DNA from: Eubacteriales bacterium
Lineage (GTDB): Bacteria; Bacillota; Clostridia; Oscillospirales; CAG-272
Length of the DNA: 64,000 nt
Assembly: GCA_045128515.1 (NCBI GenBank)
Contig: JBGVRO010000027.1
Location: 1,148-65,147 of the forward strand
Reading direction: 5' to 3'
Below are positions 1 through 64,000 of this stretch, piece by piece (within the stretch, counting starts at the first letter, position 1; each line of letters begins with the position of its first letter). The notes below the pieces were generated by a model, which worked only from the letters and a program-made list of their open reading frames with translations, was not told the origin of the DNA and made no database searches. A program made the position numbers and the translations under genes.

Positions 1-1446
1 CGTCACCAGGACAGACTTGGCTTCAGTAACGCACTTCTTCCCGAGCATCACAAGGAGGATATGGAGTACATCTGGGAGGTAGGTTGCACTACTATCCGTC
101 TTGCTCACTATCAGCATGACCAGTACTTCTACGATCTCTGTGACGAATACGGTATGGTAATTTGGGCTGAAATCCCCTACATCTCCAAGCACATGCCCAC
201 CGGTCGCGCTAACACCATCAGCCAGATGACCGAGCTTGTTGCACAGAACTACAACCACCCCTCTATCGTAGTATGGGGACTTTCCAACGAGATTTCTATC
301 GGTGGATCTGATGCAGATCTTCTCGAGAACCACAATATTCTTAACGACCTCTGCCACAAGATGGACAAGACCCGTCTTACCACCATCGCGGCAGTTTCCA
401 TGACCAAGATGGACGATCCTTACCTTCAGATTCCTGACGTGGTTTCCTACAACCACTACTTCGGCTGGTACGGTGGCGACACATCCATGAACGGTCCTTG
501 GTTCGACAAGTTCCATGCTATGCACCCATCCATTCCGATCGGTTGCTCCGAGTACGGCTGTGAGGCACTTAACTGGCACACCTCCGATCCCCGTCAGGGC
601 GACTACACCGAGGAGTATCAGTCATACTACCACGAGGAGCTTATCAAGCAGCTCTACTCCAGACAGTATATGTGGGCTACTCACGTATGGAATATGTTCG
701 ACTTCGGTGCTGACGCAAGAGCTGAGGGCGGCGAGAACGGACAGAACCACAAGGGTCTTATGACTATGGACCGTAAGTACAAGAAGGACTCCTTCTATGC
801 TTACAAGGCATGGCTCAGATCTGCTGAGGATGCTCCCTTCGTTCACATCTGCTCCAAGAGATACGTCGACCGTGTTGAGGACGTAACCAAGGTTACCGTT
901 TACTCCAACCTTCCCGAGGTAGAGCTCTTCGTTAACGGCGAGAGCGTTGGCAAGCAGACTGCAGCCGACCACTTCTTCCGCTTTGAGGTTAAGAACGTTG
1001 GCGAGAGCAAGCTTGTTGCCAAGGCAGGTGATTGCACAGACGAGAGCGTTATCAGAAAGGTTGATACCTTCAACGAGGAATATCGCCTTGTAGAAAAGGG
1101 TGTAATCCTTAACTGGTTTGACATTGAGGAGAAGGAAGGACGCCTTTCTCTTAACTCCAAGATGAGCGACGTTATCAGCACTCTTCGCGGCAAGCTCTTC
1201 TTTGCCAAGGTTATGGGCAAGATGATGGGCGGCAAAAAGAAGAAGGGTGAGAAAAAGGAAAAGCCTAAGGCTATGGGCTTTGAGATCACATCCGACCTTA
1301 TGGCAATGATGGGTGGCTTTACCGTTCTCCGTCTTCTCACTATGGCAGGCGGTATGATGAACGTAGAGTTCACCAAGGAAGAGCTTCTCGGCTACAACAA
1401 GAAGCTTAGCCGCATTCCTCAGCCTAAGAAAAAGAAAACCAATTAA
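1..1446 (+). CDS. GH2 beta-glucuronidase, 5'-truncated by the window edge
   Basis: Frame open from base 1 (RHQD...). GH2 motifs IRLAHYQH, WGLSNE (acid/base) and SEYG (nucleophile). GUS-type NxKG motif (NHKG). Followed by uxuA/uxuB. Confidence 0.85.
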   Translation, partial: RHQDRLGFSNALLPEHHKEDMEYIWEVGCTTIRLAHYQHDQYFYDLCDEYGMVIWAEIPYISKHMPTGRANTISQMTELVAQNYNHPSIVVWGLSNEISIGGSDADLLENHNILNDLCHKMDKTRLTTIAAVSMTKMDDPYLQIPDVVSYNHYFGWYGGDTSMNGPWFDKFHAMHPSIPIGCSEYGCEALNWHTSDPRQGDYTEEYQSYYHEELIKQLYSRQYMWATHVWNMFDFGADARAEGGENGQNHKGLMTMDRKYKKDSFYAYKAWLRSAEDAPFVHICSKRYVDRVEDVTKVTVYSNLPEVELFVNGESVGKQTAADHFFRFEVKNVGESKLVAKAGDCTDESVIRKVDTFNEEYRLVEKGVILNWFDIEEKEGRLSLNSKMSDVISTLRGKLFFAKVMGKMMGGKKKKGEKKEKPKAMGFEITSDLMAMMGGFTVLRLLTMAGGMMNVEFTKEELLGYNKKLSRIPQPKKKKTN

Positions 1447-1469
1447 TCTCTAAAAAGGAGAATAAAAAT

Positions 1470-2549
1470 ATGCAAATGACATTCCGTTGGTACGGCGAAG
1501 GTAACGACCGTATCAAGCTGTCCGATATCAAGCAGATTCCCGGCGTTGAGGGTATCGTTTGGGCGCTTCACAGCAAGATGCCCGGCGAGATCTGGAGCGA
1601 AGAGGAAATCAAGGTTGTTATGGACCAGCTTCACGAATACGGCTTTAACGGTGACGTTGTTGAGTCGGTTAACGTTCACGACGACATCAAGATCGGCCTT
1701 CCTACCCGTGACCAGTACATTGAAAACTACAAGCAGACCATTCGCAACCTCTCCAAGTTTGGCGTAAAGGTTATCTGCTACAACTTCATGCCTATCTTCG
1801 ACTGGACAAGAAGTGATCTCTTCCATCCCGTTGGAGACGGCTCCACCGCCCTCTTCTATGAAAAGGGTATGATCCAGAACGACTACAACGCTATGGCTCA
1901 GTACATCCTCGACTTTACCGAGAAGTACAATATGTCCTTCCCCGGCTGGGAGCCTGAGAGAATGGCAAAGCTTGATCAGCTCTTCAAGGACTATGCAGGT
2001 GTTGATCACGAGAAGCTTTGGGCAAATCTCAAGTACTTCCTTGAGGCAATTATGCCTACCTGCCGCGAGTGTGACATCAAGATGGCTATTCATATGGACG
2101 ATCCGCCTTGGGATATCTTCGGCCTTCCCCGTCTTCTTATCGACGGCCCCAGCATTGACAGATTCCTTTCTATGGTAGACGACGAGTACAACTGTCTTAC
2201 CCTCTGCTCCGGCTCTCTCAACGCAAATCCCGAGAACAACGTTGCTTCTATCGTAAGAAAGCACTGCGACAGAATCGCATTTGCTCACATCAGAAACGTA
2301 AAGCACTTTGAAAACGGTGATTTCTCCGAGGCAAGCCATAGAGATTGCGACGGTGACACAGGTATTCTCGACATTCTTAAGGCATACCACGACTGTGGAT
2401 ACAAGGGCTATATTCGTCCCGACCATGGCAGACATCTCTGGGATGAGAAGCCCGGCAACGTTCGTCCCGGCTACGGTCTGTACGACAGAGCGCTCGGCAT
2501 TATGTATATGCTCGGTGTATGGGATATGCTTGACAAGCTTGATAATTAA
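1470..2549 (+). CDS. uxuA: Mannonate dehydratase
   Basis: MTFRWYG, VESVNVHDDIK, CYNFMP, RPDHGR, PGYGLYDRALG motifs; RBS AAGGAG. Confidence 0.95.
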   Translation: MQMTFRWYGEGNDRIKLSDIKQIPGVEGIVWALHSKMPGEIWSEEEIKVVMDQLHEYGFNGDVVESVNVHDDIKIGLPTRDQYIENYKQTIRNLSKFGVKVICYNFMPIFDWTRSDLFHPVGDGSTALFYEKGMIQNDYNAMAQYILDFTEKYNMSFPGWEPERMAKLDQLFKDYAGVDHEKLWANLKYFLEAIMPTCRECDIKMAIHMDDPPWDIFGLPRLLIDGPSIDRFLSMVDDEYNCLTLCSGSLNANPENNVASIVRKHCDRIAFAHIRNVKHFENGDFSEASHRDCDGDTGILDILKAYHDCGYKGYIRPDHGRHLWDEKPGNVRPGYGLYDRALGIMYMLGVWDMLDKLDN

Positions 2550-2567
2550 TATTGGAGGTAAATTAAA

Positions 2568-3413
2568 ATGATTAATCTTCCCCTTAACGTAGATTTTTCC
2601 GGTAAGGTAGTAGTAGTTACCGGTGCGGGCGGCGTTCTTTGCGGCGATATGGCTCGCGCATATGCACAGGCAGGTGCAAAGGTTGCAGCTCTCGACCTTA
2701 ATGAGGATGCAGTAAAGAAGCTTGCAGAGGAGCTTACCGCTGAGGGCTTTGTATGTATCGGCTACAAGGCAAACGTGCTTGATCCCATAGCTCTTGAAGA
2801 GGTACATCAGGCAGTTCTTCGCGACCTCGGTCCCTGCGACATTCTTATCAACGGTGCAGGCGGTAACAGCCCCAAGGCTACCACCGACAACGAGTACCAG
2901 CACGAGGCAAAGGAAGGCGGCAAGTCCTTCTTCGACCTTGATCCCAACGGTGTTGACTTCGTATTCAAGCTCAACTTCCAGGGTACTCTCCTTCCCACCC
3001 AGACCTTTGCAAAGGATATGGTAGAGAGAAAGAGCGGTAACATTCTTAACATTTCCTCTATGAATGCTTACATTCCTCTCACCAAGATTCCCGCATACTC
3101 TGCTGCTAAGGCTGGTATTTCCAACTTTACTCAGTGGCTTGCTACTCACTTTGCAGGAACAGGCATCCGTTGCAACGCAATTGCTCCCGGATTCCTTGTT
3201 TCTAACCAGAACCGCGCGCTCCTCTTCAATGAGGACGGCACTCCCACAGCAAGAAGCGCGAAGATCCTTAACGGTACTCCCATGGGTCGCTTCGTAGACT
3301 CCGAGGAGCTTCTCGGCGGTCTCTTCTTCCTCACCGATGACAAGTCTGCATCCGCTATTACCGGTGTAGTTCTTCCCATCGACTGTGGCTTCGCTGCATA
3401 TTCGGGTGTATAA
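2568..3413 (+). CDS. uxuB: SDR family oxidoreductase, probable D-mannonate (fructuronate) oxidoreductase
   Basis: TGAGGVLC, NGAGGN, YSAAK, NAIAPGF motifs; directly after uxuA. Confidence 0.85.
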   Translation: MINLPLNVDFSGKVVVVTGAGGVLCGDMARAYAQAGAKVAALDLNEDAVKKLAEELTAEGFVCIGYKANVLDPIALEEVHQAVLRDLGPCDILINGAGGNSPKATTDNEYQHEAKEGGKSFFDLDPNGVDFVFKLNFQGTLLPTQTFAKDMVERKSGNILNISSMNAYIPLTKIPAYSAAKAGISNFTQWLATHFAGTGIRCNAIAPGFLVSNQNRALLFNEDGTPTARSAKILNGTPMGRFVDSEELLGGLFFLTDDKSASAITGVVLPIDCGFAAYSGV

Positions 3414-3427
3414 TTATTCTTGAATAT

Positions 3428-3459
3428 AAAAAAGGAACGGCATTGCCGTTCCTTTTTTT
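3428..3459 (+). terminator. Rho-independent terminator of the uxu operon
   Basis: AAAAAAGGAACGGC-ATT-GCCGTTCCTTTTTTT. Confidence 0.9.
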
Positions 3460-3460
3460 G

Positions 3461-3489
3461 TTGACATATGAGTTAATTTGTGTTAAAAT
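3461..3489 (+). promoter_or_regulatory. SigA-type promoter
   Basis: TTGACA-17bp-TAAAAT with extended TG. Confidence 0.7.
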
Positions 3490-3522
3490 GTTGATATATT
3501 AATATTAAGGAAAAATACCTAT

Positions 3523-4197
3523 ATGAAAAACAAGCTTTTAACCGCACTTTTAGGCTTCTTCGTCGCAATACTGATAATAACCTTCTCTATTGGTCTGCCG
3601 ATCTACTTCAGACCCTTCTATTACATGCAGATAGATGCGCTTGATATAGAAGCATATTCTGGTGCTGACAGAGAGACCATAGTTGAAGCATATAACGAGT
3701 TGCTTGATTACCTTACCCTGCCGGGTCACGAGTTTGGTACGGGCAAATTCCCATACAGTGAAGAAGGAAAATCTCATTTCGTCGACTGTAAGGTACTATT
3801 CGACCTTAATGCGACCGCATTTATTATTTCACTCATAGGTGTAGCGGCTCTGCTGATACTGAAAAAGCTCGGCATATTTGAGCTTTGGCGTCCCTTCGGA
3901 ATGAATATAACCTTCTGTTCGGGTGCGTACACTCTCGGTGGCTTTGCGCTTATCGGCGGTCTTGTGGCGCTTAATTTCGACGTGGCATTTACCGTGTTCC
4001 ATAAAATATTCTTCCCCGGTAAGGATAACTGGCTCTTCAATCCCTACACCGACGGTGTTATTATGATCCTGCCTCAGGACTTCTTTATGAACTGTGCTAT
4101 TCTTATTTTCTCATCAATAGTAATTCTCTGTGCCGGCTGTGTTATCGTAGGTCTTATTCAGGGATACAGAGCAAGGCTTAAAAAAGAGTTCGAGTAA
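3523..4197 (+). CDS. TIGR01906/DUF1461-type integral membrane protein
   Basis: Four hydrophobic segments; SEEGKSHFVDCK, FTVFHKIFF, NWLFNP and ILPQDFF motifs. Confidence 0.8.
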   Translation: MKNKLLTALLGFFVAILIITFSIGLPIYFRPFYYMQIDALDIEAYSGADRETIVEAYNELLDYLTLPGHEFGTGKFPYSEEGKSHFVDCKVLFDLNATAFIISLIGVAALLILKKLGIFELWRPFGMNITFCSGAYTLGGFALIGGLVALNFDVAFTVFHKIFFPGKDNWLFNPYTDGVIMILPQDFFMNCAILIFSSIVILCAGCVIVGLIQGYRARLKKEFE

Positions 4198-4261
4198 TCG
4201 CTTACTCATAAATAAATTGTTAACAAATACATATCCACTTGTAAACATTGGACACGTGATG

Positions 4262-4290
4262 TTGACTTAATATCCTTATCGGTGTATAAT
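4262..4290 (+). promoter_or_regulatory. SigA-type promoter
   Basis: TTGACT-17bp-TATAAT. Confidence 0.7.
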
Positions 4291-4321
4291 AAGGATGAAC
4301 TTTAACCCACAGGAGTATTAT

Positions 4322-4744
4322 ATGGGAAATTATAACCGCCGCCCATCATTAAGAGAGCGATTTGCCATGTTTATGATGGGTAGATACGGTATTGACCGTC
4401 TATATTATTTTCTTCTTGCAATATGCTTTGCGATCATAGTTGTCAACATTTTTGTCAACTCGTTTATTCTTTCCTTGATAGAAAGTGCGCTGTTTGCATA
4501 TGCGATTTTCCGCGTTTTGTCAAAAAATATTTACAAAAGACAGCAGGAAAACGAGAAGTTTATTAAAATGGCAGATAAGCCGAAGAAATTCTTCAATCTA
4601 CAGAAGTGCAAAAGGCGTGACAAAAAAACCCACGTTTACAGAAGATGTCCGTCCTGCAAAAACAATCTTCGTCTGCCAAGACAAAAGGGTGAACATACAG
4701 TTGTTTGTCCATGCTGTAAGCATCGCTTTGACGTAAAGATATGA
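4322..4744 (+). CDS. Conserved hypothetical membrane protein with C-terminal zinc ribbon
   Basis: Two TM segments after RYGIDRL; CPSC...CPCC. Start moved to 4322 because it has an AGGAG RBS and ATG 4295 is too close to the -10 box. Confidence 0.75.
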   Translation: MGNYNRRPSLRERFAMFMMGRYGIDRLYYFLLAICFAIIVVNIFVNSFILSLIESALFAYAIFRVLSKNIYKRQQENEKFIKMADKPKKFFNLQKCKRRDKKTHVYRRCPSCKNNLRLPRQKGEHTVVCPCCKHRFDVKI

Positions 4745-4748
4745 AAAT

Positions 4749-4795
4749 AAAAAGAACAGATGAGAGGTATTACCCTGAGCATCTGTTCTTTTTTT
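4749..4795. terminator. Bidirectional terminator between convergent genes
   Basis: AAAAAGAACAGATG...CATCTGTTCTTTTTTT. Confidence 0.8.
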
Positions 4796-5219
4796 ATATA
4801 ATTTCAAGCATTTTTAAAATGTATGCACCGCCGGCAACTAAAGCCAGAGCAAGAAGGATGATAAGTACACCCTTAACCTTCTTCCAAATAGCATATCTGC
4901 GTGCCTTGCGCTCGTAGCGGGAGATAGGATCGCGCTTGTGAGAAACGCTCTTAGCAAAGCGGTTAAGCCACTGAATATCCGACTTTGTAAGCTCATCAAG
5001 CTCATCCATAGCATTCTGCTCGTGAGCAATGATGTTCCTTGCCTTGCGATACTTAATAAGTCTGGGAAGAACCTCACTGCGCTCGGGAGCAAATCTCATC
5101 TCAACCAAGCTATTTATATAGGCGGAAACGCCGTTTCTGTCAACACCGAGACGATCGGCACAAGCCTTGTCAAGGTCTATATATGCCTTGAAGAAGGACA
5201 TATTTATTTTATTTGCCAT
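4794..5219 (-). CDS. Hypothetical protein, HEPN-like (DUF6548-like) domain with C-terminal TM anchor
   Basis: RBS GGAGGT before ATG 5219; R-x4-H motif RNIIAH; C-terminal hydrophobic helix. Confidence 0.6.
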   Translation of the reverse strand: MANKINMSFFKAYIDLDKACADRLGVDRNGVSAYINSLVEMRFAPERSEVLPRLIKYRKARNIIAHEQNAMDELDELTKSDIQWLNRFAKSVSHKRDPISRYERKARRYAIWKKVKGVLIILLALALVAGGAYILKMLEII

Positions 5220-5401
5220 AGACGTTACCTCCAAAGAATCGATTATTCGCCACATTCAAACGAACATAACTATAACCATACTCTATTTTACACTAAATAA
5301 AACAGAATTTCAAGTCATTTTTGAAAATTATTAAAAATTATTAAATTTTCAGCTCTTTATTGACGTTTTTTTAAGTAAAACATTACCATGTAAGTGAAAA
5401 C

Positions 5402-5619
5402 GGGGCTGTCACATTTGGCAAGACCGAAAAAGTCCGAGAATAAACAAAAAAGATCATTTGCATTTAAATTTTGTTAAATGAGACACTAATATGTTGAAAT
5501 TCTACGAATTTCTCCGATTTTTATGGACTTTTTTCTACCGCCGTTTTCGAGGCTCGACGTACACCTGTACGCCTCACGCCTCGAAGAACGACGCTTCTTG
5601 CCTAAATCTGCCTATCCCC
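5402..5619 (+). repeat. Long structured intergenic element (MITE/REP-like) containing the TCGA-CGTAS-N4-STACG-CCT core
   Basis: Nested inverted repeats ATTTGGCAAGA/TCTTGCCTAAAT, AAAAAGTCC/GGACTTTTT, TTCGAGGC/GCCTCGAA. Core shared with 9165-9251 and 40311-40399. Confidence 0.6.
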
Positions 5620-5620
5620 T

Positions 5621-5660
5621 AAAGGGGCTGTCTCAAATTTGCATTTGAGACAGCCCCTTT
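5621..5660 (-). terminator. Perfect 18-bp hairpin, probable terminator of the GDPD gene
   Basis: AAAGGGGCTGTCTCAAAT-TTGC-ATTTGAGACAGCCCCTTT, 9 nt after the stop codon. Confidence 0.7.
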
Positions 5661-5669
5661 ATATGTTTC

Positions 5670-6470
5670 TTATGGGAGATAGTTCTCAAAAATGATTCCG
5701 TCAAAGCCGTTTTTACGGGCAATCGCCTCATCCTCAGCCGAGCGAACGGTCCAAGCGATAGTAGGTACCTTGAAGAAGGCACGCACGAAGCGAAGTCCGA
5801 ATGCGTTTGCGTGTCTGTGATCATAGGCGATAAACGCGGGACGGCAAAGGAAATTAAGCAGAAGCGACTGAAGTAGGAAGAACAGAGGCTTTCTCGACTT
5901 TTCATACTCGTAATAACGGTGAGAAAGAATTCCGCGAGGAATCTCGGGATACTGCTCCTTTACCACCTTAAGCGACATGGGATTAAAGGACTCAATGATA
6001 AATTCACCCTTGTAGACCTTAAGCATTTCGCAGGCTGCATGAGACACTGTTGAGTCACCTGCATTCTCCTTAATTTCAACAAGGAGAGGAACCTTGCCGT
6101 CGACAAGTGCAAGCACGTCAGAGAACAGCGGAATACCGTCATCAGTACCAGAAAGCTTAAAGGTAGCAAGCTCATCTGCAGTGAAATCAATAACCTTTCC
6201 TTCTTTACCGCAAACACGGTCAAGGGTGTCGTCGTGGAATACCACAAGCTTGCCGTCCTTGGAAAGACGAATATCAAGCTCGATACCAAATCCACCCAAG
6301 GCGGCAGCCTTGAAAGCGGACATAGAGTTCTCTGCCCTCTCCTCGTTATGCAGACCGCGGTGAGCATAATAGAGATTTTTAAATTTTGTCATTTTTTTTT
6401 TGTTCTTCGGAGCTATCAGGAAGAGATAGATCAAGAAAAGAACAACTATCGAAATAGGAATAGCAATCAT
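5670..6470 (-). CDS. Glycerophosphodiester phosphodiesterase family protein with N-terminal anchor
   Basis: AHRGLH, ENS, IELD, VFHD, VEIK, WTV and DGIIF motifs. Confidence 0.9.
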   Translation of the reverse strand: MIAIPISIVVLFLIYLFLIAPKNKKKMTKFKNLYYAHRGLHNEERAENSMSAFKAAALGGFGIELDIRLSKDGKLVVFHDDTLDRVCGKEGKVIDFTADELATFKLSGTDDGIPLFSDVLALVDGKVPLLVEIKENAGDSTVSHAACEMLKVYKGEFIIESFNPMSLKVVKEQYPEIPRGILSHRYYEYEKSRKPLFFLLQSLLLNFLCRPAFIAYDHRHANAFGLRFVRAFFKVPTIAWTVRSAEDEAIARKNGFDGIIFENYLP

Positions 6471-6494
6471 TTTTTTAGCCTCTACAATAGAAAA

Positions 6495-7997
6495 TTAGTC
6501 GTCTGCACCACCGAGAGCTGAAAGAGCATCCTGCTTTTCCGCCTTAGCATCACCGTGTTTAACGAAGAACATAGTGATGAAGGAGAAGATTACGAATACC
6601 GTACCGAAGGAGAAGAACATTGCTCTCATACCGAATGCATCGTAAAGGATACCGGAGAGAATAGGAGCAACGATCTGCGCCGCCATAGATGCGGTATAGT
6701 AGTAACCGGTGTATTTACCAACCTCGCCACCCTTAGCAAGCTCAACTACCATGGGGAAGGAATTTACGTTAATAGTCGCCCAACCAATGCCTGCAAGAGC
6801 AAAGATAGGATACATTACTATATTCTTTACTCCTGCACCGATAAAGTTACCGATGAAGAATGCAGTAGCAAGCATTATAATACCTGCAAGAATAGTCTTT
6901 CTTCTACCAAGCTTAGATGCAATAATACCTACGGGTATGTAGGAAACGATAGCAGCTGCCTGTGCAACGATAAGCGAAAGACCGTAGTCAATATTAAGAA
7001 TAGTGGTAGCGTAAACTGTGTATTTACTTGTAATAGAGTTATAACCGATGTACCAGAGAGCAACAGATGCAAGGATAAGAAGAAGCGATGTCACCTCTGC
7101 CTTAGAGAGCGAACGCTTTTCTCCACCTTCCTCAACCTTTTCCTCAAGGCCGAGAGCAATAGACTCTTCTTCCATCTCAGACGCCCACTTCTTTTCCTTA
7201 ACGGTAAGAAGGAATACGATAAGACCGATAAGCATTACGCTACATACGAGAAGGACGTAAGAGAAGTAGTGCATATAAAGCTTGCTGGAGGTGCTCATAA
7301 CAGTGCTAAGCACGAGAATGATGATACCGCCTGCAGTACCCATAAGGTTGATGATAGCATTAGCCTTGGAACGAAGGGGCTTAACTGTTACGTCGGGCAT
7401 AAGAGCAACGGCGGGAGAACGGAAGGTTGCCATTGCGATAAGCACGAGAAGAAGAACTGCCATAAAGCCAACAAGAGGCCATACGTTAGACATGGTGATC
7501 TCACGAGCCTCGGCAACGAGGTTCTCCTTGATAGCATTAAATACCTTCTCCGCCGCATCTACACCGAGATCCTTGGTCTCCTGGCTGATGAGACCTGCCT
7601 TAAGCTGATCCGCAAGGGTTGATTTAGTAGCATTGAAAGCTTCAAGAGCATTGTTATAAGCATCAACTATACCTGCATCCTTAAGAGCCTCAAGCTGAAT
7701 ACCGTTAACAAAGGTAAGTGCGATAAAGGAAAGAACTGCGGCAACCGTACCTATTACAATAAAGGGAGTACGTCTGCCAAACCTGGTCATGATCTTATCC
7801 GACAGTGCTCCGAAAAGAGGAAGCATAAACACGGCAAGAATATTGTCAATAGACATAATAAAGCCGGAAATACTGTGAGGAAGACCGTAGTGGTTGTTAA
7901 GTGCGAGCGGCACGATTGCGTCGTATGCCTGCCAGAAGGCAGAAATCAGAAAGAACGCAAAGCCCACAAGTATGGTTCTTTTGTAGTTCAGTTTCAT
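6495..7997 (-). CDS. MFS sugar transporter (MalT/SLC45-like)
   Basis: About 12 TM; GALSD...TRFGRRTPF, RSPAVALMPD and G.YTGYYY motifs. Confidence 0.85.
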   Translation of the reverse strand: MKLNYKRTILVGFAFFLISAFWQAYDAIVPLALNNHYGLPHSISGFIMSIDNILAVFMLPLFGALSDKIMTRFGRRTPFIVIGTVAAVLSFIALTFVNGIQLEALKDAGIVDAYNNALEAFNATKSTLADQLKAGLISQETKDLGVDAAEKVFNAIKENLVAEAREITMSNVWPLVGFMAVLLLVLIAMATFRSPAVALMPDVTVKPLRSKANAIINLMGTAGGIIILVLSTVMSTSSKLYMHYFSYVLLVCSVMLIGLIVFLLTVKEKKWASEMEEESIALGLEEKVEEGGEKRSLSKAEVTSLLLILASVALWYIGYNSITSKYTVYATTILNIDYGLSLIVAQAAAIVSYIPVGIIASKLGRRKTILAGIIMLATAFFIGNFIGAGVKNIVMYPIFALAGIGWATINVNSFPMVVELAKGGEVGKYTGYYYTASMAAQIVAPILSGILYDAFGMRAMFFSFGTVFVIFSFITMFFVKHGDAKAEKQDALSALGGADD

Positions 7998-8063
7998 ATT
8001 TTTTCATTCTCCGCCTGTTTTATCCGAAGCCAAAGAGTGCATCGGCGAATATGCACTGTGTAT

Positions 8064-8092
8064 ATTTTACCATACTTATTATATTTTGTCAA
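8064..8092 (-). promoter_or_regulatory. SigA-type promoter of the MFS-GDPD operon
   Basis: TTGACA-17bp-TAAAAT on the minus strand. Confidence 0.65.
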
Positions 8093-8189
8093 ATAAATAT
8101 ATAGTAAATGTCAATAAAATATATAGCAAATATCGATAAAATAATAAAAACTCCCGAAAAAAGCGAAAAATTCGCATCTTCAGGAGCTA

Positions 8190-8720
8190 TTAAATATACT
8201 TTTTTACCCTATCAACCAAATTACCTGCCACAATACCGATCACAACACCGGCAATTGTGCCCGAAAGAATAAGAGGAATAATGTAGACTGCAATAGCAGT
8301 AGTTTCCATAACTATGCAGGCTGCAATAATCTGACCTGCATTGTGACATACACCGCCTGCAACCGATATACCGACAGAGGAAAATCTATCAAGCTTCTTA
8401 AGTAAGATCATTACCAAAAGAGCAAGTGCCGCACCCGAAAGGCTGTATATCAGGCTGACAAAATTGCCGAACAACAGAGCAGACAAAAATACTCGCACAA
8501 CCGAAACACAGATGGCATACGGCCAACCCAGAGCATAGAGTGCAAATACAGTAGCGATGTTTGAAAGTCCGACCTTAACACCGGGTACCGCAACAAATGC
8601 AGGTATCATCGACTCTACGTAAGAAAGTATCATTGCCACGGCAATAAGAGCAGACAGGGTTACAAGCTGACGGGTCGTAAGCTTTTTACCAATCTTCAGG
8701 GAAAATTTCCTATCAGACAT
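8190..8720 (-). CDS. Gx transporter / heptaprenyl diphosphate synthase component I family (EetB-like)
   Basis: LSYVESMIP, PGVKVGLSN, YSLSG, S.AGGVCHNAGQ motifs; multi-TM. Confidence 0.85.
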   Translation of the reverse strand: MSDRKFSLKIGKKLTTRQLVTLSALIAVAMILSYVESMIPAFVAVPGVKVGLSNIATVFALYALGWPYAICVSVVRVFLSALLFGNFVSLIYSLSGAALALLVMILLKKLDRFSSVGISVAGGVCHNAGQIIAACIVMETTAIAVYIIPLILSGTIAGVVIGIVAGNLVDRVKKYI

Positions 8721-9099
8721 CTACGATTCCCTCCCCCTCGCCAACGATCTCGACGATAATTTTGTTAGGAAGGCAAACGATCGTCTGTCCAACGTAGGAG
8801 ATCCTGCCGGCATTAACACATCCGTTTTTTGAGAATTTATCCGGACAGTTAGCCTCGCGCATATAAGCCTCACCGTTTTCGATTACAAGAACATTACTGC
8901 CGTTATTGATGTAAAATACACCGTCAATGTCAAGAGGATATTCTGCCACCTTAACACCGTCAACCGAAACCTCGGCAACAGCGCCCTCCTCTCTCGTAAG
9001 GAAAACAAAAAGCAAAACGGAAAGGCTGATGATCAGAAGAATGCCAACAAGAATAATATCCGAACGAAGCTTTTTGTCTTCAAGAAATTTCTTAAGCAT
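8713..9099 (-). CDS. NusG domain II-containing (DUF1312) membrane-anchored protein (EetA-like)
   Basis: N-terminal TM; ANCPD...CV..G.I...GQTIVCLPN motif; overlaps the Gx gene start. Confidence 0.85.
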   Translation of the reverse strand: MLKKFLEDKKLRSDIILVGILLIISLSVLLFVFLTREEGAVAEVSVDGVKVAEYPLDIDGVFYINNGSNVLVIENGEAYMREANCPDKFSKNGCVNAGRISYVGQTIVCLPNKIIVEIVGEGEGIVDV

Positions 9100-9164
9100 T
9101 TTCTTTTTCCTTTCCGTTTTGTTTTAAAATGTAAATAATTGTTTGCGTTTTATAGCATTTTATA

Positions 9165-9251
9165 TAATTTTGATAAAGTGCGAAGATTTTGGGGCGACAG
9201 GCGTAGAAATCTACGTCGAGCCCCAAAACTCTAAAGCAATTTACAAAATTA
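9165..9251 (-). repeat. Dispersed structured element, copy directly after the rnfB stop codon
   Basis: Minus strand: TAATTTTGTAAATTGCTTTAGAGTTTTGGGGCTCGACGTAGATTTCTACGCCTGTCGCCCCAAAATCTTCGCACTTTATCAAAATTA; homologous to 40311-40399. Confidence 0.85.
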
Positions 9252-10070
9252 CTCGAAGTGAGTTCCGCAGGTGAAGTTTTCGAGGTGAATACACTTCTTA
9301 GGACATACCTGCTGACAGGATCCGCATCCTGTACACTTTTCGTAATCGATTACAGCAAGGTTGTTTACTACCTTGATTGCGCCCTCGGGACAGGTCTTCT
9401 GGCACTTCATACAACCGATACAACCGTTGGAGCAAGCCTTGTTTGTTACAGCACCCTTATCATTGCTGGAGCACTTAACAACTACACGGGTAGATTCGCT
9501 TACGATATGAATAATGCCGTTAGGACAAGTCTTTGCACAAAGACCGCATCCTATACACTTGGTAGGATCGACGTCTGCAACACCGTTTTCGGGGTTGATA
9601 GTAATTGCATCCTTAGGACATACTGCGATACAATCGCCGTAGCCAAGACAAGCGTAGGTACATACGGTATCACCGGAGTAAGAGAGCTTTGCTGCCTTAC
9701 AGGACTTAGTTCCGTCGTAAACGTACTTTCTGTCCTCAGGCTTACAATGACCGTTACAAGCAACGTAAGCAACCTTTGCATCAACGTCACCTGCTGCAAG
9801 ACCTACGATCTCACCAATCTGAGCTGCAACGTCAGCGCCACCGGGGATACAGAGGCTGGGGTTATCGCACTCGCCCTCACCGAGAGCCTTAGCATAACCG
9901 TCACAGCCCGAATAACCGCAGGCACCACAGTTAGCGCCGGGAAGGCAGTCACGAACAGCAACGACCTTCTCATTTTCCTTAACTGCAAAGAAGCTTGCAG
10001 CAAGGGTAAGAACAATAGCACAAATAAGAGCAATCAGCGCAAGAACGCCTAAAGCAATGAGTATTTCCAT
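9249..10070 (-). CDS. rnfB: Rnf complex subunit B (polyferredoxin)
   Basis: LPGANCGACGYSGC plus several CxxCxxCxxxCP motifs; last gene of rnfCDGEAB. Confidence 0.95.
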   Translation of the reverse strand: MEILIALGVLALIALICAIVLTLAASFFAVKENEKVVAVRDCLPGANCGACGYSGCDGYAKALGEGECDNPSLCIPGGADVAAQIGEIVGLAAGDVDAKVAYVACNGHCKPEDRKYVYDGTKSCKAAKLSYSGDTVCTYACLGYGDCIAVCPKDAITINPENGVADVDPTKCIGCGLCAKTCPNGIIHIVSESTRVVVKCSSNDKGAVTNKACSNGCIGCMKCQKTCPEGAIKVVNNLAVIDYEKCTGCGSCQQVCPKKCIHLENFTCGTHFE

Positions 10071-10082
10071 TTTCTTACCTCC

Positions 10083-10688
10083 TTAATTCATGCCGAGCAT
10101 ACCGTCGATAACGCCTGCAAATCCGTAGAATGCAAGAGAAACGATAGCAGCAGCGATAAGAGTTGCGGGAAGACCCTTAATAGCCTTAGGAGCAGGACAG
10201 TTATCGGTCTTGGAACGAACACCTGCGAAGAGAACCATTGCGAAGAGGAAGCCGAGACCTACACCAAGAGAGGAGAGGAGAGCGGTTCCAAAGTTGGTTA
10301 CGTAGTCGTAGGAAAGGTTGTCGATTGCGATACCAAGCACTGCACAGTTGGTAGTGATAAGAGGAAGATATACACCGAGAGACTTATAAAGCGCGGGAAT
10401 AAACTTCTTTAAGATTATCTCAACGAACTGAACGAGAGCTGCGATAACGAGAATGAATACGATGGTCTGAAGATATTCAAGCTTGAATGCCTCAAGAACA
10501 TGCTTCTGGATAGGATAGGTAACCGCGGTAGCAACGAGCATTACGAAGATAACTGCTGCGCCCATACCTGCTGCCTGGTCAAACTTCTTGGAAACTCCGA
10601 GGAAGGGACAAATACCGGTTGTCTGCTGAAGAACGTAGTTATTCGCAAAAACACCAACCAAAATGATATAAAGTAATTCTTTTAACAT
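10083..10688 (-). CDS. rnfA: Rnf complex subunit A
   Basis: GICPFLGVSK and YLPLITTNCAVLG motifs. Confidence 0.95.
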   Translation of the reverse strand: MLKELLYIILVGVFANNYVLQQTTGICPFLGVSKKFDQAAGMGAAVIFVMLVATAVTYPIQKHVLEAFKLEYLQTIVFILVIAALVQFVEIILKKFIPALYKSLGVYLPLITTNCAVLGIAIDNLSYDYVTNFGTALLSSLGVGLGFLFAMVLFAGVRSKTDNCPAPKAIKGLPATLIAAAIVSLAFYGFAGVIDGMLGMN

Positions 10689-11450
10689 TTATGCTTCCTC
10701 CTTCTTATTTTCTACGAGAGTGTTATTCTCGCTTGCAGAAACGAGCTCTGCATTTTCAGAGCAGGAAACTCTGCCACAGATAGATGCGGAGGGACAACCC
10801 TCGCAGGAGAAGTTCTTTCTCTTTTCAGCGCCCTTCTTAGGACCGATAACGTTAACGATAGCGATAAGGATACCGTAAACAAGGAAGCCACCGGGAGCTG
10901 CAGTAAGAATAGGAATGTTGTACTCACAGAGTACGGGAATCTTGATAGCCTCAAGGCCGAGAGCATCAAGGTTGATCATACCTGTACCGAAGATCTCTCT
11001 GATAAACGCCATAAGGAAGAGAGCAATAAGGAAACCGAGACCCATGCCGAGACCGTCGAGTGCGGAATCAAGGGGCTTGTTCTTTCTTGCAAACATCTCT
11101 GCTCTACCAAGAATGATACAGTTAACAACTATAAGTGCAAGCCATGTACCAAGCAGACTGTAAATATCAGGAAGGAATGCCTGAAGAAGCATCTGAATAA
11201 TGGTAACGAAGCCTGCGATAACTACGATGTAGCAGGGGATACGAACTGTATCGGGAATGATTTTTCTAAGAAGCGAAATAAGTGTGTTGGAGCAGATAAG
11301 AACCAGGGTTGCCGCAATACCCATGGATATTGCGGAAACGATGCTGGTGGAAACTGCGAGTACGGGACAAGTACCAAGGACGAGAACGAGAACGGGGTTC
11401 TCAGCAATAAGACCCTTAAGTACGATCCAAAGCTTGCTGTTCTTATTCAT
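10689..11450 (-). CDS. rnfE: Rnf complex subunit E with Cys-rich C-terminal tail
   Basis: ENP..VL.LG.CP.LA, LIVVNCIILGRAE and PGGF motifs; tail CEGCPSASIC. Confidence 0.95.
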   Translation of the reverse strand: MNKNSKLWIVLKGLIAENPVLVLVLGTCPVLAVSTSIVSAISMGIAATLVLICSNTLISLLRKIIPDTVRIPCYIVVIAGFVTIIQMLLQAFLPDIYSLLGTWLALIVVNCIILGRAEMFARKNKPLDSALDGLGMGLGFLIALFLMAFIREIFGTGMINLDALGLEAIKIPVLCEYNIPILTAAPGGFLVYGILIAIVNVIGPKKGAEKRKNFSCEGCPSASICGRVSCSENAELVSASENNTLVENKKEEA

Positions 11451-13333
11451 TAGTTGGTACCTCCTTCAATAATTTCGATAGCGGTGAAGCAACGAAGAAT
11501 AGCTTCCTTATAACCGCCGGTAGTATTGGTAGTTCCTGCAACGGTATCAACTTCACCTGCTTCTGTCTCATTCTTACCAATGAAGTTAGAGTTGTACGCG
11601 CCATCCTCAAGCTGAGGACCACCCCATGTGGGAGTCTCCTTGTGGCTGATAGTCTGAGAATCAATGATAATGCCGTCAGCAGAAATAGAAACCTTAATAG
11701 TATAACGCTCACCGGATGCGTGCTCGTGGCTGGGATCACCCTTCTTACCGTGACCGTCACACTGGATCTCGATAACGTAGTTGCCGGTTGCGGTCTTCTG
11801 AACGGAATTGATAACTCTGAAGATTCTTCTGATATCTGTAGCAACTCCGGACTGGTTGTACATAGAAACGTCAATGTCTGTAAGCTGAGTTGCAGATACG
11901 ATTGCAACAGCAGCCTCTGCAAGAGCATTGTTCTCGTTGTCGCCAAGAGCAACACCGTCAGAGCCAACACCGATGAATGTACCGGTAGAATCAGTACCGA
12001 TCACACATACGTAGCCTGCACCGTTGGTTGCCTCGTAGATCGCATCAAAGCCCTCAACGATCTCAACCATAAACATCTTGGTGAATTCACCCTCACCTGC
12101 AGGAAGAGCTGCGTCAAGTGCGTCAGCAAACTTCTCTTCCTCGGTTCTGGTATCAACCTCTTCACCGCTGAGGATCTTAGCAACGCTGAATGCGTTGAGA
12201 ATTGCGTTCTTATAAGCAGTAGTGGTAAATGTAACACCTGCAACGATATCAACACCACCTGCTTCTTCTTCATTCTTGCCAATGAAGCTTGCATTGAACT
12301 TGCCGTCCTGAAGATGAGTACCACCGATGTTATCGGTTTCTGCATGAGAAACGGTCTGAGCATCAACTATCTTGCCTTCTGCATCAATAACAACCATAAC
12401 AACGATGGGAGTATCAGCAGTATAGTTACCGGAGGTCTTGATTTCGATTACGAATGTACCTGCGCCGGTCTTCTTTACAGAATTTACATAATTTGCAATA
12501 AGAGAATTATCCATATAAGGAGTGAGGTCTACGTCAACGGTTACGTTAGCCTTAACGCTTGCGATAGCAGCCTCAGCAAGAGCCTTATGCTCTGCACTCA
12601 TCTCACCAACTGCCTTGCCATCTGCATCAACGCCAAGGAAGATACCTGTAGAATCGGTACCGATTACGCAAACGTAACCCTTACCGTTTACCGCCTCGTA
12701 AACAGAGTCAATACCTTCAATAGCAGAGAGAAGAACAACCTTGGTGAATTCCTCACCACCCTCGGGAAGAGCTGCCTCAAGAGCATCCTGGAACTTCTCC
12801 TCCTCGGTACGGATATCAACAGAGCCACCACCGAGAATGGTCGCGGTATTGATAGCGTCCTTAACTGCAGCACGGTATGCGTTAACTGTAAGGCTGGTTG
12901 CACCTGCCTCAACGTCTACGATAGAGTTGATGTCGGAGCCTACAACCTTATCACCCATACCACCCTCAAGACCCCAGGTCTCGTTGGATGCGATACAGGT
13001 AGCACCGGTTACTACACCCTCGTTGGATACACCAACGATAATGATCATACCGCTTGCATAACCCTTGGTCTCAAGCTTGATAGCGTAGCCCATGCCACTC
13101 TTTTCTTTTTTAGCTTCCTTTACAGTCTTAGGAAGTGTGTACTGGGAGAGATCAACAGTTTCAAATCCGGTTGCGCCCTCCATAACGCTGAAGTAAGCCT
13201 CGTTAGCAGCCTGCTCAAGTCTGTCTGCAATAATGGGAGCAGTAACAGAGTTAACAGCCGCAAGAACGGTAGCGAATACAGCGCAAATTATTACAAGGAC
13301 AAGGACGTCCTTTAAAGATTTCTTAAAATCCAT
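11450..13333 (-). CDS. rnfG: Extended Rnf subunit G with three FMN-binding modules (627 aa)
   Basis: Lies between rnfD and rnfE; N-terminal TM and RnfG domain (ETWGLEG, AGAT); two further ~221-aa repeats ending in D.VAG.T.TT. Confidence 0.85.
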   Translation of the reverse strand: MDFKKSLKDVLVLVIICAVFATVLAAVNSVTAPIIADRLEQAANEAYFSVMEGATGFETVDLSQYTLPKTVKEAKKEKSGMGYAIKLETKGYASGMIIIVGVSNEGVVTGATCIASNETWGLEGGMGDKVVGSDINSIVDVEAGATSLTVNAYRAAVKDAINTATILGGGSVDIRTEEEKFQDALEAALPEGGEEFTKVVLLSAIEGIDSVYEAVNGKGYVCVIGTDSTGIFLGVDADGKAVGEMSAEHKALAEAAIASVKANVTVDVDLTPYMDNSLIANYVNSVKKTGAGTFVIEIKTSGNYTADTPIVVMVVIDAEGKIVDAQTVSHAETDNIGGTHLQDGKFNASFIGKNEEEAGGVDIVAGVTFTTTAYKNAILNAFSVAKILSGEEVDTRTEEEKFADALDAALPAGEGEFTKMFMVEIVEGFDAIYEATNGAGYVCVIGTDSTGTFIGVGSDGVALGDNENNALAEAAVAIVSATQLTDIDVSMYNQSGVATDIRRIFRVINSVQKTATGNYVIEIQCDGHGKKGDPSHEHASGERYTIKVSISADGIIIDSQTISHKETPTWGGPQLEDGAYNSNFIGKNETEAGEVDTVAGTTNTTGGYKEAILRCFTAIEIIEGGTN

Positions 13334-14280
13334 TATTTGCTACCTCTCTTTCCGAGAGCACGAGGTTTAGTCCAGCCCTCAATGTAAGGAGAAAGAATGT
13401 TCATAAAGAGAATTGCGAAGGAAACACCCTCGGGATAGTTACCGTAGAATCTAATAAGGAAGGTGATAAGACCGCAACCGAATGCGAAGATCATCTTGCC
13501 TGTACGTGTGATAGGAGTGGTAACGTAGTCGGTTGCCATAAATACTGCACCGAATACAAGGCCGCCACCGAGCACCTGATAAAGAGCAAGGTTAACGTCG
13601 CCTGTTACGATGAGAGAAAGAAGGAATACGGTAGCAACCATAATAAGAGGAGTTTCAAAGTTGATAACCTTACGTGCTACAAGATAGATGAAGCCGAGAG
13701 CAAGCGCGATCATACAGGTCTCACCGATAGAGCCGCCTCTTGTACCAAGAAGCATATCAACGATAGAGGGAAGCTCCTCACCCTTAGCAATTGCCTCAAG
13801 GGGAGTTGCACCTGCAACGAGATCGGGATTGAAGGCATGCTTGGGAGCAACGCCGCCTGCAAGAGCTCCGCTGAAGCAAACGAGCATAAATACTCTACCT
13901 GTCGCAGCAGGGTTAGCAAAGTTTGCACCAAGACCACCGAAGAGGCACTTAACGACTACGATAGCGAATACCGAGCCGAGAACGCACTGCCATACGGGAG
14001 CATCAGCACGAAGGCTGAGACCGAGGATAAGGCCGGTGATAATTGCGCTGAAATCAAATACTGTCTGTTCCTTCTTAACAGCAAGGTTGAAGAGGAACTC
14101 GGAAACTACAGCAGTAAGTACGCAAGTAAATACTACGAGCAACGCACGGATACCGTAGATAATTGCACCTGCAACAACAGCAGGAAGAAGTGCAATGATA
14201 ACGTCCAGCATAAGTCTGGGAGTATCGTGCTTAGTTCTGATGTGAGGGGAGGATGAAACTATAAGCTTATTCATTTTCAC
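13333..14280 (-). CDS. rnfD: Rnf complex subunit D
   Basis: SSSPHI, FGGLGAN.ANPA, AGATPL (FMN-Thr), FMATDYVTTP and YPEGVSFAIL motifs. Start is GTG 14280 or ATG 14274. Confidence 0.95.
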   Translation of the reverse strand: MKMNKLIVSSSPHIRTKHDTPRLMLDVIIALLPAVVAGAIIYGIRALLVVFTCVLTAVVSEFLFNLAVKKEQTVFDFSAIITGLILGLSLRADAPVWQCVLGSVFAIVVVKCLFGGLGANFANPAATGRVFMLVCFSGALAGGVAPKHAFNPDLVAGATPLEAIAKGEELPSIVDMLLGTRGGSIGETCMIALALGFIYLVARKVINFETPLIMVATVFLLSLIVTGDVNLALYQVLGGGLVFGAVFMATDYVTTPITRTGKMIFAFGCGLITFLIRFYGNYPEGVSFAILFMNILSPYIEGWTKPRALGKRGSK

Positions 14281-14289
14281 ATTACCTCC

Positions 14290-15612
14290 TTAGTTTTTCT
14301 TAGAAGCCAGCGTAGCACGCAGGTCATTCTTTGCAAGCTTGTTGTTTTCAACAAGAGGACGGCGAGAGGGACAAGCATAAGAGCAGCTGCCGCAATCAAT
14401 GCAGCTAAGCACGTTTTCGCTCTGAAGCATAGCCGCGCGCTCGTTCTTATCCTCGATCTTCATCGCCTTAACGAATGCAGTAGGATTAAGTCCCATAGGA
14501 CAGTGTGCAACGCACTTGCCGCAATGGATACAGGGATACTGAGTCTTAGGAAGAGAATCCTTAACGTTAAGAGCAAGAAGCGCGTTGGTGTTCTTATAAA
14601 TGGGAGCGTCAAGATCGTATGCCGCAATACCCATCATAGGACCACCGTAAAGCACCTTGCCGAGATCCTCAAAATCAGCATCACAGAAGGTAAGAACATC
14701 TCTAATGCTTGCACCAACGGGAACGTAAACGTTCTTGGGAGACTTAACAGCAGAACCGTCAACGGTAACGTGTCTCCAGGTATAGGGACGTCCTGTCTCA
14801 AGATAATCTGCCATAAAAGCAACCGACGTAACGTTGAACATTACGCAGCCAACGTCAGAGGGAAGCTTGCCATCAGGAATGATTCTGCCGAGAAGGGTGT
14901 AAACAAGGGTCTTCTCTGCACCCTGAGGATACTCAGAGGGAAGAGCAACAACCTTAACCTTGGGATCACCTGCAAACTCCTCGGTCATCTTCTTGATAGC
15001 CTCGGGCTTATTCTTTTCGATAGCAACGATGATCTGCTGAGGGCCGGGTATATACTCCTCAATAACCTTAACACCGCGAGCTACGTGATTTGCAGCATCG
15101 ATCATAGTACGGTTATCAACTGTGATGTAAGGCTCACACTCTGCACCGTTGATGATAATGGTGTCAATATTCTTGCTGATAGCGTTTTCAAACTTGTTAG
15201 CTGTGGGGAAGCCTGCGCCTCCGAGACCAACAAGACCACTCTCACGGATTGCCTGACAAAGCTCCTCCGCATTTGTAACAACGGGGGGAGTAATACCGGG
15301 ATCCAAGGTCATTTCTCCATCAGACTCAATGGTAATAGCCTGACAGGTCTTACCGTTAGCAAGAAGGAAGTCTCCAATCTTCTTAACGGTACCGGATACA
15401 GGGGAGTGGATAGGTGCACTTACCTTACCGTCTGCCTCTGCAACCTTTGTTCCAACACAGACCTTATCGTTTACCTTAACGACAGGAATAGCGGGCGCAC
15501 CGATATACTGAGACATAGGCAGAGTGATGACTGTGGGAGTCTGCATCTGGCTTGCTGTCATATCAGCGGTATGCTTTCTGTGAGGAAGTTTGATTTTTCC
15601 TAATTTAGACAT
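14290..15612 (-). CDS. rnfC: Rnf complex subunit C
   Basis: GLVGLGGAGFPT, NGAECEPY, YPQGAEK, GGPMMG and two 4Fe-4S motifs; start moved to ATG 15612. Confidence 0.95.
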   Translation of the reverse strand: MSKLGKIKLPHRKHTADMTASQMQTPTVITLPMSQYIGAPAIPVVKVNDKVCVGTKVAEADGKVSAPIHSPVSGTVKKIGDFLLANGKTCQAITIESDGEMTLDPGITPPVVTNAEELCQAIRESGLVGLGGAGFPTANKFENAISKNIDTIIINGAECEPYITVDNRTMIDAANHVARGVKVIEEYIPGPQQIIVAIEKNKPEAIKKMTEEFAGDPKVKVVALPSEYPQGAEKTLVYTLLGRIIPDGKLPSDVGCVMFNVTSVAFMADYLETGRPYTWRHVTVDGSAVKSPKNVYVPVGASIRDVLTFCDADFEDLGKVLYGGPMMGIAAYDLDAPIYKNTNALLALNVKDSLPKTQYPCIHCGKCVAHCPMGLNPTAFVKAMKIEDKNERAAMLQSENVLSCIDCGSCSYACPSRRPLVENNKLAKNDLRATLASKKN

Positions 15613-15667
15613 TCGCTTTTCTCCATTCTGCCGCGAAGCGGCGAGTTTTGCATTGTTTATATATTTT

Positions 15668-15685
15668 TTGATAAAAAAATAACAA
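15668..15685. promoter_or_regulatory. Candidate Rex operator in the rnf leader
   Basis: TTGATAA-AAAA-ATAACAA, two mismatches to TTGTTAA-N4-TTAACAA; between promoter and rnfC. Context is AT-rich, so chance match is possible. Confidence 0.4.
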
Positions 15686-15712
15686 AAATATTTATAATAT
15701 TGCATCTTTTAA

Positions 15713-15741
15713 ATAATAGCACAACTGTACTTAAAAGTCAA
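15713..15741 (-). promoter_or_regulatory. SigA-type promoter of the rnf operon
   Basis: TTGACT-17bp-TATTAT with extended TG on the minus strand. Confidence 0.6.
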
Positions 15742-15863
15742 GTGGATAAGTTTACAAATTAACCATTTATTATTTACAAATGTAAATAAAATAGGAAATT
15801 TTGACACAAAAGGATAAAAAAAGAGGCTGTCTAGCTGCGACAACCTCTTAAAATCATATTGAA

Positions 15864-16202
15864 TTAGCCTATAAATGAACCGAGAAAATCACCGAAGGCA
15901 ATGCCTGTGATCGAAAAAACCACGCCGAATATTGCGACGATAAGTGCGGCAAGCGAAAGCTTGTCAAAGTAGCCTAAATTTTTTCTGGAGATCACGCCTG
16001 CTCCCACAGAAGCAAGACCAAGAACAAGACCTAACCAAGGTAAAAATGAAAGTGAAACCGAAAGAATGGAGAGTGCAAGAGCGCCAACCGACCAGGTTCT
16101 TCTCTGTTCCTTGTTTTTAATAACCTTCTTGTATACGTATCCCGACTCACCACCGTTTTCATCAGAGGGGGTATTGTTATTCTCGTTAAACTCTGTGCTC
16201 AT
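15864..16202 (-). CDS. Small membrane protein (DUF4190-like)
   Basis: Acidic N-terminus, then 2-3 TM helices; followed by hairpin AAGAGGTTGTC/GACAGCCTCTT plus T-run. Confidence 0.6.
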   Translation of the reverse strand: MSTEFNENNNTPSDENGGESGYVYKKVIKNKEQRRTWSVGALALSILSVSLSFLPWLGLVLGLASVGAGVISRKNLGYFDKLSLAALIVAIFGVVFSITGIAFGDFLGSFIG

Positions 16203-16409
16203 ATCAAGTCTTCCTTTCTTTGTTTCTACCATAGTATTTTAACATACTTTTTAAAAATAATCAATCCCTTATCGAAAAAAGTTGTTTTTTATCTTTTTTT
16301 CGAGTTTTTTCTTTTCATGAATAAAATTGTCTTTTGAGTTAAATAATTCTTTCAAAACCGCATTTTAGTTGGCATAATGTAAAATATAGTTTGCAAATAA
16401 GAGGTTAAA

Positions 16410-16862
16410 ATGAATTCAAAAGACAAGAAATCGTTAATTAAACAATTTTCACCGGGTTCATCAATTTTAAAAAATTCTTTGTTAGCTTTTCTCTTTGGAG
16501 GCGCAATTTGTGTCATAGGACAGCTACTTTCGTTGCTGTACAGCTATCTTGGACTTGATAAAAAAACCGCAGGAACGCTTGTTACGGTAACCCTGATTTT
16601 TCTTGCGGCACTACTGACAGCACTCGGTATTTTTGATAAAATAGCCCGTCATGCCGGTGCAGGAACTCTGGTGCCTGTAACAGGATTTTCTAACGCAGTA
16701 GTCAGTCAGGCAATGGATGCCAAAAGCGAGGGTTACGTGCTTGGAGTAGGAGCAAAGATCTACACAGTCGCAGGCCCGGTAATTCTCTACGGTCTGTTAT
16801 CCGGTACGGTTTATGGGTTGATTTACTATATTTATCTCGTTGTGGAGGAGATGATGCGATGA
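16410..16862 (+). CDS. spoVAC: Stage V sporulation protein AC
   Basis: AFLFGGAIC.IGQ, AGAGTLVPVTGFSN, EG.VLGVG and AGPVILYG motifs. Confidence 0.92.
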   Translation: MNSKDKKSLIKQFSPGSSILKNSLLAFLFGGAICVIGQLLSLLYSYLGLDKKTAGTLVTVTLIFLAALLTALGIFDKIARHAGAGTLVPVTGFSNAVVSQAMDAKSEGYVLGVGAKIYTVAGPVILYGLLSGTVYGLIYYIYLVVEEMMR

Positions 16863-17866
16863 AACGAATTACAAGGCTGAAAACACCAATTCATTTCAAA
16901 AGCTGGGCTGCGGTTGGTGGCTACGAGGAAAGACGAGGACCGCTGGGAGAAAAATTTGATTTTTGTGACACCTCGGACAAGTTTGGACAAAAGACGTGGG
17001 AGCTTGCGGAAGCAGAGATGGGCAGAGTTGCACTTAACACTTCCCTCTCCAAGGTAAGCTTATCTCACAGCGACGTAGAGCTTCTAATAGCCGGAGATCT
17101 GCAAAATCAGTGCGTAGCCTCGTCGACCGGTCTATCAAGCTTCGGTATTCCCTTTTTAGGTGTATACGGTGCCTGCTCCACCTGTACCGAATCGATAATG
17201 ACGCTGTCATCCTTCATTGATTCATCCGAGGATATGCAGATCGGCGCGGCACTTACTACCTCCCACAATGCGGCTGCCGAAAGACAGTTCCGAACACCGA
17301 TCGAATACGGAGGACAAAGATCTCCCACAGCACAGTGGACGTCGACTGCCGCAGGAGCATTCATTCTTGCGAGAGGATACGGAGAGGTTATGATAACCGA
17401 ATATATGCCCGGCAGGATCGTTGACGGCTCTACCTCCGACGGAGCAAATATGGGCGGAGCTATGGCATTCGCCGCCTTCGACAGTATCAGCGCATATTTT
17501 ATGGAATCGGGTGAGGATATACGAAGCTTTGATTACATCGTGACGGGAGATCTCGGTAAGGTTGGATCTAACATTTTGAAAGAACTTTTATCCAAGGAGC
17601 TGCCCGGAACGGAGGGATTACACACCGACTGCGGACTTTTGCTGTACGATTTTCAGAATCAGGATGCACACAGCGGAGCATCGGGCTGTGGAACGTCGGC
17701 ATCTGTACTTGCATCTCACTTTTTGCCACTTTTAGCAGAGAAAAAAATACACAAGATCCTATTCCTGTCAACAGGCGCACTGATGAGTCCGTCAAGCCTG
17801 CTGCAAGGAGAAAATATTTACGGCATTGCGCCACTAATAAGACTTGAGTCGGGAGAGAAACAATGA
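16859..17866 (+). CDS. spoVAD: Stage V sporulation protein AD
   Basis: AGDLQNQC, YGACST, ERQFR.P.EYG, TGDLG, SGCG and TGALMSP motifs. Confidence 0.95.
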   Translation: MKRITRLKTPIHFKSWAAVGGYEERRGPLGEKFDFCDTSDKFGQKTWELAEAEMGRVALNTSLSKVSLSHSDVELLIAGDLQNQCVASSTGLSSFGIPFLGVYGACSTCTESIMTLSSFIDSSEDMQIGAALTTSHNAAAERQFRTPIEYGGQRSPTAQWTSTAAGAFILARGYGEVMITEYMPGRIVDGSTSDGANMGGAMAFAAFDSISAYFMESGEDIRSFDYIVTGDLGKVGSNILKELLSKELPGTEGLHTDCGLLLYDFQNQDAHSGASGCGTSASVLASHFLPLLAEKKIHKILFLSTGALMSPSSLLQGENIYGIAPLIRLESGEKQ

Positions 17867-18234
17867 CGATGACCGAGCAGATTTTTTTAACCTTTATTTC
17901 AGGTGGAATTATATGCGTTATTGCCCAGTTGCTGATAGATCTTACAAAGCTCACACCTGCAAGAATTCTCGTAAGCTACGTGTCGGCAGGCGTGTTTATT
18001 TATGCTGTGGGAGCATACGAGCCAATGTTTGAGATCTTCGGGGCGGGGGTATCCGTACCCCTTATCGGATTTGGCGCAAATATAGCGCGCGGTGTGAAGG
18101 AGGCGGTAGAAAAAGAGGGACTTATGGGTGTTCTCACAGGTGGACTTACTGCATCGGCTGCAGGTATTACCGCAGCCCTTCTTTTCGGTCTTTTCGCCTC
18201 GTTTTTATTCAAATCAAAGTCCAAAAGAATGTAA
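17863..18234 (+). CDS. spoVAE: Stage V sporulation protein AE(b)
   Basis: GGIICVIAQLLID.TKLTPARILV and GAG.SVPL.GFG motifs. Confidence 0.92.
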   Translation: MTMTEQIFLTFISGGIICVIAQLLIDLTKLTPARILVSYVSAGVFIYAVGAYEPMFEIFGAGVSVPLIGFGANIARGVKEAVEKEGLMGVLTGGLTASAAGITAALLFGLFASFLFKSKSKRM

Positions 18235-18290
18235 ACTATACTTTAAAATCAACCCCATAATTTATGTAAATGTTTTTTTACAGATTTATA

Positions 18291-18319
18291 TTGATTTTTT
18301 CTATTATATATGTTATAAT
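18291..18319 (+). promoter_or_regulatory. dnaA promoter
   Basis: TTGATT-17bp-TATAAT with extended TG. Confidence 0.65.
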
Positions 18320-18367
18320 ATATTGTATTATTATAATTGTATGAGTATTTAGAAAGGAAAAATCAAG

Positions 18368-19774
18368 ATGAACGAGCTTTTTGAAATATCAATGGCGATG
18401 AAGGAAGAGCTCAGAGCAAGATTAGGCTCTCCACAATCCTCCTTTGACCTTTGGTTCGGTGATTTTAATCTCACCTCTCTCGATGAAAGCCGTGCGGTGT
18501 TCTCCACCCCCACGAAGCTGAGAAAACAGATTCTCTCAACAAGATATATTTCGCTTATCAGCGAGGTTCTTACAGACGTCATCGGTTTCTCTGTTGAGAT
18601 AGAGATCTTCTCTCTCGATGAGGACAGCGGCTTTACTCCGGGCGCGTCTGCTCCCGTTGAAAATATGGATAAGCATTTTGAAAAGGATGCGCTTAAAAAG
18701 AGCGAGCGCAAGGAAAAGAAAATAGAGGAAATTCTTAACACCGCATCATCGGATAAGAAATCTCTGCTTGACGAATACACCTTCGATAACTTTATTGAGG
18801 GAGAGTCAAACAAGTTTGCCAAGGCGGTTTGTTACGCCGTTGCAAACGACATTTCCTACTGCAATCCTCTCTTCCTTTACGGTCATTCGGGACTCGGTAA
18901 GACTCACCTTCTCTACGCGATCATGAATCATATGAAGAAGAAGGATCCCGACCTTAAGATCGTTTACAAAAAGAGTGAAACCTTTATCAACGAGCTTATC
19001 GACGCGATTTCTAATCATTCCACCTCCGAGTTTAAGGAAAAATACCGCTCGGCAGACGTGCTTATGATTGACGATATTCAGTTTATTGCAGGTAAGGAAT
19101 CCACACAGGAGGAGTTCTTCCACACCTTCTCTGCCCTCTATGAGGCGGAAAAGCTGATCATACTCACCTCCGACCGTCCTCCCAAGGAGATCAATCCCTT
19201 GATGGACAGACTCCGTACCAGATTTGAGTGGGGTCTTATCGCAGACATTCAGCCCCCCTCATTCGAGTTAAGACGCGCGATCATCAAGAAAAAGAGCGAG
19301 GATATGGGTCTTACCTTCCCCCCTCACCTTATCGACTACATTGCCGAGCGTCTTAACAACAACATAAGACAGATCGAGGGAATTCTTAAGAAGCTTTACG
19401 CTATCCACTCCTTCACAGGTCTTGAGATCACCAAGGAATCTATCGACAACGTTATTTCCATCGTTGATCCCGGTAACATTCCCACCGACGCTATGGTGGA
19501 AAAAATTCTTCATCACGTCAGCAGAAAGTACGGTGTATCGGTTGAGGACATTAAGTCCAAGAAAAAGACCGACAGCATCGCAGGTGCAAGACATATTTCA
19601 ATCTACATAATCAGAAAGCTTACCGACCTGTCGCTTAAGGAAATAGGAAAGATATTCGGCAGAGATCACTCTACGGTTATCTCATCCATCAACAAGATAG
19701 AGCTTAATATTAAGACGGTTAAGAATTACGAGGGTGAGATCAACCTTCTTGTAAAAGAAATTAAGGATAATTAG
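18368..19774 (+). CDS. dnaA: Chromosomal replication initiator DnaA
   Basis: YTFDNF, Walker A GHSGLGKT, IDDIQF, QEEFFHTF and RDHSTV motifs. Confidence 0.98.
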   Translation: MNELFEISMAMKEELRARLGSPQSSFDLWFGDFNLTSLDESRAVFSTPTKLRKQILSTRYISLISEVLTDVIGFSVEIEIFSLDEDSGFTPGASAPVENMDKHFEKDALKKSERKEKKIEEILNTASSDKKSLLDEYTFDNFIEGESNKFAKAVCYAVANDISYCNPLFLYGHSGLGKTHLLYAIMNHMKKKDPDLKIVYKKSETFINELIDAISNHSTSEFKEKYRSADVLMIDDIQFIAGKESTQEEFFHTFSALYEAEKLIILTSDRPPKEINPLMDRLRTRFEWGLIADIQPPSFELRRAIIKKKSEDMGLTFPPHLIDYIAERLNNNIRQIEGILKKLYAIHSFTGLEITKESIDNVISIVDPGNIPTDAMVEKILHHVSRKYGVSVEDIKSKKKTDSIAGARHISIYIIRKLTDLSLKEIGKIFGRDHSTVISSINKIELNIKTVKNYEGEINLLVKEIKDN

Positions 19775-20043
19775 TTTTCAAGAAAAATATGTGGAAATGT
19801 GGAAGGAATGCTGTTGGCCTGATATTACTTTAGAGTGCAAAAATGTGTAGTTAACTCTCCTAATTGGACCTAAGAAGTTGTTCTATACCGAGTGTTGATA
19901 AAAAATCGGTGAAAACTTCAGGAAAATCAAGGGATAGTAGAGTTTTCCACACTGCTAACACCCCTTACTACTACCACACCTACCAATAATATAAAAACAT
20001 TCATTCTATTCTTCGACCGACAGGTCGGAGGGAAAGGACAAAT
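19775..20043. other. Replication origin oriC (dnaA-dnaN intergenic)
   Basis: DnaA-box-like TGTGGAAAT (19790), TGTTGATAA (19893), TTTTCCACA (19943). Then CTGCTAACA, CCCC and a DnaA-trio-like TTACTACTACCAC run (19965 onward), followed by an AT-rich tract. Confidence 0.85.
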
Positions 20044-21201
20044 ATGAGATTTACGGTATCAAAATCAGCTTTTATCAATAAACTGACTCCCGCTATGGGA
20101 ACGGTTTCCAATAAGGGTACAATTACTGCTATCGAGGGTGTTCTCATTGAAACCCTTGATGACGGAAGAATAAGAATATCTACATACGATATGACCAAGG
20201 GTGTAAGATCTACTCTCGAGGCAATTTCCATTGAGCGCGAGGGTAAGTACATCATCAATGCGCAGCGTCTTTACCAGACCGTACGCGTAATGCCCGAGGA
20301 CGAGGTCGTTATCGACGTAAACGATAAGCTTAACTGCACTGTTTCCAGCGGAAAGGCATCCTTCTCTATGTTCGCAATGAGAGGAGACGAGTTCCCTAAC
20401 CTTCCCGAGCTTTCGGGTGATCGCGGATTTATGATTTCTTCCGCAAAGATCCGTCTTATGATCGGCAAGGTTGCTCACTCTATCGCAGAGATGGACAACA
20501 GACCCATGCTTTGCGGTGCATATTTCAAGGTTACCGACGGCAATCTTGAGGTAGTTTCCTGCGACAGCTATACTCTTTCCCGTTGCTCTGTAAAGTGCGA
20601 TATTACCTCGCTCTTTGCTTCAAGTGACATTGATTTTGCTTTCATTATTCCCGGTCATGCATTAAGCGAGCTTTCCAAAAACCTGGCTGAGGGTGACGAA
20701 GAGGACGTTGAATTCTATATTTCGAGAAAGCATGCTATCATCAAGAAGGGTGACAGCATCTTCTTCACCAGAACCATTGATTCCGAGTACATCGACTACA
20801 ATAGAATCACTCCCAAGGACAACGATATTACCGTTGTAGTTGACAGAGAAAGATTCCTTGACGGTCTTGAAAGAGCAAATATCGTTGCTGACGAGAAGAT
20901 CAAGGGCAGCACCAGAAGCTACGTTAAGCTTACAACCGACGATCAGTTTATTTCTATCACCTCCGCATCTGTAAACGGACGCGTATCCGACGAGATGGAG
21001 TGTGTACACGAGGGTAGAGATATTGAAATCGGCTTCAACTGCCGTTACCTCATCAATTCGGTTAAGGTTGCCGAGGGCGAGAATATCAAGATCACCCTTA
21101 AGAGTCCTACGCAGGCTATCACTATTGAGCCTGCAGAGGAGGACGATGAATTTAAGTACTTCTACATGATTCTTCCCGTAAGAATGAACGAACAGAAATG
21201 A
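20044..21201 (+). CDS. dnaN: DNA polymerase III beta clamp
   Basis: After dnaA; EFPNLP, IGFN.RYL and C-terminal MILPVR motifs. Confidence 0.95.
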   Translation: MRFTVSKSAFINKLTPAMGTVSNKGTITAIEGVLIETLDDGRIRISTYDMTKGVRSTLEAISIEREGKYIINAQRLYQTVRVMPEDEVVIDVNDKLNCTVSSGKASFSMFAMRGDEFPNLPELSGDRGFMISSAKIRLMIGKVAHSIAEMDNRPMLCGAYFKVTDGNLEVVSCDSYTLSRCSVKCDITSLFASSDIDFAFIIPGHALSELSKNLAEGDEEDVEFYISRKHAIIKKGDSIFFTRTIDSEYIDYNRITPKDNDITVVVDRERFLDGLERANIVADEKIKGSTRSYVKLTTDDQFISITSASVNGRVSDEMECVHEGRDIEIGFNCRYLINSVKVAEGENIKITLKSPTQAITIEPAEEDDEFKYFYMILPVRMNEQK

Positions 21202-22304
21202 TTATAAAAAGATTCAGGGCGGAGAACTTTCGCAATATTGAAAAATGCGATATTGAATTCTCCCCCGGCGTCAATCTTTTATACGGCAAAAACGCTCAGG
21301 GTAAGACTAACGTAGTCGAGGGAATATATTATTTCTCTCGCGGCAGATCCTTCAGAGGGCGAGAGGATAAGGAGCTTGTGCGCTTTGGTGAGGAGGGCTT
21401 CCGCATCTCTCTTGAATTTCAGTCCCAAATGGGGGATGAAAAGCTGGAATACGCTATGTTTGGCAGAGAGCGTCTGCGTAAAAAGAATGACTATAAGATA
21501 AATAAAGTAACCGAGATGATAGGCAGCTTTAAGGCTGTGCTGTTCTACCCCGACGATCTTGGACTTGTAAAGGACGGACCCGAGGAGCGCAGAGGATTTC
21601 TTAACGTGGCGGCATCTGTCTGCTATGCACCCTATATCAAATATTACTCGGATTACAAAAAGGCGCTTGAAAACCGCAACTGTATACTGAAGATGATGCA
21701 GAAGGGACTGCCGGTTGATCCGATGGAGCTTGAATCCTGGTCGGAATCAATGGCTGAATATGCATCGTATATTTATCTTTTCCGTGAGGATTACGTCGAG
21801 CGACTGACGAAATATGCAGGTAAAATACTTAAAGATATTTCCGACGGTGGCGAGGAGCTTTGTTTAAATCACGAAAGCTCGGTAGAAAACGGTATGCGCG
21901 ACAGACTTAAGGTCAAAGAGGAGTATAAGCGAATACTCACCTCATCGATTGACCGAGAGATAGCCGCAGGCGTTACTCTTTTTGGTCCTCACAGAGATGA
22001 CCTTGATATACGGATAAACGGTAAGAGCGCAAGAGCCTTTGCCTCACAGGGACAGCAGAGATCAATCGTATTGGCACTGAAGCTGTCTGAAGGTGAGGTA
22101 ATAAAGGAAATATGCGGAGAATATCCTGTATTTCTCTTTGACGACGTATTAAGCGAGCTTGACGAGAGACGCAGAAAGTATGTATTGTCGGAGATAGGTG
22201 ACAGACAGATAATCATCACATGCTGTGACAGAAATGAATGCATCGGCTTTACCGATAACGAAATCGAGGTTTCGGGAGGAAGATATGTATCTTCATATAG
22301 GTAA
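21198..22304 (+). CDS. recF: DNA replication/repair protein RecF
   Basis: NFRN, GKNAQGKTN, GPHRDDL, SQGQQRS and DDVLSELD motifs. Confidence 0.97.
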   Translation: MIIKRFRAENFRNIEKCDIEFSPGVNLLYGKNAQGKTNVVEGIYYFSRGRSFRGREDKELVRFGEEGFRISLEFQSQMGDEKLEYAMFGRERLRKKNDYKINKVTEMIGSFKAVLFYPDDLGLVKDGPEERRGFLNVAASVCYAPYIKYYSDYKKALENRNCILKMMQKGLPVDPMELESWSESMAEYASYIYLFREDYVERLTKYAGKILKDISDGGEELCLNHESSVENGMRDRLKVKEEYKRILTSSIDREIAAGVTLFGPHRDDLDIRINGKSARAFASQGQQRSIVLALKLSEGEVIKEICGEYPVFLFDDVLSELDERRRKYVLSEIGDRQIIITCCDRNECIGFTDNEIEVSGGRYVSSYR

Positions 22305-22548
22305 TAGAAAGAGCGTTAAGAAAAAGGATATAATAGGCATTTTTGACCTTGACACCTCAACCGTCACCAAGACAGGAAAGGATTTTATCGCAAAGCTTGA
22401 AAAGGCGGGCGCGGTAGAATATGACGACGACGATCTTCCCAGATCATTCGTACTTGTCAGTGAGAAAGGCAAATGCAAGCTTCGACTTTCAAGAATATCC
22501 TCCAAGGGTCTTCTTGCAAGAGCAAATGAAGAGACAGAAGACAAATAA
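22285..22548 (+). CDS. remB: RemB/YaaB (DUF370) family protein
   Basis: MYLHIG...DIIGIFDLD...PRSFV; canonical position between recF and gyrB; RBS GGAGG. Confidence 0.85.
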   Translation: MYLHIGNRKSVKKKDIIGIFDLDTSTVTKTGKDFIAKLEKAGAVEYDDDDLPRSFVLVSEKGKCKLRLSRISSKGLLARANEETEDK

Positions 22549-22583
22549 GTCAGAAAATAAAGCTTTTGAAAGGCAAAACATAA

Positions 22584-24512
<1,929 letters not shown>

Positions 24513-24525
24513 GGAGGGAATAATA

Positions 24526-27060
24526 ATGGAACATACATATAAAAGTACAGATATAGAATTCCCTCAGCAGCATATAGAGCTGCGCGATATGGAAAAAGAG
24601 GTGAGACAGTCCTTTATCGAGTATTCGATGAGCGTTATTACCTCAAGAGCTCTTCCCGACGTGCGCGACGGTATGAAGCCCGGACAGAGAAGAATCCTCT
24701 ACGCTATGTACGAGGATAATCTTACTCACGACCGTCCCTTCAGAAAGTCGGCTACTACAGTAGGTAACGTGCTTGGTAGATACCATCCTCACGGTGACTC
24801 TGCAGTTTACGGCACAATGGTAAGAATGGCGCAGGACTTCTCTCTCCGTTATCCTCTCATCGAGGGTCACGGTAACTTCGGTAACGTTGACGGTGACGGC
24901 GCAGCTGCATACCGTTACACCGAGGCGAGAATGTCGAGAATTGCTAACTTCATGATGAGCGACATTGAGAAAAACGTCGTTCCCATGACACGTAACTTCG
25001 ATAACACAAGAGATGAGCCCACAGTCCTTCCCTCCCGTCTTCCTAACCTGCTTATTAACGGTTCGGTTGGTATTGCGGTAGGTATGGCTACCAATATTCC
25101 TCCTCATAATCTCACCGAGGTTATCGATGGTATCGTTTACAGAATTGACAACCCCGAGTGCTCGGTTGACGACCTTATGATGTTTATCAAGGGTCCTGAC
25201 TTCCCCACCGCCGCCGTTATCTACGGTTCTCGCGGTATCAAGGAGGCATACGAAACCGGTCGCGGTAAGGTTTATATCAGAGCAAGAGCAACTATTGAGG
25301 ACGAGCATAGAAGAATTATCTTCACCGAGATTCCTTATATGGTAAACAAGTCCATGCTTATTGAAAGTATGGCAAATCTGGTTAAGGAAAAGAAGATTGA
25401 AGGCATTACTGCTCTTCGCGATGAGTCGGGCAGAGGCGGTATGAGAATCGTTGTTGAGTACCGCAGAGATGCTAATGCAGAGGTTATTCTTAACCAGCTT
25501 TACAAGTACACACAGCTTCAGGACACCTGCTCTGTAAATATGCTTGTTATAGACGGCGGAGAGCCTAAAACACTCAATTTGCCAACTATACTTGACAAAT
25601 ACATAGGTTTCCAGAAGGAAGTTATAGAAAAGAGAACAAGATTTGATCTTGAAAAAGCGCTTCGCGAGATCCATATTCTTGAGGGTTACAGAATCGCAAC
25701 CGAGAATATTGACGAGGTAATTAAGATCATCAAGGCTTCTGCTTCTATTCCCGACGCGAAGCTTCAGCTTTGCGACAGATTCGGTCTTACCGATGCACAG
25801 GCACAGGCTATCGTTGAGATGACTCTTGGTAAGCTTTCCGGACTTGAAAGACAGAAGGTAGAGGACAGAATTGCAAAGCTTGAGGTGCTTATCGCAGAGC
25901 TTCGCTCTATCCTTGAAAGCGAGAAAAAGCTTGAGTCTATTCTTAAAGGTGAGCTTGAGGACATCAAGAAAAAGTACGGAGATGAAAGACGCTCCGAGCT
26001 TGTTGAGGCAACCGAGGAGATCGACCTTGAGGACCTTATTGAAAGACATACCTGCGTAATTACCGTTTCTCACACCGGTTATATCAAGCGCCAGAGAGCA
26101 GACGTTTACTCTGCACAGAACAGAGGTGGTAAGGGTATCATCGGTATGACTACCAAAGAGGATGACTTCGTTGAGGACGTTATCGTTGCCAACAGCCATT
26201 CCTACCTGATGTTCTTCACCAACAAGGGACGCGTATACGCAAAGAAGGCGTACAGAATCCCTGAGGCAGGCAGAACCGCAAAGGGTACTAACCTTGTAAA
26301 CATCATCGAGCTTATGGAAGGCGAATATGTAACCGCAATAATTCCTATCGCTGAATTTACCGAGGGTGAGTATCTTACCATGGTAACCAAGATGGGTGTT
26401 ATTAAGAGAACACTTCTCTCCGAGTTTGAATATCAGAGAAAGAGCGGTAAGATCGCTATCACTCTCGACGAGGATGACGAGCTTATCTTCGTAAGACACA
26501 CCAAGGGTGACGAGTCGCTTATCCTTGCGACAAGAGAAGGTCTTGCAGTAAGATTCGACGAGAACAACGTTCGTTCCATGGGACGTGGCGCAAGAGGTGT
26601 AAGAGGTATTACTCTCCAGGGCGATGACGTAGTCGTTGGTGTTTGCGTTGTTGATGAGAGCAAGTCCTTGCTTACCGTAACCGAAAACGGTATGGGTAAG
26701 AGAACACTCTTCTCCGACTTCCGTGAGATGAAGCACCGTGGCGGTAAGGGTGTAACCTGCCACCACATCAGCGAAAAGACCGGTAAGCTTGCGGCAATCG
26801 TAACCGTTTCAGAGGATGACGATATAATGCTTATTACTAACGAGGGTACTATTATCAGAACCAGCGTTTCAGGTGTTAATATCTACTCCAGAACTGCCGG
26901 CGGCGTAATTCTTATGCGTCTTGACGAGGGATGCACCATCAATAACGTTGCACGTCTTGAAAAGGCAGAGGAAATTGAGACTAAGAGCGAGGCTACAGAG
27001 GCAGAAGTGACAACCGTATCAGAACCTGTAGTAGAAGCAACCGAGATCTCGGAAGAATAA
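24526..27060 (+). CDS. gyrA: DNA gyrase subunit A
   Basis: [25 protein letters not shown] and GyrA-box QNRGGKG; ATG 24526 after AGGAGG. Confidence 0.98.
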
Positions 27061-27123
27061 ATTAAAGTTATAATAAATAATAAAATGATATATGGCCGTT
27101 TAAAACGGCAAGGAGGATTTACC

Positions 27124-27747
27124 ATGACATTCAAGGAAAAACTCGTAATTCTCAGAAAATCCAAGGGCCTTACTCAGGATGAGTTTGCAAGCGCAGTTGG
27201 CGTTTCCAGACAGGCTGTTTACAAATGGGAAAGCGGTCAGTCTTATCCCGAGGTTCCCAAGCTTCTTGAGATGAAGCTTCTCTTTACTATTTCTATTGAC
27301 GAGCTTCTTGACGACAACTATGACCTTCCTCTTCCCGATAAGAAGAAGAGAAAGAGAGCTCCCAAGCAGGATGCACCTAAGGCAGAGGCTAAGGTTACAA
27401 AGCCTGCAGCACCCAAGGCAGCTCCCGCACCCAAAGCAGAGCCCGTAGCTTCTGTAGCACCTAAGGCAGAGCCAGTAGCTCCCAAGGCGGCACCTGTTGC
27501 ACCTGCAGCACCCAAGGCAGCTCCCGCACCCAAAGCAGAGCCCGTAGCTTCTGTAGCACCTAAGGTAGAGCCTGTAGCACCCAAGGCGGCACCTGTTGCA
27601 CCTGTAGCACCTAAGGCAGAGCCTGCTCCCAAGGTTGACACTGTTCCCTCGCCCATTATCCTTGAGGATATTGTAAATGAAGAGGAAGCAAAGAATGAAC
27701 CTGTTAAGAAGACCGGATTCTTCGACAGACTCTTCGGTAGAAAGTAA
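27124..27747 (+). CDS. XRE-family HTH protein with Pro/Ala/Lys-rich repeats and amphipathic C-terminus
   Basis: LRKSKGLTQDEFASAVGVSRQAVYKWESG; RBS AGGAGG before ATG 27124; tail KKTGFFDRLFGRK. Confidence 0.85.
   Translation: MTFKEKLVILRKSKGLTQDEFASAVGVSRQAVYKWESGQSYPEVPKLLEMKLLFTISIDELLDDNYDLPLPDKKKRKRAPKQDAPKAEAKVTKPAAPKAAPAPKAEPVASVAPKAEPVAPKAAPVAPAAPKAAPAPKAEPVASVAPKVEPVAPKAAPVAPVAPKAEPAPKVDTVPSPIILEDIVNEEEAKNEPVKKTGFFDRLFGRK
27403..27633 (+). repeat. Intragenic 99-bp (33-aa) tandem repeat
   Basis: Near-identical units start at 27403 and 27502 (PAAPKAAPAPKAEPVASVAPK.EPVAPKAAPVA), plus a partial third. Confidence 0.9.
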
Positions 27748-28029
27748 TTTTCTACATATAAGTGATAAATAAGTTAATTTTCCGTTTTTTTAATAATAGT
27801 TCCACCCTCTTATGAATATTTTACTAATTTTTGCCTATAATTAAAGAGGGTGGAGCTGCAACGTACTTTAATAAAAATAGCCTTAAAGGTTAAAAAAGTG
27901 AGAAGTAGAGGGGAAGGAAGCGGTTTTCGTTCCCTTCTTTCTCAACTAAAAAGAGTTTATTATCGGAATTTACAAGTAAAAAATTTGAACATACATTTAA
28001 TTTGAAAATAATTTAAAAAAGATAGATAT

Positions 28030-29715
28030 ATGAAAAAAGAAAAAAATAACAGATCAGGCGGAAAGCTACGCGTTATTGCTCTCGGCGGTCTTCAGGAAAT
28101 CGGCAAGAATATGACCGTTTTAGAGTATGGAGATGATATGGTGGTTATTGACGCAGGTCTCGGATTCCCTGATGATGAAATGCTTGGAATCGACCTGGTA
28201 ATACCCGATATCAGCTATCTTGTGAAAAACGCTCATAAGATACGTGGTATTCTTATCACCCACGGACACGAGGATCATATCGGTGCAATACCCTTTCTGC
28301 TTCAGCAAATAAACGTTCCAATTTACGGAACACGACTTTCCCTCGGTATTATCGAAGGAAAGCTTGATGAAAATCCCCCGCCCTTCGACCCTGAATTATA
28401 TACCGTCGAGGCGGGCGACGTAATCAACCTCGGTGTATTTAAGGCCGAGTTTATCCACGTTAATCACTCTATTGCAGATGCCTGTGCTATTGCTCTTAAA
28501 ACTCCTGTAGGTACTGTATTCCATACAGGTGATTTTAAGCTTGACGTTTCGCCCATTGACGGAAAAATCATGGATCTTACCCGTATTGGTGAAATAGGTA
28601 AGGCAGGTGTAGAGCTTTTGCTCTGCGAGTCCACCAATGCCGAGAGAGCCGGTTTTACCGCATCCGAGCGTACTGTAGGCTATTCTCTCGAGCGTATATT
28701 CAATCAGTATGAGGACAGAAGACTTATTATCAGCACCTTCTCATCTAACGTACACAGAGTTCAGCAGATAATCAATACGAGCCACAGTCACGGCAGAAAG
28801 GTTGCTATACTCGGAAGAAGTATGGTCAACGTTATTGGTGCGGCGGCAGAGCTTGGATACATTGATCTTCCCGACGGAGTTCTTATCGATATAAATGATA
28901 TTAAGAGATACCGTCCCGAGGATCTTACCCTTATTACAACAGGTAGCCAGGGTGAGCCTATGTCTGCCCTTTACCGTATTGCATTCAGCGAGCACGATAA
29001 GGTAAAGATATCCCCCCGTGACGTCGTAGTTCTCTCCTCCAGCGCGATTCCCGGCAACGAAAAGCTGGTTGGAAAGATAATTAACGCACTTGTAAAGAAC
29101 GGCGTTAAGGTGGTAAATGACTCTACCGAGGACGTACACGTTTCAGGTCACGCATGTCGTGAGGAAATTAAGCTTATGATGGCTCTTTTGAAGCCTAAAT
29201 ATCTTATGCCTATTCACGGTGAATACAGACACCTTTATGCAAACAAGGACATTGGCGAGTTTATGGGAATTCCCAGCGAGAATATCTTTATTTCCGAACT
29301 TGGCAAGGTGCTTGAATTAGATCGCAAGGGTGCGAGATTTAACGGTAATGAAACAGCAGGTCAGGTGCTTGTAGACGGCAGAGGTGTCGGTGACATCGGC
29401 AGCGTTGTTCTCCGCGACAGAAAGCATCTCTCAGAGGATGGACTTGTTGTGGTAGTTGCAACTATCGATATTGAGGAAGGTATAATTGTTTCCGGACCTG
29501 ATATAGTTTCACGTGGCTTCGTTTACGTAAAGGAGTCGGAGGAGCTTATGAAGGAAGCACGCAATATTGCGGAAAATGCGCTTATCAGAGCTATGTCAAA
29601 GGGTCACGGTGACCGTATGTATATTAAGGGTGCGATCAAGGATGATTTGGCGAAATTTATTCATAAGCAAACTAAGCGTAAGCCTATGATTCTTCCGGTT
29701 ATTATGGATTTATGA
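28030..29715 (+). CDS. rnj: Ribonuclease J
   Basis: LGGLQEIGKN, THGHEDHIG, TGSQGEP, HVSGH and PIHGEYRH motifs. Confidence 0.97.
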   Translation: MKKEKNNRSGGKLRVIALGGLQEIGKNMTVLEYGDDMVVIDAGLGFPDDEMLGIDLVIPDISYLVKNAHKIRGILITHGHEDHIGAIPFLLQQINVPIYGTRLSLGIIEGKLDENPPPFDPELYTVEAGDVINLGVFKAEFIHVNHSIADACAIALKTPVGTVFHTGDFKLDVSPIDGKIMDLTRIGEIGKAGVELLLCESTNAERAGFTASERTVGYSLERIFNQYEDRRLIISTFSSNVHRVQQIINTSHSHGRKVAILGRSMVNVIGAAAELGYIDLPDGVLIDINDIKRYRPEDLTLITTGSQGEPMSALYRIAFSEHDKVKISPRDVVVLSSSAIPGNEKLVGKIINALVKNGVKVVNDSTEDVHVSGHACREEIKLMMALLKPKYLMPIHGEYRHLYANKDIGEFMGIPSENIFISELGKVLELDRKGARFNGNETAGQVLVDGRGVGDIGSVVLRDRKHLSEDGLVVVVATIDIEEGIIVSGPDIVSRGFVYVKESEELMKEARNIAENALIRAMSKGHGDRMYIKGAIKDDLAKFIHKQTKRKPMILPVIMDL

Positions 29716-30386
29716 TTTACACTATAATTTCTACTATTCAGAAAAATGAAATAGAAGAAAACAGGGACTGTCGTGCTTTGCGACAGCCCCTACCCCTTTT
29801 ACCAAAGGAAATTAATGACCTTATTAAAAATACAAAACATGAAAAATTAAGAGATGAGCGCCGTATTGCATATACTTCCCTGCTCTCTGGTCTTAAGGCA
29901 TTTTTTAATATAGATAATGCCACCGTTTTCAAGGACCGTGAGGGAAAGCCTTACTTGGTTTATGATACAGAGAATCACCCTGAAATACATATCGGTATTT
30001 CTCACAGTGAAGGTATGGTAGCGGTCTCATTATCCGATGAGGGTGAGATTGGTGTAGATATACAGCGCAAAATACCTGATAAATTAGTTGAAAGACTAAA
30101 CAACAGATTTTTCGGTGATATAGAGGTACACAGCGAGGATATTGGAATAAAATATTATTTCTGTTACGTATCCGAAAATGAGGCTTTGTTTGAGGAGATG
30201 ATCCTCGAGAATGCAGACCACAAGGAATATACTACAAGATGGGCGTACTCAGAGTCTATATTGAAACTGTATGGCAAAGGATTTGGTAATTATATTATCC
30301 TGCCTGAACTTGTAAAACAAAGCAAAAGCGAAACTAAAAAATCTACTGATAATTCATGGATTATCACAAATAGTATAAAAATGTAA
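29712..30386 (+). CDS. Divergent Sfp-type 4'-phosphopantetheinyl transferase superfamily protein
   Basis: GKPYL, ISHS, IGVDIQ and W...ES.LK..GKG motifs. Confidence 0.7.
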   Translation: MIYTIISTIQKNEIEENRDCRALRQPLPLLPKEINDLIKNTKHEKLRDERRIAYTSLLSGLKAFFNIDNATVFKDREGKPYLVYDTENHPEIHIGISHSEGMVAVSLSDEGEIGVDIQRKIPDKLVERLNNRFFGDIEVHSEDIGIKYYFCYVSENEALFEEMILENADHKEYTTRWAYSESILKLYGKGFGNYIILPELVKQSKSETKKSTDNSWIITNSIKM

Positions 30387-30398
30387 ATAATAGATTAC

Positions 30399-30445
30399 AA
30401 AAAATACACGAATTAAAGGATAATACCAAAAATTCGTGTATTTTT
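30399..30445. terminator. Bidirectional terminator
   Basis: AAAAATACACGAATT...AATTCGTGTATTTTT between convergent genes. Confidence 0.7.
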
Positions 30446-30457
30446 ATTTTAAATTAT

Positions 30458-31351
30458 TTAGTTGTCGTTAAGAAAATCACTTCCGCAAAGAAGCTTTAAA
30501 ATCTCGTCAAGATCCTCGTTATCCTCGTAGGATAAGGTGATTGTTTTCTTTCTTCCCTTTCCGTCGATCTTGACCTTTCTGCCAAGGTGACTCTGAACCC
30601 TGATTTCAAGCTCATGGAAGTAGTCTACCAAAGGAAGCGGTTCTTCATCCTCAACAGTAGGCTTCTGAGGCTTGTTAGCAAGCTTTACAAGGTTTTCAAG
30701 AACACGAACAGAGAGATCCTCTTCAACAGTCTTCTGCGCAAGGAGGATCATCGCATCCTTGTCTTTAACTCCAAGTAAAGTACGCGCGTGACCTGCACTA
30801 AGCTCGCCCGAAGCAACCATGGTAAGAACCTCCTCGGGAAGATCAAGAAGACGAACTGCGTTTGCAATCGCACTTCTGCTCTTTCCTACCTTCTGCGAAA
30901 GCTCCTCCTGAGTCATATCGTACTCCTCAGCAAGTGCCTTGTATGCAAGAGCTTCTTCAATGGGATTAAGATTTTCACGCTGGATGTTTTCGATAAGAGC
31001 GATTTGTGCCGCTTTCTTATCATCGCGATCAAGAACTATTGCAGGAATTTCGGTAAGGCCTGCAAGCTTTGATGCTCTGAAACGACGTTCACCTGCAATG
31101 ATCTGGTATCTTCCGTCACCGTATTCACGTACAAGAATAGGCTGAAGAAGACCGTTCTCACTGATAGATTCAGCAAGCTGCTCGAGAGCCTCTTTATCAA
31201 AATGCTTTCTGGGCTGATCGCGCTTAGGATCAACGAGAGATATTTTAAGCTTTGTAATTTTTTCTTCGCTATGCACTGTTTCCTCGACAAGAGTGTTGTC
31301 AAGGAAAATCGCGTCAAGGCCTCTGCCAAGGCCGCTATTCTTTTTTGCCAT
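30458..31351 (-). CDS. parB: Chromosome partitioning protein ParB/Spo0J
   Basis: GLGRGLDA, QPRK.F, AGERRFRA, ENIQRENLNP and HTH motifs. Confidence 0.97.
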   Translation of the reverse strand: MAKKNSGLGRGLDAIFLDNTLVEETVHSEEKITKLKISLVDPKRDQPRKHFDKEALEQLAESISENGLLQPILVREYGDGRYQIIAGERRFRASKLAGLTEIPAIVLDRDDKKAAQIALIENIQRENLNPIEEALAYKALAEEYDMTQEELSQKVGKSRSAIANAVRLLDLPEEVLTMVASGELSAGHARTLLGVKDKDAMILLAQKTVEEDLSVRVLENLVKLANKPQKPTVEDEEPLPLVDYFHELEIRVQSHLGRKVKIDGKGRKKTITLSYEDNEDLDEILKLLCGSDFLNDN

Positions 31352-31429
31352 GGTATTCTCCTTTATGTAATTAAGGTAATTTCATTTGTATTGATAAAAA
31401 ATAAATCTGGTAAATAATAGCATATAGTA

Positions 31430-31570
31430 TGTTGAAAAGTTTTTAACACCAAGATTTTGCAATTTTTATTGAAAATTCAAGGAAAATCAGGAATATTATT
31501 CAGTGAAATAATAATATAACACAGCAAAATAACAACTTATCAACATTGTTAACATACAAAATGTGGAAAA
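31430..31570. promoter_or_regulatory. DnaA-box-like cluster between parA and parB
   Basis: TGTTGAAAA (31430), TTTTTAACA (31440), TTATCAACA (31537), TTGTTAACA (31546), TGTGGAAAA (31562). Confidence 0.6.
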
Positions 31571-31636
31571 CTATACGATAGAGCAGCAATAAATTACCAT
31601 ATTTTACCAAATGATACTAATAATGACACAAATTGA

Positions 31637-32398
31637 TTAAATTCGCATCATCAGCTCTTTTGCCACTGCAGCATACTCTAAAGAACCCTTTCCGTAGGGA
31701 TCGTGGTAACAAATAGGCTCACCGTAGCCGGGAGCTTCGGAAATTCTTACTGTTCTTGAAATCGGAACCTTGAAAAGCTTATCTGCATAGTACTTTTTAA
31801 GCTCTGCAACAACCTGTCCGGTCAATGTAAGGCGTCCGTTATACATTGTGAGAAGAATTCCTACTACCTGAAGCGTAGGATTATAAAGTGTTTTGATCTT
31901 TTTTACTGTATTTAAGAGCTGTGACATACCCTCAAGCGAGTAGAATTCGCACTGCATAGGAATTACAACACCATCTGACACAGATAAAGCCTTAACAGTA
32001 AGCATACCGAGCGAAGGAGGACAGTCGATAAATATGTAATCATAGTCATCCTTAATAGAATCTAATGCTATTTTAGTGAAATTAAGGTTCTCATCAAGCT
32101 CCTGAAGTTCAATTTCAGCCCCTGCAAGCTCAATATTAGCTGCAATTACTGATAAATTCTTAAATCTTGTCTTAATTATAGCCTCAGAGATGTCACATCT
32201 GCCTATAATAACGTCATATGTAGTGTTTTTTATCTTAGATTTTTGTAATCCAAGTCCACTTGTAGCATTTCCCTGAGGATCCATGTCAATCATGAGCACT
32301 TTTTTGCCTTTATTAGCAATCTGTGCTGCAATATTGACACATGATGTTGTTTTACCAACACCGCCCTTCTGGTTAGAAAAGGATACAACCTTTGCCAT
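31637..32398 (-). CDS. parA: Chromosome partitioning ATPase ParA/Soj
   Basis: NQKGGVGKTT, DMDPQGNAT, IDCPPSLG and EAPGYG motifs. Confidence 0.97.
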   Translation of the reverse strand: MAKVVSFSNQKGGVGKTTSCVNIAAQIANKGKKVLMIDMDPQGNATSGLGLQKSKIKNTTYDVIIGRCDISEAIIKTRFKNLSVIAANIELAGAEIELQELDENLNFTKIALDSIKDDYDYIFIDCPPSLGMLTVKALSVSDGVVIPMQCEFYSLEGMSQLLNTVKKIKTLYNPTLQVVGILLTMYNGRLTLTGQVVAELKKYYADKLFKVPISRTVRISEAPGYGEPICYHDPYGKGSLEYAAVAKELMMRI

Positions 32399-32458
32399 TT
32401 TAACCTCCAATATCTTTCTTTTAAAAAGAAATCCTGTTTTTTATTATTATACATAGAT

Positions 32459-32487
32459 ATTATACTATAAAATATGATATTTGTCAA
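32459..32487 (-). promoter_or_regulatory. parA promoter
   Basis: Perfect TTGACA-17bp-TATAAT on the minus strand. Confidence 0.8.
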
Positions 32488-32530
32488 TCGATTTAGCGTA
32501 AAACATTTATATTTCTAACTAAATCTATAT

Positions 32531-32688
32531 TGTTTCACGTGAAACAATCGTTTATATTAAATTCAAGGGTATCATAAGTAATGTTTCACGTGAAACATTA
32601 CTTTCATGAGGTAAATAACTTATTGTTTCACGTGAAACATCAGTCAAGAGTGTTTTATACTTAAATATGCATTGTTTCACGTGAAACA
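32531..32688. promoter_or_regulatory. Cluster of four parS centromere sites
   Basis: Perfect palindrome TGTTTCACGTGAAACA at 32531, 32582, 32624 and 32673. Confidence 0.97.
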
Positions 32689-32689
32689 A

Positions 32690-32718
32690 TTGACTTTTGA
32701 TAGAATTTGATGTATAAT
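32690..32718 (+). promoter_or_regulatory. Promoter of the histidine phosphatase gene, abutting parS no. 4
   Basis: TTGACT-17bp-TATAAT. Confidence 0.7.
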
Positions 32719-32750
32719 TGTGGTGTAATAAATGAAAAAAAGGTGTTTAT

Positions 32751-33470
32751 ATGATAAATAAGATAAAAATTATATTAGTACGTCATGGACAAAGCATTGG
32801 CAACCAAACGAGAGTATTTTTGGGTCACACTGACCTTGATTTATCCGAATTAGGCTATAAACAGGCAAATGCAACAGCAGAATACCTAAAAAATGAGAAA
32901 ATTGATAAAATCTATTCAAGTGACCTTATCAGAGCATATAATACTGCTCTTCCACATGCAAAAATTCGTAATATGCAGGTTATTCCAAATAAAAATCTTC
33001 GCGAAGCATATGTTGGCTCCTGGGAAGGTATGAACGTAGATGATATTATAGAAAAATGGGGCAGGGAGGTATTTGTTGATCAGTGGAAAAATAATTTTGG
33101 ACTTTTTAGTTTTCCGGGCGGTGAAAGTATAAAAGGGGCAGGGGAACGCTTTTATAACGAAATTCTTTCAATTTGTAATGATTTTTCGTTAAACACGACT
33201 CATAACTATCATAAATCGGCTAATAATGGCGAAGTTAAGGGTCAAAATGATGAAATAACTATACTTATTGCCTCTCATGCTGCGGTTATAAGATCTTTTT
33301 GGTCTATTATATCTGATGTTGCTTTTGATGAGCTTGCAGATAAAATTCCATTTCCTACTAACGCATCCTATTCTGTTTGCTACTATGAAAAGAGCAAAAT
33401 TACTCCTTTTTCATATTCAAATGACGATCATCTTTTTGATGTCGGCATCACAAAGGTTAATTTGGTTTGA
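32751..33470 (+). CDS. Histidine phosphatase (phosphoglycerate mutase-like) family protein
   Basis: LVRHGQS, SSDL.RA..TA, LRE...G.WEG, PGGES and SHAAVIR motifs. Confidence 0.9.
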   Translation: MINKIKIILVRHGQSIGNQTRVFLGHTDLDLSELGYKQANATAEYLKNEKIDKIYSSDLIRAYNTALPHAKIRNMQVIPNKNLREAYVGSWEGMNVDDIIEKWGREVFVDQWKNNFGLFSFPGGESIKGAGERFYNEILSICNDFSLNTTHNYHKSANNGEVKGQNDEITILIASHAAVIRSFWSIISDVAFDELADKIPFPTNASYSVCYYEKSKITPFSYSNDDHLFDVGITKVNLV

Positions 33471-33527
33471 AAATTTAAAGATAATAGACATAATATATAA
33501 CAGTGTTTATTAAAATATAGTTTATAT

Positions 33528-33586
33528 AAAAAACACAGCCTGTATCGACATAAAATATATCAGTCGACTATAAGCTGTGTTTTTTT
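33528..33586. terminator. Bidirectional terminator
   Basis: AAAAACACAGC...GCTGTGTTTTTTT between convergent genes. Confidence 0.65.
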
Positions 33587-33597
33587 GCTATAAAATT

Positions 33598-34737
33598 TTA
33601 CTTAAAGAATTTCTTAAAGAAGCTCTGTTTTTTTGAACTGTTATTTTCACCGAGCGATTCTGCAAATGCGTTGAGAAGCTCTTTCTGCTTAGAGTTAAGA
33701 TTTCTCGGAGTTTCAACTGCAACCGTGATTATAAGATCACCCTTACGTTTAGTGTTGATGTCAGGAATGCCCTTGCCACGAAGAGTAAACTCTGTACCGC
33801 TTTGAGTTCCTTCGGGAATACGGTATTTTTCACTTCCGCCACCAAGTACGGGAATATCAATTTCCGCACCAAGTGTTGCCTCGGCAAATGTAATAGGAAC
33901 TTCACAATAAATGTCATTACCTTCGCGACGGAAAATCTTATCTTCTCTGACTCTTACCTCAATAATGAGATTACCGCTTGGACCACCATTAAGACCTGCT
34001 GAACCTTGTCCGCGAAGAACAATATTCTGTCTGTCTTCAATACCGGAGGGAATATTTACTTCAAGCTTTTTATTAAGTCTTACGCGACCCTTGCCGTTAC
34101 AATTCTTACAGGGAGACTTAATTATTTTACCTCTGCCTGCGCAACGCTGACAGCTACGCTGAGTCTGCATATATCCGAGCATGGTCTGCTGTCTTACGGT
34201 AACTCTACCTGTACCGCGACACTCGGGACATTTTTCAATATCACCCTCGTGCTCAGCACCGCTTCCACCACAGTCGGAGCAATTTTCAATTCTGGCAAAG
34301 CTTATTTCCTTCTTGCACCCAAAGGCTGCTTCCTCAAAGGAAATACTGACTCTTGCACCGACGTCATCACCCTCAACAGGAGCATTAGCTCTTGAATATG
34401 ATGATGTCGATCCACCGCCAAAGAAGGACGAGAAGATGTCACCGAAATCAAAGTCAGCACCGCTGAAGCCACCAAATCCGCCATATCCTCCGCCACCTGA
34501 GGTGGGGTCAAAGGCATCGTGACCAAAGCGGTCATATTTAGATCTCTTTTCAGAGTCGGAAAGCACTGCGTATGCTTCGTTTACTTCCTTGAACTTAACC
34601 TCAGCCTCTGCGTTACCCGGATTCATATCCGGGTGATATTTCTTTGCAAGAGAACGATAAGCCTTCTTTATTTCATCCTCGCTTGCACCTTTCTGCACTC
34701 CAAGGACTTCATAATAATCTTTTTTATTTTCTGCCAT
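33598..34737 (-). CDS. dnaJ: Chaperone DnaJ
   Basis: HPD J-domain, G/F region and four CxxCxGxG motifs. Confidence 0.98.
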
Positions 34738-34822
34738 TGTTATACCTTTTTATGTTATTTTGTACTAAAATGTAAATAATGGTTTACAAAACTGTATATT
34801 ATATAATAGTTTTTAACGTTTT

Positions 34823-34851
34823 ATCAGGGCGAGTGGTTTACTCGCCCTGAT
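34823..34851 (-). terminator. Hairpin between dnaK and dnaJ (terminator or stabiliser)
   Basis: ATCAGGGCGAGT-GGTTT-ACTCGCCCTGAT; no strong U-tract. Confidence 0.55.
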
Positions 34852-34888
34852 CGTATTTATTGTTAATTGAATTTGAATGACAGACAGA

Positions 34889-36748
<1,860 letters not shown>

Positions 36749-36784
36749 TTATTTATTTTTGTAAAGTATTATTTGCAAAATACC

Positions 36785-37306
36785 TTAATTTGCGGTTTTT
36801 ACCATTGCAAAGCGAATGATATGCTTACCTTTTTTGTATCCCTTCTGGAATACCTCAACGATCTCACCATCACCGCAATTTTCATCGTCAATGTGGAACA
36901 CTGCGTTATGAATGTTGGGGTCAAAGGTCTCGCCAACCTTGCCATACTCCTCAACACCAAGCTTTTCGAAAACAGATGATGTTGTTTTTGAGATCAGCTT
37001 AAGACCCTCGATGATCTTGTCACCCTCGGTGAATCCTGCTGCTCTGTCAAGGTTATCAATGATAGGAAGAAGTTCCTTTACGGTATCTGCTGTTGCCATC
37101 TCGTAAAGTGCATCCTTTTCTTCTCTTGAACGACGTCTGAAGTTGTCGTACTCTGCCGCCATACGAAGATATTTATCTTCCATTTCGGCAAGCTTTGCCT
37201 TAAGCTCCTCTATTTCTGCAGCCGATTTCTTATCAGCCTTGCTTTTTTTCTTTTCTTCCTTAACCGCTTCTTCTGCGGTCTCGGGGATGTTCTTGTTTTC
37301 TTCCAC
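36785..37306 (-). CDS. grpE: Nucleotide exchange factor GrpE
   Basis: AEYDNFRRR, FDPNIHNAV and QKGY motifs; probable GTG start at 37306 after AAAGGA. Confidence 0.93.
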   Translation of the reverse strand: MEENKNIPETAEEAVKEEKKKSKADKKSAAEIEELKAKLAEMEDKYLRMAAEYDNFRRRSREEKDALYEMATADTVKELLPIIDNLDRAAGFTEGDKIIEGLKLISKTTSSVFEKLGVEEYGKVGETFDPNIHNAVFHIDDENCGDGEIVEVFQKGYKKGKHIIRFAMVKTAN

Positions 37307-37337
37307 TGCTAAATTCCTTTCGGTAGTTGTTCTCAAA

Positions 37338-38393
37338 TTATTCCTCGCTTGGCGGTGGTAATGCCGTGTCACTGAATACACGGTCGATTCCATTTGCCAA
37401 GCCGTTAAGCATCTCGATAACTCGTGAGTAATTCATTCGCTTTGGTCCAATTACACCGATTGCAAGCTGTTTGCCGCCAATGTTGATCTTTTTGAAGATC
37501 AAAGCAGTGTTTCTCATGGCATCCGACTGATCCTCTGTACCGATATAAACGTGAATATCGCTTTCATCTGCGGTCTCTCTTGAGATAACGTCAAGGAATT
37601 TTTCCTTTTCCTCAAGCATTTCCATCAGATTTCTAAAATCGGATATATCCGAATATTCGGGATACTGAAGCAGCTTTGTAATTCCTTCAAGTCTTACGTC
37701 TGCGGTGTCAAGCTCGCTCATTGTTTCGTAAATTGCCTTGACGGTAGGATGAACCATTTCGCCTGCCGAACCCATAATTGCCTCAAGTCTCATAATTGAC
37801 GCCATAGTGATACTGTCGCTGGGAAGGTTTACGAGAAGCATATTAAGTGCCTCGGTAAATCTCGAAAGAACGTCCTCGTTGATACCGAAGGGAAGGTGAA
37901 CCGTCTTTGTCTTTACAATATCACCCTCAAAGGTCATTACAAGAAGAAAATCCTTGCTCGAAAGCAGAACACTCTTGAACTGAACGATCCTTACCTTGCC
38001 AGCACCCGGCTTAAAGGCGATGCCTGTATAATCTGTGCAGGATGATGCAAGTCTTGATATTTCCGATAATATCTCATCCATCTCGGTAAGCTTATATCGA
38101 AGCACCTCGTTGATCTCATTAATTTCTGCACGGGTATCAGCGTACTGATGCACGAGAGCGTCTACGTAGTATCTGTATGCCATTTCGGATGGCACACGTC
38201 CTGCCGATGTATGGGGCTGAACAAGGTAACCCATTTCTTCAAGCTCTGCCATCTCGTTACGAATGGTAGCGGGAGAACAGCTTATATCCTGCGAAAGATA
38301 TTTAGAGCCAACAGGCTCTCCGCCTGCAATATGAGCATCGACTATCGCTTTAAGTATTTGCATTTTTCGCGGTGTAAGTCGCTTATCGTCCAT
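37338..38393 (-). CDS. hrcA: Heat-inducible repressor HrcA
   Basis: EPVGSK, SPATIRNEMA.LE, QPHTSAGRVPS and GVIGPKRMNY motifs; ATG 38393. Confidence 0.97.
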   Translation of the reverse strand: MDDKRLTPRKMQILKAIVDAHIAGGEPVGSKYLSQDISCSPATIRNEMAELEEMGYLVQPHTSAGRVPSEMAYRYYVDALVHQYADTRAEINEINEVLRYKLTEMDEILSEISRLASSCTDYTGIAFKPGAGKVRIVQFKSVLLSSKDFLLVMTFEGDIVKTKTVHLPFGINEDVLSRFTEALNMLLVNLPSDSITMASIMRLEAIMGSAGEMVHPTVKAIYETMSELDTADVRLEGITKLLQYPEYSDISDFRNLMEMLEEKEKFLDVISRETADESDIHVYIGTEDQSDAMRNTALIFKKINIGGKQLAIGVIGPKRMNYSRVIEMLNGLANGIDRVFSDTALPPPSEE

Positions 38394-38416
38394 TTTATTA
38401 CCCCTTTTCTCAGTTT

Positions 38417-38443
38417 TTAGCACTTGTAGCAACAGAGTGCTAA
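38417..38443. promoter_or_regulatory. CIRCE operator
   Basis: TTAGCACTT-N9-GAGTGCTAA upstream of hrcA. Promoter TTGACA-17-TATATT at 38457-38485 (minus strand). Confidence 0.95.
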
Positions 38444-38642
38444 CAAGGACATTTATAATATAGCCTATTTTTCCCAATATGTCAAGAACTTTTATAAATT
38501 TTTCTATGAATTTTTTGTTAATATTCAGCAATTGAATTAAATAAGTGCTAAAAAATGATGTTTTTCGGTAAAACGTCTAATTAAACTGCTAAAAATAAAG
38601 ACATTACAATATATAACTGACAATTCTTTTATAAAAAATATC

Positions 38643-38671
38643 TTGACTTTATGACAAATGTATTATATAAT
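38643..38671 (+). promoter_or_regulatory. rny promoter
   Basis: TTGACT-17bp-TATAAT. Confidence 0.7.
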
Positions 38672-38769
38672 TATATACGTATGAGTGTGCTTATACGAGC
38701 ACGCGTCATATTAATAAAATCAATTCAATTTATATAGATTACGAAAATGTAATCAGAAGGAGGTGCAAA

Positions 38770-40311
38770 TTGGATCCAATACTTGCTATAGTTTTGATTG
38801 TAGTTGCCTTGGTCGTTGGCCTGGCAATAGGATTTATACTTCGCAAGATTGCTGCCGAAAAGAAGATCGGTTCTGCTGAAGAGCAGGCTAAGAAGATTCT
38901 TGAGGACGCAATTAAGAATGCAGAAAATGCTAAGAAAGAATCTATCATTGCTGCAAAAGAAGAGATTTTCCAGCTCAAAAAAGAAGCCGATCGCGACATA
39001 AACGAGCGTCGTAAGGAGGTTTCCAGACAGGAGCGCAGAAATACTCAGAAGGAAGAGACCCTCGATGCAAAGATCGAGAAGGTTGAGAAAAAGGATGCAT
39101 TGCTTGCAGAAAAGCTTGCAGATGCAGAGAAGACCCGTGAGGAAATTAACAAGACCCTGCAGGCACAACTTGCAATGCTTGAAAAGATTGCGGGACTTAC
39201 CAGCGAGGAGGCTAAGGCAGAGCTTGTTAACCGTCTTGACTCCGAGATGCAGCACGAGACTGCTCTTAAGATCGCTGAGTACGAGGAGAGATTCAAGGAT
39301 GAGGCTGATACTAAGGCTCGTGACATTCTTTCTCTTGCTATCCAGCGCTTTGCTGCAGATCACGTCAGCGAGATCGCAATCTCTGTTGTTGAGATCCCCG
39401 GTGACGAGATGAAGGGTAGAATTATCGGTCGTGAGGGTAGAAATATCCGTACTATCGAGAATCTTACCGGTGTTGAACTTATTATTGACGATACTCCCGA
39501 CGTTATCACTGTGTCCGGCTTTGATCCCGTAAGACGCGAGATCGCTCGTCTTGCTCTTGAAAAGCTTATCAGTGACGGTCGTATCCATCCCGCAAGAATT
39601 GAGGAGATGGTTGAGAAGGCTCGCCGTGACGTTGATCTTGAGATCAAGAAGGCGGGTGAAAAGGCTATCTTTGAAACAGGTGTTCACGGTCTCCATCCCG
39701 AGCTTATCAAGCTCCTTGGCCGTATGAAGTACCGTACATCCTACGGTCAGAACGCACTTCGCCATTCTATCGAGGTTTCGATGCTGGCAGGCGTTATGGC
39801 TGAGGAAATGGGCGTTGATGCAACTCAGGCTCGCAGAGCAGGTCTTCTCCACGATATTGGTAAGGCTATTACTGCTGAGGTTGACGGTTCTCACGTTCAG
39901 CTCGGTGTTGATATTGCTACCAAGTACCGCGAGAACAAGGATATTATCCACGCAATTCAGGCGCATCATAACGATATTGAGCCTAAGAGCGCTCTTGACT
40001 TCATCATTCAGGCTGCCGATGCTATCAGCGCGGCAAGACCCGGTGCAAGACGCGAGGACGTTGAGAATTACATTAAGCGACTTCAGAAGCTTGAGGAGGT
40101 TGCAGGTGATTTCGAGGGTGTTGAAAAGACCTTCGCAATCCAGGCTGGCCGTGAGGTTAGAATCATGGTTAAGCCCGAGGTTATCTCCGATGACAATATG
40201 AAGATCCTTGCAAGAGATATTGCAAAGAAGATCGAGGATTCTCTTGATTATCCCGGACAGATCAAGGTTAGCGTTATTCGTGAATCTCGTCACGTAGACT
40301 ACGCTAAGTGA
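38770..40311 (+). CDS. rny: Ribonuclease Y
   Basis: N-terminal TM, coiled coil, KH motif [12 protein letters not shown] and HD motif LLHDIGK; TTG start after AGGAGG. Confidence 0.98.
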
Positions 40312-40399
40312 TAAAATTGCGAATTGCTTCGGAGTTTTCACGCTCGACGTAGGTAACTACGCCTATCGTGTAAAAATCTTCGCACTTCATCAATTTTAT
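40311..40399 (+). repeat. Dispersed structured element, copy directly after the rny stop codon
   Basis: ATAAAATTGCGAATTGCTTCGGAGTTTTCACGCTCGACGTAGGTAACTACGCCTATCGTGTAAAAATCTTCGCACTTCATCAATTTTAT; homologous to 9165-9251 (minus). Confidence 0.85.
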
Positions 40400-40501
40400 T
40401 ATTAAAGATATTGAGATAAAAAATGGGGCTTTCACCGTGTGATAGCCCCATAAAAATTCAAAATATGCGTCGGGGATAGACCCGAATAGAAAGTTATTTC
40501 A

Positions 40502-41275
40502 ATGAAAATACTCGTTATCGGAGATGTTACGAGTCCGTCTGGAATTGAACATCTCAAAAGAAATCTCTGGAAATTCAGAGAGACAAACAAAATTGATTTT
40601 TGCGTGGTGAACGGAGAGAATGCCGCATTCGTTACAGGTATTTCACCCGAGCTTGCCGAGGTGCTTTTACGTTCGGGAGCCGATTGCATCAGCGGTGGAA
40701 ATCACACTCTTAGAAATAAACGTACTTATACCTACCTTGACGATACTGCCGAGATACTTCGCCCCATCAATTTTGGTGATGAAGCGCCCGGACACGGATA
40801 TGCTATACTTGATTCAAACGGCTACCGTATACTTGTGATCAACGCGCTTGGCAGAGTTAATATGAATCCTACCTTGGATTCTCCCTTCACACATATCGAC
40901 AGACTTCTTCGCGATGAGGCAGGTAATTACGATTTTGCCATCCTCGATATTCATGCGGAGGCTACCGGTGAGAAGCTGGCGGTTGGTTATGCCTACGACG
41001 GCAGGATCAATATCGTTTTCGGCACTCACACCCACGTGCAGACCGCCGATGGCAAGATCTTACCCAACGGAACGGGTTATATCAGTGACGTTGGAATGTG
41101 CGGTGAGAGTGAGGGTATTCTTGGAATGGATCCCGAGGTTGTTGTTGCTCGTATGCGTACAAATCTTCCTCACAGCTTTAAGGCTTCGTCTGGCAAATGC
41201 CATGCCGACGGAGTAATATTTACACTTGACAATTCTACCGGCAGGGTGATTAAGGTCGAGCCTGTTGGATTTTAA
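40502..41275 (+). CDS. ymdB: YmdB-family metallophosphoesterase
   Basis: IGDV, NGENAA, GGNH, DIHAEATGEK, GTHTHV and SDVGMCG motifs; follows rny. Confidence 0.93.
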   Translation: MKILVIGDVTSPSGIEHLKRNLWKFRETNKIDFCVVNGENAAFVTGISPELAEVLLRSGADCISGGNHTLRNKRTYTYLDDTAEILRPINFGDEAPGHGYAILDSNGYRILVINALGRVNMNPTLDSPFTHIDRLLRDEAGNYDFAILDIHAEATGEKLAVGYAYDGRINIVFGTHTHVQTADGKILPNGTGYISDVGMCGESEGILGMDPEVVVARMRTNLPHSFKASSGKCHADGVIFTLDNSTGRVIKVEPVGF

Positions 41276-41389
41276 TATGTCAGCTTCGGCTGACGTGATA
41301 TGACGGCAGAACCGTCGTGATATGCGGTTTTTACCGCGTGATATGTTGCCTTTAGACAACGTGATATTTTTGCTTCGCAAGAGTTATAA
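41272..41389 (+). repeat. Array of five unrelated hairpins joined by a constant GTGATAT linker
   Basis: GTGATAT at 41295, 41317, 41338 and 41361 (degenerate at 41272, 41383); each intervening segment is self-complementary. Confidence 0.9.
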
Positions 41390-41411
41390 CAGAAAGGAGG
41401 AACAGGGAAAA

Positions 41412-43286
41412 ATGGAGCTTAAAACCAGAGTTGCCGTTATCGGTGCAGGTCACGCCGGCATTGAGGCTGCCCTCGCATCTGCGAGAATGGGAATAGATAC
41501 GATATTGTTTACTACCAACCTTGATGCTGTTGGTAATATGCCCTGCAATCCCTCTATCGGTGGTAGCGCAAAGGGACATCTTGTATTCGAAATCGATGCT
41601 CTCGGTGGCGAGATGGGATATGCGGCAGATCTTGCTACAATTCAGTCGCGTACGCTTAATCTTGGTAAGGGAGCTGCCGTTCACTCAAAGCGAGTACAGG
41701 CAGACAGAGCCGAATATAAAAAGGTAATGAAGCGCACCCTTGAATCCGAAAAGAATCTCCGCCTTATTCAGGCAGAGATCGTTGATATTCTTACCGAGGA
41801 GATAAACGGTAAAGCACAGGTTACGGGTGTTGTTACCGCACTTGGCGAGATATGGGAGGCGAGCCGTGTAATTATTGCAACGGGTACATTCCTTGACTCT
41901 AAAATTTTTGTTGGAGATAAGGTATTCTCTGCAGGTCCTGACGGACTTATGCCTGCGGTTGGTCTTTCTGCATCGCTTTCCCGACTTGGACTTACTCTCC
42001 AGCGCTTTAAGACAGGTACACCTGCAAGAGTGCATTTAAGATCGGTCGACGTTGACTCTCTTGAAATGCAGCACGGTGAGGAAGAGCCCATTCCTTACTC
42101 GGTGAGAACGGTTAAAAAGCCTGTATGTGAGGTAAATCTTCGTCCCTGCCATATCGTATATACTAATGCCGATACCCATAGCATAATCCGTTCCAATCTT
42201 GACCGAAGCGCCATGTATTCGGGTAATATAACCGGAGAGGGACCGAGATACTGTCCTTCTATTGAAACCAAGCTTGTTCGCTTTGCCGACAAGGAAAGAC
42301 ATCAGCTTTTCGTCGAGCCCTGCGGTCTTGATACCGACGAGCTTTATATTCAGGGCTTCTCCACCTCTATGCCCACCGACGTGCAGTATCAGATGCTTCA
42401 TAGCCTTTCGGGCTTTGATAAGGCGGAGATCATGCGTTATGCTTATGCTATAGAGTATGACTGCGCAGATCCCACAGAGATGTATCCTACTCTCGAGTTT
42501 AAGGCGGTAGGCGGTCTTTACGGAGCAGGTCAGTTTAACGGCACGTCGGGATATGAGGAAGCCGCGGCACAGGGACTTGTGGCTGGAATCAATGCCGCTC
42601 TTGCTGAAAAGGGTGATGAACCTATGATACTTACTCGCTCGTCCTCTTATATCGGTACGTTGATCGACGATCTTGTGACAAAGGGCGCTGCCGAGCCTTA
42701 TCGAATGATGACCTCGCGTAGCGAATACAGACTTCTTCTCCGTCAGGATAATGCTGACGAGAGATTGACTCCTATCGGATACAGAGTAGGACTTATCGGT
42801 GAGGAGAGATATTCTGCTTTTCTTGAAAAAAAGAAGGCCATTGAGGACGAGATAAAACGCCTTGAAAAAACCGTTGTTCCCCCGTCAGAGAGAAATAACG
42901 AGATTCTTCGCAGTCTTTCATCTGCTGAGATAACAACAGGTATTAAGCTTGCAGAGCTGCTTCGCCGTCCCGAGCTTTCATATAAGGCACTTTTAGAAAT
43001 GGATCCTGAAAGACCCAATCTTCCTTCTGCAGTAGTCAGAACTGCCGAGATACAGGTTAAGTATCAGGGATATATCAAGCGCGAGATCTCCGAGGTAGAA
43101 AGACAGAAAAAATTAGAGGATAAAAAGCTTCCTATTAATATAGAATATAAAGAGATACTTGGTCTGCGACTTGAGGCAGCTGAAAAGCTTGACAGAATTC
43201 GCCCTATGAATATCGGTCAGGCATCGCGTATCAGCGGAGTCAATCCTGCAGACATAAGTGTGCTGCTTATATATCTAAATAAGTAA
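41412..43286 (+). CDS. mnmG: tRNA U34 modification enzyme MnmG/GidA
   Basis: IGAGHAG, MPCNPSIGG, RFKTGTP, GPRYCPSIE and AGQFNGTSGYEEAAAQG motifs; ATG 41412. Confidence 0.98.
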   Translation: MELKTRVAVIGAGHAGIEAALASARMGIDTILFTTNLDAVGNMPCNPSIGGSAKGHLVFEIDALGGEMGYAADLATIQSRTLNLGKGAAVHSKRVQADRAEYKKVMKRTLESEKNLRLIQAEIVDILTEEINGKAQVTGVVTALGEIWEASRVIIATGTFLDSKIFVGDKVFSAGPDGLMPAVGLSASLSRLGLTLQRFKTGTPARVHLRSVDVDSLEMQHGEEEPIPYSVRTVKKPVCEVNLRPCHIVYTNADTHSIIRSNLDRSAMYSGNITGEGPRYCPSIETKLVRFADKERHQLFVEPCGLDTDELYIQGFSTSMPTDVQYQMLHSLSGFDKAEIMRYAYAIEYDCADPTEMYPTLEFKAVGGLYGAGQFNGTSGYEEAAAQGLVAGINAALAEKGDEPMILTRSSSYIGTLIDDLVTKGAAEPYRMMTSRSEYRLLLRQDNADERLTPIGYRVGLIGEERYSAFLEKKKAIEDEIKRLEKTVVPPSERNNEILRSLSSAEITTGIKLAELLRRPELSYKALLEMDPERPNLPSAVVRTAEIQVKYQGYIKREISEVERQKKLEDKKLPINIEYKEILGLRLEAAEKLDRIRPMNIGQASRISGVNPADISVLLIYLNK

Positions 43287-43296
43287 AGGTAGAAAA

Positions 43297-44001
43297 ATGA
43301 ACGAACAGCATTCACGCACCGAGATGCTTATTGGCACAGAGGGTGTTGAAAAATTACAGAATTCACGGGTCATTATCTTCGGCGTTGGCGGTGTGGGTGG
43401 CTATGCTGCCGAGGCGCTTGCGAGAGCAGGGGTAGGCTACATTGAGCTTGTTGACTCCGACCGTGTGGCACTGTCAAATATTAACAGACAGATTATTGCC
43501 ACCCATAGCACTGTTGGTATGTATAAGACCGAGGCTATGCGCGATCGCATTGCTACCATTAACCCCGAGTGTCAGGTGGTTTGCCACAGCATTTTCTTTG
43601 ATAATGACACAAAATGTCAATTTGACTTTACAAAATACGACTATATCATAGATGCAATCGATTCGCTCGGTGCAAAAATTGAGCTTATTGCATCTGCCTA
43701 TGAGGTAGGTACACCGATTATTTCGGCTATGGGTGCAGGCAATAAGCTTGATCCCACACTGTTTGAGGTGTCGGATATTTCCAAGACCACCGTTTGTCCT
43801 CTTGCACGCGCAGTAAGGATTGCTCTGCGTAAAAGGGGTATCAATCATCTCAAGGTGGTTTACTCGAAGGAAGAGCCTGTTGTTCCCCCTGAGGTGAGTG
43901 ACGGTGAAAGACGTCGCGTTCCTGCAAGCATCTCCTTTGTTCCTTCTGTAATGGGACTTATCCTCGCCGGCGAGGTTGTAAAGGATATTGCAGTTAAATA
44001 A
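43297..44001 (+). CDS. tcdA: ThiF-family tRNA threonylcarbamoyladenosine dehydratase
   Basis: GVGGVGG, SNINRQ, IDAID, MGAGNKLDP, CPLA and VYSKE motifs. Confidence 0.88.
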   Translation: MNEQHSRTEMLIGTEGVEKLQNSRVIIFGVGGVGGYAAEALARAGVGYIELVDSDRVALSNINRQIIATHSTVGMYKTEAMRDRIATINPECQVVCHSIFFDNDTKCQFDFTKYDYIIDAIDSLGAKIELIASAYEVGTPIISAMGAGNKLDPTLFEVSDISKTTVCPLARAVRIALRKRGINHLKVVYSKEEPVVPPEVSDGERRRVPASISFVPSVMGLILAGEVVKDIAVK

Positions 44002-44053
44002 TTTTTGTTCGTTAAAAAAGCCTCTCGCGGAGATTTTCCACGAGAGGCTTATA

Positions 44054-44869
44054 TTATTTTTCTATAAATTCTTCACATTCGGTTTTGTCATCCTGAGAAA
44101 TTTTTTCAACCGTTTCTTCTGCAGTTTCTTCTGCAGGAGCTTCTTTTTTATTCTTATTTTCAAGGTATTTATTAAATCTGTTGGCACAGAAGAATACTAC
44201 CACGATAAGAAGCGCGCAGAGAAGAATAAACAGTACCCAGTGCCACCAAGCGGTGAATTTATCAAAGGGAACGAGCGAGAGGCCGAAGATGATAGTTACG
44301 ACACCGATACCTCTGCCGATAACGATAGAGGGAATGAACCACTTAAGCGACATTTTAAGAGTGCCGGCTACCATAGTCAGAGCATCGTCGGGGAAGACAG
44401 GGAACATCATCATCATAGGGAAGTAAATAAGTCCCTTGTTGTTGAGAAGGTCGGATGCTTTTTCACAATCCTCCTCGCCAATGATCTTTTTGCAAAGGCT
44501 GTATCCACCGAATCTACCGAGGATATAGAGCATAAAGCTTGAGAACATAACACCCGAAAATGCCAGAATAAAGGAGATCACGGGATTCTCGTACATAGTT
44601 TTAAGGAGAATGATAAACGCCATCGAAGCTCCGGGTACGAACGAAAGCAGAGATGTAATAACTATTTGCGCCACTACAACTATTATGTAACCGTACCAGG
44701 TGTTTTTAACTGCGTCAAACAGCGCCTTGTTTATCTGAATGCCCTCATCGTAGTAGATGATTCCGCAAAGATACAAGATCACCGTGGAAATAACTGAAAT
44801 TAATACGAAAATTAAAAGTGTAGATAAAATCTTGAAAAATTTTTCGTGTTTCTTTATAAATTCTTTCAT
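44054..44869 (-). CDS. DedA/TVP38 (VTT domain) membrane protein
   Basis: Multi-TM; VPG, Y.LGRFGG and PVFPDD.L..VAG motifs. Confidence 0.8.
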   Translation of the reverse strand: MKEFIKKHEKFFKILSTLLIFVLISVISTVILYLCGIIYYDEGIQINKALFDAVKNTWYGYIIVVVAQIVITSLLSFVPGASMAFIILLKTMYENPVISFILAFSGVMFSSFMLYILGRFGGYSLCKKIIGEEDCEKASDLLNNKGLIYFPMMMMFPVFPDDALTMVAGTLKMSLKWFIPSIVIGRGIGVVTIIFGLSLVPFDKFTAWWHWVLFILLCALLIVVVFFCANRFNKYLENKNKKEAPAEETAEETVEKISQDDKTECEEFIEK

Positions 44870-45075
44870 TATGTGCCTTTCCTTTAGTTTTATTTAGTAA
44901 TCATAGCATAAAGGATGAAAAATGTCAATAAACAAAAAGTAAAGTTTTCTAAAACAACAACAGGGCATAAAATTCATATGCCGAGAGCTTTATTATCAAT
45001 ATGAATTATGGCAGAGGCACCGTTACGGACATCCGCCCTTTTTGTTTGGTTATGCATGAATGAATAACTTAAGTT

Positions 45076-45660
45076 TTATAGTAGATTTTCTATTATTTTT
45101 TTGTACTCCTCATAGCCGTAGAGAAGATTCATTGCTTCAAGTAGGGCGTTAGGGGTCATATCCTCGGGTAAATTGCACTCGCGACAGAGCTTGGCTCGGT
45201 TTTCACTTGCGCCACCGCATCCGGTGAGCTTGTCTGTGAAGAAATCGACTTTTGTTATCACTCTGCCGTCTCTCTGACCCACCTCACCGTTTGCAAAGGG
45301 GGTAAGCAGGCGTACAAGCACGTCCTTTTCCATTCCCTCTACACCGAGAGTACCGCTTTTTGATGCCTTTCTTTTGCGGCTTTCTTTACCCTCAATTTTA
45401 GGAATGAATAGATTATGGATTTTGTCGGGCGGAAGAATTGATGCAAGAAATTTGCGTATCTGCTTCCCACCACCGTCGGAGTCGGTGAGAACGATGACTC
45501 CGTTAGTCGCAATTCTGCGTAAAAGAGCCTGTTTTTCCTTATCGTTAAAGATGGAGAAACCACCCGTGGTGATTATCGTTCCGTCTATAAAGCCCGAGAG
45601 GGTGCTTTTATCATATCTGCCCTCAACGATGATTGGCAGTGATATTTTAATTTTCTCCAT
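45076..45660 (-). CDS. rnmV: Ribonuclease M5-like Toprim protein (DUF4093)
   Basis: IIVEGRYD, VIVLTDSD.GG..IR and LGVEG motifs. Confidence 0.85.
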   Translation of the reverse strand: MEKIKISLPIIVEGRYDKSTLSGFIDGTIITTGGFSIFNDKEKQALLRRIATNGVIVLTDSDGGGKQIRKFLASILPPDKIHNLFIPKIEGKESRKRKASKSGTLGVEGMEKDVLVRLLTPFANGEVGQRDGRVITKVDFFTDKLTGCGGASENRAKLCRECNLPEDMTPNALLEAMNLLYGYEEYKKIIENLL

Positions 45661-46309
45661 TTTCCTTCTCGTATTTCAGGCACAGATCGCGGAGCTGACA
45701 GCTCTCGCACATAGGAGATCTTGCGGTGCAGGTCTCCCTGCCGAACAGCACTATTCTGTGACAGAAATCACTGCCTTCCTTCAAATCTATAAGCTCGCGC
45801 AGAATACGCTCGATTTTGGTGGGATCTTTTTCCTTTTCTGGATACATTCCAAGTCTTGCGCAGATACGTATACAATGAGTGTCGCAGACGATCGCTTCCT
45901 TGCCAAACACGTCGCCAAGCAGAAGATTGGCAATTTTTCTGCCAACACCAGGCAGCTTCAGCAGGTCGTCCATATTATCGGGCAGCTCGCCGCCGAAATC
46001 GGTTATCAGCATACGGCTTGCCTCGCGGATATTGTCCGCCTTCATTCGGTAGAGTCCACAAGGCTTGATTATTCTTTCTATTTCTTCAATGTCACCGTTT
46101 GCCATATCCAACGCGGTTGAAAATCGCTTAAATAATTCTTCACATACGATATTCACTCTCGCGTCGGTGCATTGCGCCGAAAGTCTGCCCATCACAAGTA
46201 GCTTCCAAGGGTCGCCACCGTAATGCAGAGCGCACTCGGCATTGGGATATATTTCCTTAAGGCGCTCAACTATCAGTTGAAGTCGTCTTTTCTTTTCTGT
46301 TTTAGTCAT
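45647..46309 (-). CDS. nth: Endonuclease III
   Basis: LSAQCTD.RVN, HhH motif LPGVGRK.AN, DTH and Cx6Cx2Cx5C. Confidence 0.95.
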   Translation of the reverse strand: MTKTEKKRRLQLIVERLKEIYPNAECALHYGGDPWKLLVMGRLSAQCTDARVNIVCEELFKRFSTALDMANGDIEEIERIIKPCGLYRMKADNIREASRMLITDFGGELPDNMDDLLKLPGVGRKIANLLLGDVFGKEAIVCDTHCIRICARLGMYPEKEKDPTKIERILRELIDLKEGSDFCHRIVLFGRETCTARSPMCESCQLRDLCLKYEKENGEN

Positions 46310-46865
46310 TTATTGCCTCGTCAATAAGTCTTTTTGTAAGCGAAACCGACAGACCTACGACCGTGTCGTAGTCACCTTCGATTTTTTCAACGAATTTGCC
46401 GCCACCCGACTGAATACCGTAGCTTCCTGCCTTGTCCATTGGATCACCGCTGTCGATATATGCGTTTATCTCCTCATTGGTCATCTCTCTGAAGTATACC
46501 GCGGTTGTTGCTACACCGCTGTGTACTTTACCTTTGTAATGAACCGCAACGCCCGTGTGTACGTTGTGCGCCTTGCCTGAAAGAAGCCTGAGCATTTTAA
46601 AGGCGTCAGCCTTGTCGGTGGGCTTGCCGAGAGCAACACCACCGATTTCGACAAGAGTATCGGAGGAGATCACAACACAGCTATCACTAAGCTCCTCTGC
46701 AACCGCCGCACCCTTTCGTACCGCCAGAATCTCTACACCCTCACGTGGGTGAATATCGGAAGGAAGACTCTCGTCAACCTCCTTGGTTATAATCTCAAAA
46801 TCCTTTATTATTCCACCGATAAGCTCTTTTCTTCTCGGCGATTTTGATGCAAGAATATATCTCAT
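46302..46865 (-). CDS. maf: Maf-family nucleotide pyrophosphatase
   Basis: ILASKSPRR.EL, DT.V, LGKP and DKAGSYGIQ motifs. Confidence 0.95.
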   Translation of the reverse strand: MRYILASKSPRRKELIGGIIKDFEIITKEVDESLPSDIHPREGVEILAVRKGAAVAEELSDSCVVISSDTLVEIGGVALGKPTDKADAFKMLRLLSGKAHNVHTGVAVHYKGKVHSGVATTAVYFREMTNEEINAYIDSGDPMDKAGSYGIQSGGGKFVEKIEGDYDTVVGLSVSLTKRLIDEAIND

Positions 46866-46940
46866 CGTTCTTTTTCCTTTTTATAAAAAAGCGACTGCCT
46901 ATTACCGTTTCGGCATAAACAATCGCTTTATTTGTGATGT

Positions 46941-47936
46941 TTAGTTTACAAAACCAATCTTTCTTCTAACCTTAGACATAGTTTTGCGTGCATAATATGC
47001 TGCCTCGTCTGCACCATTTTTCATGATCTGTTCAAGATATGCCTTGTCAGCCATAAGCCTTGCGAACTCATCTCTTACGGGAGCAAGTCCGTCTGCACAC
47101 GCCTCGCCAACGGCAAGCTTGAAGTCACCGTAGCCGCGACCGTCGAACTCTCTTTCAATCTCCTCAAAGCTCTTGCCGGAGAATGCGCGGTATATGGTCA
47201 TAAGGTTGGAAACACCGGGCTTATCCTCGGAGTATCTTACACATGCGTCGGAGTCGGTAACAGCCTTCTTGAACTTACGCATAACGTCATCCTTGGAGTC
47301 GAGGATGTATACGACGGCATTTTGGTTTGTGTCGGACTTAGACATCTTCGATGTGGGCTCTGCAAGGGACATGATCTTTTGTGTATCTGTGGGAATAAAT
47401 CCTTCGGGAATTGTGAAGGTGGGGCCGTAGATCTGGTTGAATCTTTCGCCTATATCTCTTGCTAATTCAAGATGCTGCTTCTGGTCGATACCTACGGGAA
47501 CGATGTCAGTTTGATACAGCAGAATATCTGCTGCCATCAGCGTGGGATAGGTGAATAGACCTGCATTGATGTTCTGCGAGTGCTTCTGGCTCTTGTCCTT
47601 AAACTGTGTCATTCTGGAAAGCTCGCCAAACATGGTGTAGCAGTCAAGCATCCAACCGAGCTCTGCGTGAGCAGGAACGTGTGACTGAACAAAGAGGGTA
47701 TTCTCCTTGGGGTCAAGACCGCATGCCATATAAAGCGCAAGGGTCTCGTAGGTTCTTTTACGCAACTCTGCAGGCACCTGTCTTACCGTAATTGCGTGAA
47801 GGTCAACAACGCAGTAGAAGGTTTTATATTCCTCTGAAAAGCGCGAGAAATTCTTGATCGCGCCGAGGTAGTTTCCTATAGTAAGATTTCCCGAGGGCTG
47901 AACTCCCGAGAAAACTGTTTTCTTATCGCCGTTCAT
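46941..47936 (-). CDS. trpS: Tryptophanyl-tRNA synthetase
   Basis: SGVQPSG.LTIGNY, YPTLMAADIL, DQKQH and KMSKS motifs. Confidence 0.98.
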   Translation of the reverse strand: MNGDKKTVFSGVQPSGNLTIGNYLGAIKNFSRFSEEYKTFYCVVDLHAITVRQVPAELRKRTYETLALYMACGLDPKENTLFVQSHVPAHAELGWMLDCYTMFGELSRMTQFKDKSQKHSQNINAGLFTYPTLMAADILLYQTDIVPVGIDQKQHLELARDIGERFNQIYGPTFTIPEGFIPTDTQKIMSLAEPTSKMSKSDTNQNAVVYILDSKDDVMRKFKKAVTDSDACVRYSEDKPGVSNLMTIYRAFSGKSFEEIEREFDGRGYGDFKLAVGEACADGLAPVRDEFARLMADKAYLEQIMKNGADEAAYYARKTMSKVRRKIGFVN

Positions 47937-47986
47937 TATCTAATTATCCTTTCAAAACGGATTTTCATTTAATTTCCTATTAGAAA

Positions 47987-48015
47987 ATTATACAATGATA
48001 TAACAGTTTTGTCAA
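47987..48015 (-). promoter_or_regulatory. trpS promoter
   Basis: Perfect TTGACA-17bp-TATAAT on the minus strand. Confidence 0.75.
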
Positions 48016-48134
48016 GTAAAAATTAGATTTTAGCTAAAGTTTCAGGACATTTACAATAAAAAAATGCGATTTTAGTTAAAAATAACGAATAATTGTTAAT
48101 AAAATAAAAAAATATAAAAAAATTAAAAAAACAA

Positions 48135-48163
48135 TTGCATTTTTCAGTATTGTGTGATATAAT
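48135..48163 (+). promoter_or_regulatory. Promoter of the large lipoprotein gene
   Basis: TTGCAT-17bp-TATAAT with extended TG. Confidence 0.6.
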
Positions 48164-48269
48164 AGTTCAGCGGATTATACATTGGACTGTAAATCCCGCA
48201 ATTTTGATCAATTTAATCGCGTCCTGCGGCGCGGAATTTGAAATATTTTTTTATACAAGGATGAAAGAC

Positions 48270-50477
48270 ATGAAAAAGAGAATTGTTGCATTAATTCTTA
48301 CTGTTGTGATGTCTCTTCTTGCTCTCGTAAGCTGTGGCAGCTTCGACTTCATTGAAGAGGATCTCACTTCCTACGCTACCTTTGATGCAGACAAGTTTAT
48401 GGAGGCTCTCCAGAAGCTTGAGATCGAGGATGGCGAATTCACTACCGACGTAGCAATCAGAGAGTTGCTCGTTGATGCAAAGATCTACAACACTATCGTT
48501 GACAAGATTATCGCTCAGACCAGCGAAGACGAGCAGGTTAAGTCCGGCGAGCTTGGCGCAGGCGATGTTCTTTACTTCGTATACTTTGCTACCTACACCA
48601 CCGAGGACGGCAAGACTCACACCTTCTTCGGCTCTGACATGAACGAGTCCACCATCACCGCTTCCTCCACCAAGGCTAATCACGTTGTAAAGCTTGATGA
48701 TTACTTTGACGAGGATGAGGAGTTCTTCAAGCTTCTTGTTGAGAACCTTCAGAAGGTTGATATCAAGGATTACGTTTACTCTATGCTTACCAAGGCTGAG
48801 ATCGAGGCTGAGGCTGAGAAGGCTCTTAAGGAGACTAAGCCTGATGCTACCGCTGATGAGATCAAGGCTGCTAAGGCTGAGGCTATTAAGGTTAAGGCAG
48901 GCGACAAGCTCTATATTTCTTACACCGTAAGCCACTCCGAGAAGAATGCAGAGGGTGTAGTTACCACCGTTAAGGAGAAGGCTTCTTACGAGCTTATTAC
49001 TCTCGATGCAGAGAATGCTTTCCATTCTCAGATTCTTAACGCTACCTCCGCTAATGTTGGTGAGACTGTTACCACTAAGGATCCTATCAAGGTTACCGTT
49101 GACGAGGTTGAGTATACTTATACCGACGTTAAGGTTCTTTGGAAGGTTGACTCCGAGGGTAAGGAAATCGCTACCTTCGAGTACACTCCTTATGAGAAGA
49201 CCGAGGGCAAGGATGACGAGAAGAAGGAAGTTACTCCCGACAGCCTTTACACCACAGGCGGTAAGATCGACCTTATCGGTAAGGCTCTTACTTACCACGT
49301 ATATCCCGTATATGCAATTGACGCTCCCGCTTACGAGGAGATCACTGCTACCGATATTCTTTACTACGTAAACGGCTCCAGCCTTGCAGACAAGTCCTAC
49401 GAGGCATTTGAGGGTGTTACCGGTCTTGAGGATCTTCTCAAGGACGTAAAGAGCATCTTCGCTACTACTGAGAAGGATAACAAGTTCTATGCTGAGGGCA
49501 CTGAGCTTGCAAAGCTTCTTAAGGCATACAACGATCTTGGCGGTGCTAACCCCACTACCGAGCAGAAGACTGCTAATACCGAGGCTAAGAAAGCTCTTAC
49601 CGACGGTCAGAATGCTGAGCTTAAGAAGGTATGCGAGAAGATCGCTGCTCTTAACGATGGCAAGCTTGGAACTGCAGTTCTTGAGGAGTATGAGAAGAAC
49701 ACCCTTCACTCTCTTAAGGAAGAGTATGACTCTACTATCGTTAAGAACGTAAGAAGCGCTATCCTTGACCTCATCTATGAGTCTGTTAAGGTTACCTCTT
49801 ACCCCGAGAAGCTCCTTAAGGAGTACGTAGATCACCTCTACGAGTCCTATGAGTACACCTACTACACCGGTGATTTCGATAAGACTACATCTAACGTTAA
49901 GAAGTATGCTGACTTCAACGCATACCTTGAGGCTACTCTTAAGGTAAGCGGCGAGGACAAGATCAACGAGGCTATCGAGAAGGAAGCTAAGGCTGCTATC
50001 GAGCCCATCATCAAGATCTACGTTGTTTCTAAGGCTCTTGAGGAGAAGGCAGTTGCTGCTATGGTTGGTCCTAACGGCTACATCGAGGCTGACATCACAG
50101 GCGGTGCGTACTACCTTAACGAAGAGGAGTACAGAGATTACTACGGTGACGAGGCTGATAAGAAGATCGCTGAGGCTAAGAAGAACATCGAGGAGAACAT
50201 CAAGTCTGCTCGCGAGGAGTCCGGTCTCTTCCTTATCAACGATGCATACATGAGAAAGTATAAGAAGGCAGTTGGTTCTGCATTCTACAGACAGCAGGTT
50301 GAGAGCTACGGCGAGATCAACCTTCGTACCGCTCTTCAGTTCAACAAGCTCTTCTACTACCTCACCTGCACAGAGATCGAGCTTAATGCAGAAGAGGGCC
50401 ACGCAGAGGTTAAGTACACCGCTGACGGCACTAAGATCGACTTCAGAACTGTTGACTACGTAATCGTTGAAAAGTAA
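48270..50477 (+). CDS. Large acidic lipoprotein, distantly trigger-factor-like
   Basis: Signal peptide and lipobox LALVS-C; strong high-expression codon bias; segment ILDLIYESVKVTSYPEKLLKEY resembles the trigger factor C-domain. Confidence 0.6.
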   Translation: MKKRIVALILTVVMSLLALVSCGSFDFIEEDLTSYATFDADKFMEALQKLEIEDGEFTTDVAIRELLVDAKIYNTIVDKIIAQTSEDEQVKSGELGAGDVLYFVYFATYTTEDGKTHTFFGSDMNESTITASSTKANHVVKLDDYFDEDEEFFKLLVENLQKVDIKDYVYSMLTKAEIEAEAEKALKETKPDATADEIKAAKAEAIKVKAGDKLYISYTVSHSEKNAEGVVTTVKEKASYELITLDAENAFHSQILNATSANVGETVTTKDPIKVTVDEVEYTYTDVKVLWKVDSEGKEIATFEYTPYEKTEGKDDEKKEVTPDSLYTTGGKIDLIGKALTYHVYPVYAIDAPAYEEITATDILYYVNGSSLADKSYEAFEGVTGLEDLLKDVKSIFATTEKDNKFYAEGTELAKLLKAYNDLGGANPTTEQKTANTEAKKALTDGQNAELKKVCEKIAALNDGKLGTAVLEEYEKNTLHSLKEEYDSTIVKNVRSAILDLIYESVKVTSYPEKLLKEYVDHLYESYEYTYYTGDFDKTTSNVKKYADFNAYLEATLKVSGEDKINEAIEKEAKAAIEPIIKIYVVSKALEEKAVAAMVGPNGYIEADITGGAYYLNEEEYRDYYGDEADKKIAEAKKNIEENIKSAREESGLFLINDAYMRKYKKAVGSAFYRQQVESYGEINLRTALQFNKLFYYLTCTEIELNAEEGHAEVKYTADGTKIDFRTVDYVIVEK

Positions 50478-50581
50478 TAAGACGTTTTAATTCTGACGTC
50501 CATCAGAATATTGACAATAGAGGAAACGGACGAAGTTTATTCGTCCGTTTTCTTATAAAATAACATAGGATTTTGATCAAA

Positions 50582-51016
50582 ATGAAAAAGGTTGAAATTT
50601 ATACAGACGGTGCTTGTCGCGGAAATCCCGGCAGGGGCGGTTGGGGAGCAATTCTCGTCTACGGTGCATTTGAAAAGGAAATGTCGGGCGGAGATGCTAT
50701 GACAACCAATAACCGAATGGAGCTTACCGCTGCGATAGAGGGACTTTCGGCATTAAAGGAACCCTGCGAGGTAACTCTGTATTCCGATTCCAAATATCTT
50801 GTCGACGCTTTTCTGCTCGGTTGGGTAGAGGGCTGGCGCAAGTCGGGATGGCGACGCGGCAGAGACGAGCTTAAGAATCCCGATCTTTGGGAAAAGCTTT
50901 ATTCGCTTACCGAGATACATAAGGTAAGCTTCGTCTGGGTCAAAGGACATAACGGACACGACTATAACGAAAGATGTGACAGACTTGCTACGGCATATGC
51001 CGATTCATTTGAATAA
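50582..51016 (+). CDS. rnhA: Ribonuclease HI
   Basis: [32 protein letters not shown] and NERCD motifs. Confidence 0.97.
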
Positions 51017-51068
51017 GCACACTCTTTCGAAATATCTCTAATAATATAATAATGAAAGGTTTTTTACC

Positions 51069-52697
51069 ATGAGTAAAAACGTTAACGTAAAAAATAGACT
51101 TGTAAGATCTGCAGTGGCGGCGCTTCTTCTTGCTGTTATTCTTTGCACTACTCTTATCACTACCTCCTGCGCAGGTAAGTTCGATTATATTAAGACAGAT
51201 CTTCAGGATTATATTGAATTTACCGAAAGCTATAAGGATTTTAAGATCAACGTTGATATTGCAAAGCCTCATGACATAGACGTTGAGGTATCTATTATCA
51301 ACATGCTTTACGATGATAGAGAGAAGGACCCCCGTTACAACGGTGCGACAGTTACATCTCCCGTAACACTTACCGTCGGTGACGTTGTTGACATCTGGTA
51401 CCGCGGTTATATTAAGGATGAGAACGGCGAGGAGATCTTCGTTGACGGTATGTGTAACTTCAGCGAAAAAACTCCTGCGTCTCTTGCCCTTGGATCTAAC
51501 GGATTTGTTCCCGGATTTGAGCTTAACCTTATTGGCAAGAATACCGGTGACATGCCTAAGTTTGAGAAGATCACAAATGGTGCTATCACCGAAGATATGA
51601 TAGTATACGTAAGCTACTCCTCTACCAAGGGTACAGATACGAGCACAAAGACCACTAAGAGTGGTGTAAGAATTGATCTCTCCGGTGACGTTGATACCGT
51701 ATACGGCGCGGGTGTTAAGGACAAGATCCTTGGCATGAATATTGGTGATTCGCTTGACTTTACCGCAAATATTGGTGACGCAAGCTACACCTACACCGAT
51801 TTTACAGTTTCCTTCGCAACTACCTGTGAGAAAAATCCTGTGGTAATCGAGTGCTATTTCCCCTATGACTACTCTATGGCTACTCTCCGCAATGAGACAG
51901 CATACTTTGAGGTTTACTCGGAGGGCGTTGTAGTTTACGATTGTCCCGAGTTTACCGATGAATATCTTCAGAAGAAGATCGAGGACGGCGAGCTTAACGT
52001 TACACTTGACAAGCTTAATGAGTATGAGGGTAACAGCCTTACCGATAAGTACCGTGACTTTGCAAAAAAGACTATGTACGAGCTCTACGAGTCCACGTAT
52101 GACTCTAAGGTAGAGGCAGCGGTATGGGAGTATCTTATCAAGATATCCAAGGCTAATAAGTATCCCAAGAAGGAGGTCGAGAAGATCTACGACGATTACG
52201 TAGCAGACCTTTCCGCTCAGTTCCTTGCAAACGGTGGAGTTATTACCAATAATTACGGTCAGTCCCAGACGTACGAGACCTTTGACGCTTATCTTCAGGC
52301 TTACTTCGGTCTATCAAGCAAACAAAGCTGGAAGGATGTTGTTTATGCCGAGTGTGAGGGATACGTAAAGGAGAGACTCGTTCTCTTCTATATTCTCAAA
52401 GCCGAGAATCTTCTTCCTTCTGACGAGGAGTTTAAGGCCGAGTATGATAAGATCGTTAAGCAGTATCATGATGAGTCTATAGCACAGTATCTTGAATATG
52501 CAGGTAAGACTAAGGATGATTACACCGAGGAGGAGTATAAGATCGTTGAGGAAAATTGCCTTGATCTTGTGTTCTCAAACTTCGATGAGGATTATTTCGA
52601 GCTTAGAGTTTACTACAGCACCTTTGCCAAGGCTGCAATCACCTGGCCCGAGGTAAGCACTCTTGATGACAGACGTGCGTATCCTTTGGATAAATAA
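51069..52697 (+). CDS. Lipoprotein with FKBP-type PPIase and trigger-factor C-like domains
   Basis: Lipobox ITTS-C; GDVVDI.Y.G, LGSNGFVPGFE..LIG, FPYDY...LRN..AYFEV and VWEYL.......KYP motifs. Confidence 0.75.
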   Translation: MSKNVNVKNRLVRSAVAALLLAVILCTTLITTSCAGKFDYIKTDLQDYIEFTESYKDFKINVDIAKPHDIDVEVSIINMLYDDREKDPRYNGATVTSPVTLTVGDVVDIWYRGYIKDENGEEIFVDGMCNFSEKTPASLALGSNGFVPGFELNLIGKNTGDMPKFEKITNGAITEDMIVYVSYSSTKGTDTSTKTTKSGVRIDLSGDVDTVYGAGVKDKILGMNIGDSLDFTANIGDASYTYTDFTVSFATTCEKNPVVIECYFPYDYSMATLRNETAYFEVYSEGVVVYDCPEFTDEYLQKKIEDGELNVTLDKLNEYEGNSLTDKYRDFAKKTMYELYESTYDSKVEAAVWEYLIKISKANKYPKKEVEKIYDDYVADLSAQFLANGGVITNNYGQSQTYETFDAYLQAYFGLSSKQSWKDVVYAECEGYVKERLVLFYILKAENLLPSDEEFKAEYDKIVKQYHDESIAQYLEYAGKTKDDYTEEEYKIVEENCLDLVFSNFDEDYFELRVYYSTFAKAAITWPEVSTLDDRRAYPLDK

Positions 52698-52707
52698 TAA
52701 AATATAA

Positions 52708-52773
52708 TAAAAAACGAAGGGTGACTTATGAACCGAATCTAGGTTCACGGAGGTCAATCCCTTCGTTTTTTTA
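52708..52773. terminator. Bidirectional terminator
   Basis: AAAAAACGAAGGG...CCCTTCGTTTTTTT. Confidence 0.75.
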
Positions 52774-52780
52774 TTATGAA

Positions 52781-54538
52781 TTACTTATCTCGCTTCCAAA
52801 CTCTGAGCATACTCTGCTTATGGTACTGTCTGGGGTCGGAGAAGCCCTGCTCGTATGCCTTCTTATAGTAGCGAAGGGCGATCTTTCTATCTGGGGCGGT
52901 AGTGATACCGAACTCGTAAAGACAACCGATAGAGTAGGTTGCGTCGCCAAGGCCAAGCTTCATGCACAATTCAAGCATATCAATAGCGGTGGAGTACTTT
53001 CTGTTGTAATACAGCTCCATTGCGGTAGAGTAGAGCGAACGGATCATATGTCGCTTTTTGTTCTCATAAATGCGATAAAGCTCCTTGTCAGCCGACTGTG
53101 AGCCCATTTCTCTTGCAATAGAAAGCAGCTCTGACGCCTTCTTGAAGTCAAAGTTGACACCGATTCCTCTGGCGTAGCATCTTCCGAGGCTTTCGATAGC
53201 GCGCTTGTCACCTGCATCATATGCAAGCTTGTAGTGGGTATACGCCGCCTTGCGGTTGACCTTCGTTCCGATTCCGCGCTCATAATACCAACCGATTCTT
53301 GCGTGGGCGGGGAGATATCCAAGCTCAACGGATTTCTTGAAAAGCTTAAATGCCTCGTCGGGTGAGCTTCTCTCAATTCTTGTTGCCTCGACGTAGCATC
53401 TCTCGCGCTCCTCGTGCATCATTTTTAACTTTCTTTGGCAGCCGTAGTTACCCTTGGATGCTCCCTTTTCGTAGAGCGAGAGGGCGAGGGCATAATCGGG
53501 CTCGGTCATCTCACCGTTATAGAAAATGTCACCGAGGCTTTCGCACTCGTCGTCACCGCCAAGTCGGGCAGCAAGTTTGTAATAGTAGGTGGCGAGGTAC
53601 TCGTCGCGCTCGGTAAATTCACCCTTTGAATAGAGGTCACCAAGGCACTTCGCTCCAACAACAGATCCGCCCTCGGCAGCTTTCTCAAGCATAGCAATAC
53701 CGCGCTCAACGTTCTGTGTGAACTCAATTCCCTCGATATGTAACAGGGCAAGGAAGATATTGGCATCTGCGCCACCCTCCTCTGCATAGGTGTTAGCTAA
53801 TTTAAGGAGTATGGTGTTGTATCCAAACTTTTTTGCCGCGGCAATAAGCCTCTCGATTATCTTCTTTTTGTCGGCAAAGGTGGTTTCCTTTGGCTGAACC
53901 GAAGCTCCTGCCACAGCCTGCAATCTTCTCTGCAGCTTGATAGCGTGAAGAGGAGCGCGTTCAATACGCTCAATATACCACTTTGCCATTTTCTCATTCT
54001 GCTCAACACCGTCACCGTACAAATGTCTGCGTGCCATTTCAATAATGGCATCGGTGTTACCCTCTGCCGCCATAATCGAGCAGTAGTATGCAGCGGTGGT
54101 TCTTTCTTTATATCCCGTGTACATTGCAAATGCATCGGGATATGCTTCCTTGCAACCCATTATTGCCGCAAAGGCAAGCCAGAAGTCGCTGAGAGTCTGC
54201 TTTCCAACTACAAGTCGGGAGTATTTGTATGCTGAAACGGCATCCCCCTTCATTGCTGCAGAGTAGAAATAATGCATCGCCATTTCAAGATCTCTGGGGA
54301 GCAAAAGTCCTCTTTCGAGAATAAGACCAAGCTCGCGCTCACCGTCCACAGAGCCTGCGGCGGCTAAGAATTTATATATTTCTACGGCGTGCAGAAAATC
54401 ATTTCTGAAAATCAGCTCCTCTGCCTCGGACATCAGCATTTCATTCTCGCCCTCGGCAAGAATAGGGGCTGCGCCACACTTCGGGCATTTAACCTGATAT
54501 TTCGGATTTTCCTTTCCGCATTCCTTACATCTGATCAT
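52781..54538 (-). CDS. Sel1-like repeat protein with N-terminal zinc ribbon
   Basis: CKECG...CPKCG; repeated LG..Y..G.G...D...A..YY..A units. Confidence 0.88.
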   Translation of the reverse strand: MIRCKECGKENPKYQVKCPKCGAAPILAEGENEMLMSEAEELIFRNDFLHAVEIYKFLAAAGSVDGERELGLILERGLLLPRDLEMAMHYFYSAAMKGDAVSAYKYSRLVVGKQTLSDFWLAFAAIMGCKEAYPDAFAMYTGYKERTTAAYYCSIMAAEGNTDAIIEMARRHLYGDGVEQNEKMAKWYIERIERAPLHAIKLQRRLQAVAGASVQPKETTFADKKKIIERLIAAAKKFGYNTILLKLANTYAEEGGADANIFLALLHIEGIEFTQNVERGIAMLEKAAEGGSVVGAKCLGDLYSKGEFTERDEYLATYYYKLAARLGGDDECESLGDIFYNGEMTEPDYALALSLYEKGASKGNYGCQRKLKMMHEERERCYVEATRIERSSPDEAFKLFKKSVELGYLPAHARIGWYYERGIGTKVNRKAAYTHYKLAYDAGDKRAIESLGRCYARGIGVNFDFKKASELLSIAREMGSQSADKELYRIYENKKRHMIRSLYSTAMELYYNRKYSTAIDMLELCMKLGLGDATYSIGCLYEFGITTAPDRKIALRYYKKAYEQGFSDPRQYHKQSMLRVWKRDK

Positions 54539-54670
54539 TACGTATTCCTTTCGGTATAAATATTTACAATTTCACATCTTAATTTTACAACAATATTAAT
54601 GTTTTGTCAATGATATAAATAATTTTTTATTATGCGGTAAAAATATATTTAACTCTAATAAAGGAGAAAA

Positions 54671-54856
54671 ATGATGTTTAGTAACAAAAAAGGACAAATA
54701 ATGCGACATCCTTACGCCACTCTTGCTATTATTGGACTTGCGGCGATGGGTGCTATGAGCATCGGTGAGAAGGTGAAGAGCTTTTGTTCGGGCAAGACAA
54801 AATGCCTCTCGGGTATGATGCATAGCATGAAAAAAGATGTAATGCAAATGGATTGA
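54671..54856 (+). CDS. Small hypothetical protein (61 aa)
   Basis: Strong RBS AAGGAG; one hydrophobic segment; followed by a terminator-like hairpin at about 54877-54912. Confidence 0.6.
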   Translation: MMFSNKKGQIMRHPYATLAIIGLAAMGAMSIGEKVKSFCSGKTKCLSGMMHSMKKDVMQMD

Positions 54857-54968
54857 TTTCAAAAAACAAAAAGGTTCGGGCTGCCACGAAATAATCGTAG
54901 CAGCCCCTTTTTATGTAAAAATGTAAATTAAAGGTAACAGAATTGAGTATATTGAGACTTAGTATGTT

Positions 54969-55727
54969 TTATATTTTGGTAGTTCCAAAATCAGTGAATA
55001 TGACAGTAGATTCGCAATCCATAGGAATTCCGTTAGAATATACAGTGCAGGTATACACAAGCTCCTTCGGCTTGCCGTTCTCAAATCTTAAGGTCGCACT
55101 TTTTGCATTGCCGACGTTCTGAATCTTCATTGTGCCTGTAAGATTATATATCTTTTTTTCTCTGTCGTACTCAAATTCGCTGTACTGAAGCATTTTCTGT
55201 ATAGACTCAATCATAGCCTTCTTTGTAGCTTGTGCCTGCAGTCCGCTTGCAGTTTCGGTTGATGTAGAGCCTGCTGCTGTGACGGATACACGAACCTCGG
55301 TTTCGGTGAATTTATATACGGCTGTTGTCGTTACTTGAATGCCGGAGTATTGTACGATCGCACTCTCGTGGTATGTAAAGTTATTAAAGTTTTCTTCGGA
55401 GAATGCCTCGTTCCACTCGGTCCAGCTAAGACCTGTAAAAATAACAGGACGGTTGTCCTTGTAATTACATACAGAGCAGGTGCGGGTATTTACTCCGTCG
55501 GCTTCCTGTGTAGGCTTAACTGTTATTTCACTAGCACCGTATGTATGCTCTGCTTTATCACAAAGCTTATCACAGTTTTCGTTCAGACAGGCATGCCAAT
55601 GATGTGTGCTGTCAGATGTCCACTCGTCGGAATAATCGCAGATAATATGTAGAAAACAGGATGAGAGTGTGAATAGACTTGTTAATAAAATGAAAGCAAC
55701 TAATAATAAGGATATATACTTTTTCAT
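54969..55727 (-). CDS. Hypothetical lipoprotein with Cys/His-rich module
   Basis: RBS AGGAG; lipobox TLSS-C; W..D..HHWHAC...C...HTY...RTCSVC. Confidence 0.75.
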   Translation of the reverse strand: MKKYISLLLVAFILLTSLFTLSSCFLHIICDYSDEWTSDSTHHWHACLNENCDKLCDKAEHTYGASEITVKPTQEADGVNTRTCSVCNYKDNRPVIFTGLSWTEWNEAFSEENFNNFTYHESAIVQYSGIQVTTTAVYKFTETEVRVSVTAAGSTSTETASGLQAQATKKAMIESIQKMLQYSEFEYDREKKIYNLTGTMKIQNVGNAKSATLRFENGKPKELVYTCTVYSNGIPMDCESTVIFTDFGTTKI

Positions 55728-55810
55728 CTTAATTCTCCTTTGCGGATTTTTGAAGCACATTGCTCCTCTGTCTCATTATATCATTTTAATTAGCGAATGT
55801 CAACAAACTT

Positions 55811-57985
55811 TTATAAGTGCAAAACTCGATCCTTTATCTCACTTGTTCTGCCTTGATTCCAATACTGCGTGCCGATATAACCGCAGGTTCGTCTGGCAAC
55901 GTTCATCTTCGATTGGTCGCGACACTTACAGTTAGGACATTCCCAGACAAGCTTGCCGCCTTCCTCTACCACTCTGATCTCACCGTCAAAGCCGCACTCC
56001 TGACAGTAGTCGCTCTTGGTATTCAGCTCGGCATACATAATGTGGTCGTAAATATAGCGCATTACGTCAAGCACAGCCTCGATGTTATTCTGCATATCGG
56101 GAACCTCAACGTAGGATATTGCGCCACCGGGGGAGAGTGCCTGGAACTTTGCTTCAAGCGAAAGCTTTTCAAATGCATCGATCTCCTCAGTTACGTGAAC
56201 GTGATAGGAGTTTGTGATGTAGCTTCTGTCTGTTATGCCCTCAATAATACCAAAGCGGCTTTGCAGACACTTGGCAAATTTATAGGTGGTGCTTTCAAGG
56301 GGTGTGCCGTAGAGAGAGTAATCAATATTCTCGGCAGCCTTCCATTTTGCGGTATAGGAGTTGAGCATATTCATTATTTCTATGCCAAGCGTTTCGCCCT
56401 CGGGCTCGGTAAGCTTTTTTCCCGATAGCGCAAGCACGCATTCCCAGAGTCCGGCATAGCCGAGAGAAAGGGTAGAATAACCACCGTAAAGATAATCGTC
56501 GATCTTCTCGCCCGATTTGAGTCTTGTCAGCGCACCGTATTGCCAGAGGATGGGTGCGGCATCCGACCTTGTGCCGAGAAGTCTTTCGTGTCGGCAAAGA
56601 AGTGCGCGATGGCACAGCTCCATTCTTTCGTCAAATATCTGTCTGAATCTTTCCATATCACCCTCGGCAGACAGACCGATGTCAACGAGGTTTACCGTTA
56701 CAACACCCTGATTAAATCTGCCGTAGTATTTGGGCTTACCGTCCTTGTCAACGTAAGGTGTAAGGAAAGAACGGCAGCCCATACAGGTGTAGCAATGTCC
56801 CTCTCCGTTTTTGTCGATCTTGTTCTTTAACATTATCTTCTCGGAGATATAGTCGGGTACCATACGCTTTGCGGTGCATTTCGCTGCAAGACGGGTAAGT
56901 GAATAGTATTTGGACTCGGGGTGAATATTATCCTCCTCAAGCACGTAGATAAGCTTGGGGAATGCAGGTGTGATCCACACACCCTTCTCGTTTTTAACAC
57001 CCTGAATGCGCTGCTTTAATACCTCTTCAATGATAAGAGCAAGGTCAGCTTTGGTCTGCTCGTCCTTCGCCTCACCGAGATACATAAATACAGTGATAAA
57101 CGGAGCCTGTCCATTGGTGGTAAGCAGGGTAACTACCTGATACTGTATGCACTGAACGCCGCGATTGATCTCCTCGCGCAGACGAAGCTCGGAAACCTTT
57201 TCTATTTGCTTCTCATCGCACTCAATTCCCGCCTCGTTGAATTCGGAGATGACCCTTGTGCGGATCTTCTTTCTGCTTATATCAACAAAGGGCGCAAGGT
57301 GAGTCAGGCTGATCGACTGACCGCCATACTGATTTGAGGCAACCTGTGCAATGATCTGTGTGGCAATGTTGCAGGCTGTGGCAAAGCTCTTTGGCTTCTC
57401 AATAAGAGTACCGCTGATAACTGTTCCGTTCTGTAGCATATCCTCGAGGTTTACAAGGTCGCAGTTGTGCATATGCTGTGCAAAATAGTCGGCATCATGG
57501 AAGTGAATAATACCGTCCTCATGCGCCTTTACTATATCCTGCGGAAGGAGGATTCTGCTGGTCAGATCCTTTGACACCTCACCTGCCATATAGTCGCGCT
57601 GAATGCTGTTTACGGTGGGATTTTTATTAGAGTTTTCCTGCTTTATATCCTCGTTCGAGCATTCGATAAGCGACATAATGCGATCGTCTGTGGTGTTGGA
57701 CTTACGCACAAGCTCACGGGTGTAGCGATAGGTTATGTAGGTCTTGGCGAGGGTGAATGCACCAATAGACATTATCTCCTTCTCAACCATGTCCTGTATT
57801 TCCTCAACGCTTGTAGCTCGGCTAAGCTCCTCGCACCTCTCGGTAACTCGGTCGGTTATAAGCTGGATCTGTTGATCTGTGATACGGTGTATCGGCTCAA
57901 CAGCCCCATTAGCCTTGCTGATGGCGGCATATATTTTGCTGCTGTCAAAAACTGCCTCTGAGCCGTTTCTTTTAATTATTTTCAT
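55811..57985 (-). CDS. nrdD: Anaerobic (class III) ribonucleoside-triphosphate reductase
   Basis: ATP cone (IIKRNG), HNCDL, MGCRSFL, Zn site CQEC/CPNC and glycyl radical motif RTCGYI. Confidence 0.97.
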   Translation of the reverse strand: MKIIKRNGSEAVFDSSKIYAAISKANGAVEPIHRITDQQIQLITDRVTERCEELSRATSVEEIQDMVEKEIMSIGAFTLAKTYITYRYTRELVRKSNTTDDRIMSLIECSNEDIKQENSNKNPTVNSIQRDYMAGEVSKDLTSRILLPQDIVKAHEDGIIHFHDADYFAQHMHNCDLVNLEDMLQNGTVISGTLIEKPKSFATACNIATQIIAQVASNQYGGQSISLTHLAPFVDISRKKIRTRVISEFNEAGIECDEKQIEKVSELRLREEINRGVQCIQYQVVTLLTTNGQAPFITVFMYLGEAKDEQTKADLALIIEEVLKQRIQGVKNEKGVWITPAFPKLIYVLEEDNIHPESKYYSLTRLAAKCTAKRMVPDYISEKIMLKNKIDKNGEGHCYTCMGCRSFLTPYVDKDGKPKYYGRFNQGVVTVNLVDIGLSAEGDMERFRQIFDERMELCHRALLCRHERLLGTRSDAAPILWQYGALTRLKSGEKIDDYLYGGYSTLSLGYAGLWECVLALSGKKLTEPEGETLGIEIMNMLNSYTAKWKAAENIDYSLYGTPLESTTYKFAKCLQSRFGIIEGITDRSYITNSYHVHVTEEIDAFEKLSLEAKFQALSPGGAISYVEVPDMQNNIEAVLDVMRYIYDHIMYAELNTKSDYCQECGFDGEIRVVEEGGKLVWECPNCKCRDQSKMNVARRTCGYIGTQYWNQGRTSEIKDRVLHL

Positions 57986-58020
57986 AAGGCATATTTCCTT
58001 TGTTTTTCTTTAGTGAATAT

Positions 58021-58114
58021 ATTATATAATACAACTCATATTATGTCAATGAGAATTTCTCAAAAGGAGCGTAATTTTAAACAACTTGACATATTGTGTC
58101 AAATATGGTATAAT
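58021..58114. promoter_or_regulatory. Overlapping divergent promoters of nrdD and the DegV gene
   Basis: Minus: TTGACA-17-TATAAT (58049-58021) and TTGACA-17-TAAAAT (58102-58074). Plus: TTGACA-17-TATAAT (58086-58114). Confidence 0.7.
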
Positions 58115-58151
58115 TATCGAGTAAATTCTCTTTGAGGAGGAATTATTTTTT

Positions 58152-58985
58152 ATGAATTTTAAGATTGTAACAGATTCATCTGCTGACCTTAGAGAGCTCT
58201 CCGACATTCCCTTTGAAAGCATTCCGCTTAAGATCATTACCGACGAGAGGGAGTATGTGGATAGCAGTGACCTTGACGTTAACGGCATGCTTGCCGATTT
58301 GAAAAAGTACAGTGGCAGATCTCACACGTCCTGCCCCAGCTCCGGCGAATATATGCAGGCATTCGGCGACTGTGAGAACATCTTCTGCATTACCATTACA
58401 AGCAACCTTTCAGGTAGCTGCAATGCGGCAAACGTTGCTGCAAGAGCTTATCTTGAGGAGCATCCCGAGGGCAGGATACACGTTATTGACAGCCTTTCTA
58501 CAGGCCCTGAGAATGCACTTGTAATTGAGAAGCTTCGCGATCTTATCCTTGCAGGCGGTGATTTTGAGAGCATTAAAACCGAGATCTCCGATTATAACCT
58601 TAATCACACAAGACTCATTTTCGCCCTTGAATCTATGCGTAACCTTGCCAACAACGGTAGAGTCAGTCCTATCGTCGCCAAGATGGCAGGTCTTTTGGGT
58701 ATTCGTGCTATCGGTCGTGCAAGCGACGTTGGTACTCTTGAGATGATCTGCAAGTCTCGCGGCCCTCTCAATGCCGCAAACGATATTCTTTCGAATATGA
58801 TCGGTGACGGATATAAGGGTGGCAGAGTAAAGCTTCATCACGCGAACAATGTGGCATCTGCTGAGCTGCTTAAGACCAAGATCCTTGAAAAGTTCCCCGA
58901 GGCTGAAATTGATATTGCTCCCGCAGGCGGACTTTGTTCCTTCTATGCAGAGCAGGGCGGACTTCTCGTAGGCTTTGAAATTTAA
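58152..58985 (+). CDS. DegV family fatty-acid-binding protein
   Basis: IVTDSSAD, TSCPS, TSNLSGS, IDSLS and NL..NGR motifs. Confidence 0.93.
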   Translation: MNFKIVTDSSADLRELSDIPFESIPLKIITDEREYVDSSDLDVNGMLADLKKYSGRSHTSCPSSGEYMQAFGDCENIFCITITSNLSGSCNAANVAARAYLEEHPEGRIHVIDSLSTGPENALVIEKLRDLILAGGDFESIKTEISDYNLNHTRLIFALESMRNLANNGRVSPIVAKMAGLLGIRAIGRASDVGTLEMICKSRGPLNAANDILSNMIGDGYKGGRVKLHHANNVASAELLKTKILEKFPEAEIDIAPAGGLCSFYAEQGGLLVGFEI

Positions 58986-59008
58986 TATTTGACTATATTT
59001 GTTTACAT

Positions 59009-59043
59009 AATGTCGGGTTTTACATCAAATACCCGACATTTTT
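59009..59043 (+). terminator. Rho-independent terminator
   Basis: AATGTCGGGT...ACCCGACATTTTT. Confidence 0.75.
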
Positions 59044-59130
59044 CTTTTCTTAAAATATTTTTTATTTTGTTGTTGATTTTTTCTTAAGTTTGTGATACAA
59101 TATTCGGAGATTTCAACGTAAGAGGTAAAA

Positions 59131-60534
59131 ATGAATTTTAAGAAGGTATTAAAGAGCTTTATCGGTGACAGGGCCTTTTATAAGGGCGTGCTTGCTATCA
59201 CCGTTCCTATGATCATTCAGAACACCGTTACAAACCTTGTAAACCTGCTTGATAACCTTATGGTAAGCTGGGTTGGTACAGAGCAGATGTCGGGTGTTTC
59301 TATCGTTAACCAATTTATTTTCGTATTTAACCTTGCTGTTTTCGGCGCGATTTCCGGTGCAGGAATATTTACCGCACAGTTTAACGGCAGAGGTGATACC
59401 GACGGCGTACGCAACACTATGCGTATCAAGCTTGTTCTTTGCGTTATCATTGGTGTTATCGGTGTTTGTGTACTCGGCTTCTTCGAGGATGGACTTATTA
59501 ACAACTTTCTTCACGAGGGCACAGGAGAACAGGCACTTGATCTTGAGCTTGTATTCTCATCGGCAAAGGAGTATGCCGCTTATATCCTTATCGGTCTTAT
59601 TCCTTTTGCACTGTCACAGGCATATGCATCTACGCTTCGTGAGACGGGTCAAACCGTTGTGCCTATGGTCGCCAGCACTGTTTCTATCGTAACCAACCTT
59701 ACTTTAAATGCAATACTTATTTTTGGTCTTTTGGGCTGTCCTGCAATGGGGGTGGCAGGTGCTGCTATGGCAACTGCGATCTCCAGATTTATCGAGCTTG
59801 CGATTCTCGTTATCTGGGCCCATAAGAATACCGAAAAGTGCCCGTTTATCGTCGGAATTTTCACGCATTTCCACGTTCCTCGCGCTCTCATAAAGCAGGT
59901 TATTATTAAGGGAACACCTATTCTTGCCAACGAGTTGTTCTGGTCGCTGTCTATTACAACGATCAATATGTGCTACTCCACACGCGGAACCGACGTTATT
60001 ACCGCAATGAATATTTCCTTCAACCTGCAGAATCTGCTCAGCGTTGCATATTTTGCTCTCAGCTCCTCTATCGCCATTATCGTAGGTAATCTGCTTGGCG
60101 CAGGAAAGCTTGAAGAGGCGAAGGATACCGACAGAAAGCTTCTTGCATTCTCGGTCTTTATGGGTATGATAATGATGGGAGTGCAGATCGCCCTCTCGCC
60201 TATATTCCCCAGATTCTATACCGACGTTCAGTCCGTAATCGAGCTTGCCACCTATAATATGATTTGCTTCGGACTTACGATGCCCGCGGCTGCTCTTGCA
60301 ACCTCAACCTACTATACCATCAGATCGGGCGGACGCGTGTTTATCACGATGCTGTTCGACAGCGTTTACGCTTGGGTAATAGTTATTCCTGCGGTGGCAG
60401 GTTTTGCATATTTTACCGACATACCCTTCCGTCTGCTTTTGCCCATCATTCTCGTGGTGGAAAACCTTAAGCTTGTTCCCGGACTTATTCTCGTAAATAA
60501 GGGGATTTGGTTAAGACAGATAAAAGTGGAGTGA
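59131..60534 (+). CDS. MATE family efflux transporter
   Basis: About 12 TM; P..IQN.....VNLLDNLMV, AQF.G and MGVAGAA.AT motifs. Confidence 0.92.
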   Translation: MNFKKVLKSFIGDRAFYKGVLAITVPMIIQNTVTNLVNLLDNLMVSWVGTEQMSGVSIVNQFIFVFNLAVFGAISGAGIFTAQFNGRGDTDGVRNTMRIKLVLCVIIGVIGVCVLGFFEDGLINNFLHEGTGEQALDLELVFSSAKEYAAYILIGLIPFALSQAYASTLRETGQTVVPMVASTVSIVTNLTLNAILIFGLLGCPAMGVAGAAMATAISRFIELAILVIWAHKNTEKCPFIVGIFTHFHVPRALIKQVIIKGTPILANELFWSLSITTINMCYSTRGTDVITAMNISFNLQNLLSVAYFALSSSIAIIVGNLLGAGKLEEAKDTDRKLLAFSVFMGMIMMGVQIALSPIFPRFYTDVQSVIELATYNMICFGLTMPAAALATSTYYTIRSGGRVFITMLFDSVYAWVIVIPAVAGFAYFTDIPFRLLLPIILVVENLKLVPGLILVNKGIWLRQIKVE

Positions 60535-60542
60535 AATTTTTT

Positions 60543-60575
60543 AAGAAAAACGGAGCTTTTTGCTCCGTTTTTCTT
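60543..60575 (+). terminator. Rho-independent terminator
   Basis: AAGAAAAACGGAGC-TTTTT-GCTCCGTTTTTCTT. Confidence 0.8.
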
Positions 60576-60669
60576 CGTTTTTTGGAAAATATTTTATAAA
60601 AATACTTTTTTTGTTCATTATTTTAGTGTATAATGGTCGTGATTGATTTTTTAAAAGAAGGAAAAAAAC

Positions 60670-63309
60670 ATGCTTGAATTACGCAATATTAAAAAGGATT
60701 ACGTAACCTCATCCGAGACGGTCAGCGCTCTGCGTGGTGTAGACATCGTTTTTCGCGATAAGGAATTCGTGTCCATTCTCGGTCCTTCGGGCTGTGGCAA
60801 GACTACTATGCTTAATATCGTGGGCGGTCTTGACAGATACACCTCGGGTGACCTCGTTATCAACGGCAAGAGTACAAAGCTCTACCGCGACCGCGATTGG
60901 GACGTGTATAGAAACCATCGCGTAGGCTTTATTTTCCAGGCCTATAACCTCATTCCTCACCAGACGGTGCTTGGCAACGTAGAGCTTGCTCTTACTATCG
61001 CAGGTATCGATAAAGAGGAGCGAGTAAGAAGGGCAAAGGCTGCTCTTGACAAGGTTGGTCTGTCGGATCAGTATTACAAGAGACCTAATCAGCTTTCGGG
61101 CGGTCAGTGTCAGCGTGTTGCGATTGCAAGAGCGCTTGTAAACGAGCCTGAGATCCTCCTTGCCGACGAGCCCACCGGTGCGCTTGATACGGTAACCAGC
61201 GTACAGATCATGGAGCTTATCCGTGAGATCGCAGGTGAGAGACTTGTAATTATGGTAACTCACAACCCCGAGCTTGCCGAGCAGTATTCTACACGTATCG
61301 TAAGACTCCTTGACGGTAATATCATCGAGGACACCAACCCTGTAAGCGAGGAGGAATACGAGACCCTTAAAACCGTTGAAACCGAGACGGAGGAGGTACA
61401 GCCTAAGGGTAAAAAGCAGAAGGAAAAGGCAAAGATGTCCTTCTTCACCGCTTTCCGTCTTTCGGCGCGTAACCTTATATCCAAGAAGGGCAGAACGGCT
61501 ATGGTCGGCTTCGCCGGCTCTATCGGTATTATCGGTATCGCTCTCGTTCTTGCCTTCTCGGCAGGTATCAAGGGATATATCGCCTCAATGCAGGACGATA
61601 TGCTGTCGGGTAATCCGATTACTATATCTAAAACAGCATTTGATATGGGAGCGATATCCGATATGATGGATACCGGTGATAAAATTGAGATTATTAAAAA
61701 TCCCAATTACGTTTACATCTCCTCGGTAATCGAGCATCTTATCAAGACTCAGGATGATCTTGGTAATATTATGGTCGAAAATGAGATAACCAAGGAATAC
61801 GTTGATTACGTAAAGGCTATGCCCAGCGAATATTACAATACTATGACATTGGGATACGGCATTGATTTCACCAAGACCATATTCACCAACTTCCATGAGT
61901 ACAAGGGTGGTCCAGTGAGACATATGTCCGTAAAGCAGCTTACCGATATTTATAAGTCTGTTATTGCAGACACCGAGTACAGTGATCTTGCCAGAATGAT
62001 TGATAGCCTTGCCCCCGGTTTTAACCAGGCTCCGGATAATCTTGATTACATTCGCAATCAGTATGACGTTGTTTCAGGTGAGATAGCTGATGAGAAAGAT
62101 GAGATCATGCTTGTACTTGATTCTGATGACGAGCTTACCGATCTTCTTCTTGCAAGACTTGGCTACTATAATCAGGATGAGATGATGGAGATATTCCATA
62201 AAGCGTCTAATAAGGACGAAAACGACAAGCCTATCTATAACGAGCAGCTTTACCGTGAAAAGTTCAGCTACGAGGAGCTTCTTAATAAAACTCTTACGTG
62301 GTATCCTACCGACAGCATTTTCTCTACTACAGAGCTTACCATTACCGTTCCCGATAAGGATGGTGGATTTACTACCAGCACCACAACAGCACCTATTTAT
62401 ACAGGTGAAATGGATGTAGCATCCGCAGAAGGCATGACACTTAAGGTGGTTGGTATTCTTACTCCCAAGGATAATATTTCCTATGGTGTAATGGGATCGG
62501 GTATTTATTATACCAAGGCTCTTACAGATTATAGCCTTGAGGTGAACTCGGACTCCGAGTTTATTGATTACCTTATTGGAGATGAGGAAAAGGCTGAGGA
62601 ATATCTTGCATCCTTTACTTATAAATACGATTATATTCCTTACGATGCTTTTGACGGTGACCTTACCGATGCGGAGAGAAAGACTAACGACAAGGGAAGT
62701 GTGTTCTCCTACAGCACCAGAGAGTCTATTGCAAGAAATCTCGGTGGTATTGACCTTGCAAACAACATTAAGATCTACCCCCTTTCCTTCGATGACAAGG
62801 ATCTTGTTACAGGATATCTTGATAAGTGGAACGATGATCACGATAAGGTTACCTATACTGACAGTCTTGAGCTTGTTATCAATATGGTAAACACCATGAT
62901 CGACATCATCTCTTACGCGTTGATCGCATTCACCTCGATCTCGCTTGTGGTTTCTACCGTTATGATCGGAATTATCACCTATGTATCGGTTGTTGAGCGA
63001 ATCAAGGAGATCGGTGTTATCCGTTCGCTTGGTGGACGAAAGCGCGACGTTTCCAACCTCTTTATTGCGGAAACAGCGATTATCGGTATGCTTGCGGGCC
63101 TTATCGGTATCGGCGCAACCTATCTTATATCTGCTATTGTAAACGTTATTCTTAAGCCGCTTATCAATTTCTCAAATATTGCGGCATTGCCGATAGGCAA
63201 CGCTATATTCCTTGTTTGTCTCAGCGTAATTTTGACTCTGATCTCGGGACTTGCTCCTGCTAAGAGCGCTGCAAATAAGGATCCTGTTGTAGCACTCAGA
63301 ACCGAATAA
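60670..63309 (+). CDS. MacB/FtsX-type fused ABC transporter ATPase-permease
   Basis: GPSGCGKT, LSGGQ, LADEPTGALD; C-terminal VERIKEIG.IRSLG and DPV.ALR.E. Confidence 0.93.
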   Translation: MLELRNIKKDYVTSSETVSALRGVDIVFRDKEFVSILGPSGCGKTTMLNIVGGLDRYTSGDLVINGKSTKLYRDRDWDVYRNHRVGFIFQAYNLIPHQTVLGNVELALTIAGIDKEERVRRAKAALDKVGLSDQYYKRPNQLSGGQCQRVAIARALVNEPEILLADEPTGALDTVTSVQIMELIREIAGERLVIMVTHNPELAEQYSTRIVRLLDGNIIEDTNPVSEEEYETLKTVETETEEVQPKGKKQKEKAKMSFFTAFRLSARNLISKKGRTAMVGFAGSIGIIGIALVLAFSAGIKGYIASMQDDMLSGNPITISKTAFDMGAISDMMDTGDKIEIIKNPNYVYISSVIEHLIKTQDDLGNIMVENEITKEYVDYVKAMPSEYYNTMTLGYGIDFTKTIFTNFHEYKGGPVRHMSVKQLTDIYKSVIADTEYSDLARMIDSLAPGFNQAPDNLDYIRNQYDVVSGEIADEKDEIMLVLDSDDELTDLLLARLGYYNQDEMMEIFHKASNKDENDKPIYNEQLYREKFSYEELLNKTLTWYPTDSIFSTTELTITVPDKDGGFTTSTTTAPIYTGEMDVASAEGMTLKVVGILTPKDNISYGVMGSGIYYTKALTDYSLEVNSDSEFIDYLIGDEEKAEEYLASFTYKYDYIPYDAFDGDLTDAERKTNDKGSVFSYSTRESIARNLGGIDLANNIKIYPLSFDDKDLVTGYLDKWNDDHDKVTYTDSLELVINMVNTMIDIISYALIAFTSISLVVSTVMIGIITYVSVVERIKEIGVIRSLGGRKRDVSNLFIAETAIIGMLAGLIGIGATYLISAIVNVILKPLINFSNIAALPIGNAIFLVCLSVILTLISGLAPAKSAANKDPVVALRTE

Positions 63310-63318
63310 ACTATCTTC

Positions 63319-63349
63319 AATGCGGAGAGCTTTGTCTCTCCGCATTTTT
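63319..63349 (+). terminator. Rho-independent terminator
   Basis: AATGCGGAGAG...CTCTCCGCATTTTT. Confidence 0.8.
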
Positions 63350-63494
63350 ATTTTAATTTGTCTCCTCGGTTTAGTGCATACTGCACATAAAAACCAGATT
63401 GTTTTGATGAATGTTTTATTTTATAATACTTGACAATAAATATATGTGTATGCTATAATATAGGGTAAAATGGGCAAGTAGGAGGATTTGAAGA

Positions 63495-64000
63495 ATGAAG
63501 GCTTTATTCCGCAATGCATACGTTTATGAAAATGGCAAGATAAACAAGCGTGATATGTGTTTTGATGGCGACTCTCTCTCCGTTTTTGAGGGTGACGTAT
63601 CTGCTTTCGCCCCTTCTTTCGTTATTGACAATATTTTGATTATTCCCGGTCTTTGTGATGTGCACGTTCACCTCAGAGAGCCGGGTTTTTCTTATAAAGA
63701 GACAATTAAGTCGGGTACACTGGCTTCTGCAAGGGGTGGATATACCGCTGTCTGTGCAATGCCTAATCTTAATCCTACTCCTGATTCAAGAGAAAATCTT
63801 GATCTTCAGCTTGATATTATTAAGCGCGATGCCTTGATCTCTGTAATCCCCTACGGTACTATAACCAAGGGTGAGGCAGGCGAGAGCCTTGCCGATATGG
63901 AGGAGATGGCAAAGGACGTTTGCGGTTTCTCGGATGACGGACGCGGTGTGCAGAGCGAGGATATGATGCGTCAGGCTATGCTGAAGGCAAAGAGCCTTGG
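63495..64000 (+). CDS. pyrC: Dihydroorotase, 3'-truncated by the window edge (not in the ORF track)
   Basis: Own translation from ATG 63495 (RBS GGAGG): [35 protein letters not shown]. Confidence 0.93.

Follow-up and report, generated by a model that had tools for sequence, protein, structure and literature searches.

The window (the whole stretch of 64,000 nucleotides that was analysed) carries on its minus strand the full set of Rnf subunit genes in the order rnfC-D-G-E-A-B, followed by a NusG_II gene and by a gene of the EetB family (PF07456). The open reading frame list and the Pfam and NCBIfam searches, from which the gene names are taken, agree with the positions and the strand given in the original prediction. 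The features of the locus, read from its upstream end, are:

15821..15849, minus strand: terminator-like hairpin (11-bp stem and T run) closing the upstream 122-aa gene, the probable upstream limit of the rnf unit
15713..15741, minus strand: promoter-like site TTGACT-17-TATTAT with TG, 10/12 matches, 5' of rnfC (consensus match only)
14290..15612, minus strand: rnfC, TIGR01945 at 437 bits, 440 aa from the likely start ATG at 15612
13333..14280, minus strand: rnfD (Pfam/NCBIfam), with VAGATPL at the expected flavinylation site
11450..13333, minus strand: rnfG, 627 aa, three FMN_bind domains (Pfam, motif, conservation, model and fold match)
10689..11450, minus strand: rnfE (Pfam/NCBIfam)
10083..10688, minus strand: rnfA (Pfam/NCBIfam)
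9249..10070, minus strand: rnfB, polyferredoxin type, 273 aa (Pfam/NCBIfam)
9100..9248, minus strand: spacer of 149 nt between rnfB and the NusG_II gene, with a hairpin (folding, z -2.48; repeat search)
8713..9099, minus strand: EetA-like gene, one membrane helix (residues 10-39) and a NusG_II domain (PF07009, hydropathy)
8190..8720, minus strand: EetB-like gene, PF07456, ECF-S-like polytopic membrane protein (Pfam, hydropathy)
8163..8175, minus strand: weak terminator-like hairpin and T run, 3' of the EetB-like gene

Five NCBIfam models score above their cut-offs (in parentheses): TIGR01945, 437 bits (246); TIGR01946, 284 (207); TIGR01948, 219 (213); TIGR01943, 232 (229); and TIGR01944, 107 (69). 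RnfC shows the Complex1_51K, RnfC_N and 2x4Fe-4S domains (Pfam); its open reading frame extends over 14290-15705, the likely ATG at 15612 has GGAG upstream, and the RnfC proteins of relatives measure 440-446 aa. RnfG is identified by its N-terminal anchor, its extracytosolic FMN_bind domain and the position of its gene between rnfD and rnfE, while its match to TIGR01947 is sub-threshold (53.8 bits, cut-off 102) and spans only residues 11-138. The genes adjoining the locus include spoVA genes; the host is a spore-former of the strict-anaerobe type from cattle gut, and the sequencing runs that contain the DNA are gut metagenomes.

RnfG is about three times its usual length. A single-FMN subunit of ca. 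200 aa had been taken as the norm, in keeping with the 187-207 residues of solved RnfG chains and the 170-244 aa of the frames with a single FMN_bind-like domain in relatives. The three FMN modules predicted for the 627-aa protein are present as three distinct FMN_bind stretches (Pfam), and the protein falls under the definition of a multi-flavinylated protein (two or more PF04205 domains that follow a signal or anchor). Its parts are:

13223..13321, minus strand: membrane anchor, residues 5-37, the sole strongly hydrophobic N-terminal segment (Kyte-Doolittle maximum 2.84; modelled helix 3-50)
12830..13156, minus strand: canonical FMN_bind domain 1, residues 60-168, motif D140-V-E-A-G-A-T146 (T146 codon 12896-12898)
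12548..12814, minus strand: spacer domain X1, residues 174-262, helix, four strands, helix, without flavinylation motif
12170..12532, minus strand: FMN_bind domain 2, residues 268-388, motif D362-I-V-A-G-V-T368 (T368 codon 12230-12232)
11891..12151, minus strand: spacer domain X2, residues 395-481 (module alignment and AF2 model)
11468..11833, minus strand: FMN_bind domain 3, residues 501-622, motif D596-T-V-A-G-T-T602 (T602 codon 11528-11530)

Domain 1 is thus followed by two tandem modules of ca. 225 aa, each composed of a flavin-less, FMN_bind-like spacer and an FMN_bind domain; the modules align with each other at 50% identity (E 1e-66). The AF2 model of RnfG combines a mean pLDDT of 82.6 with a pTM of only 0.49, and the domains are therefore predicted to be well folded without a fixed placement relative to each other. 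Its best fold matches are the RnfG subunits of Acetobacterium woodii (E 1.3e-5) and Clostridium tetanomorphum (E 2.1e-5), at 29-30% identity, and a domain of SaFMN3 (8p2a) ranks 12th (TM 0.64 on target). The spacer matches the sheet half of FMN_bind weakly (hhalign E 8.6e-5, probability 60%), and its top structure in a wide VIA-align search is the RnfG chain 7zc6_G (Z 5.8, rmsd 4.3, 88 aligned residues), a weak match with a Z typical of common arrangements. An RnfG/NqrC-type fold of the spacer, suggested by five of the ten top structural rows together with the hhalign match, is not a firm assignment. For the annotation and the module anatomy of RnfG and its operon as a whole our confidence is high.

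In the best 121 homologues the architectures FXF (64), FXFXF (47) and FXFXFXF (4) prevail, with six others (F being FMN_bind and X the spacer). Judged from these sequences, the module of spacer plus FMN_bind is the unit of expansion: the extra modules number one to three among close relatives, and the 851-aa form of RnfG owes its additional module to a copy of module 1 (74% identical). Within a single genus the RnfG frames range from 172 to 628 aa and present several architectures.

Residues T146, T368 and T602 are invariant in 30/30 homologues of 45-90% identity, and conservation of G144 and G366 in this set is 90% or more. The consensus for flavinylation by ApbE is D-x-x-[S/T]-G-A-[S/T], in which the final residue carries the FMN (PMC12052999). 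The RnfG motifs DVEAGAT, DIVAGVT and DTVAGTT all retain Asp, Gly and Thr; position 4, Ser or Thr in the consensus, is Ala in all three, the canonical domain included, and position 6, Ala in the consensus, is Ala, Val and Thr in domains 1, 2 and 3. According to the same source an Ala-to-Val change at the motif about halved the flavinylation of a model protein. The strict pattern DxxxGx[ST] is missed by 53 of 300 FMN_bind-like domains of the homologues, often through loss of the Gly; the remaining 247/300 are a lower bound on the sites with Thr, as real sites with insertions (e.g. ...KNGAT...) escape the pattern. From motif and conservation we infer that the three threonines are probable FMN attachment sites.

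From rnfC through rnfB the neighbouring genes overlap or almost abut, and the EetA-like and EetB-like genes overlap by 8 nt. The 149-nt spacer behind rnfB holds a stable hairpin without T tail and, at 9184-9157, a weak promoter-like site. No riboswitch or other known RNA was detected by Rfam at gathering thresholds in this spacer or anywhere in the 64-kb window. The hairpin belongs to a dispersed palindromic repeat of ca. 85 nt, of which a second copy (79% identical) lies at window positions 40322-40399 and similar elements occur in the rnfB spacers of relatives; a regulatory element specific to rnf was therefore discarded as an explanation. Given spacer, hairpin and promoter-like site, the two small genes may be transcribed separately. 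RNA-library contigs from two studies span rnfB and the NusG_II gene (X15 8737-9908 and X17 8942-10068), and one (X15 8428-8754) spans both small genes; being assembled contigs of four RNA libraries, with DNA carry-over possible, they are weak evidence that speaks of presence and bridging and not of transcript ends, strand or level. The MFS gene next downstream has a strong promoter-like site of its own (8092-8064).

The NusG_II gene is recognised by PF07009 (89.3 bits, cut-off 29.6), and matches of its product in the Atlas are confined to NusG_II/DUF1312 clusters; Listeria EetA we take to be a NusG_II protein as well. The correspondence of the second small gene to EetB holds: PF07456 scores 136.9 bits (cut-off 30), accompanied by a sub-threshold ECF_trnsprt match (Pfam), and the product has the several hydrophobic segments of a polytopic, ECF-S-like membrane protein. 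The name 'Gx transporter' initially given to it finds no such backing, the only NCBIfam match being to TIGR04518 (ECF-S) at 27.5 bits, below its cut-off of 60. Pfam shows no redox-cofactor domain in either protein. Rivera-Lugo et al. (2023, PMC9973259) describe EetB as an FAD-binding, ECF-S-like subunit needed for the FAD export that feeds flavinylation by ApbE/FmnB and required for flavinylation of PplA only when external FAD is lacking; they also report wild-type extracellular electron transfer and no phenotype for a clean eetA deletion, and eetB (defined as PF07456) beside Rnf genes in 572 genomes of Clostridia.

In our survey of 47 rnf loci the pair is conserved next to rnf in close relatives and adjoins it in 24 loci overall, with the NusG_II gene preceding the PF07456 gene in all 24; apbE adjoins rnf in 14/47. 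Detection relied on phmmer and on HMMs built from the window's own proteins rather than on Pfam, so that divergent copies may be missed, and the fractions that follow omit contigs ending less than 1.2 kb from rnfB (L007, L011, L047, L049, L058, L063, L071 and L078). The original prediction had called for a survey of the co-occurrence of long RnfG with these genes. The raw counts (16/17 evaluable loci with long RnfG versus 8/22 with short) are confounded by relatedness, and the contrast is gone within the genus, where the pair is present at 11/12 loci with long RnfG and at 6/7 with short, single-FMN RnfG. A tie between eetAB and long RnfG was thus rejected, and the pair, being about equally common beside both forms, is no marker of extracellular electron transfer. 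That EetA/EetB-like genes next to a long RnfG should point to extracellular electron transfer coupled to Rnf is accordingly not supported, while the caveat that both small families also occur near apbE without known electron transfer of this kind was well placed. Given the published role in FAD export and the presence of the pair beside short as well as long RnfG, we read it as a module that loads Rnf with cofactor, and on this analysis the two small genes very probably serve FAD export.

As already noted at first, the 64-kb window has no apbE; the sole match of the 98%-complete genome, a circularly permuted ApbE, is on another contig (C28). There is one PF07456 gene and one ECF-T gene, of the CbiQ family (PF02361, G000:C40:11613-12287, 171.5 bits), which makes an ECF-T available as a putative partner of the EetB-like protein. 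FMN_bind matches are limited to the three in RnfG, and this search accordingly returned no flavinylated surface lipoprotein of the PplA type, a hallmark of a Listeria-type system. As ApbE and EetB each occur only once and FMN_bind was matched in no protein but RnfG, the flavinylation machinery of the host appears to serve Rnf alone. Neither other FMN_bind proteins nor full-length FAD_binding_2 reductases, and hence no candidate acceptor protein of these kinds, were found in the genome, a result still compatible with small-molecule or mineral acceptors. A fumarate-reductase-like acceptor was considered and dropped, PF00890 matching seven proteins over only its first ca. 40 profile positions (the dinucleotide-binding motif).

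Our best explanation overall, to which we give a probability of about 0.5, is a single transcription unit of rnfCDGEAB and flavin-loading helper genes that would equip Rnf with FAD export and with an outward flavin branch. Rnf would work as a ferredoxin:NAD+ pump, with RnfG held by its one N-terminal helix and the rest of the protein outside the membrane. Judging from the literature on these families, the EetB-like ECF-S protein, its EetA-like partner, the single ECF-T and presumed ECF ATPases would bring FAD to the outer face, where the single ApbE would then place FMN on RnfD and on the three threonines of RnfG. Domain 1 would keep its ordinary role inside the complex. The two extra flavins would dangle outward on flexible links, equilibrate with the flavin of domain 1 and form a side branch giving electrons to, or taking them from, partners in the wall zone or outside, with a reach that depends on how many modules there are (relatives have one to three). 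Taken by itself, the outward branch is plausible and put forward tentatively; a second outward path via multi-flavinylated RnfGs has already been proposed by Meheust et al. (2021, PMC8238504). The spacer between the flavin domains argues against a close-packed 'wire', and transfer would need domain motion. A bolder version, in which Rnf is a quinone-free extracellular electron gate with a swinging RnfG flavin chain, its reach through the wall set by spacers and module number and its ion-coupled turnover linked to outside acceptors or to partner cells in the rumen, seems to us doubtful.

One alternative has the extra modules flavinylated and no electrons leaving: they would be a local buffer, a surface scavenger of O2 or other oxidants, or spare or structural domains steadying the complex in a thick wall. 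Tong et al. (2023, PMC10339131) report that SaFMN3, with three flavins, is flavinylated, shows one midpoint potential only (-184 mV) and is reoxidised by O2, behaviour that would suit such a role, as would the lack of an acceptor protein in the FMN_bind and PF00890 searches, the separation of the flavin domains by spacers in a modelled arrangement that is not fixed, and a host that is an anaerobic gut spore-former. Buffering and scavenging are, however, also electron exits and differ from the outward branch in purpose only, and the variation from one to three extra modules in close relatives fits the setting of reach at least equally well; we regard this alternative as rather unlikely.

It is more improbable still that domain 1 alone is functional and the extra modules, lacking flavin or lacking a role, are tandem duplicates in slow decay. 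The lability of RnfG length within one genus, the off-consensus positions 4 and 6 and the homologue domains that miss the strict pattern would be expected of decay. Against this stand two modules that have diverged to 50% identity and yet both retain the full predicted fold with Asp, Gly and Thr, threonines that stay invariant down to 45% identity, an rnfG free of stops and frameshifts and, as weak evidence, the presence of the extra-module region in RNA-library contigs. The least credible alternative, to which we attach very little weight, places EetA and EetB in the electron path itself, following the model first put forward for the Listeria locus in 2018: they would link Rnf, standing in for Ndh2/quinone, to acceptors at the surface. 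That the two genes come next after rnfB, on its strand, and are kept in close relatives agrees with it; the FAD binding and ECF-S-like nature of EetB, its dispensability for PplA flavinylation given external FAD, the wild-type electron transfer of the eetA deletion (PMC9973259), the occurrence of the pair next to apbE and next to rnf operons with a single-FMN RnfG, and the lack of a redox-cofactor domain in either protein speak against it.

Multi-domain RnfG and rnf-linked eetB are both in print (surveys of 2021, PMC8238504, and 2023, PMC9973259), as is the idea of an outward branch since 2021, and the locus is a new example and not a new system. It adds a case that can be dissected: its three putative attachment threonines are conserved, its repeat unit is defined and includes a spacer that lacks flavin, and relatives provide natural variants with one to three extra modules. 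Should the outward branch exist, Rnf would be a direct, quinone-independent outlet for fermentative reducing power in abundant Clostridia of rumen and gut, with a bearing on redox balance, on hydrogen and methane output, and on interspecies electron transfer. In annotation, EetA/EetB-like genes beside rnf should be read as a sign of cofactor loading and not of extracellular electron transfer.

Compared with known systems, the Rnf complexes of A. woodii (9eri) and C. tetanomorphum (7zc6) share the six subunits, the gene order and the RnfG fold; their RnfG ends after 187-207 residues with one FMN, whereas here some 460 residues more follow the C-terminal helix. The EetA/EetB and FmnA/FmnB system of Listeria monocytogenes (Rivera-Lugo et al. 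2023, mBio, PMC9973259) likewise has a PF07456 ECF-S-like gene after the gene of a small single-helix membrane protein; here, the genome has no PplA-type lipoprotein, the cluster has no FmnA-like ECF-T (one lies elsewhere), and apbE is on another contig. SaFMN3 and CbFMN4 (Tong et al. 2023, BBA Adv, PMC10339131), soluble proteins with 3 and 4 covalent FMN, resemble RnfG in their several ApbE-type FMN_bind domains and flexible links, but their domains are described as 84-94% identical, spacer-free and outside Rnf. In Methanosarcina acetivorans Rnf is also joined by an outward multi-cofactor carrier, the multi-heme cytochrome MmcA (PMC8238504), an archaeal separate subunit with haem instead of flavin, whereas here the flavin is predicted within RnfG itself. 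A further likeness is to the multi-flavinylated RnfGs of Meheust, Huang, Rivera-Lugo, Banfield and Light (2021, eLife, PMC8238504), which have more than one FMN-binding domain on RnfG, a complete rnf cluster, Gram-positive lineages and the same proposed role as a second route to extracytosolic acceptors; to a main text that gives no subfamily anatomy, the present locus adds a module of ca. 225 aa, spacer plus flavin domain, in one to three copies.

The Pfam and NCBIfam profiles name an rnf operon among eight consecutive genes on the minus strand of the window (8190-15705), and they bear out the original prediction of an FMN_bind protein at the rnfG position with NusG_II (PF07009) and PF07456 genes behind rnfB. 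The unit and its borders comprise the following features:

Features of the rnf unit and its borders
15849-15821, upstream of the unit: strong terminator-like hairpin
15741-15713, upstream of the unit: promoter-like site
minus strand, rnfC: Complex1_51K, RnfC_N and 4Fe-4S dicluster domains; TIGR01945, 437 bits
minus strand, rnfD: named by Pfam/NCBIfam
minus strand, rnfG position: 627-aa FMN_bind protein
minus strand, rnfE, rnfA and a polyferredoxin-type rnfB: named by Pfam/NCBIfam
minus strand, NusG_II protein: 128 aa; PF07009, 89 bits
minus strand, PF07456 protein: 176 aa; 137 bits
8175-8163, downstream of the unit: weak terminator-like site
8092-8064: promoter-like site (11/12 match) ahead of an MFS transporter gene, the next gene after the unit

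From rnfC to rnfB the genes are tightly packed, overlapping by one base or standing no more than 12 nt apart; rnfB is separated from the NusG_II gene by a 149-nt spacer, and the NusG_II and PF07456 genes share an 8-nt overlap. The PF07456 protein also has a sub-threshold match to the S components of ECF transporters. The open frame of rnfC extends back to 15705, but the ATG at 15612 is preceded by GGAG and gives a protein of 440 aa, the length found in relatives; the coordinates originally given are therefore exact. Behind the unit come the genes of the MFS transporter (500 aa) and of a glycerophosphodiester phosphodiesterase (266 aa; together 5670-7997), which also follow rnf in the related loci L006, L008, L010, L012, L055, L057 and L062; they have no evident link to Rnf and their own strong promoter-like site (8092-8064). 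Just upstream of the unit, on the opposite strand, lie spoVAC-spoVAD-spoVAEB and then a DnaA-family gene (468 aa; 16410-19774).

The source genome (2.0 Mb in 78 contigs, the window being on contig C27) is estimated to be 98% complete. Near-identical DNA occurs in gut and bovine-gut metagenome runs of 11 studies, the closest RnfG relatives are from MAGs labelled uncultured Ruminococcus sp., Eubacteriales bacterium and Clostridia bacterium, and the spoVA genes lie 0.7 kb upstream of the rnf unit; the lineage therefore belongs to the spore-forming Clostridia of the ruminant gut, and presumably is single-membrane and thick-walled. Elsewhere in the window, the stretch 30000-34000 has a G+C content of 0.34-0.39 against about 0.45 in the remainder, carries several short ORFs on both strands, and may be a foreign island.

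The RnfG protein has one strongly hydrophobic segment (residues 5-37) and a canonical FMN_bind domain (residues ~60-168); the remaining ~460 residues form two tandem modules, 170-393 and 394-627, that share 50% identity (E 1e-66). With HMMs made from the aligned homologues, each module resolves into a spacer domain of ~90 residues (X) and an FMN_bind domain of ~120 residues (F), which gives the architecture F-X-F-X-F. An AlphaFold2 model built on a 30-sequence alignment (mean pLDDT 82.6, pTM 0.49) suggests 'beads on a string', with each domain confidently predicted and their mutual arrangement not. In Foldseek the model best matches RnfG of A. woodii (9eri_G; E 1.3e-5, 30% identity) and also that of C. 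tetanomorphum (7zc6_G; E 2.1e-5), with NqrC chains and one domain of the three-flavin SaFMN3 at lower ranks. The spacer, which lacks a flavinylation motif, is predicted to consist of a helix, four strands and a helix. Its hhalign match to FMN_bind is weak and covers the sheet half (probability 60%, E 8.6e-5). A model of the spacer by itself (pLDDT 75.7), compared with 48,161 representative chains, again resembles an RnfG most closely (7zc6_G; Z 5.8, with 88 aligned residues at rmsd 4.3 A), and NqrC and T. maritima RnfG are also in the top ten. From these low scores, X is only probably a stripped-down FMN_bind-like domain.

ApbE recognizes the motif D-x-x-[S/T]-G-A-[S/T] and places FMN on its last residue (PMC12052999). 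The three F domains read DVEAGAT (T146), DIVAGVT (T368) and DTVAGTT (T602), so that Asp, Gly and Thr are kept in all three, and the fourth position is Ala throughout, including in the canonical domain, on which Rnf depends; the lineage evidently tolerates this substitution. The sixth position in the extra domains is Val (domain 2) or Thr (domain 3), and the same source reports that an Ala-to-Val change lowered flavinylation to about half in a model enzyme. In a set of 30 homologues that also have three domains and share 45-90% identity with the query, no variation occurs at T146, T368 or T602, and conservation at G144 and G366 is 90% or more. FMN attachment to all three threonines is strongly predicted; the expected RnfD flavinylation site reads VAGATPL.

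At least 1,862 proteins were found at E <= 1e-5 among 8,000 candidates scored, with lengths clustering near 390-415, 600-640 and 840-850 aa. The query and its 120 best matches divide into FXF (64), FXFXF (47), FXFXFXF (4) and other or partial forms (6). Their F domains carry DxxxGx[ST] in 247 of 300 cases, and most of the 53 others have the Thr in place but an insertion or a lost Gly. The 851-aa RnfG of locus L010 has gained a further copy of module 1, with 74% identity to it, and thus a younger duplication. RnfG frames in the genus of the window span 172-628 aa and include FF and FFF architectures; the ectodomain is thus evolutionarily labile, the X-F module being one of several ways in which it grew. 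Three long RnfGs of the same genus (491-627 aa; L058 on G005:C123, L053 on G013:C33 and L057 on G027:C170) are built differently, with three or four FMN_bind-like domains and no separate X (with X matches overlapping F domains in L057), so that RnfG was lengthened more than once, and differently, within one genus.

The two small genes behind rnfB were originally read, together with the long RnfG, as a candidate Rnf-coupled extracellular electron transfer (EET) system, with a survey of their co-occurrence as a check; published work alters this reading. According to Rivera-Lugo et al. 2023 (PMC9973259), which defines eetB homologues as PF07456, EetB is an ECF-S-like, FAD-binding protein that, with FmnA and ECF ATPases, is required for FAD export to FmnB/ApbE flavinylation; a clean eetA deletion is described there as having no EET phenotype, and the neighbours of eetB include eetA in 3,328 genomes, apbE in 2,169 and Rnf genes in 572 Clostridia genomes. 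We annotated 47 loci, seven from the related-locus search and 40 cut from relatives' genomes, with phmmer and with HMMs made from the window's own proteins. The EetA- and EetB-like pair adjoins rnf in 24 of them; one further locus has EetA only, at a contig end, and one EetB only. Among loci reaching at least 1.2 kb beyond rnfB, the pair accompanies 16 of 17 long RnfGs against 8 of 22 short ones, a contrast that tracks relatedness: within the genus of the window the figures are 11 of 12 and 6 of 7. In 14 of the 47 loci apbE directly adjoins rnf. The pair is thus not bound to the long RnfG; it accompanies rnf and apbE, as expected of a cofactor-loading module. The source genome has one PF07456 gene, one ECF-T gene and one ApbE, and its only three FMN_bind matches all lie in RnfG, from which the flavinylation machinery appears to serve Rnf alone.

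That ApbE (479 aa; C28:423-1862, also L001:423-1862) is encoded outside the window and is circularly permuted. The usual C-terminal ~70 residues, starting with a CPVC knuckle and an FHHIID motif ('...CPVCG...FHHIID...') and running to the normal C-terminus, precede the core, from which they separate an N-terminal membrane helix and Gly-rich linker; the C-terminus of the permuted protein falls within a rubredoxin-like insert, at the first CxxC knuckle ('...KCSKCSW...'; Pfam Rubredoxin, 30.6 bits). Among the relatives examined, the permuted order recurs in P0125, which shares 81% identity and comes from other assemblies; P0126, P0130, P0134 and P0140 carry the insert in normal order, and P0136 and P0141 lack it. 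The permuted form is apparently absent from the titles and abstracts of the ApbE and rubredoxin literature among the matches listed.

The rnfB-eetA spacer holds a stable hairpin (-29.2 kcal/mol, z -2.48) without a T tail and a promoter-like site (9/12). The hairpin belongs to a dispersed intergenic repeat, a palindrome of ~85 nt with the core CGTAG-N-CTACG, of which the window has two copies (9158-9248 and 40322-40399; 79% identical); elsewhere in the genome there are one partial DNA match and three further core-palindrome sites. Related elements, single or two in tandem, occupy the same spacer in L009, L012, L055, L057 and L061, and the repeat resembles a REP-like sequence or a miniature mobile element. 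RNA-library contigs from two studies bridge the rnfB-NusG_II junction (X15, 8737-9908, 10 differences; X17, 8942-10068, 36 differences), and another X15 contig (8428-8754) bridges the NusG_II-PF07456 junction; they are compatible with read-through but do not establish a single transcript, and DNA may be present in such libraries.

An outward side branch of electrons through the extra flavins, as proposed by Meheust et al. 2021 (PMC8238504), has in our estimate a probability of about 0.4. In its favour, the modules sit after the C-terminal helix of an otherwise normal RnfG, their attachment threonines are conserved, and their number varies among relatives. Set against it, the spacer domains between the flavins would make electrons hop by domain motion rather than run along a packed wire, and neither another FMN_bind protein nor a full FAD_binding_2 reductase, as an acceptor, was found in the source genome at its 98% completeness. 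Our literature search found no experimental test of the outward path for RnfG. The main alternative is that the extra flavins serve in buffering or in scavenging oxidants; a soluble three-flavin protein, as reported by Tong et al. 2023 (PMC10339131), is fully flavinylated, has a single midpoint potential of -184 mV, and reduces O2. Neutral decay of the extra modules is unlikely.

Compared with known systems, the locus differs in kind from the Listeria EET locus and is not one of that type; a search here found no protein of the PplA type. Its small genes belong to the published eetB-type family and its usual partner gene, and the locus itself to the Rnf family and the published class of multi-flavinylated RnfGs. 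Relative to the literature as available to us, what is new lies in details: the X-F module with its series of copy numbers, the independence of the eetAB pair from RnfG length, and a genome with one substrate for flavinylation.

Follow-up and report, generated by a model that had tools for sequence, protein, structure and literature searches.

Hairpin arrays of the Gut-1 type in gut Clostridia: an insertion between ymdB and mnmG and a probable association with genes for a four-helix-bundle protein

Results

Structure of the array between ymdB and mnmG

The window analysed in this study is a stretch of 64,000 nucleotides from an Eubacteriales bacterium (Clostridia; Oscillospirales; CAG-272; assembly GCA_045128515.1, contig JBGVRO010000027.1). 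An earlier note, made from the letters of this window, had described an array of hairpins at 41272-41389, close to genes for RNase Y, YmdB and MnmG. All three neighbours were identified by Pfam, and the five different hairpins and four invariant GTGATAT words match the sequence exactly. The array occupies the intercistronic gap of 136 nt between ymdB and mnmG. A ThiF-family gene lies downstream of mnmG. The features of the locus are as follows:

40502..41275, + strand: ymdB, YmdB-like phosphoesterase (ORF list; Pfam PF13277, E 4e-88)
41273-41275, + strand: ymdB stop codon TAA, inside the left degenerate word
41272..41278, + strand: left degenerate word TTAATAT, 5 of 7 letters as in GTGATAT (sequence read)
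41276..41385, + strand: inserted array, 110 nt, missing from metagenome contig L230, which has the empty site (alignment)
41279..41294, + strand: hairpin 1, GTCAGC-TTCG-GCTGAC, 6 bp, loop TTCG (sequence and fold)
41295..41301, + strand: word GTGATAT no. 1 (exact word search)
41302..41316, + strand: hairpin 2, GACGG-CAGAA-CCGTC, 5 bp, loop CAGAA (sequence and fold)
41317..41323, + strand: word GTGATAT no. 2 (exact word search)
41324..41337, + strand: hairpin 3, GCGGT-TTTT-ACCGC, 5 bp, loop TTTT (sequence and fold)
41338..41344, + strand: word GTGATAT no. 3 (exact word search)
41345..41360, + strand: hairpin 4, GTTGCC-TTTA-GACAAC, 6 positions with one C.A mismatch (41349/41356)
41361..41367, + strand: word GTGATAT no. 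4 (exact word search)
41368..41382, + strand: hairpin 5, TTTTGC-TTC-GCAAGA, 6 bp with one T.G (41369/41381)
41383..41389, + strand: right degenerate word GTTATAA (sequence read)
41393..41400, + strand: mnmG ribosome-binding site, AAAGGAGG, intact and common to the array copy and the empty site
41412..43286, + strand: mnmG (GidA), ATG at 41412 (Pfam PF01134, E 3e-148)

The starts of the GTGATAT words are spaced 22, 21 and 23 nt, in agreement with the pitch of ~22 bp claimed before, and four exact 7-mers at a pitch of 21-23 nt are expected ~5e-11 times by chance in the window. When folded as RNA, the + strand forms the five hairpins at -49.9 kcal/mol (z -4.1, with 0 of 200 shuffles as good), and the - strand of the array reaches -40.3 kcal/mol (z -5.4). 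No run of the reverse-complement word ATATCAC was found beside the array, either by reading the sequence or by word search.

The array is a lineage-specific insertion

We read 29 ymdB loci of the genus, excluding L035, whose contig ends within ymdB, and the array was present in none of the 28 other species. A scan of metagenomes with the start of mnmG as the pattern returned one contig (L230), and a scan with the 3' end of ymdB returned none. L230 represents an empty site that differs from the array locus by a single alignment gap of 110 columns; thus, the array is a clean insertion of 110 nt. The insertion is specific to this lineage, and its position is precisely between the stop codon of ymdB and the ribosome-binding site of mnmG. 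A conserved leader of mnmG is ruled out by the 28 array-less orthologous loci together with L230, and the same absences speak against the earlier suggestion that the array has a role tied to the rny-ymdB-mnmG transcript. It is rather likely that the array lacks any function specific to mnmG.

Relationship to the Gut-1 family and copies in the genome

The sole meaningful match of the array in Rfam was Gut-1 (RF01706), a motif reported by Weinberg et al. (2010, Genome Biol 11:R31, PMC2864571), with 41.8 bits and E 3.7e-7 over the full 77-position model, which is below the curated gathering score of 50 bits. In the covariance model, GUGAAAU links three hairpins. The array aligned to this consensus at the three hairpins and at four positions of the word, the word being one letter off (A to U), and the seed alignment in the 2010 supplement also includes GUGAUAU words (PMC2864571). 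The earlier note had added that a match to an already described Rfam family would remove the novelty of the array; the array does match such a family, Gut-1, and this objection applies in part.

The same architecture recurs at ~30 sites in this genome and in many relatives. The genome itself gave 39 Gut-1 matches at E<=10, of which 29 reached E<1e-3; four of the arrays, all other than the one at ymdB-mnmG, pass the cut-off (61.3, 56, 53.8 and 52.1 bits). A census by regular expression gave 23 chains vs 3 in the reversed-genome control, and an unbiased census of hairpin chains distinguished the word flavours GTGATAT (6 loci), TCGATAT, TGAAAT, TGAAT and GTGAAGT. These arrays are dispersed and intergenic; many are located at contig ends and many form inverted pairs, such as the GTGATAT array at C62:41261, whose reverse arm is present at 41387.

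It is the word, and not the hairpin sequence, that is shared. Sixteen inter-word segments were picked genome-wide by the spacing of GTGAWAT alone, so that the test was not circular: 14 of them had terminal stems of at least 4 bp (mean 0.35 and maximum 3 in 1000 shuffles), all 16 differed in sequence, and blastn of array against array gave one short match only (52 nt at 83%). Composite copies with two arms terminate in a strong hairpin with a T run behind it. In RNA minimum-free-energy folds of such two-arm composites, the words of the left arm did not pair with those of the right arm, and the idea of a ladder of four-way junctions is therefore unsupported.

Based on these observations, we are highly confident that the array belongs to a Gut-1-type family and was acquired by insertion. 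As for the proposal that selection acts on structure plus linker, the recurrence of hairpins with a fixed word in so many places and relatives agrees with it, as do the strain differences described below, which spare the structure; the pattern may be kept by selection or by some generating process.

Transcription, strain variation and orientation

RNA-library contigs from two studies cover the array: record 8 of X15 extends from 41258 to 42200 and bridges the array into mnmG, and record 24 of X17 spans 41245-41406. Coverage was taken from assembled contigs only, which show neither RNA ends nor strand and may include DNA carry-over. Run X16 lacks cover at 41270-41405, which carries no weight at depths of 3-7, and the same applies to the contig ends at 41213, 41230 and 41269. 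Position 41406 is a contig end or start shared by the two RNA studies, a weak hint only. No promoter-like or terminator-like site was called at the array, and no intrinsic terminator (a G+C-rich hairpin followed by a T run) was called within 41270-41411. It is most likely that the array is part of the ymdB-mnmG transcript and does not terminate transcription.

Four differences were observed inside the array among related strains: a hairpin 3 with one T more in its loop, 41356 A>G, which restores the C.A mismatch of hairpin 4 to a pair, 41369 T>C, which converts the T.G of hairpin 5 to C-G, and 41376 C>T within a loop. All four spare the structure and no GTGATAT word is altered, a pattern that fits selection at the RNA level as well as at the DNA level.

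The orientation of the arrays relative to genes appears to be nearly random. Counting only loci whose flanking genes are co-directional, we found 7 sense and 4 antisense arrays in this genome and 5 sense and 6 antisense arrays at 11 loci elsewhere, or 12 sense and 10 antisense at 22 loci, with crude gene calls (the longest or best-scoring ORFs, without a gene finder). An apparent strong sense bias (12 to 4) was lost under this stricter count. In the inner stems of 278 distinct units, 1247 cells were Watson-Crick, 27 were G.T or T.G, 52 were A.C or C.A and 195 were other; wobble pairs were not enriched in these units, although such a pooled count does not separate RNA from DNA where both arms share one transcript. 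At two loci (L200 and L213) the arms precede a TG-extended -10 promoter-like site, and at L200 the tRNA terminator lies upstream of the arms.

One explanation of the array is that its hairpins and single-stranded G/A-U words act at the RNA level as a module of the rny-ymdB-mnmG operon, in processing or stability, for example as a set of RNase Y sites or a barrier to exonucleases, which would uncouple or tune the expression of ymdB and mnmG. In E. coli, upstream mRNA gains stability from REP hairpins, and RNase Y reportedly cuts after G near structures. Transcripts include the array, whose RNA fold is very stable, with five hairpins on the + strand; it begins 3 nt past the stop codon of ymdB and does not cover the ribosome-binding site of mnmG. 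The RNA-library contigs that span it, the structure-sparing strain changes and, as a weak hint, the contig boundary at 41406 agree with such a module as well. However, this explanation has to accommodate the absence of the array from 28 of 28 other species and from the empty site, the scattering of the same element across unrelated operons with almost random orientation, the complete L200 copies, which have a terminator on one side and a promoter-like site on the other, and stems without G.U enrichment, and the contigs reveal neither RNA ends nor strand. We consider an RNA-level module of this operon improbable.

Rfam assigns Gut-1 to the type 'Gene; sRNA', and the 2010 description reads such motifs as non-coding RNAs that are not associated with mRNAs (PMC2864571). 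The composite copies of the genome, with their terminal hairpin and T run, would suit a free-standing small RNA gene. At ymdB-mnmG, on the other hand, neither a promoter-like nor a terminator-like site was called, the array fills the 136-nt gap inside an operon and one RNA contig continues into mnmG, and it is very unlikely that this copy is a small RNA gene of its own.

The earlier note had also raised the possibility of phased double-stranded DNA sites, one word per two helical turns. Such sites could be bound by a conventional regulator of mnmG. The invariant words and the pitch of 21-23 nt at this locus would be expected for such sites, but this option was weakened by the pitch of other copies, which ranges from ~17 to 27 nt. 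Moreover, no promoter is present at the array, the array is missing at orthologous loci, and the model gives no role to the pairing of every inter-word segment. We regard it as extremely unlikely.

Search for a partner gene

Dispersed, intergenic and multi-copy hairpin repeats, many at contig ends and many in inverted pairs, would also be consistent with a REP/BIME-like element moved by an HUH tyrosine transposase (IS200-like, RAYT) that recognises hairpin plus word on single-stranded DNA, another option of the earlier note. Indeed, arrays flank a Y1_Tnp gene (76 bits) on L055, a contig of an Akkermansiaceae MAG. However, this gene carries its own pair of inverted repeats of ~65 bp with a different sequence, and looks like a separate element that inserted into a composite. 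PF01797 had no match in the array's own genome (98% complete). Y1_Tnp was detected in 16 of 41 relatives, with no array within 1.5 kb at any of the 18 loci examined, and it was missing from 11 of 19 genomes with at least 8 Gut-1 matches. An HUH/RAYT partner is thereby largely refuted, and we assign this mechanism hardly any likelihood.

A different gene was found next to the arrays. It encodes a small four-helix-bundle protein (PF05635/TIGR02436), whose closest solved relative is PDB 2RLD (E 1.5e-25) and whose domain is called 'functionally uncharacterized' in one paper (PMC11270868). Each of the four PF05635 genes in this genome has arrays on its flanks, with a word particular to that gene, and such genes also adjoin arrays in L054, L055, L064 and L067; the Pfam scan covered 85 of the 173 listed ORFs flanking arrays. 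Among 41 genomes of relatives, the gene was present in 25 of 28 Gut-1-positive and 2 of 13 Gut-1-negative organisms. In the 16 genomes of other families, both were found in 6, Gut-1 only in 2, the protein only in none and neither in 8.

At 30 PF05635 loci, Gut-1 matches were observed at 11, strict chains of hairpins with a constant word at 10 (controls: 1 of 30 ymdB and 1 of 29 Y1_Tnp loci) and inverted phased 6-mer runs at 11 (vs 0 of 30 ymdB and 0 of 29 Y1_Tnp loci). The single ymdB control locus with a strict chain is the ymdB-mnmG array studied here. Detectors based on the pattern GA[AT]AT miss other word flavours and reported arrays at only 7 of the 30 loci; word-agnostic detectors and the Rfam model lifted this number to 20, as counted by three automatic detectors. 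Three further loci have arrays recognised by eye, among the 18 of 30 whose tRNA-gene spacers were inspected, and 7 loci are without any array. At 20 of 30 loci, the PF05635 gene has a tRNA gene upstream of it on the same strand. A complete element comprises two array arms of opposite orientation beside a PF05635 gene, and most often stands directly behind a tRNA gene and its terminator. It is very likely that the Gut-1-type family is tied to this gene, both physically and phyletically. A full-text literature search found no paper linking Gut-1 to the PF05635 protein family.

Protein clades match word flavours, each clade having its own word, and on a tree of 36 proteins the 15 states of word flavour require 15 changes. 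This agreement may reflect no more than the joint inheritance of neighbours, as related copies have their labels in common. Reading of the fixed word by the protein is a tentative idea, to which we give somewhat less than an even chance. The multivalent protein scaffold of the earlier note survives in this form, with the four-helix-bundle protein as candidate reader, although more probably on DNA than on mRNA.

No PF05635 gene is present beside the ymdB-mnmG array, and the four such genes of the genome are on other contigs. With YmdB and MnmG as neighbours, the array is a gene-less arm and not a cassette. The genome holds six GTGATAT arrays and no protein of the GTGATAT clade (assembly 98% complete): tblastn with four such proteins hit only the four genes of other clades. 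Either the GTGATAT arrays are independent of a protein, or the gene of this clade was lost, or it is located in the unassembled 2%. Given the lack of a GTGATAT-clade protein, the array is probably without a dedicated reader in its own genome and looks like an orphan passenger. On the whole, there is a reasonable, if not strong, case that it is a solo, gene-less arm of a family of gut Clostridia characterised by private hairpins and one fixed 7-letter word.

Discussion

We propose a model in which the fixed word would be an address read by the cognate four-helix-bundle protein. The hairpins, free in sequence, may serve to space or present the words, probably on extruded or single-stranded DNA, and are probably not a signal in the host mRNA. 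Gene-less arms might have been spread, or left behind, by the same process that moves the cassettes, and the ymdB-mnmG array is most likely a tolerated passenger. In its full form, the model would hold that arrays are address labels, with clade-specific words, for a large family of Avd-like proteins, and that the two together form mobile cassettes without an integrase, which dock behind tRNA genes and, as 'intervening sequences', in rRNA and seed gene-less arrays into operons. We consider this full form doubtful, and to our knowledge no mechanism of movement has been described for a four-helix-bundle protein. If the address-label reading were true, solo arrays would be sites at which a protein of the matching clade, whether resident or incoming, could exert effects in trans on host genes such as ymdB and mnmG.

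The ymdB-mnmG array is best regarded as a single inserted copy of a repeat found all over the genome, and not as a purpose-built control of mnmG or RNase Y. Gut-1 has been in Rfam since 2010, typed as a small RNA and without a function or a partner. Here it is recast as a dispersed repeat with many word flavours, nearly random orientation to genes and stems without wobble enrichment, and it is tied to an equally orphan protein family, which is encoded by the ORF in 23S rRNA intervening sequences and is related to the DGR protein Avd. For annotators, this implies that arrays of the Gut-1 type in operon spacers should not be taken as locus-specific riboregulators.

Comparison with known systems

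The closest known relative of the array is Gut-1 itself. Both consist of short hairpins of free sequence in a row with a fixed GUGA(A/U)AU word, the foot of the hairpin shows A-U and U.G positions (AU...GU) in each, and both come from gut Clostridia. The array has five hairpins, whereas the model has three. The 2010 paper describes Gut-1 as a free non-coding RNA with 43 examples from human gut metagenomes only (PMC2864571), whereas the family described here is a dispersed repeat of many copies in MAGs from both ruminant and human gut, with several words and a protein-gene partner.

The partner gene of the arrays resembles that of another type of element. In Leptospira and Coxiella, the intervening sequences of 23S rRNA carry the S23p ORF (PF05635). 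The genes beside the arrays belong to the same PF05635/TIGR02436 family, likewise adjoin or lie within genes for stable RNA (mostly with tRNA upstream) and are bracketed by inverted repeats, but the ymdB-mnmG locus has no such gene, and we know of no description of hairpin-and-word arms for intervening sequences. Avd, the accessory protein of diversity-generating retroelements, is a four-helix-bundle oligomer that binds nucleic acids. PF05635 is stated to resemble Avd in both sequence and structure (PMC10053308). The surroundings of the arrays, however, showed neither a reverse transcriptase nor a template or variable repeat.

REP/BIME elements of E. coli and Pseudomonas are short, multi-copy hairpin repeats of intergenic regions, often as inverted pairs and linked to RAYT. 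Like them, the arrays are multi-copy intergenic hairpin repeats that occur in operons just past stop codons and share the transcripts of adjacent genes, but the hairpin sequence is conserved in REPs, whereas only the word between hairpins is conserved here, and the RAYT partner of REPs was searched for in this study and not found. As in CRISPR arrays, constant segments alternate regularly with variable ones, and the pitch is tens of bases. The roles are inverted, in that the constant segment is a 7-nt linker and the variable segments are self-complementary.

Structure and transcription of the array

The earlier note had described five different hairpins joined by an invariant 7-letter linker, GTGATAT (hereafter the word), between ymdB and mnmG, and the sequence, the word starts and the RNA fold agree exactly with that description. 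The array is real and well beyond chance: a 7-mer recurring four times without mismatch at a pitch of 21-23 nt is expected about 5e-11 times per window. Folded as RNA, the + strand forms exactly the five hairpins, at -49.9 kcal/mol and z -4.1, a fold that none of 200 shuffles equaled, and the - strand is weaker in absolute terms (-40.3 kcal/mol).

Features of the array between ymdB and mnmG (window coordinates)
41272-41278, + strand: left degenerate word TTAATAT, overlapping the ymdB stop codon TAA at 41273-41275 (sequence)
41279-41294, + strand: hairpin 1 (sequence, RNA fold)
41302-41316, + strand: hairpin 2 (sequence, RNA fold)
41324-41337, + strand: hairpin 3 (sequence, RNA fold)
41345-41360, + strand: hairpin 4 (sequence, RNA fold)
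41368-41382, + strand: hairpin 5 (sequence, RNA fold)
Starts at 41295, 41317, 41338 and 41361, + strand: four exact GTGATAT words (pattern search)
41383-41389, + strand: right degenerate word GTTATAA, end of the array (sequence)
41412, + strand: start codon ATG of mnmG, preceded by AAAGGAGG at 41393-41400

The neighbors are genes for RNase Y, YmdB and MnmG according to Pfam. In Firmicutes, rsmG often comes next after mnmG; here that slot is occupied by a ThiF-family gene (43297-44001, Pfam).

Strains and RNA libraries were compared on the basis of assembled contigs only. One DNA run, from a different study, covers the locus, array included, and shows four differences within the array: an additional T in the hairpin 3 loop, 41356 A>G (a C.A mismatch of hairpin 4 becomes C-G), 41369 T>C (T.G becomes C-G in hairpin 5) and 41376 C>T in the loop of hairpin 5. 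The GTGATAT words are unchanged. The array is covered by contigs from the RNA libraries of two studies, one contig extending from 41258 to beyond 42200 and thus into mnmG, another spanning 41245-41406; a third RNA run had no contig over 41270-41405, which is uninformative at such depths. Given this cover, and since our scan called no promoter-like or terminator-like site at the array, it very probably forms part of the ymdB-mnmG transcript, the contigs being blind to strand, ends and level and open to DNA carry-over. Position 41406, 6 nt upstream of the mnmG ATG, is the start of an RNA-library contig in one study and the end of one in another, a weak hint of an RNA end (depths 4-7, contigs only).

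Insertion into a conserved gene neighborhood

A search of 41 genomes of the genus identified YmdB in 40. We read 330 nt 3' of ymdB in 29 loci, where ymdB-mnmG synteny was mostly kept, and no hairpin-word array was present there in any of the 28 other species. One metagenome contig (L230) could be aligned through the ymdB-mnmG spacer; it is 68% identical to the window in the 3'-terminal 176 nt of ymdB and 81% identical in the 5'-terminal 109 nt of mnmG. It has AAAACTGAAAGGAG...ATG directly after the ymdB stop codon and differs from the window by one 110-column gap (41276-41385), which puts the array precisely between the ymdB stop and a ribosome-binding site that is left intact. The lack of the array in L230 and in the 28 species rules out a conserved mnmG leader and leaves a locus-specific regulatory role, such as the suggested RNase-processing array in the rny-ymdB-mnmG transcript, unsupported.

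A dispersed repeat in this genome and its relatives

In the genome of the window (2.0 Mb, 78 contigs, 98% complete), the pattern GTGAWAT-N12-20-GTGAWAT occurs 16 times versus once in a backwards control, and a regex census gave 23 hairpin chains versus 3 in the reversed genome. All 16 inter-word segments, selected by word spacing alone, are distinct in sequence, and 14 of them have terminal stems of at least 4 bp (shuffles: mean 0.35, maximum 3). The Rfam model Gut-1 has 39 matches at E<=10; of these, 29 reach E<1e-3 and 4 exceed the cut-off. A word-agnostic census of hairpin chains located GTGATAT at 6 loci, including the ymdB-mnmG array, as well as further word variants, or flavors: TCGATAT, TGAAAT, TGAAT and GTGAAGT.

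Three five-hairpin arrays with TGAAT linkers lie outside the window (C9:43202-43304, C10:29211-29311 and C26:21189-21290; C-numbers are contigs of this genome), and this flavor is without an adjoining four-helix-bundle gene here. A conserved stretch of about 200 bp, carrying a thrice-repeated ATAAA(A/T)TGAACGA word, is located upstream of three TGAAAT composites, also outside the window (C46:600-800, C46:1530-1710 and C40:33580-33760).

The pattern search proposed in the earlier note thus revealed that such arrays recur, and Gut-1 matches at E<=1e-3 were present in 28 of 41 genomes (own and relatives), including 19 of 24 same-genus relatives and 8 of 16 genomes of other families in the order. 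The maximum per genome was 39, with many matches at contig ends. In genome G023, seven overlapping matches over about 460 nt (8828-9292 of its own contig C68) point to a very long array with roughly 20 hairpins. At least 124 stretches with three GTGAWAT words were detected in species-representative genomes, and strict hairpin arrays were observed in 49 of the 80 loci examined among the matches listed. By record label, hosts among these listed matches are mostly Clostridia metagenome-assembled genomes (Oscillospiraceae, Acutalibacteraceae, Ruminococcaceae and Christensenellaceae) of ruminant and human gut origin; the labels of a few read Akkermansia(ceae) or Bacteroidaceae. The window stretch itself is present in runs labeled bovine gut.

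Partner genes of the arrays

Linkage to a nuclease or transposase, in particular an HUH/RAYT-type enzyme, had been suggested. A profile search identified no PF01797 (Y1_Tnp) gene in the window's own genome, and none of the 18 Y1_Tnp loci examined in relatives had an array within 1.5 kb; RAYT/HUH mobilization is thus not supported. PF01797 was found in 16 of the 41 genomes and was missing from 11 of the 19 with at least eight Gut-1 matches. On one contig labeled Akkermansiaceae (L055), arrays stand on both sides of a Y1_Tnp gene; this gene has different inverted repeats of its own (about 65 bp, GC-rich), which make it look like a separate element. This region (L055:2400-5053) holds seven arrays in 2.6 kb, tandem two-arm composites of about 250 bp (an arm being one hairpin-and-word array) and one PF05635 gene, and the Y1_Tnp gene and its repeats are inserted in the middle of one composite.

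Linkage was instead found for a gene of another kind, PF05635 (23S rRNA-intervening sequence/four-helix-bundle protein). A Pfam scan, covering 85 of the 173 ORFs that flank arrays in other genomes, placed it directly beside arrays in three loci (L054, L064 and L067), and it also adjoins those of L055. All four PF05635 genes of the window's own genome have adjoining arrays, each with its own word.

PF05635 loci of the window's own genome
C21: tRNA, hairpin and T run, ATGAAAT arm, ATTTCAT arm, gene
C47:8650-9200 (outside the window): ACTTCAC arm upstream, gene, GTGAAGT arm downstream; in an operon, between two co-directional host genes
C3:48591-49150 (outside the window): ATATCGA arm, gene, TCGATAT arm; between a putative T-box leader with terminator and a putative valS
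C17: gene preceded, at a distance of about 200 nt, by ATATCAT and ATGATAT arms

The C3 cassette appears to have inserted into a unit under riboswitch control, T-box leader and valS being putative. Circular permutation relates the arm-gene-arm order of C47 to the arm-arm-gene layout linked to tRNA genes.

Across the 41 genomes, PF05635 was present in 25 of 28 Gut-1-positive versus 2 of 13 Gut-1-negative ones, counts given without a P value because the genomes are kin and not independent. Among the 16 from other families, 6 had both, 2 had Gut-1 only (1-2 matches each), none had the protein only and 8 had neither. We collected 30 PF05635 loci, the C21 locus included. Gut-1 matches (E<=0.01) adjoin the gene in 11, and a same-strand tRNA gene lies upstream in 20. 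Strict constant-word hairpin chains occurred in 10 of 30 versus 1 of 30 ymdB loci (the window array itself) and 1 of 29 Y1_Tnp loci; phased 6-mer runs with phased reverse-complement runs nearby occurred in 11 of 30 versus 0 of 30 and 0 of 29. The union of three detectors gave arrays at 20 loci, and inspection by eye of 18 printed spacers added three; in 7 of 30, no array was found by these means.

The protein encoded at C21 hits TIGR02436 ("four helix bundle protein") as well as PDB 2RLD (E 1.5e-25). According to the parts of two sources consulted, PF05635 resembles the DGR protein Avd (PMC10053308) and is termed functionally uncharacterized and IVS-encoded (PMC11270868). A full-text literature search returned no published report of a link between Gut-1 and PF05635.

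Word flavor, protein clade and level of action

In a quick maximum-likelihood tree of 36 proteins (30 labeled rows; the over-long ORF of L226 was left out), protein clades coincide with word flavor, with 15 changes for 15 states over the labeled rows. The four proteins of the window's own genome fall into four different clades, each grouping with same-word proteins of other genomes, some of other families. The pattern shows joint inheritance of arrays and gene as one unit; it is also compatible with the protein recognizing the word, short of proving it. GTGATAT corresponds to the clade of L200, L064, L067, L207 and L227 (loci outside this genome). Tblastn with four members of this clade found only the four other-clade genes in the own genome; therefore no protein of the matching clade accompanies its six GTGATAT arrays in the assembly.

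A number of findings favor action at the DNA level, none of them decisively. Inner stems of 278 distinct units, selected by word spacing alone, comprise 1247 Watson-Crick, 27 G.T/T.G, 52 A.C/C.A and 195 other cells, the wobble types not being enriched over other non-pairs; the second-position T.G of 233 units is part of the fixed word. Relative to co-directional flanking genes, arrays were 7 sense and 4 antisense in the own genome and 5 sense and 6 antisense at 11 other loci (crude gene calls), and both orientations stand side by side in complete elements. A TG-extended -10 promoter-like site separates the arms from the gene in L200 and L213, the L200 arms sitting behind a tRNA terminator; at L214, the scan called neither promoter-like site nor terminator. 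An RNA-level reading would accord with transcription of the ymdB-mnmG copy, and where both arms share one transcript the two readings predict no difference that the pooled pair count could tell apart. Phased double-stranded DNA sites two helical turns apart, another earlier suggestion, agree with the 21-23 nt pitch here and are weakened by the free pitch among copies.

Because of the linkage, the phyletic co-occurrence and the match of word to clade, our most likely working model, held tentatively, is that the 7-letter word may act as an address for a cognate four-helix-bundle protein, with hairpins that could serve as spacers or presenters of the words.

Comparison with Gut-1

No family of Rfam 15 reached its gathering score in the whole window. 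The sole meaningful match of the array was Gut-1 (RF01706; 41.8 bits, E 3.7e-7, full length), so the Rfam comparison proposed earlier led to a described family, at a score under its 50-bit gathering score. In the parts of Weinberg et al. (2010) consulted, Gut-1 is regarded as certainly RNA and not cis-regulatory, is classed as a non-coding RNA unaffiliated with mRNAs and is known from 43 examples, in the human gut only; GUGAUAU words are also present in the seed alignment of the supplement. In the model consensus, AU...GU closes each stem, with a three-base GAA between, and GUGAAAU joins three hairpins, whereas the array has GTGATAT and five. The array is a gene-less arm of this Gut-1-type repeat family that entered the ymdB-mnmG spacer in the lineage of the window.
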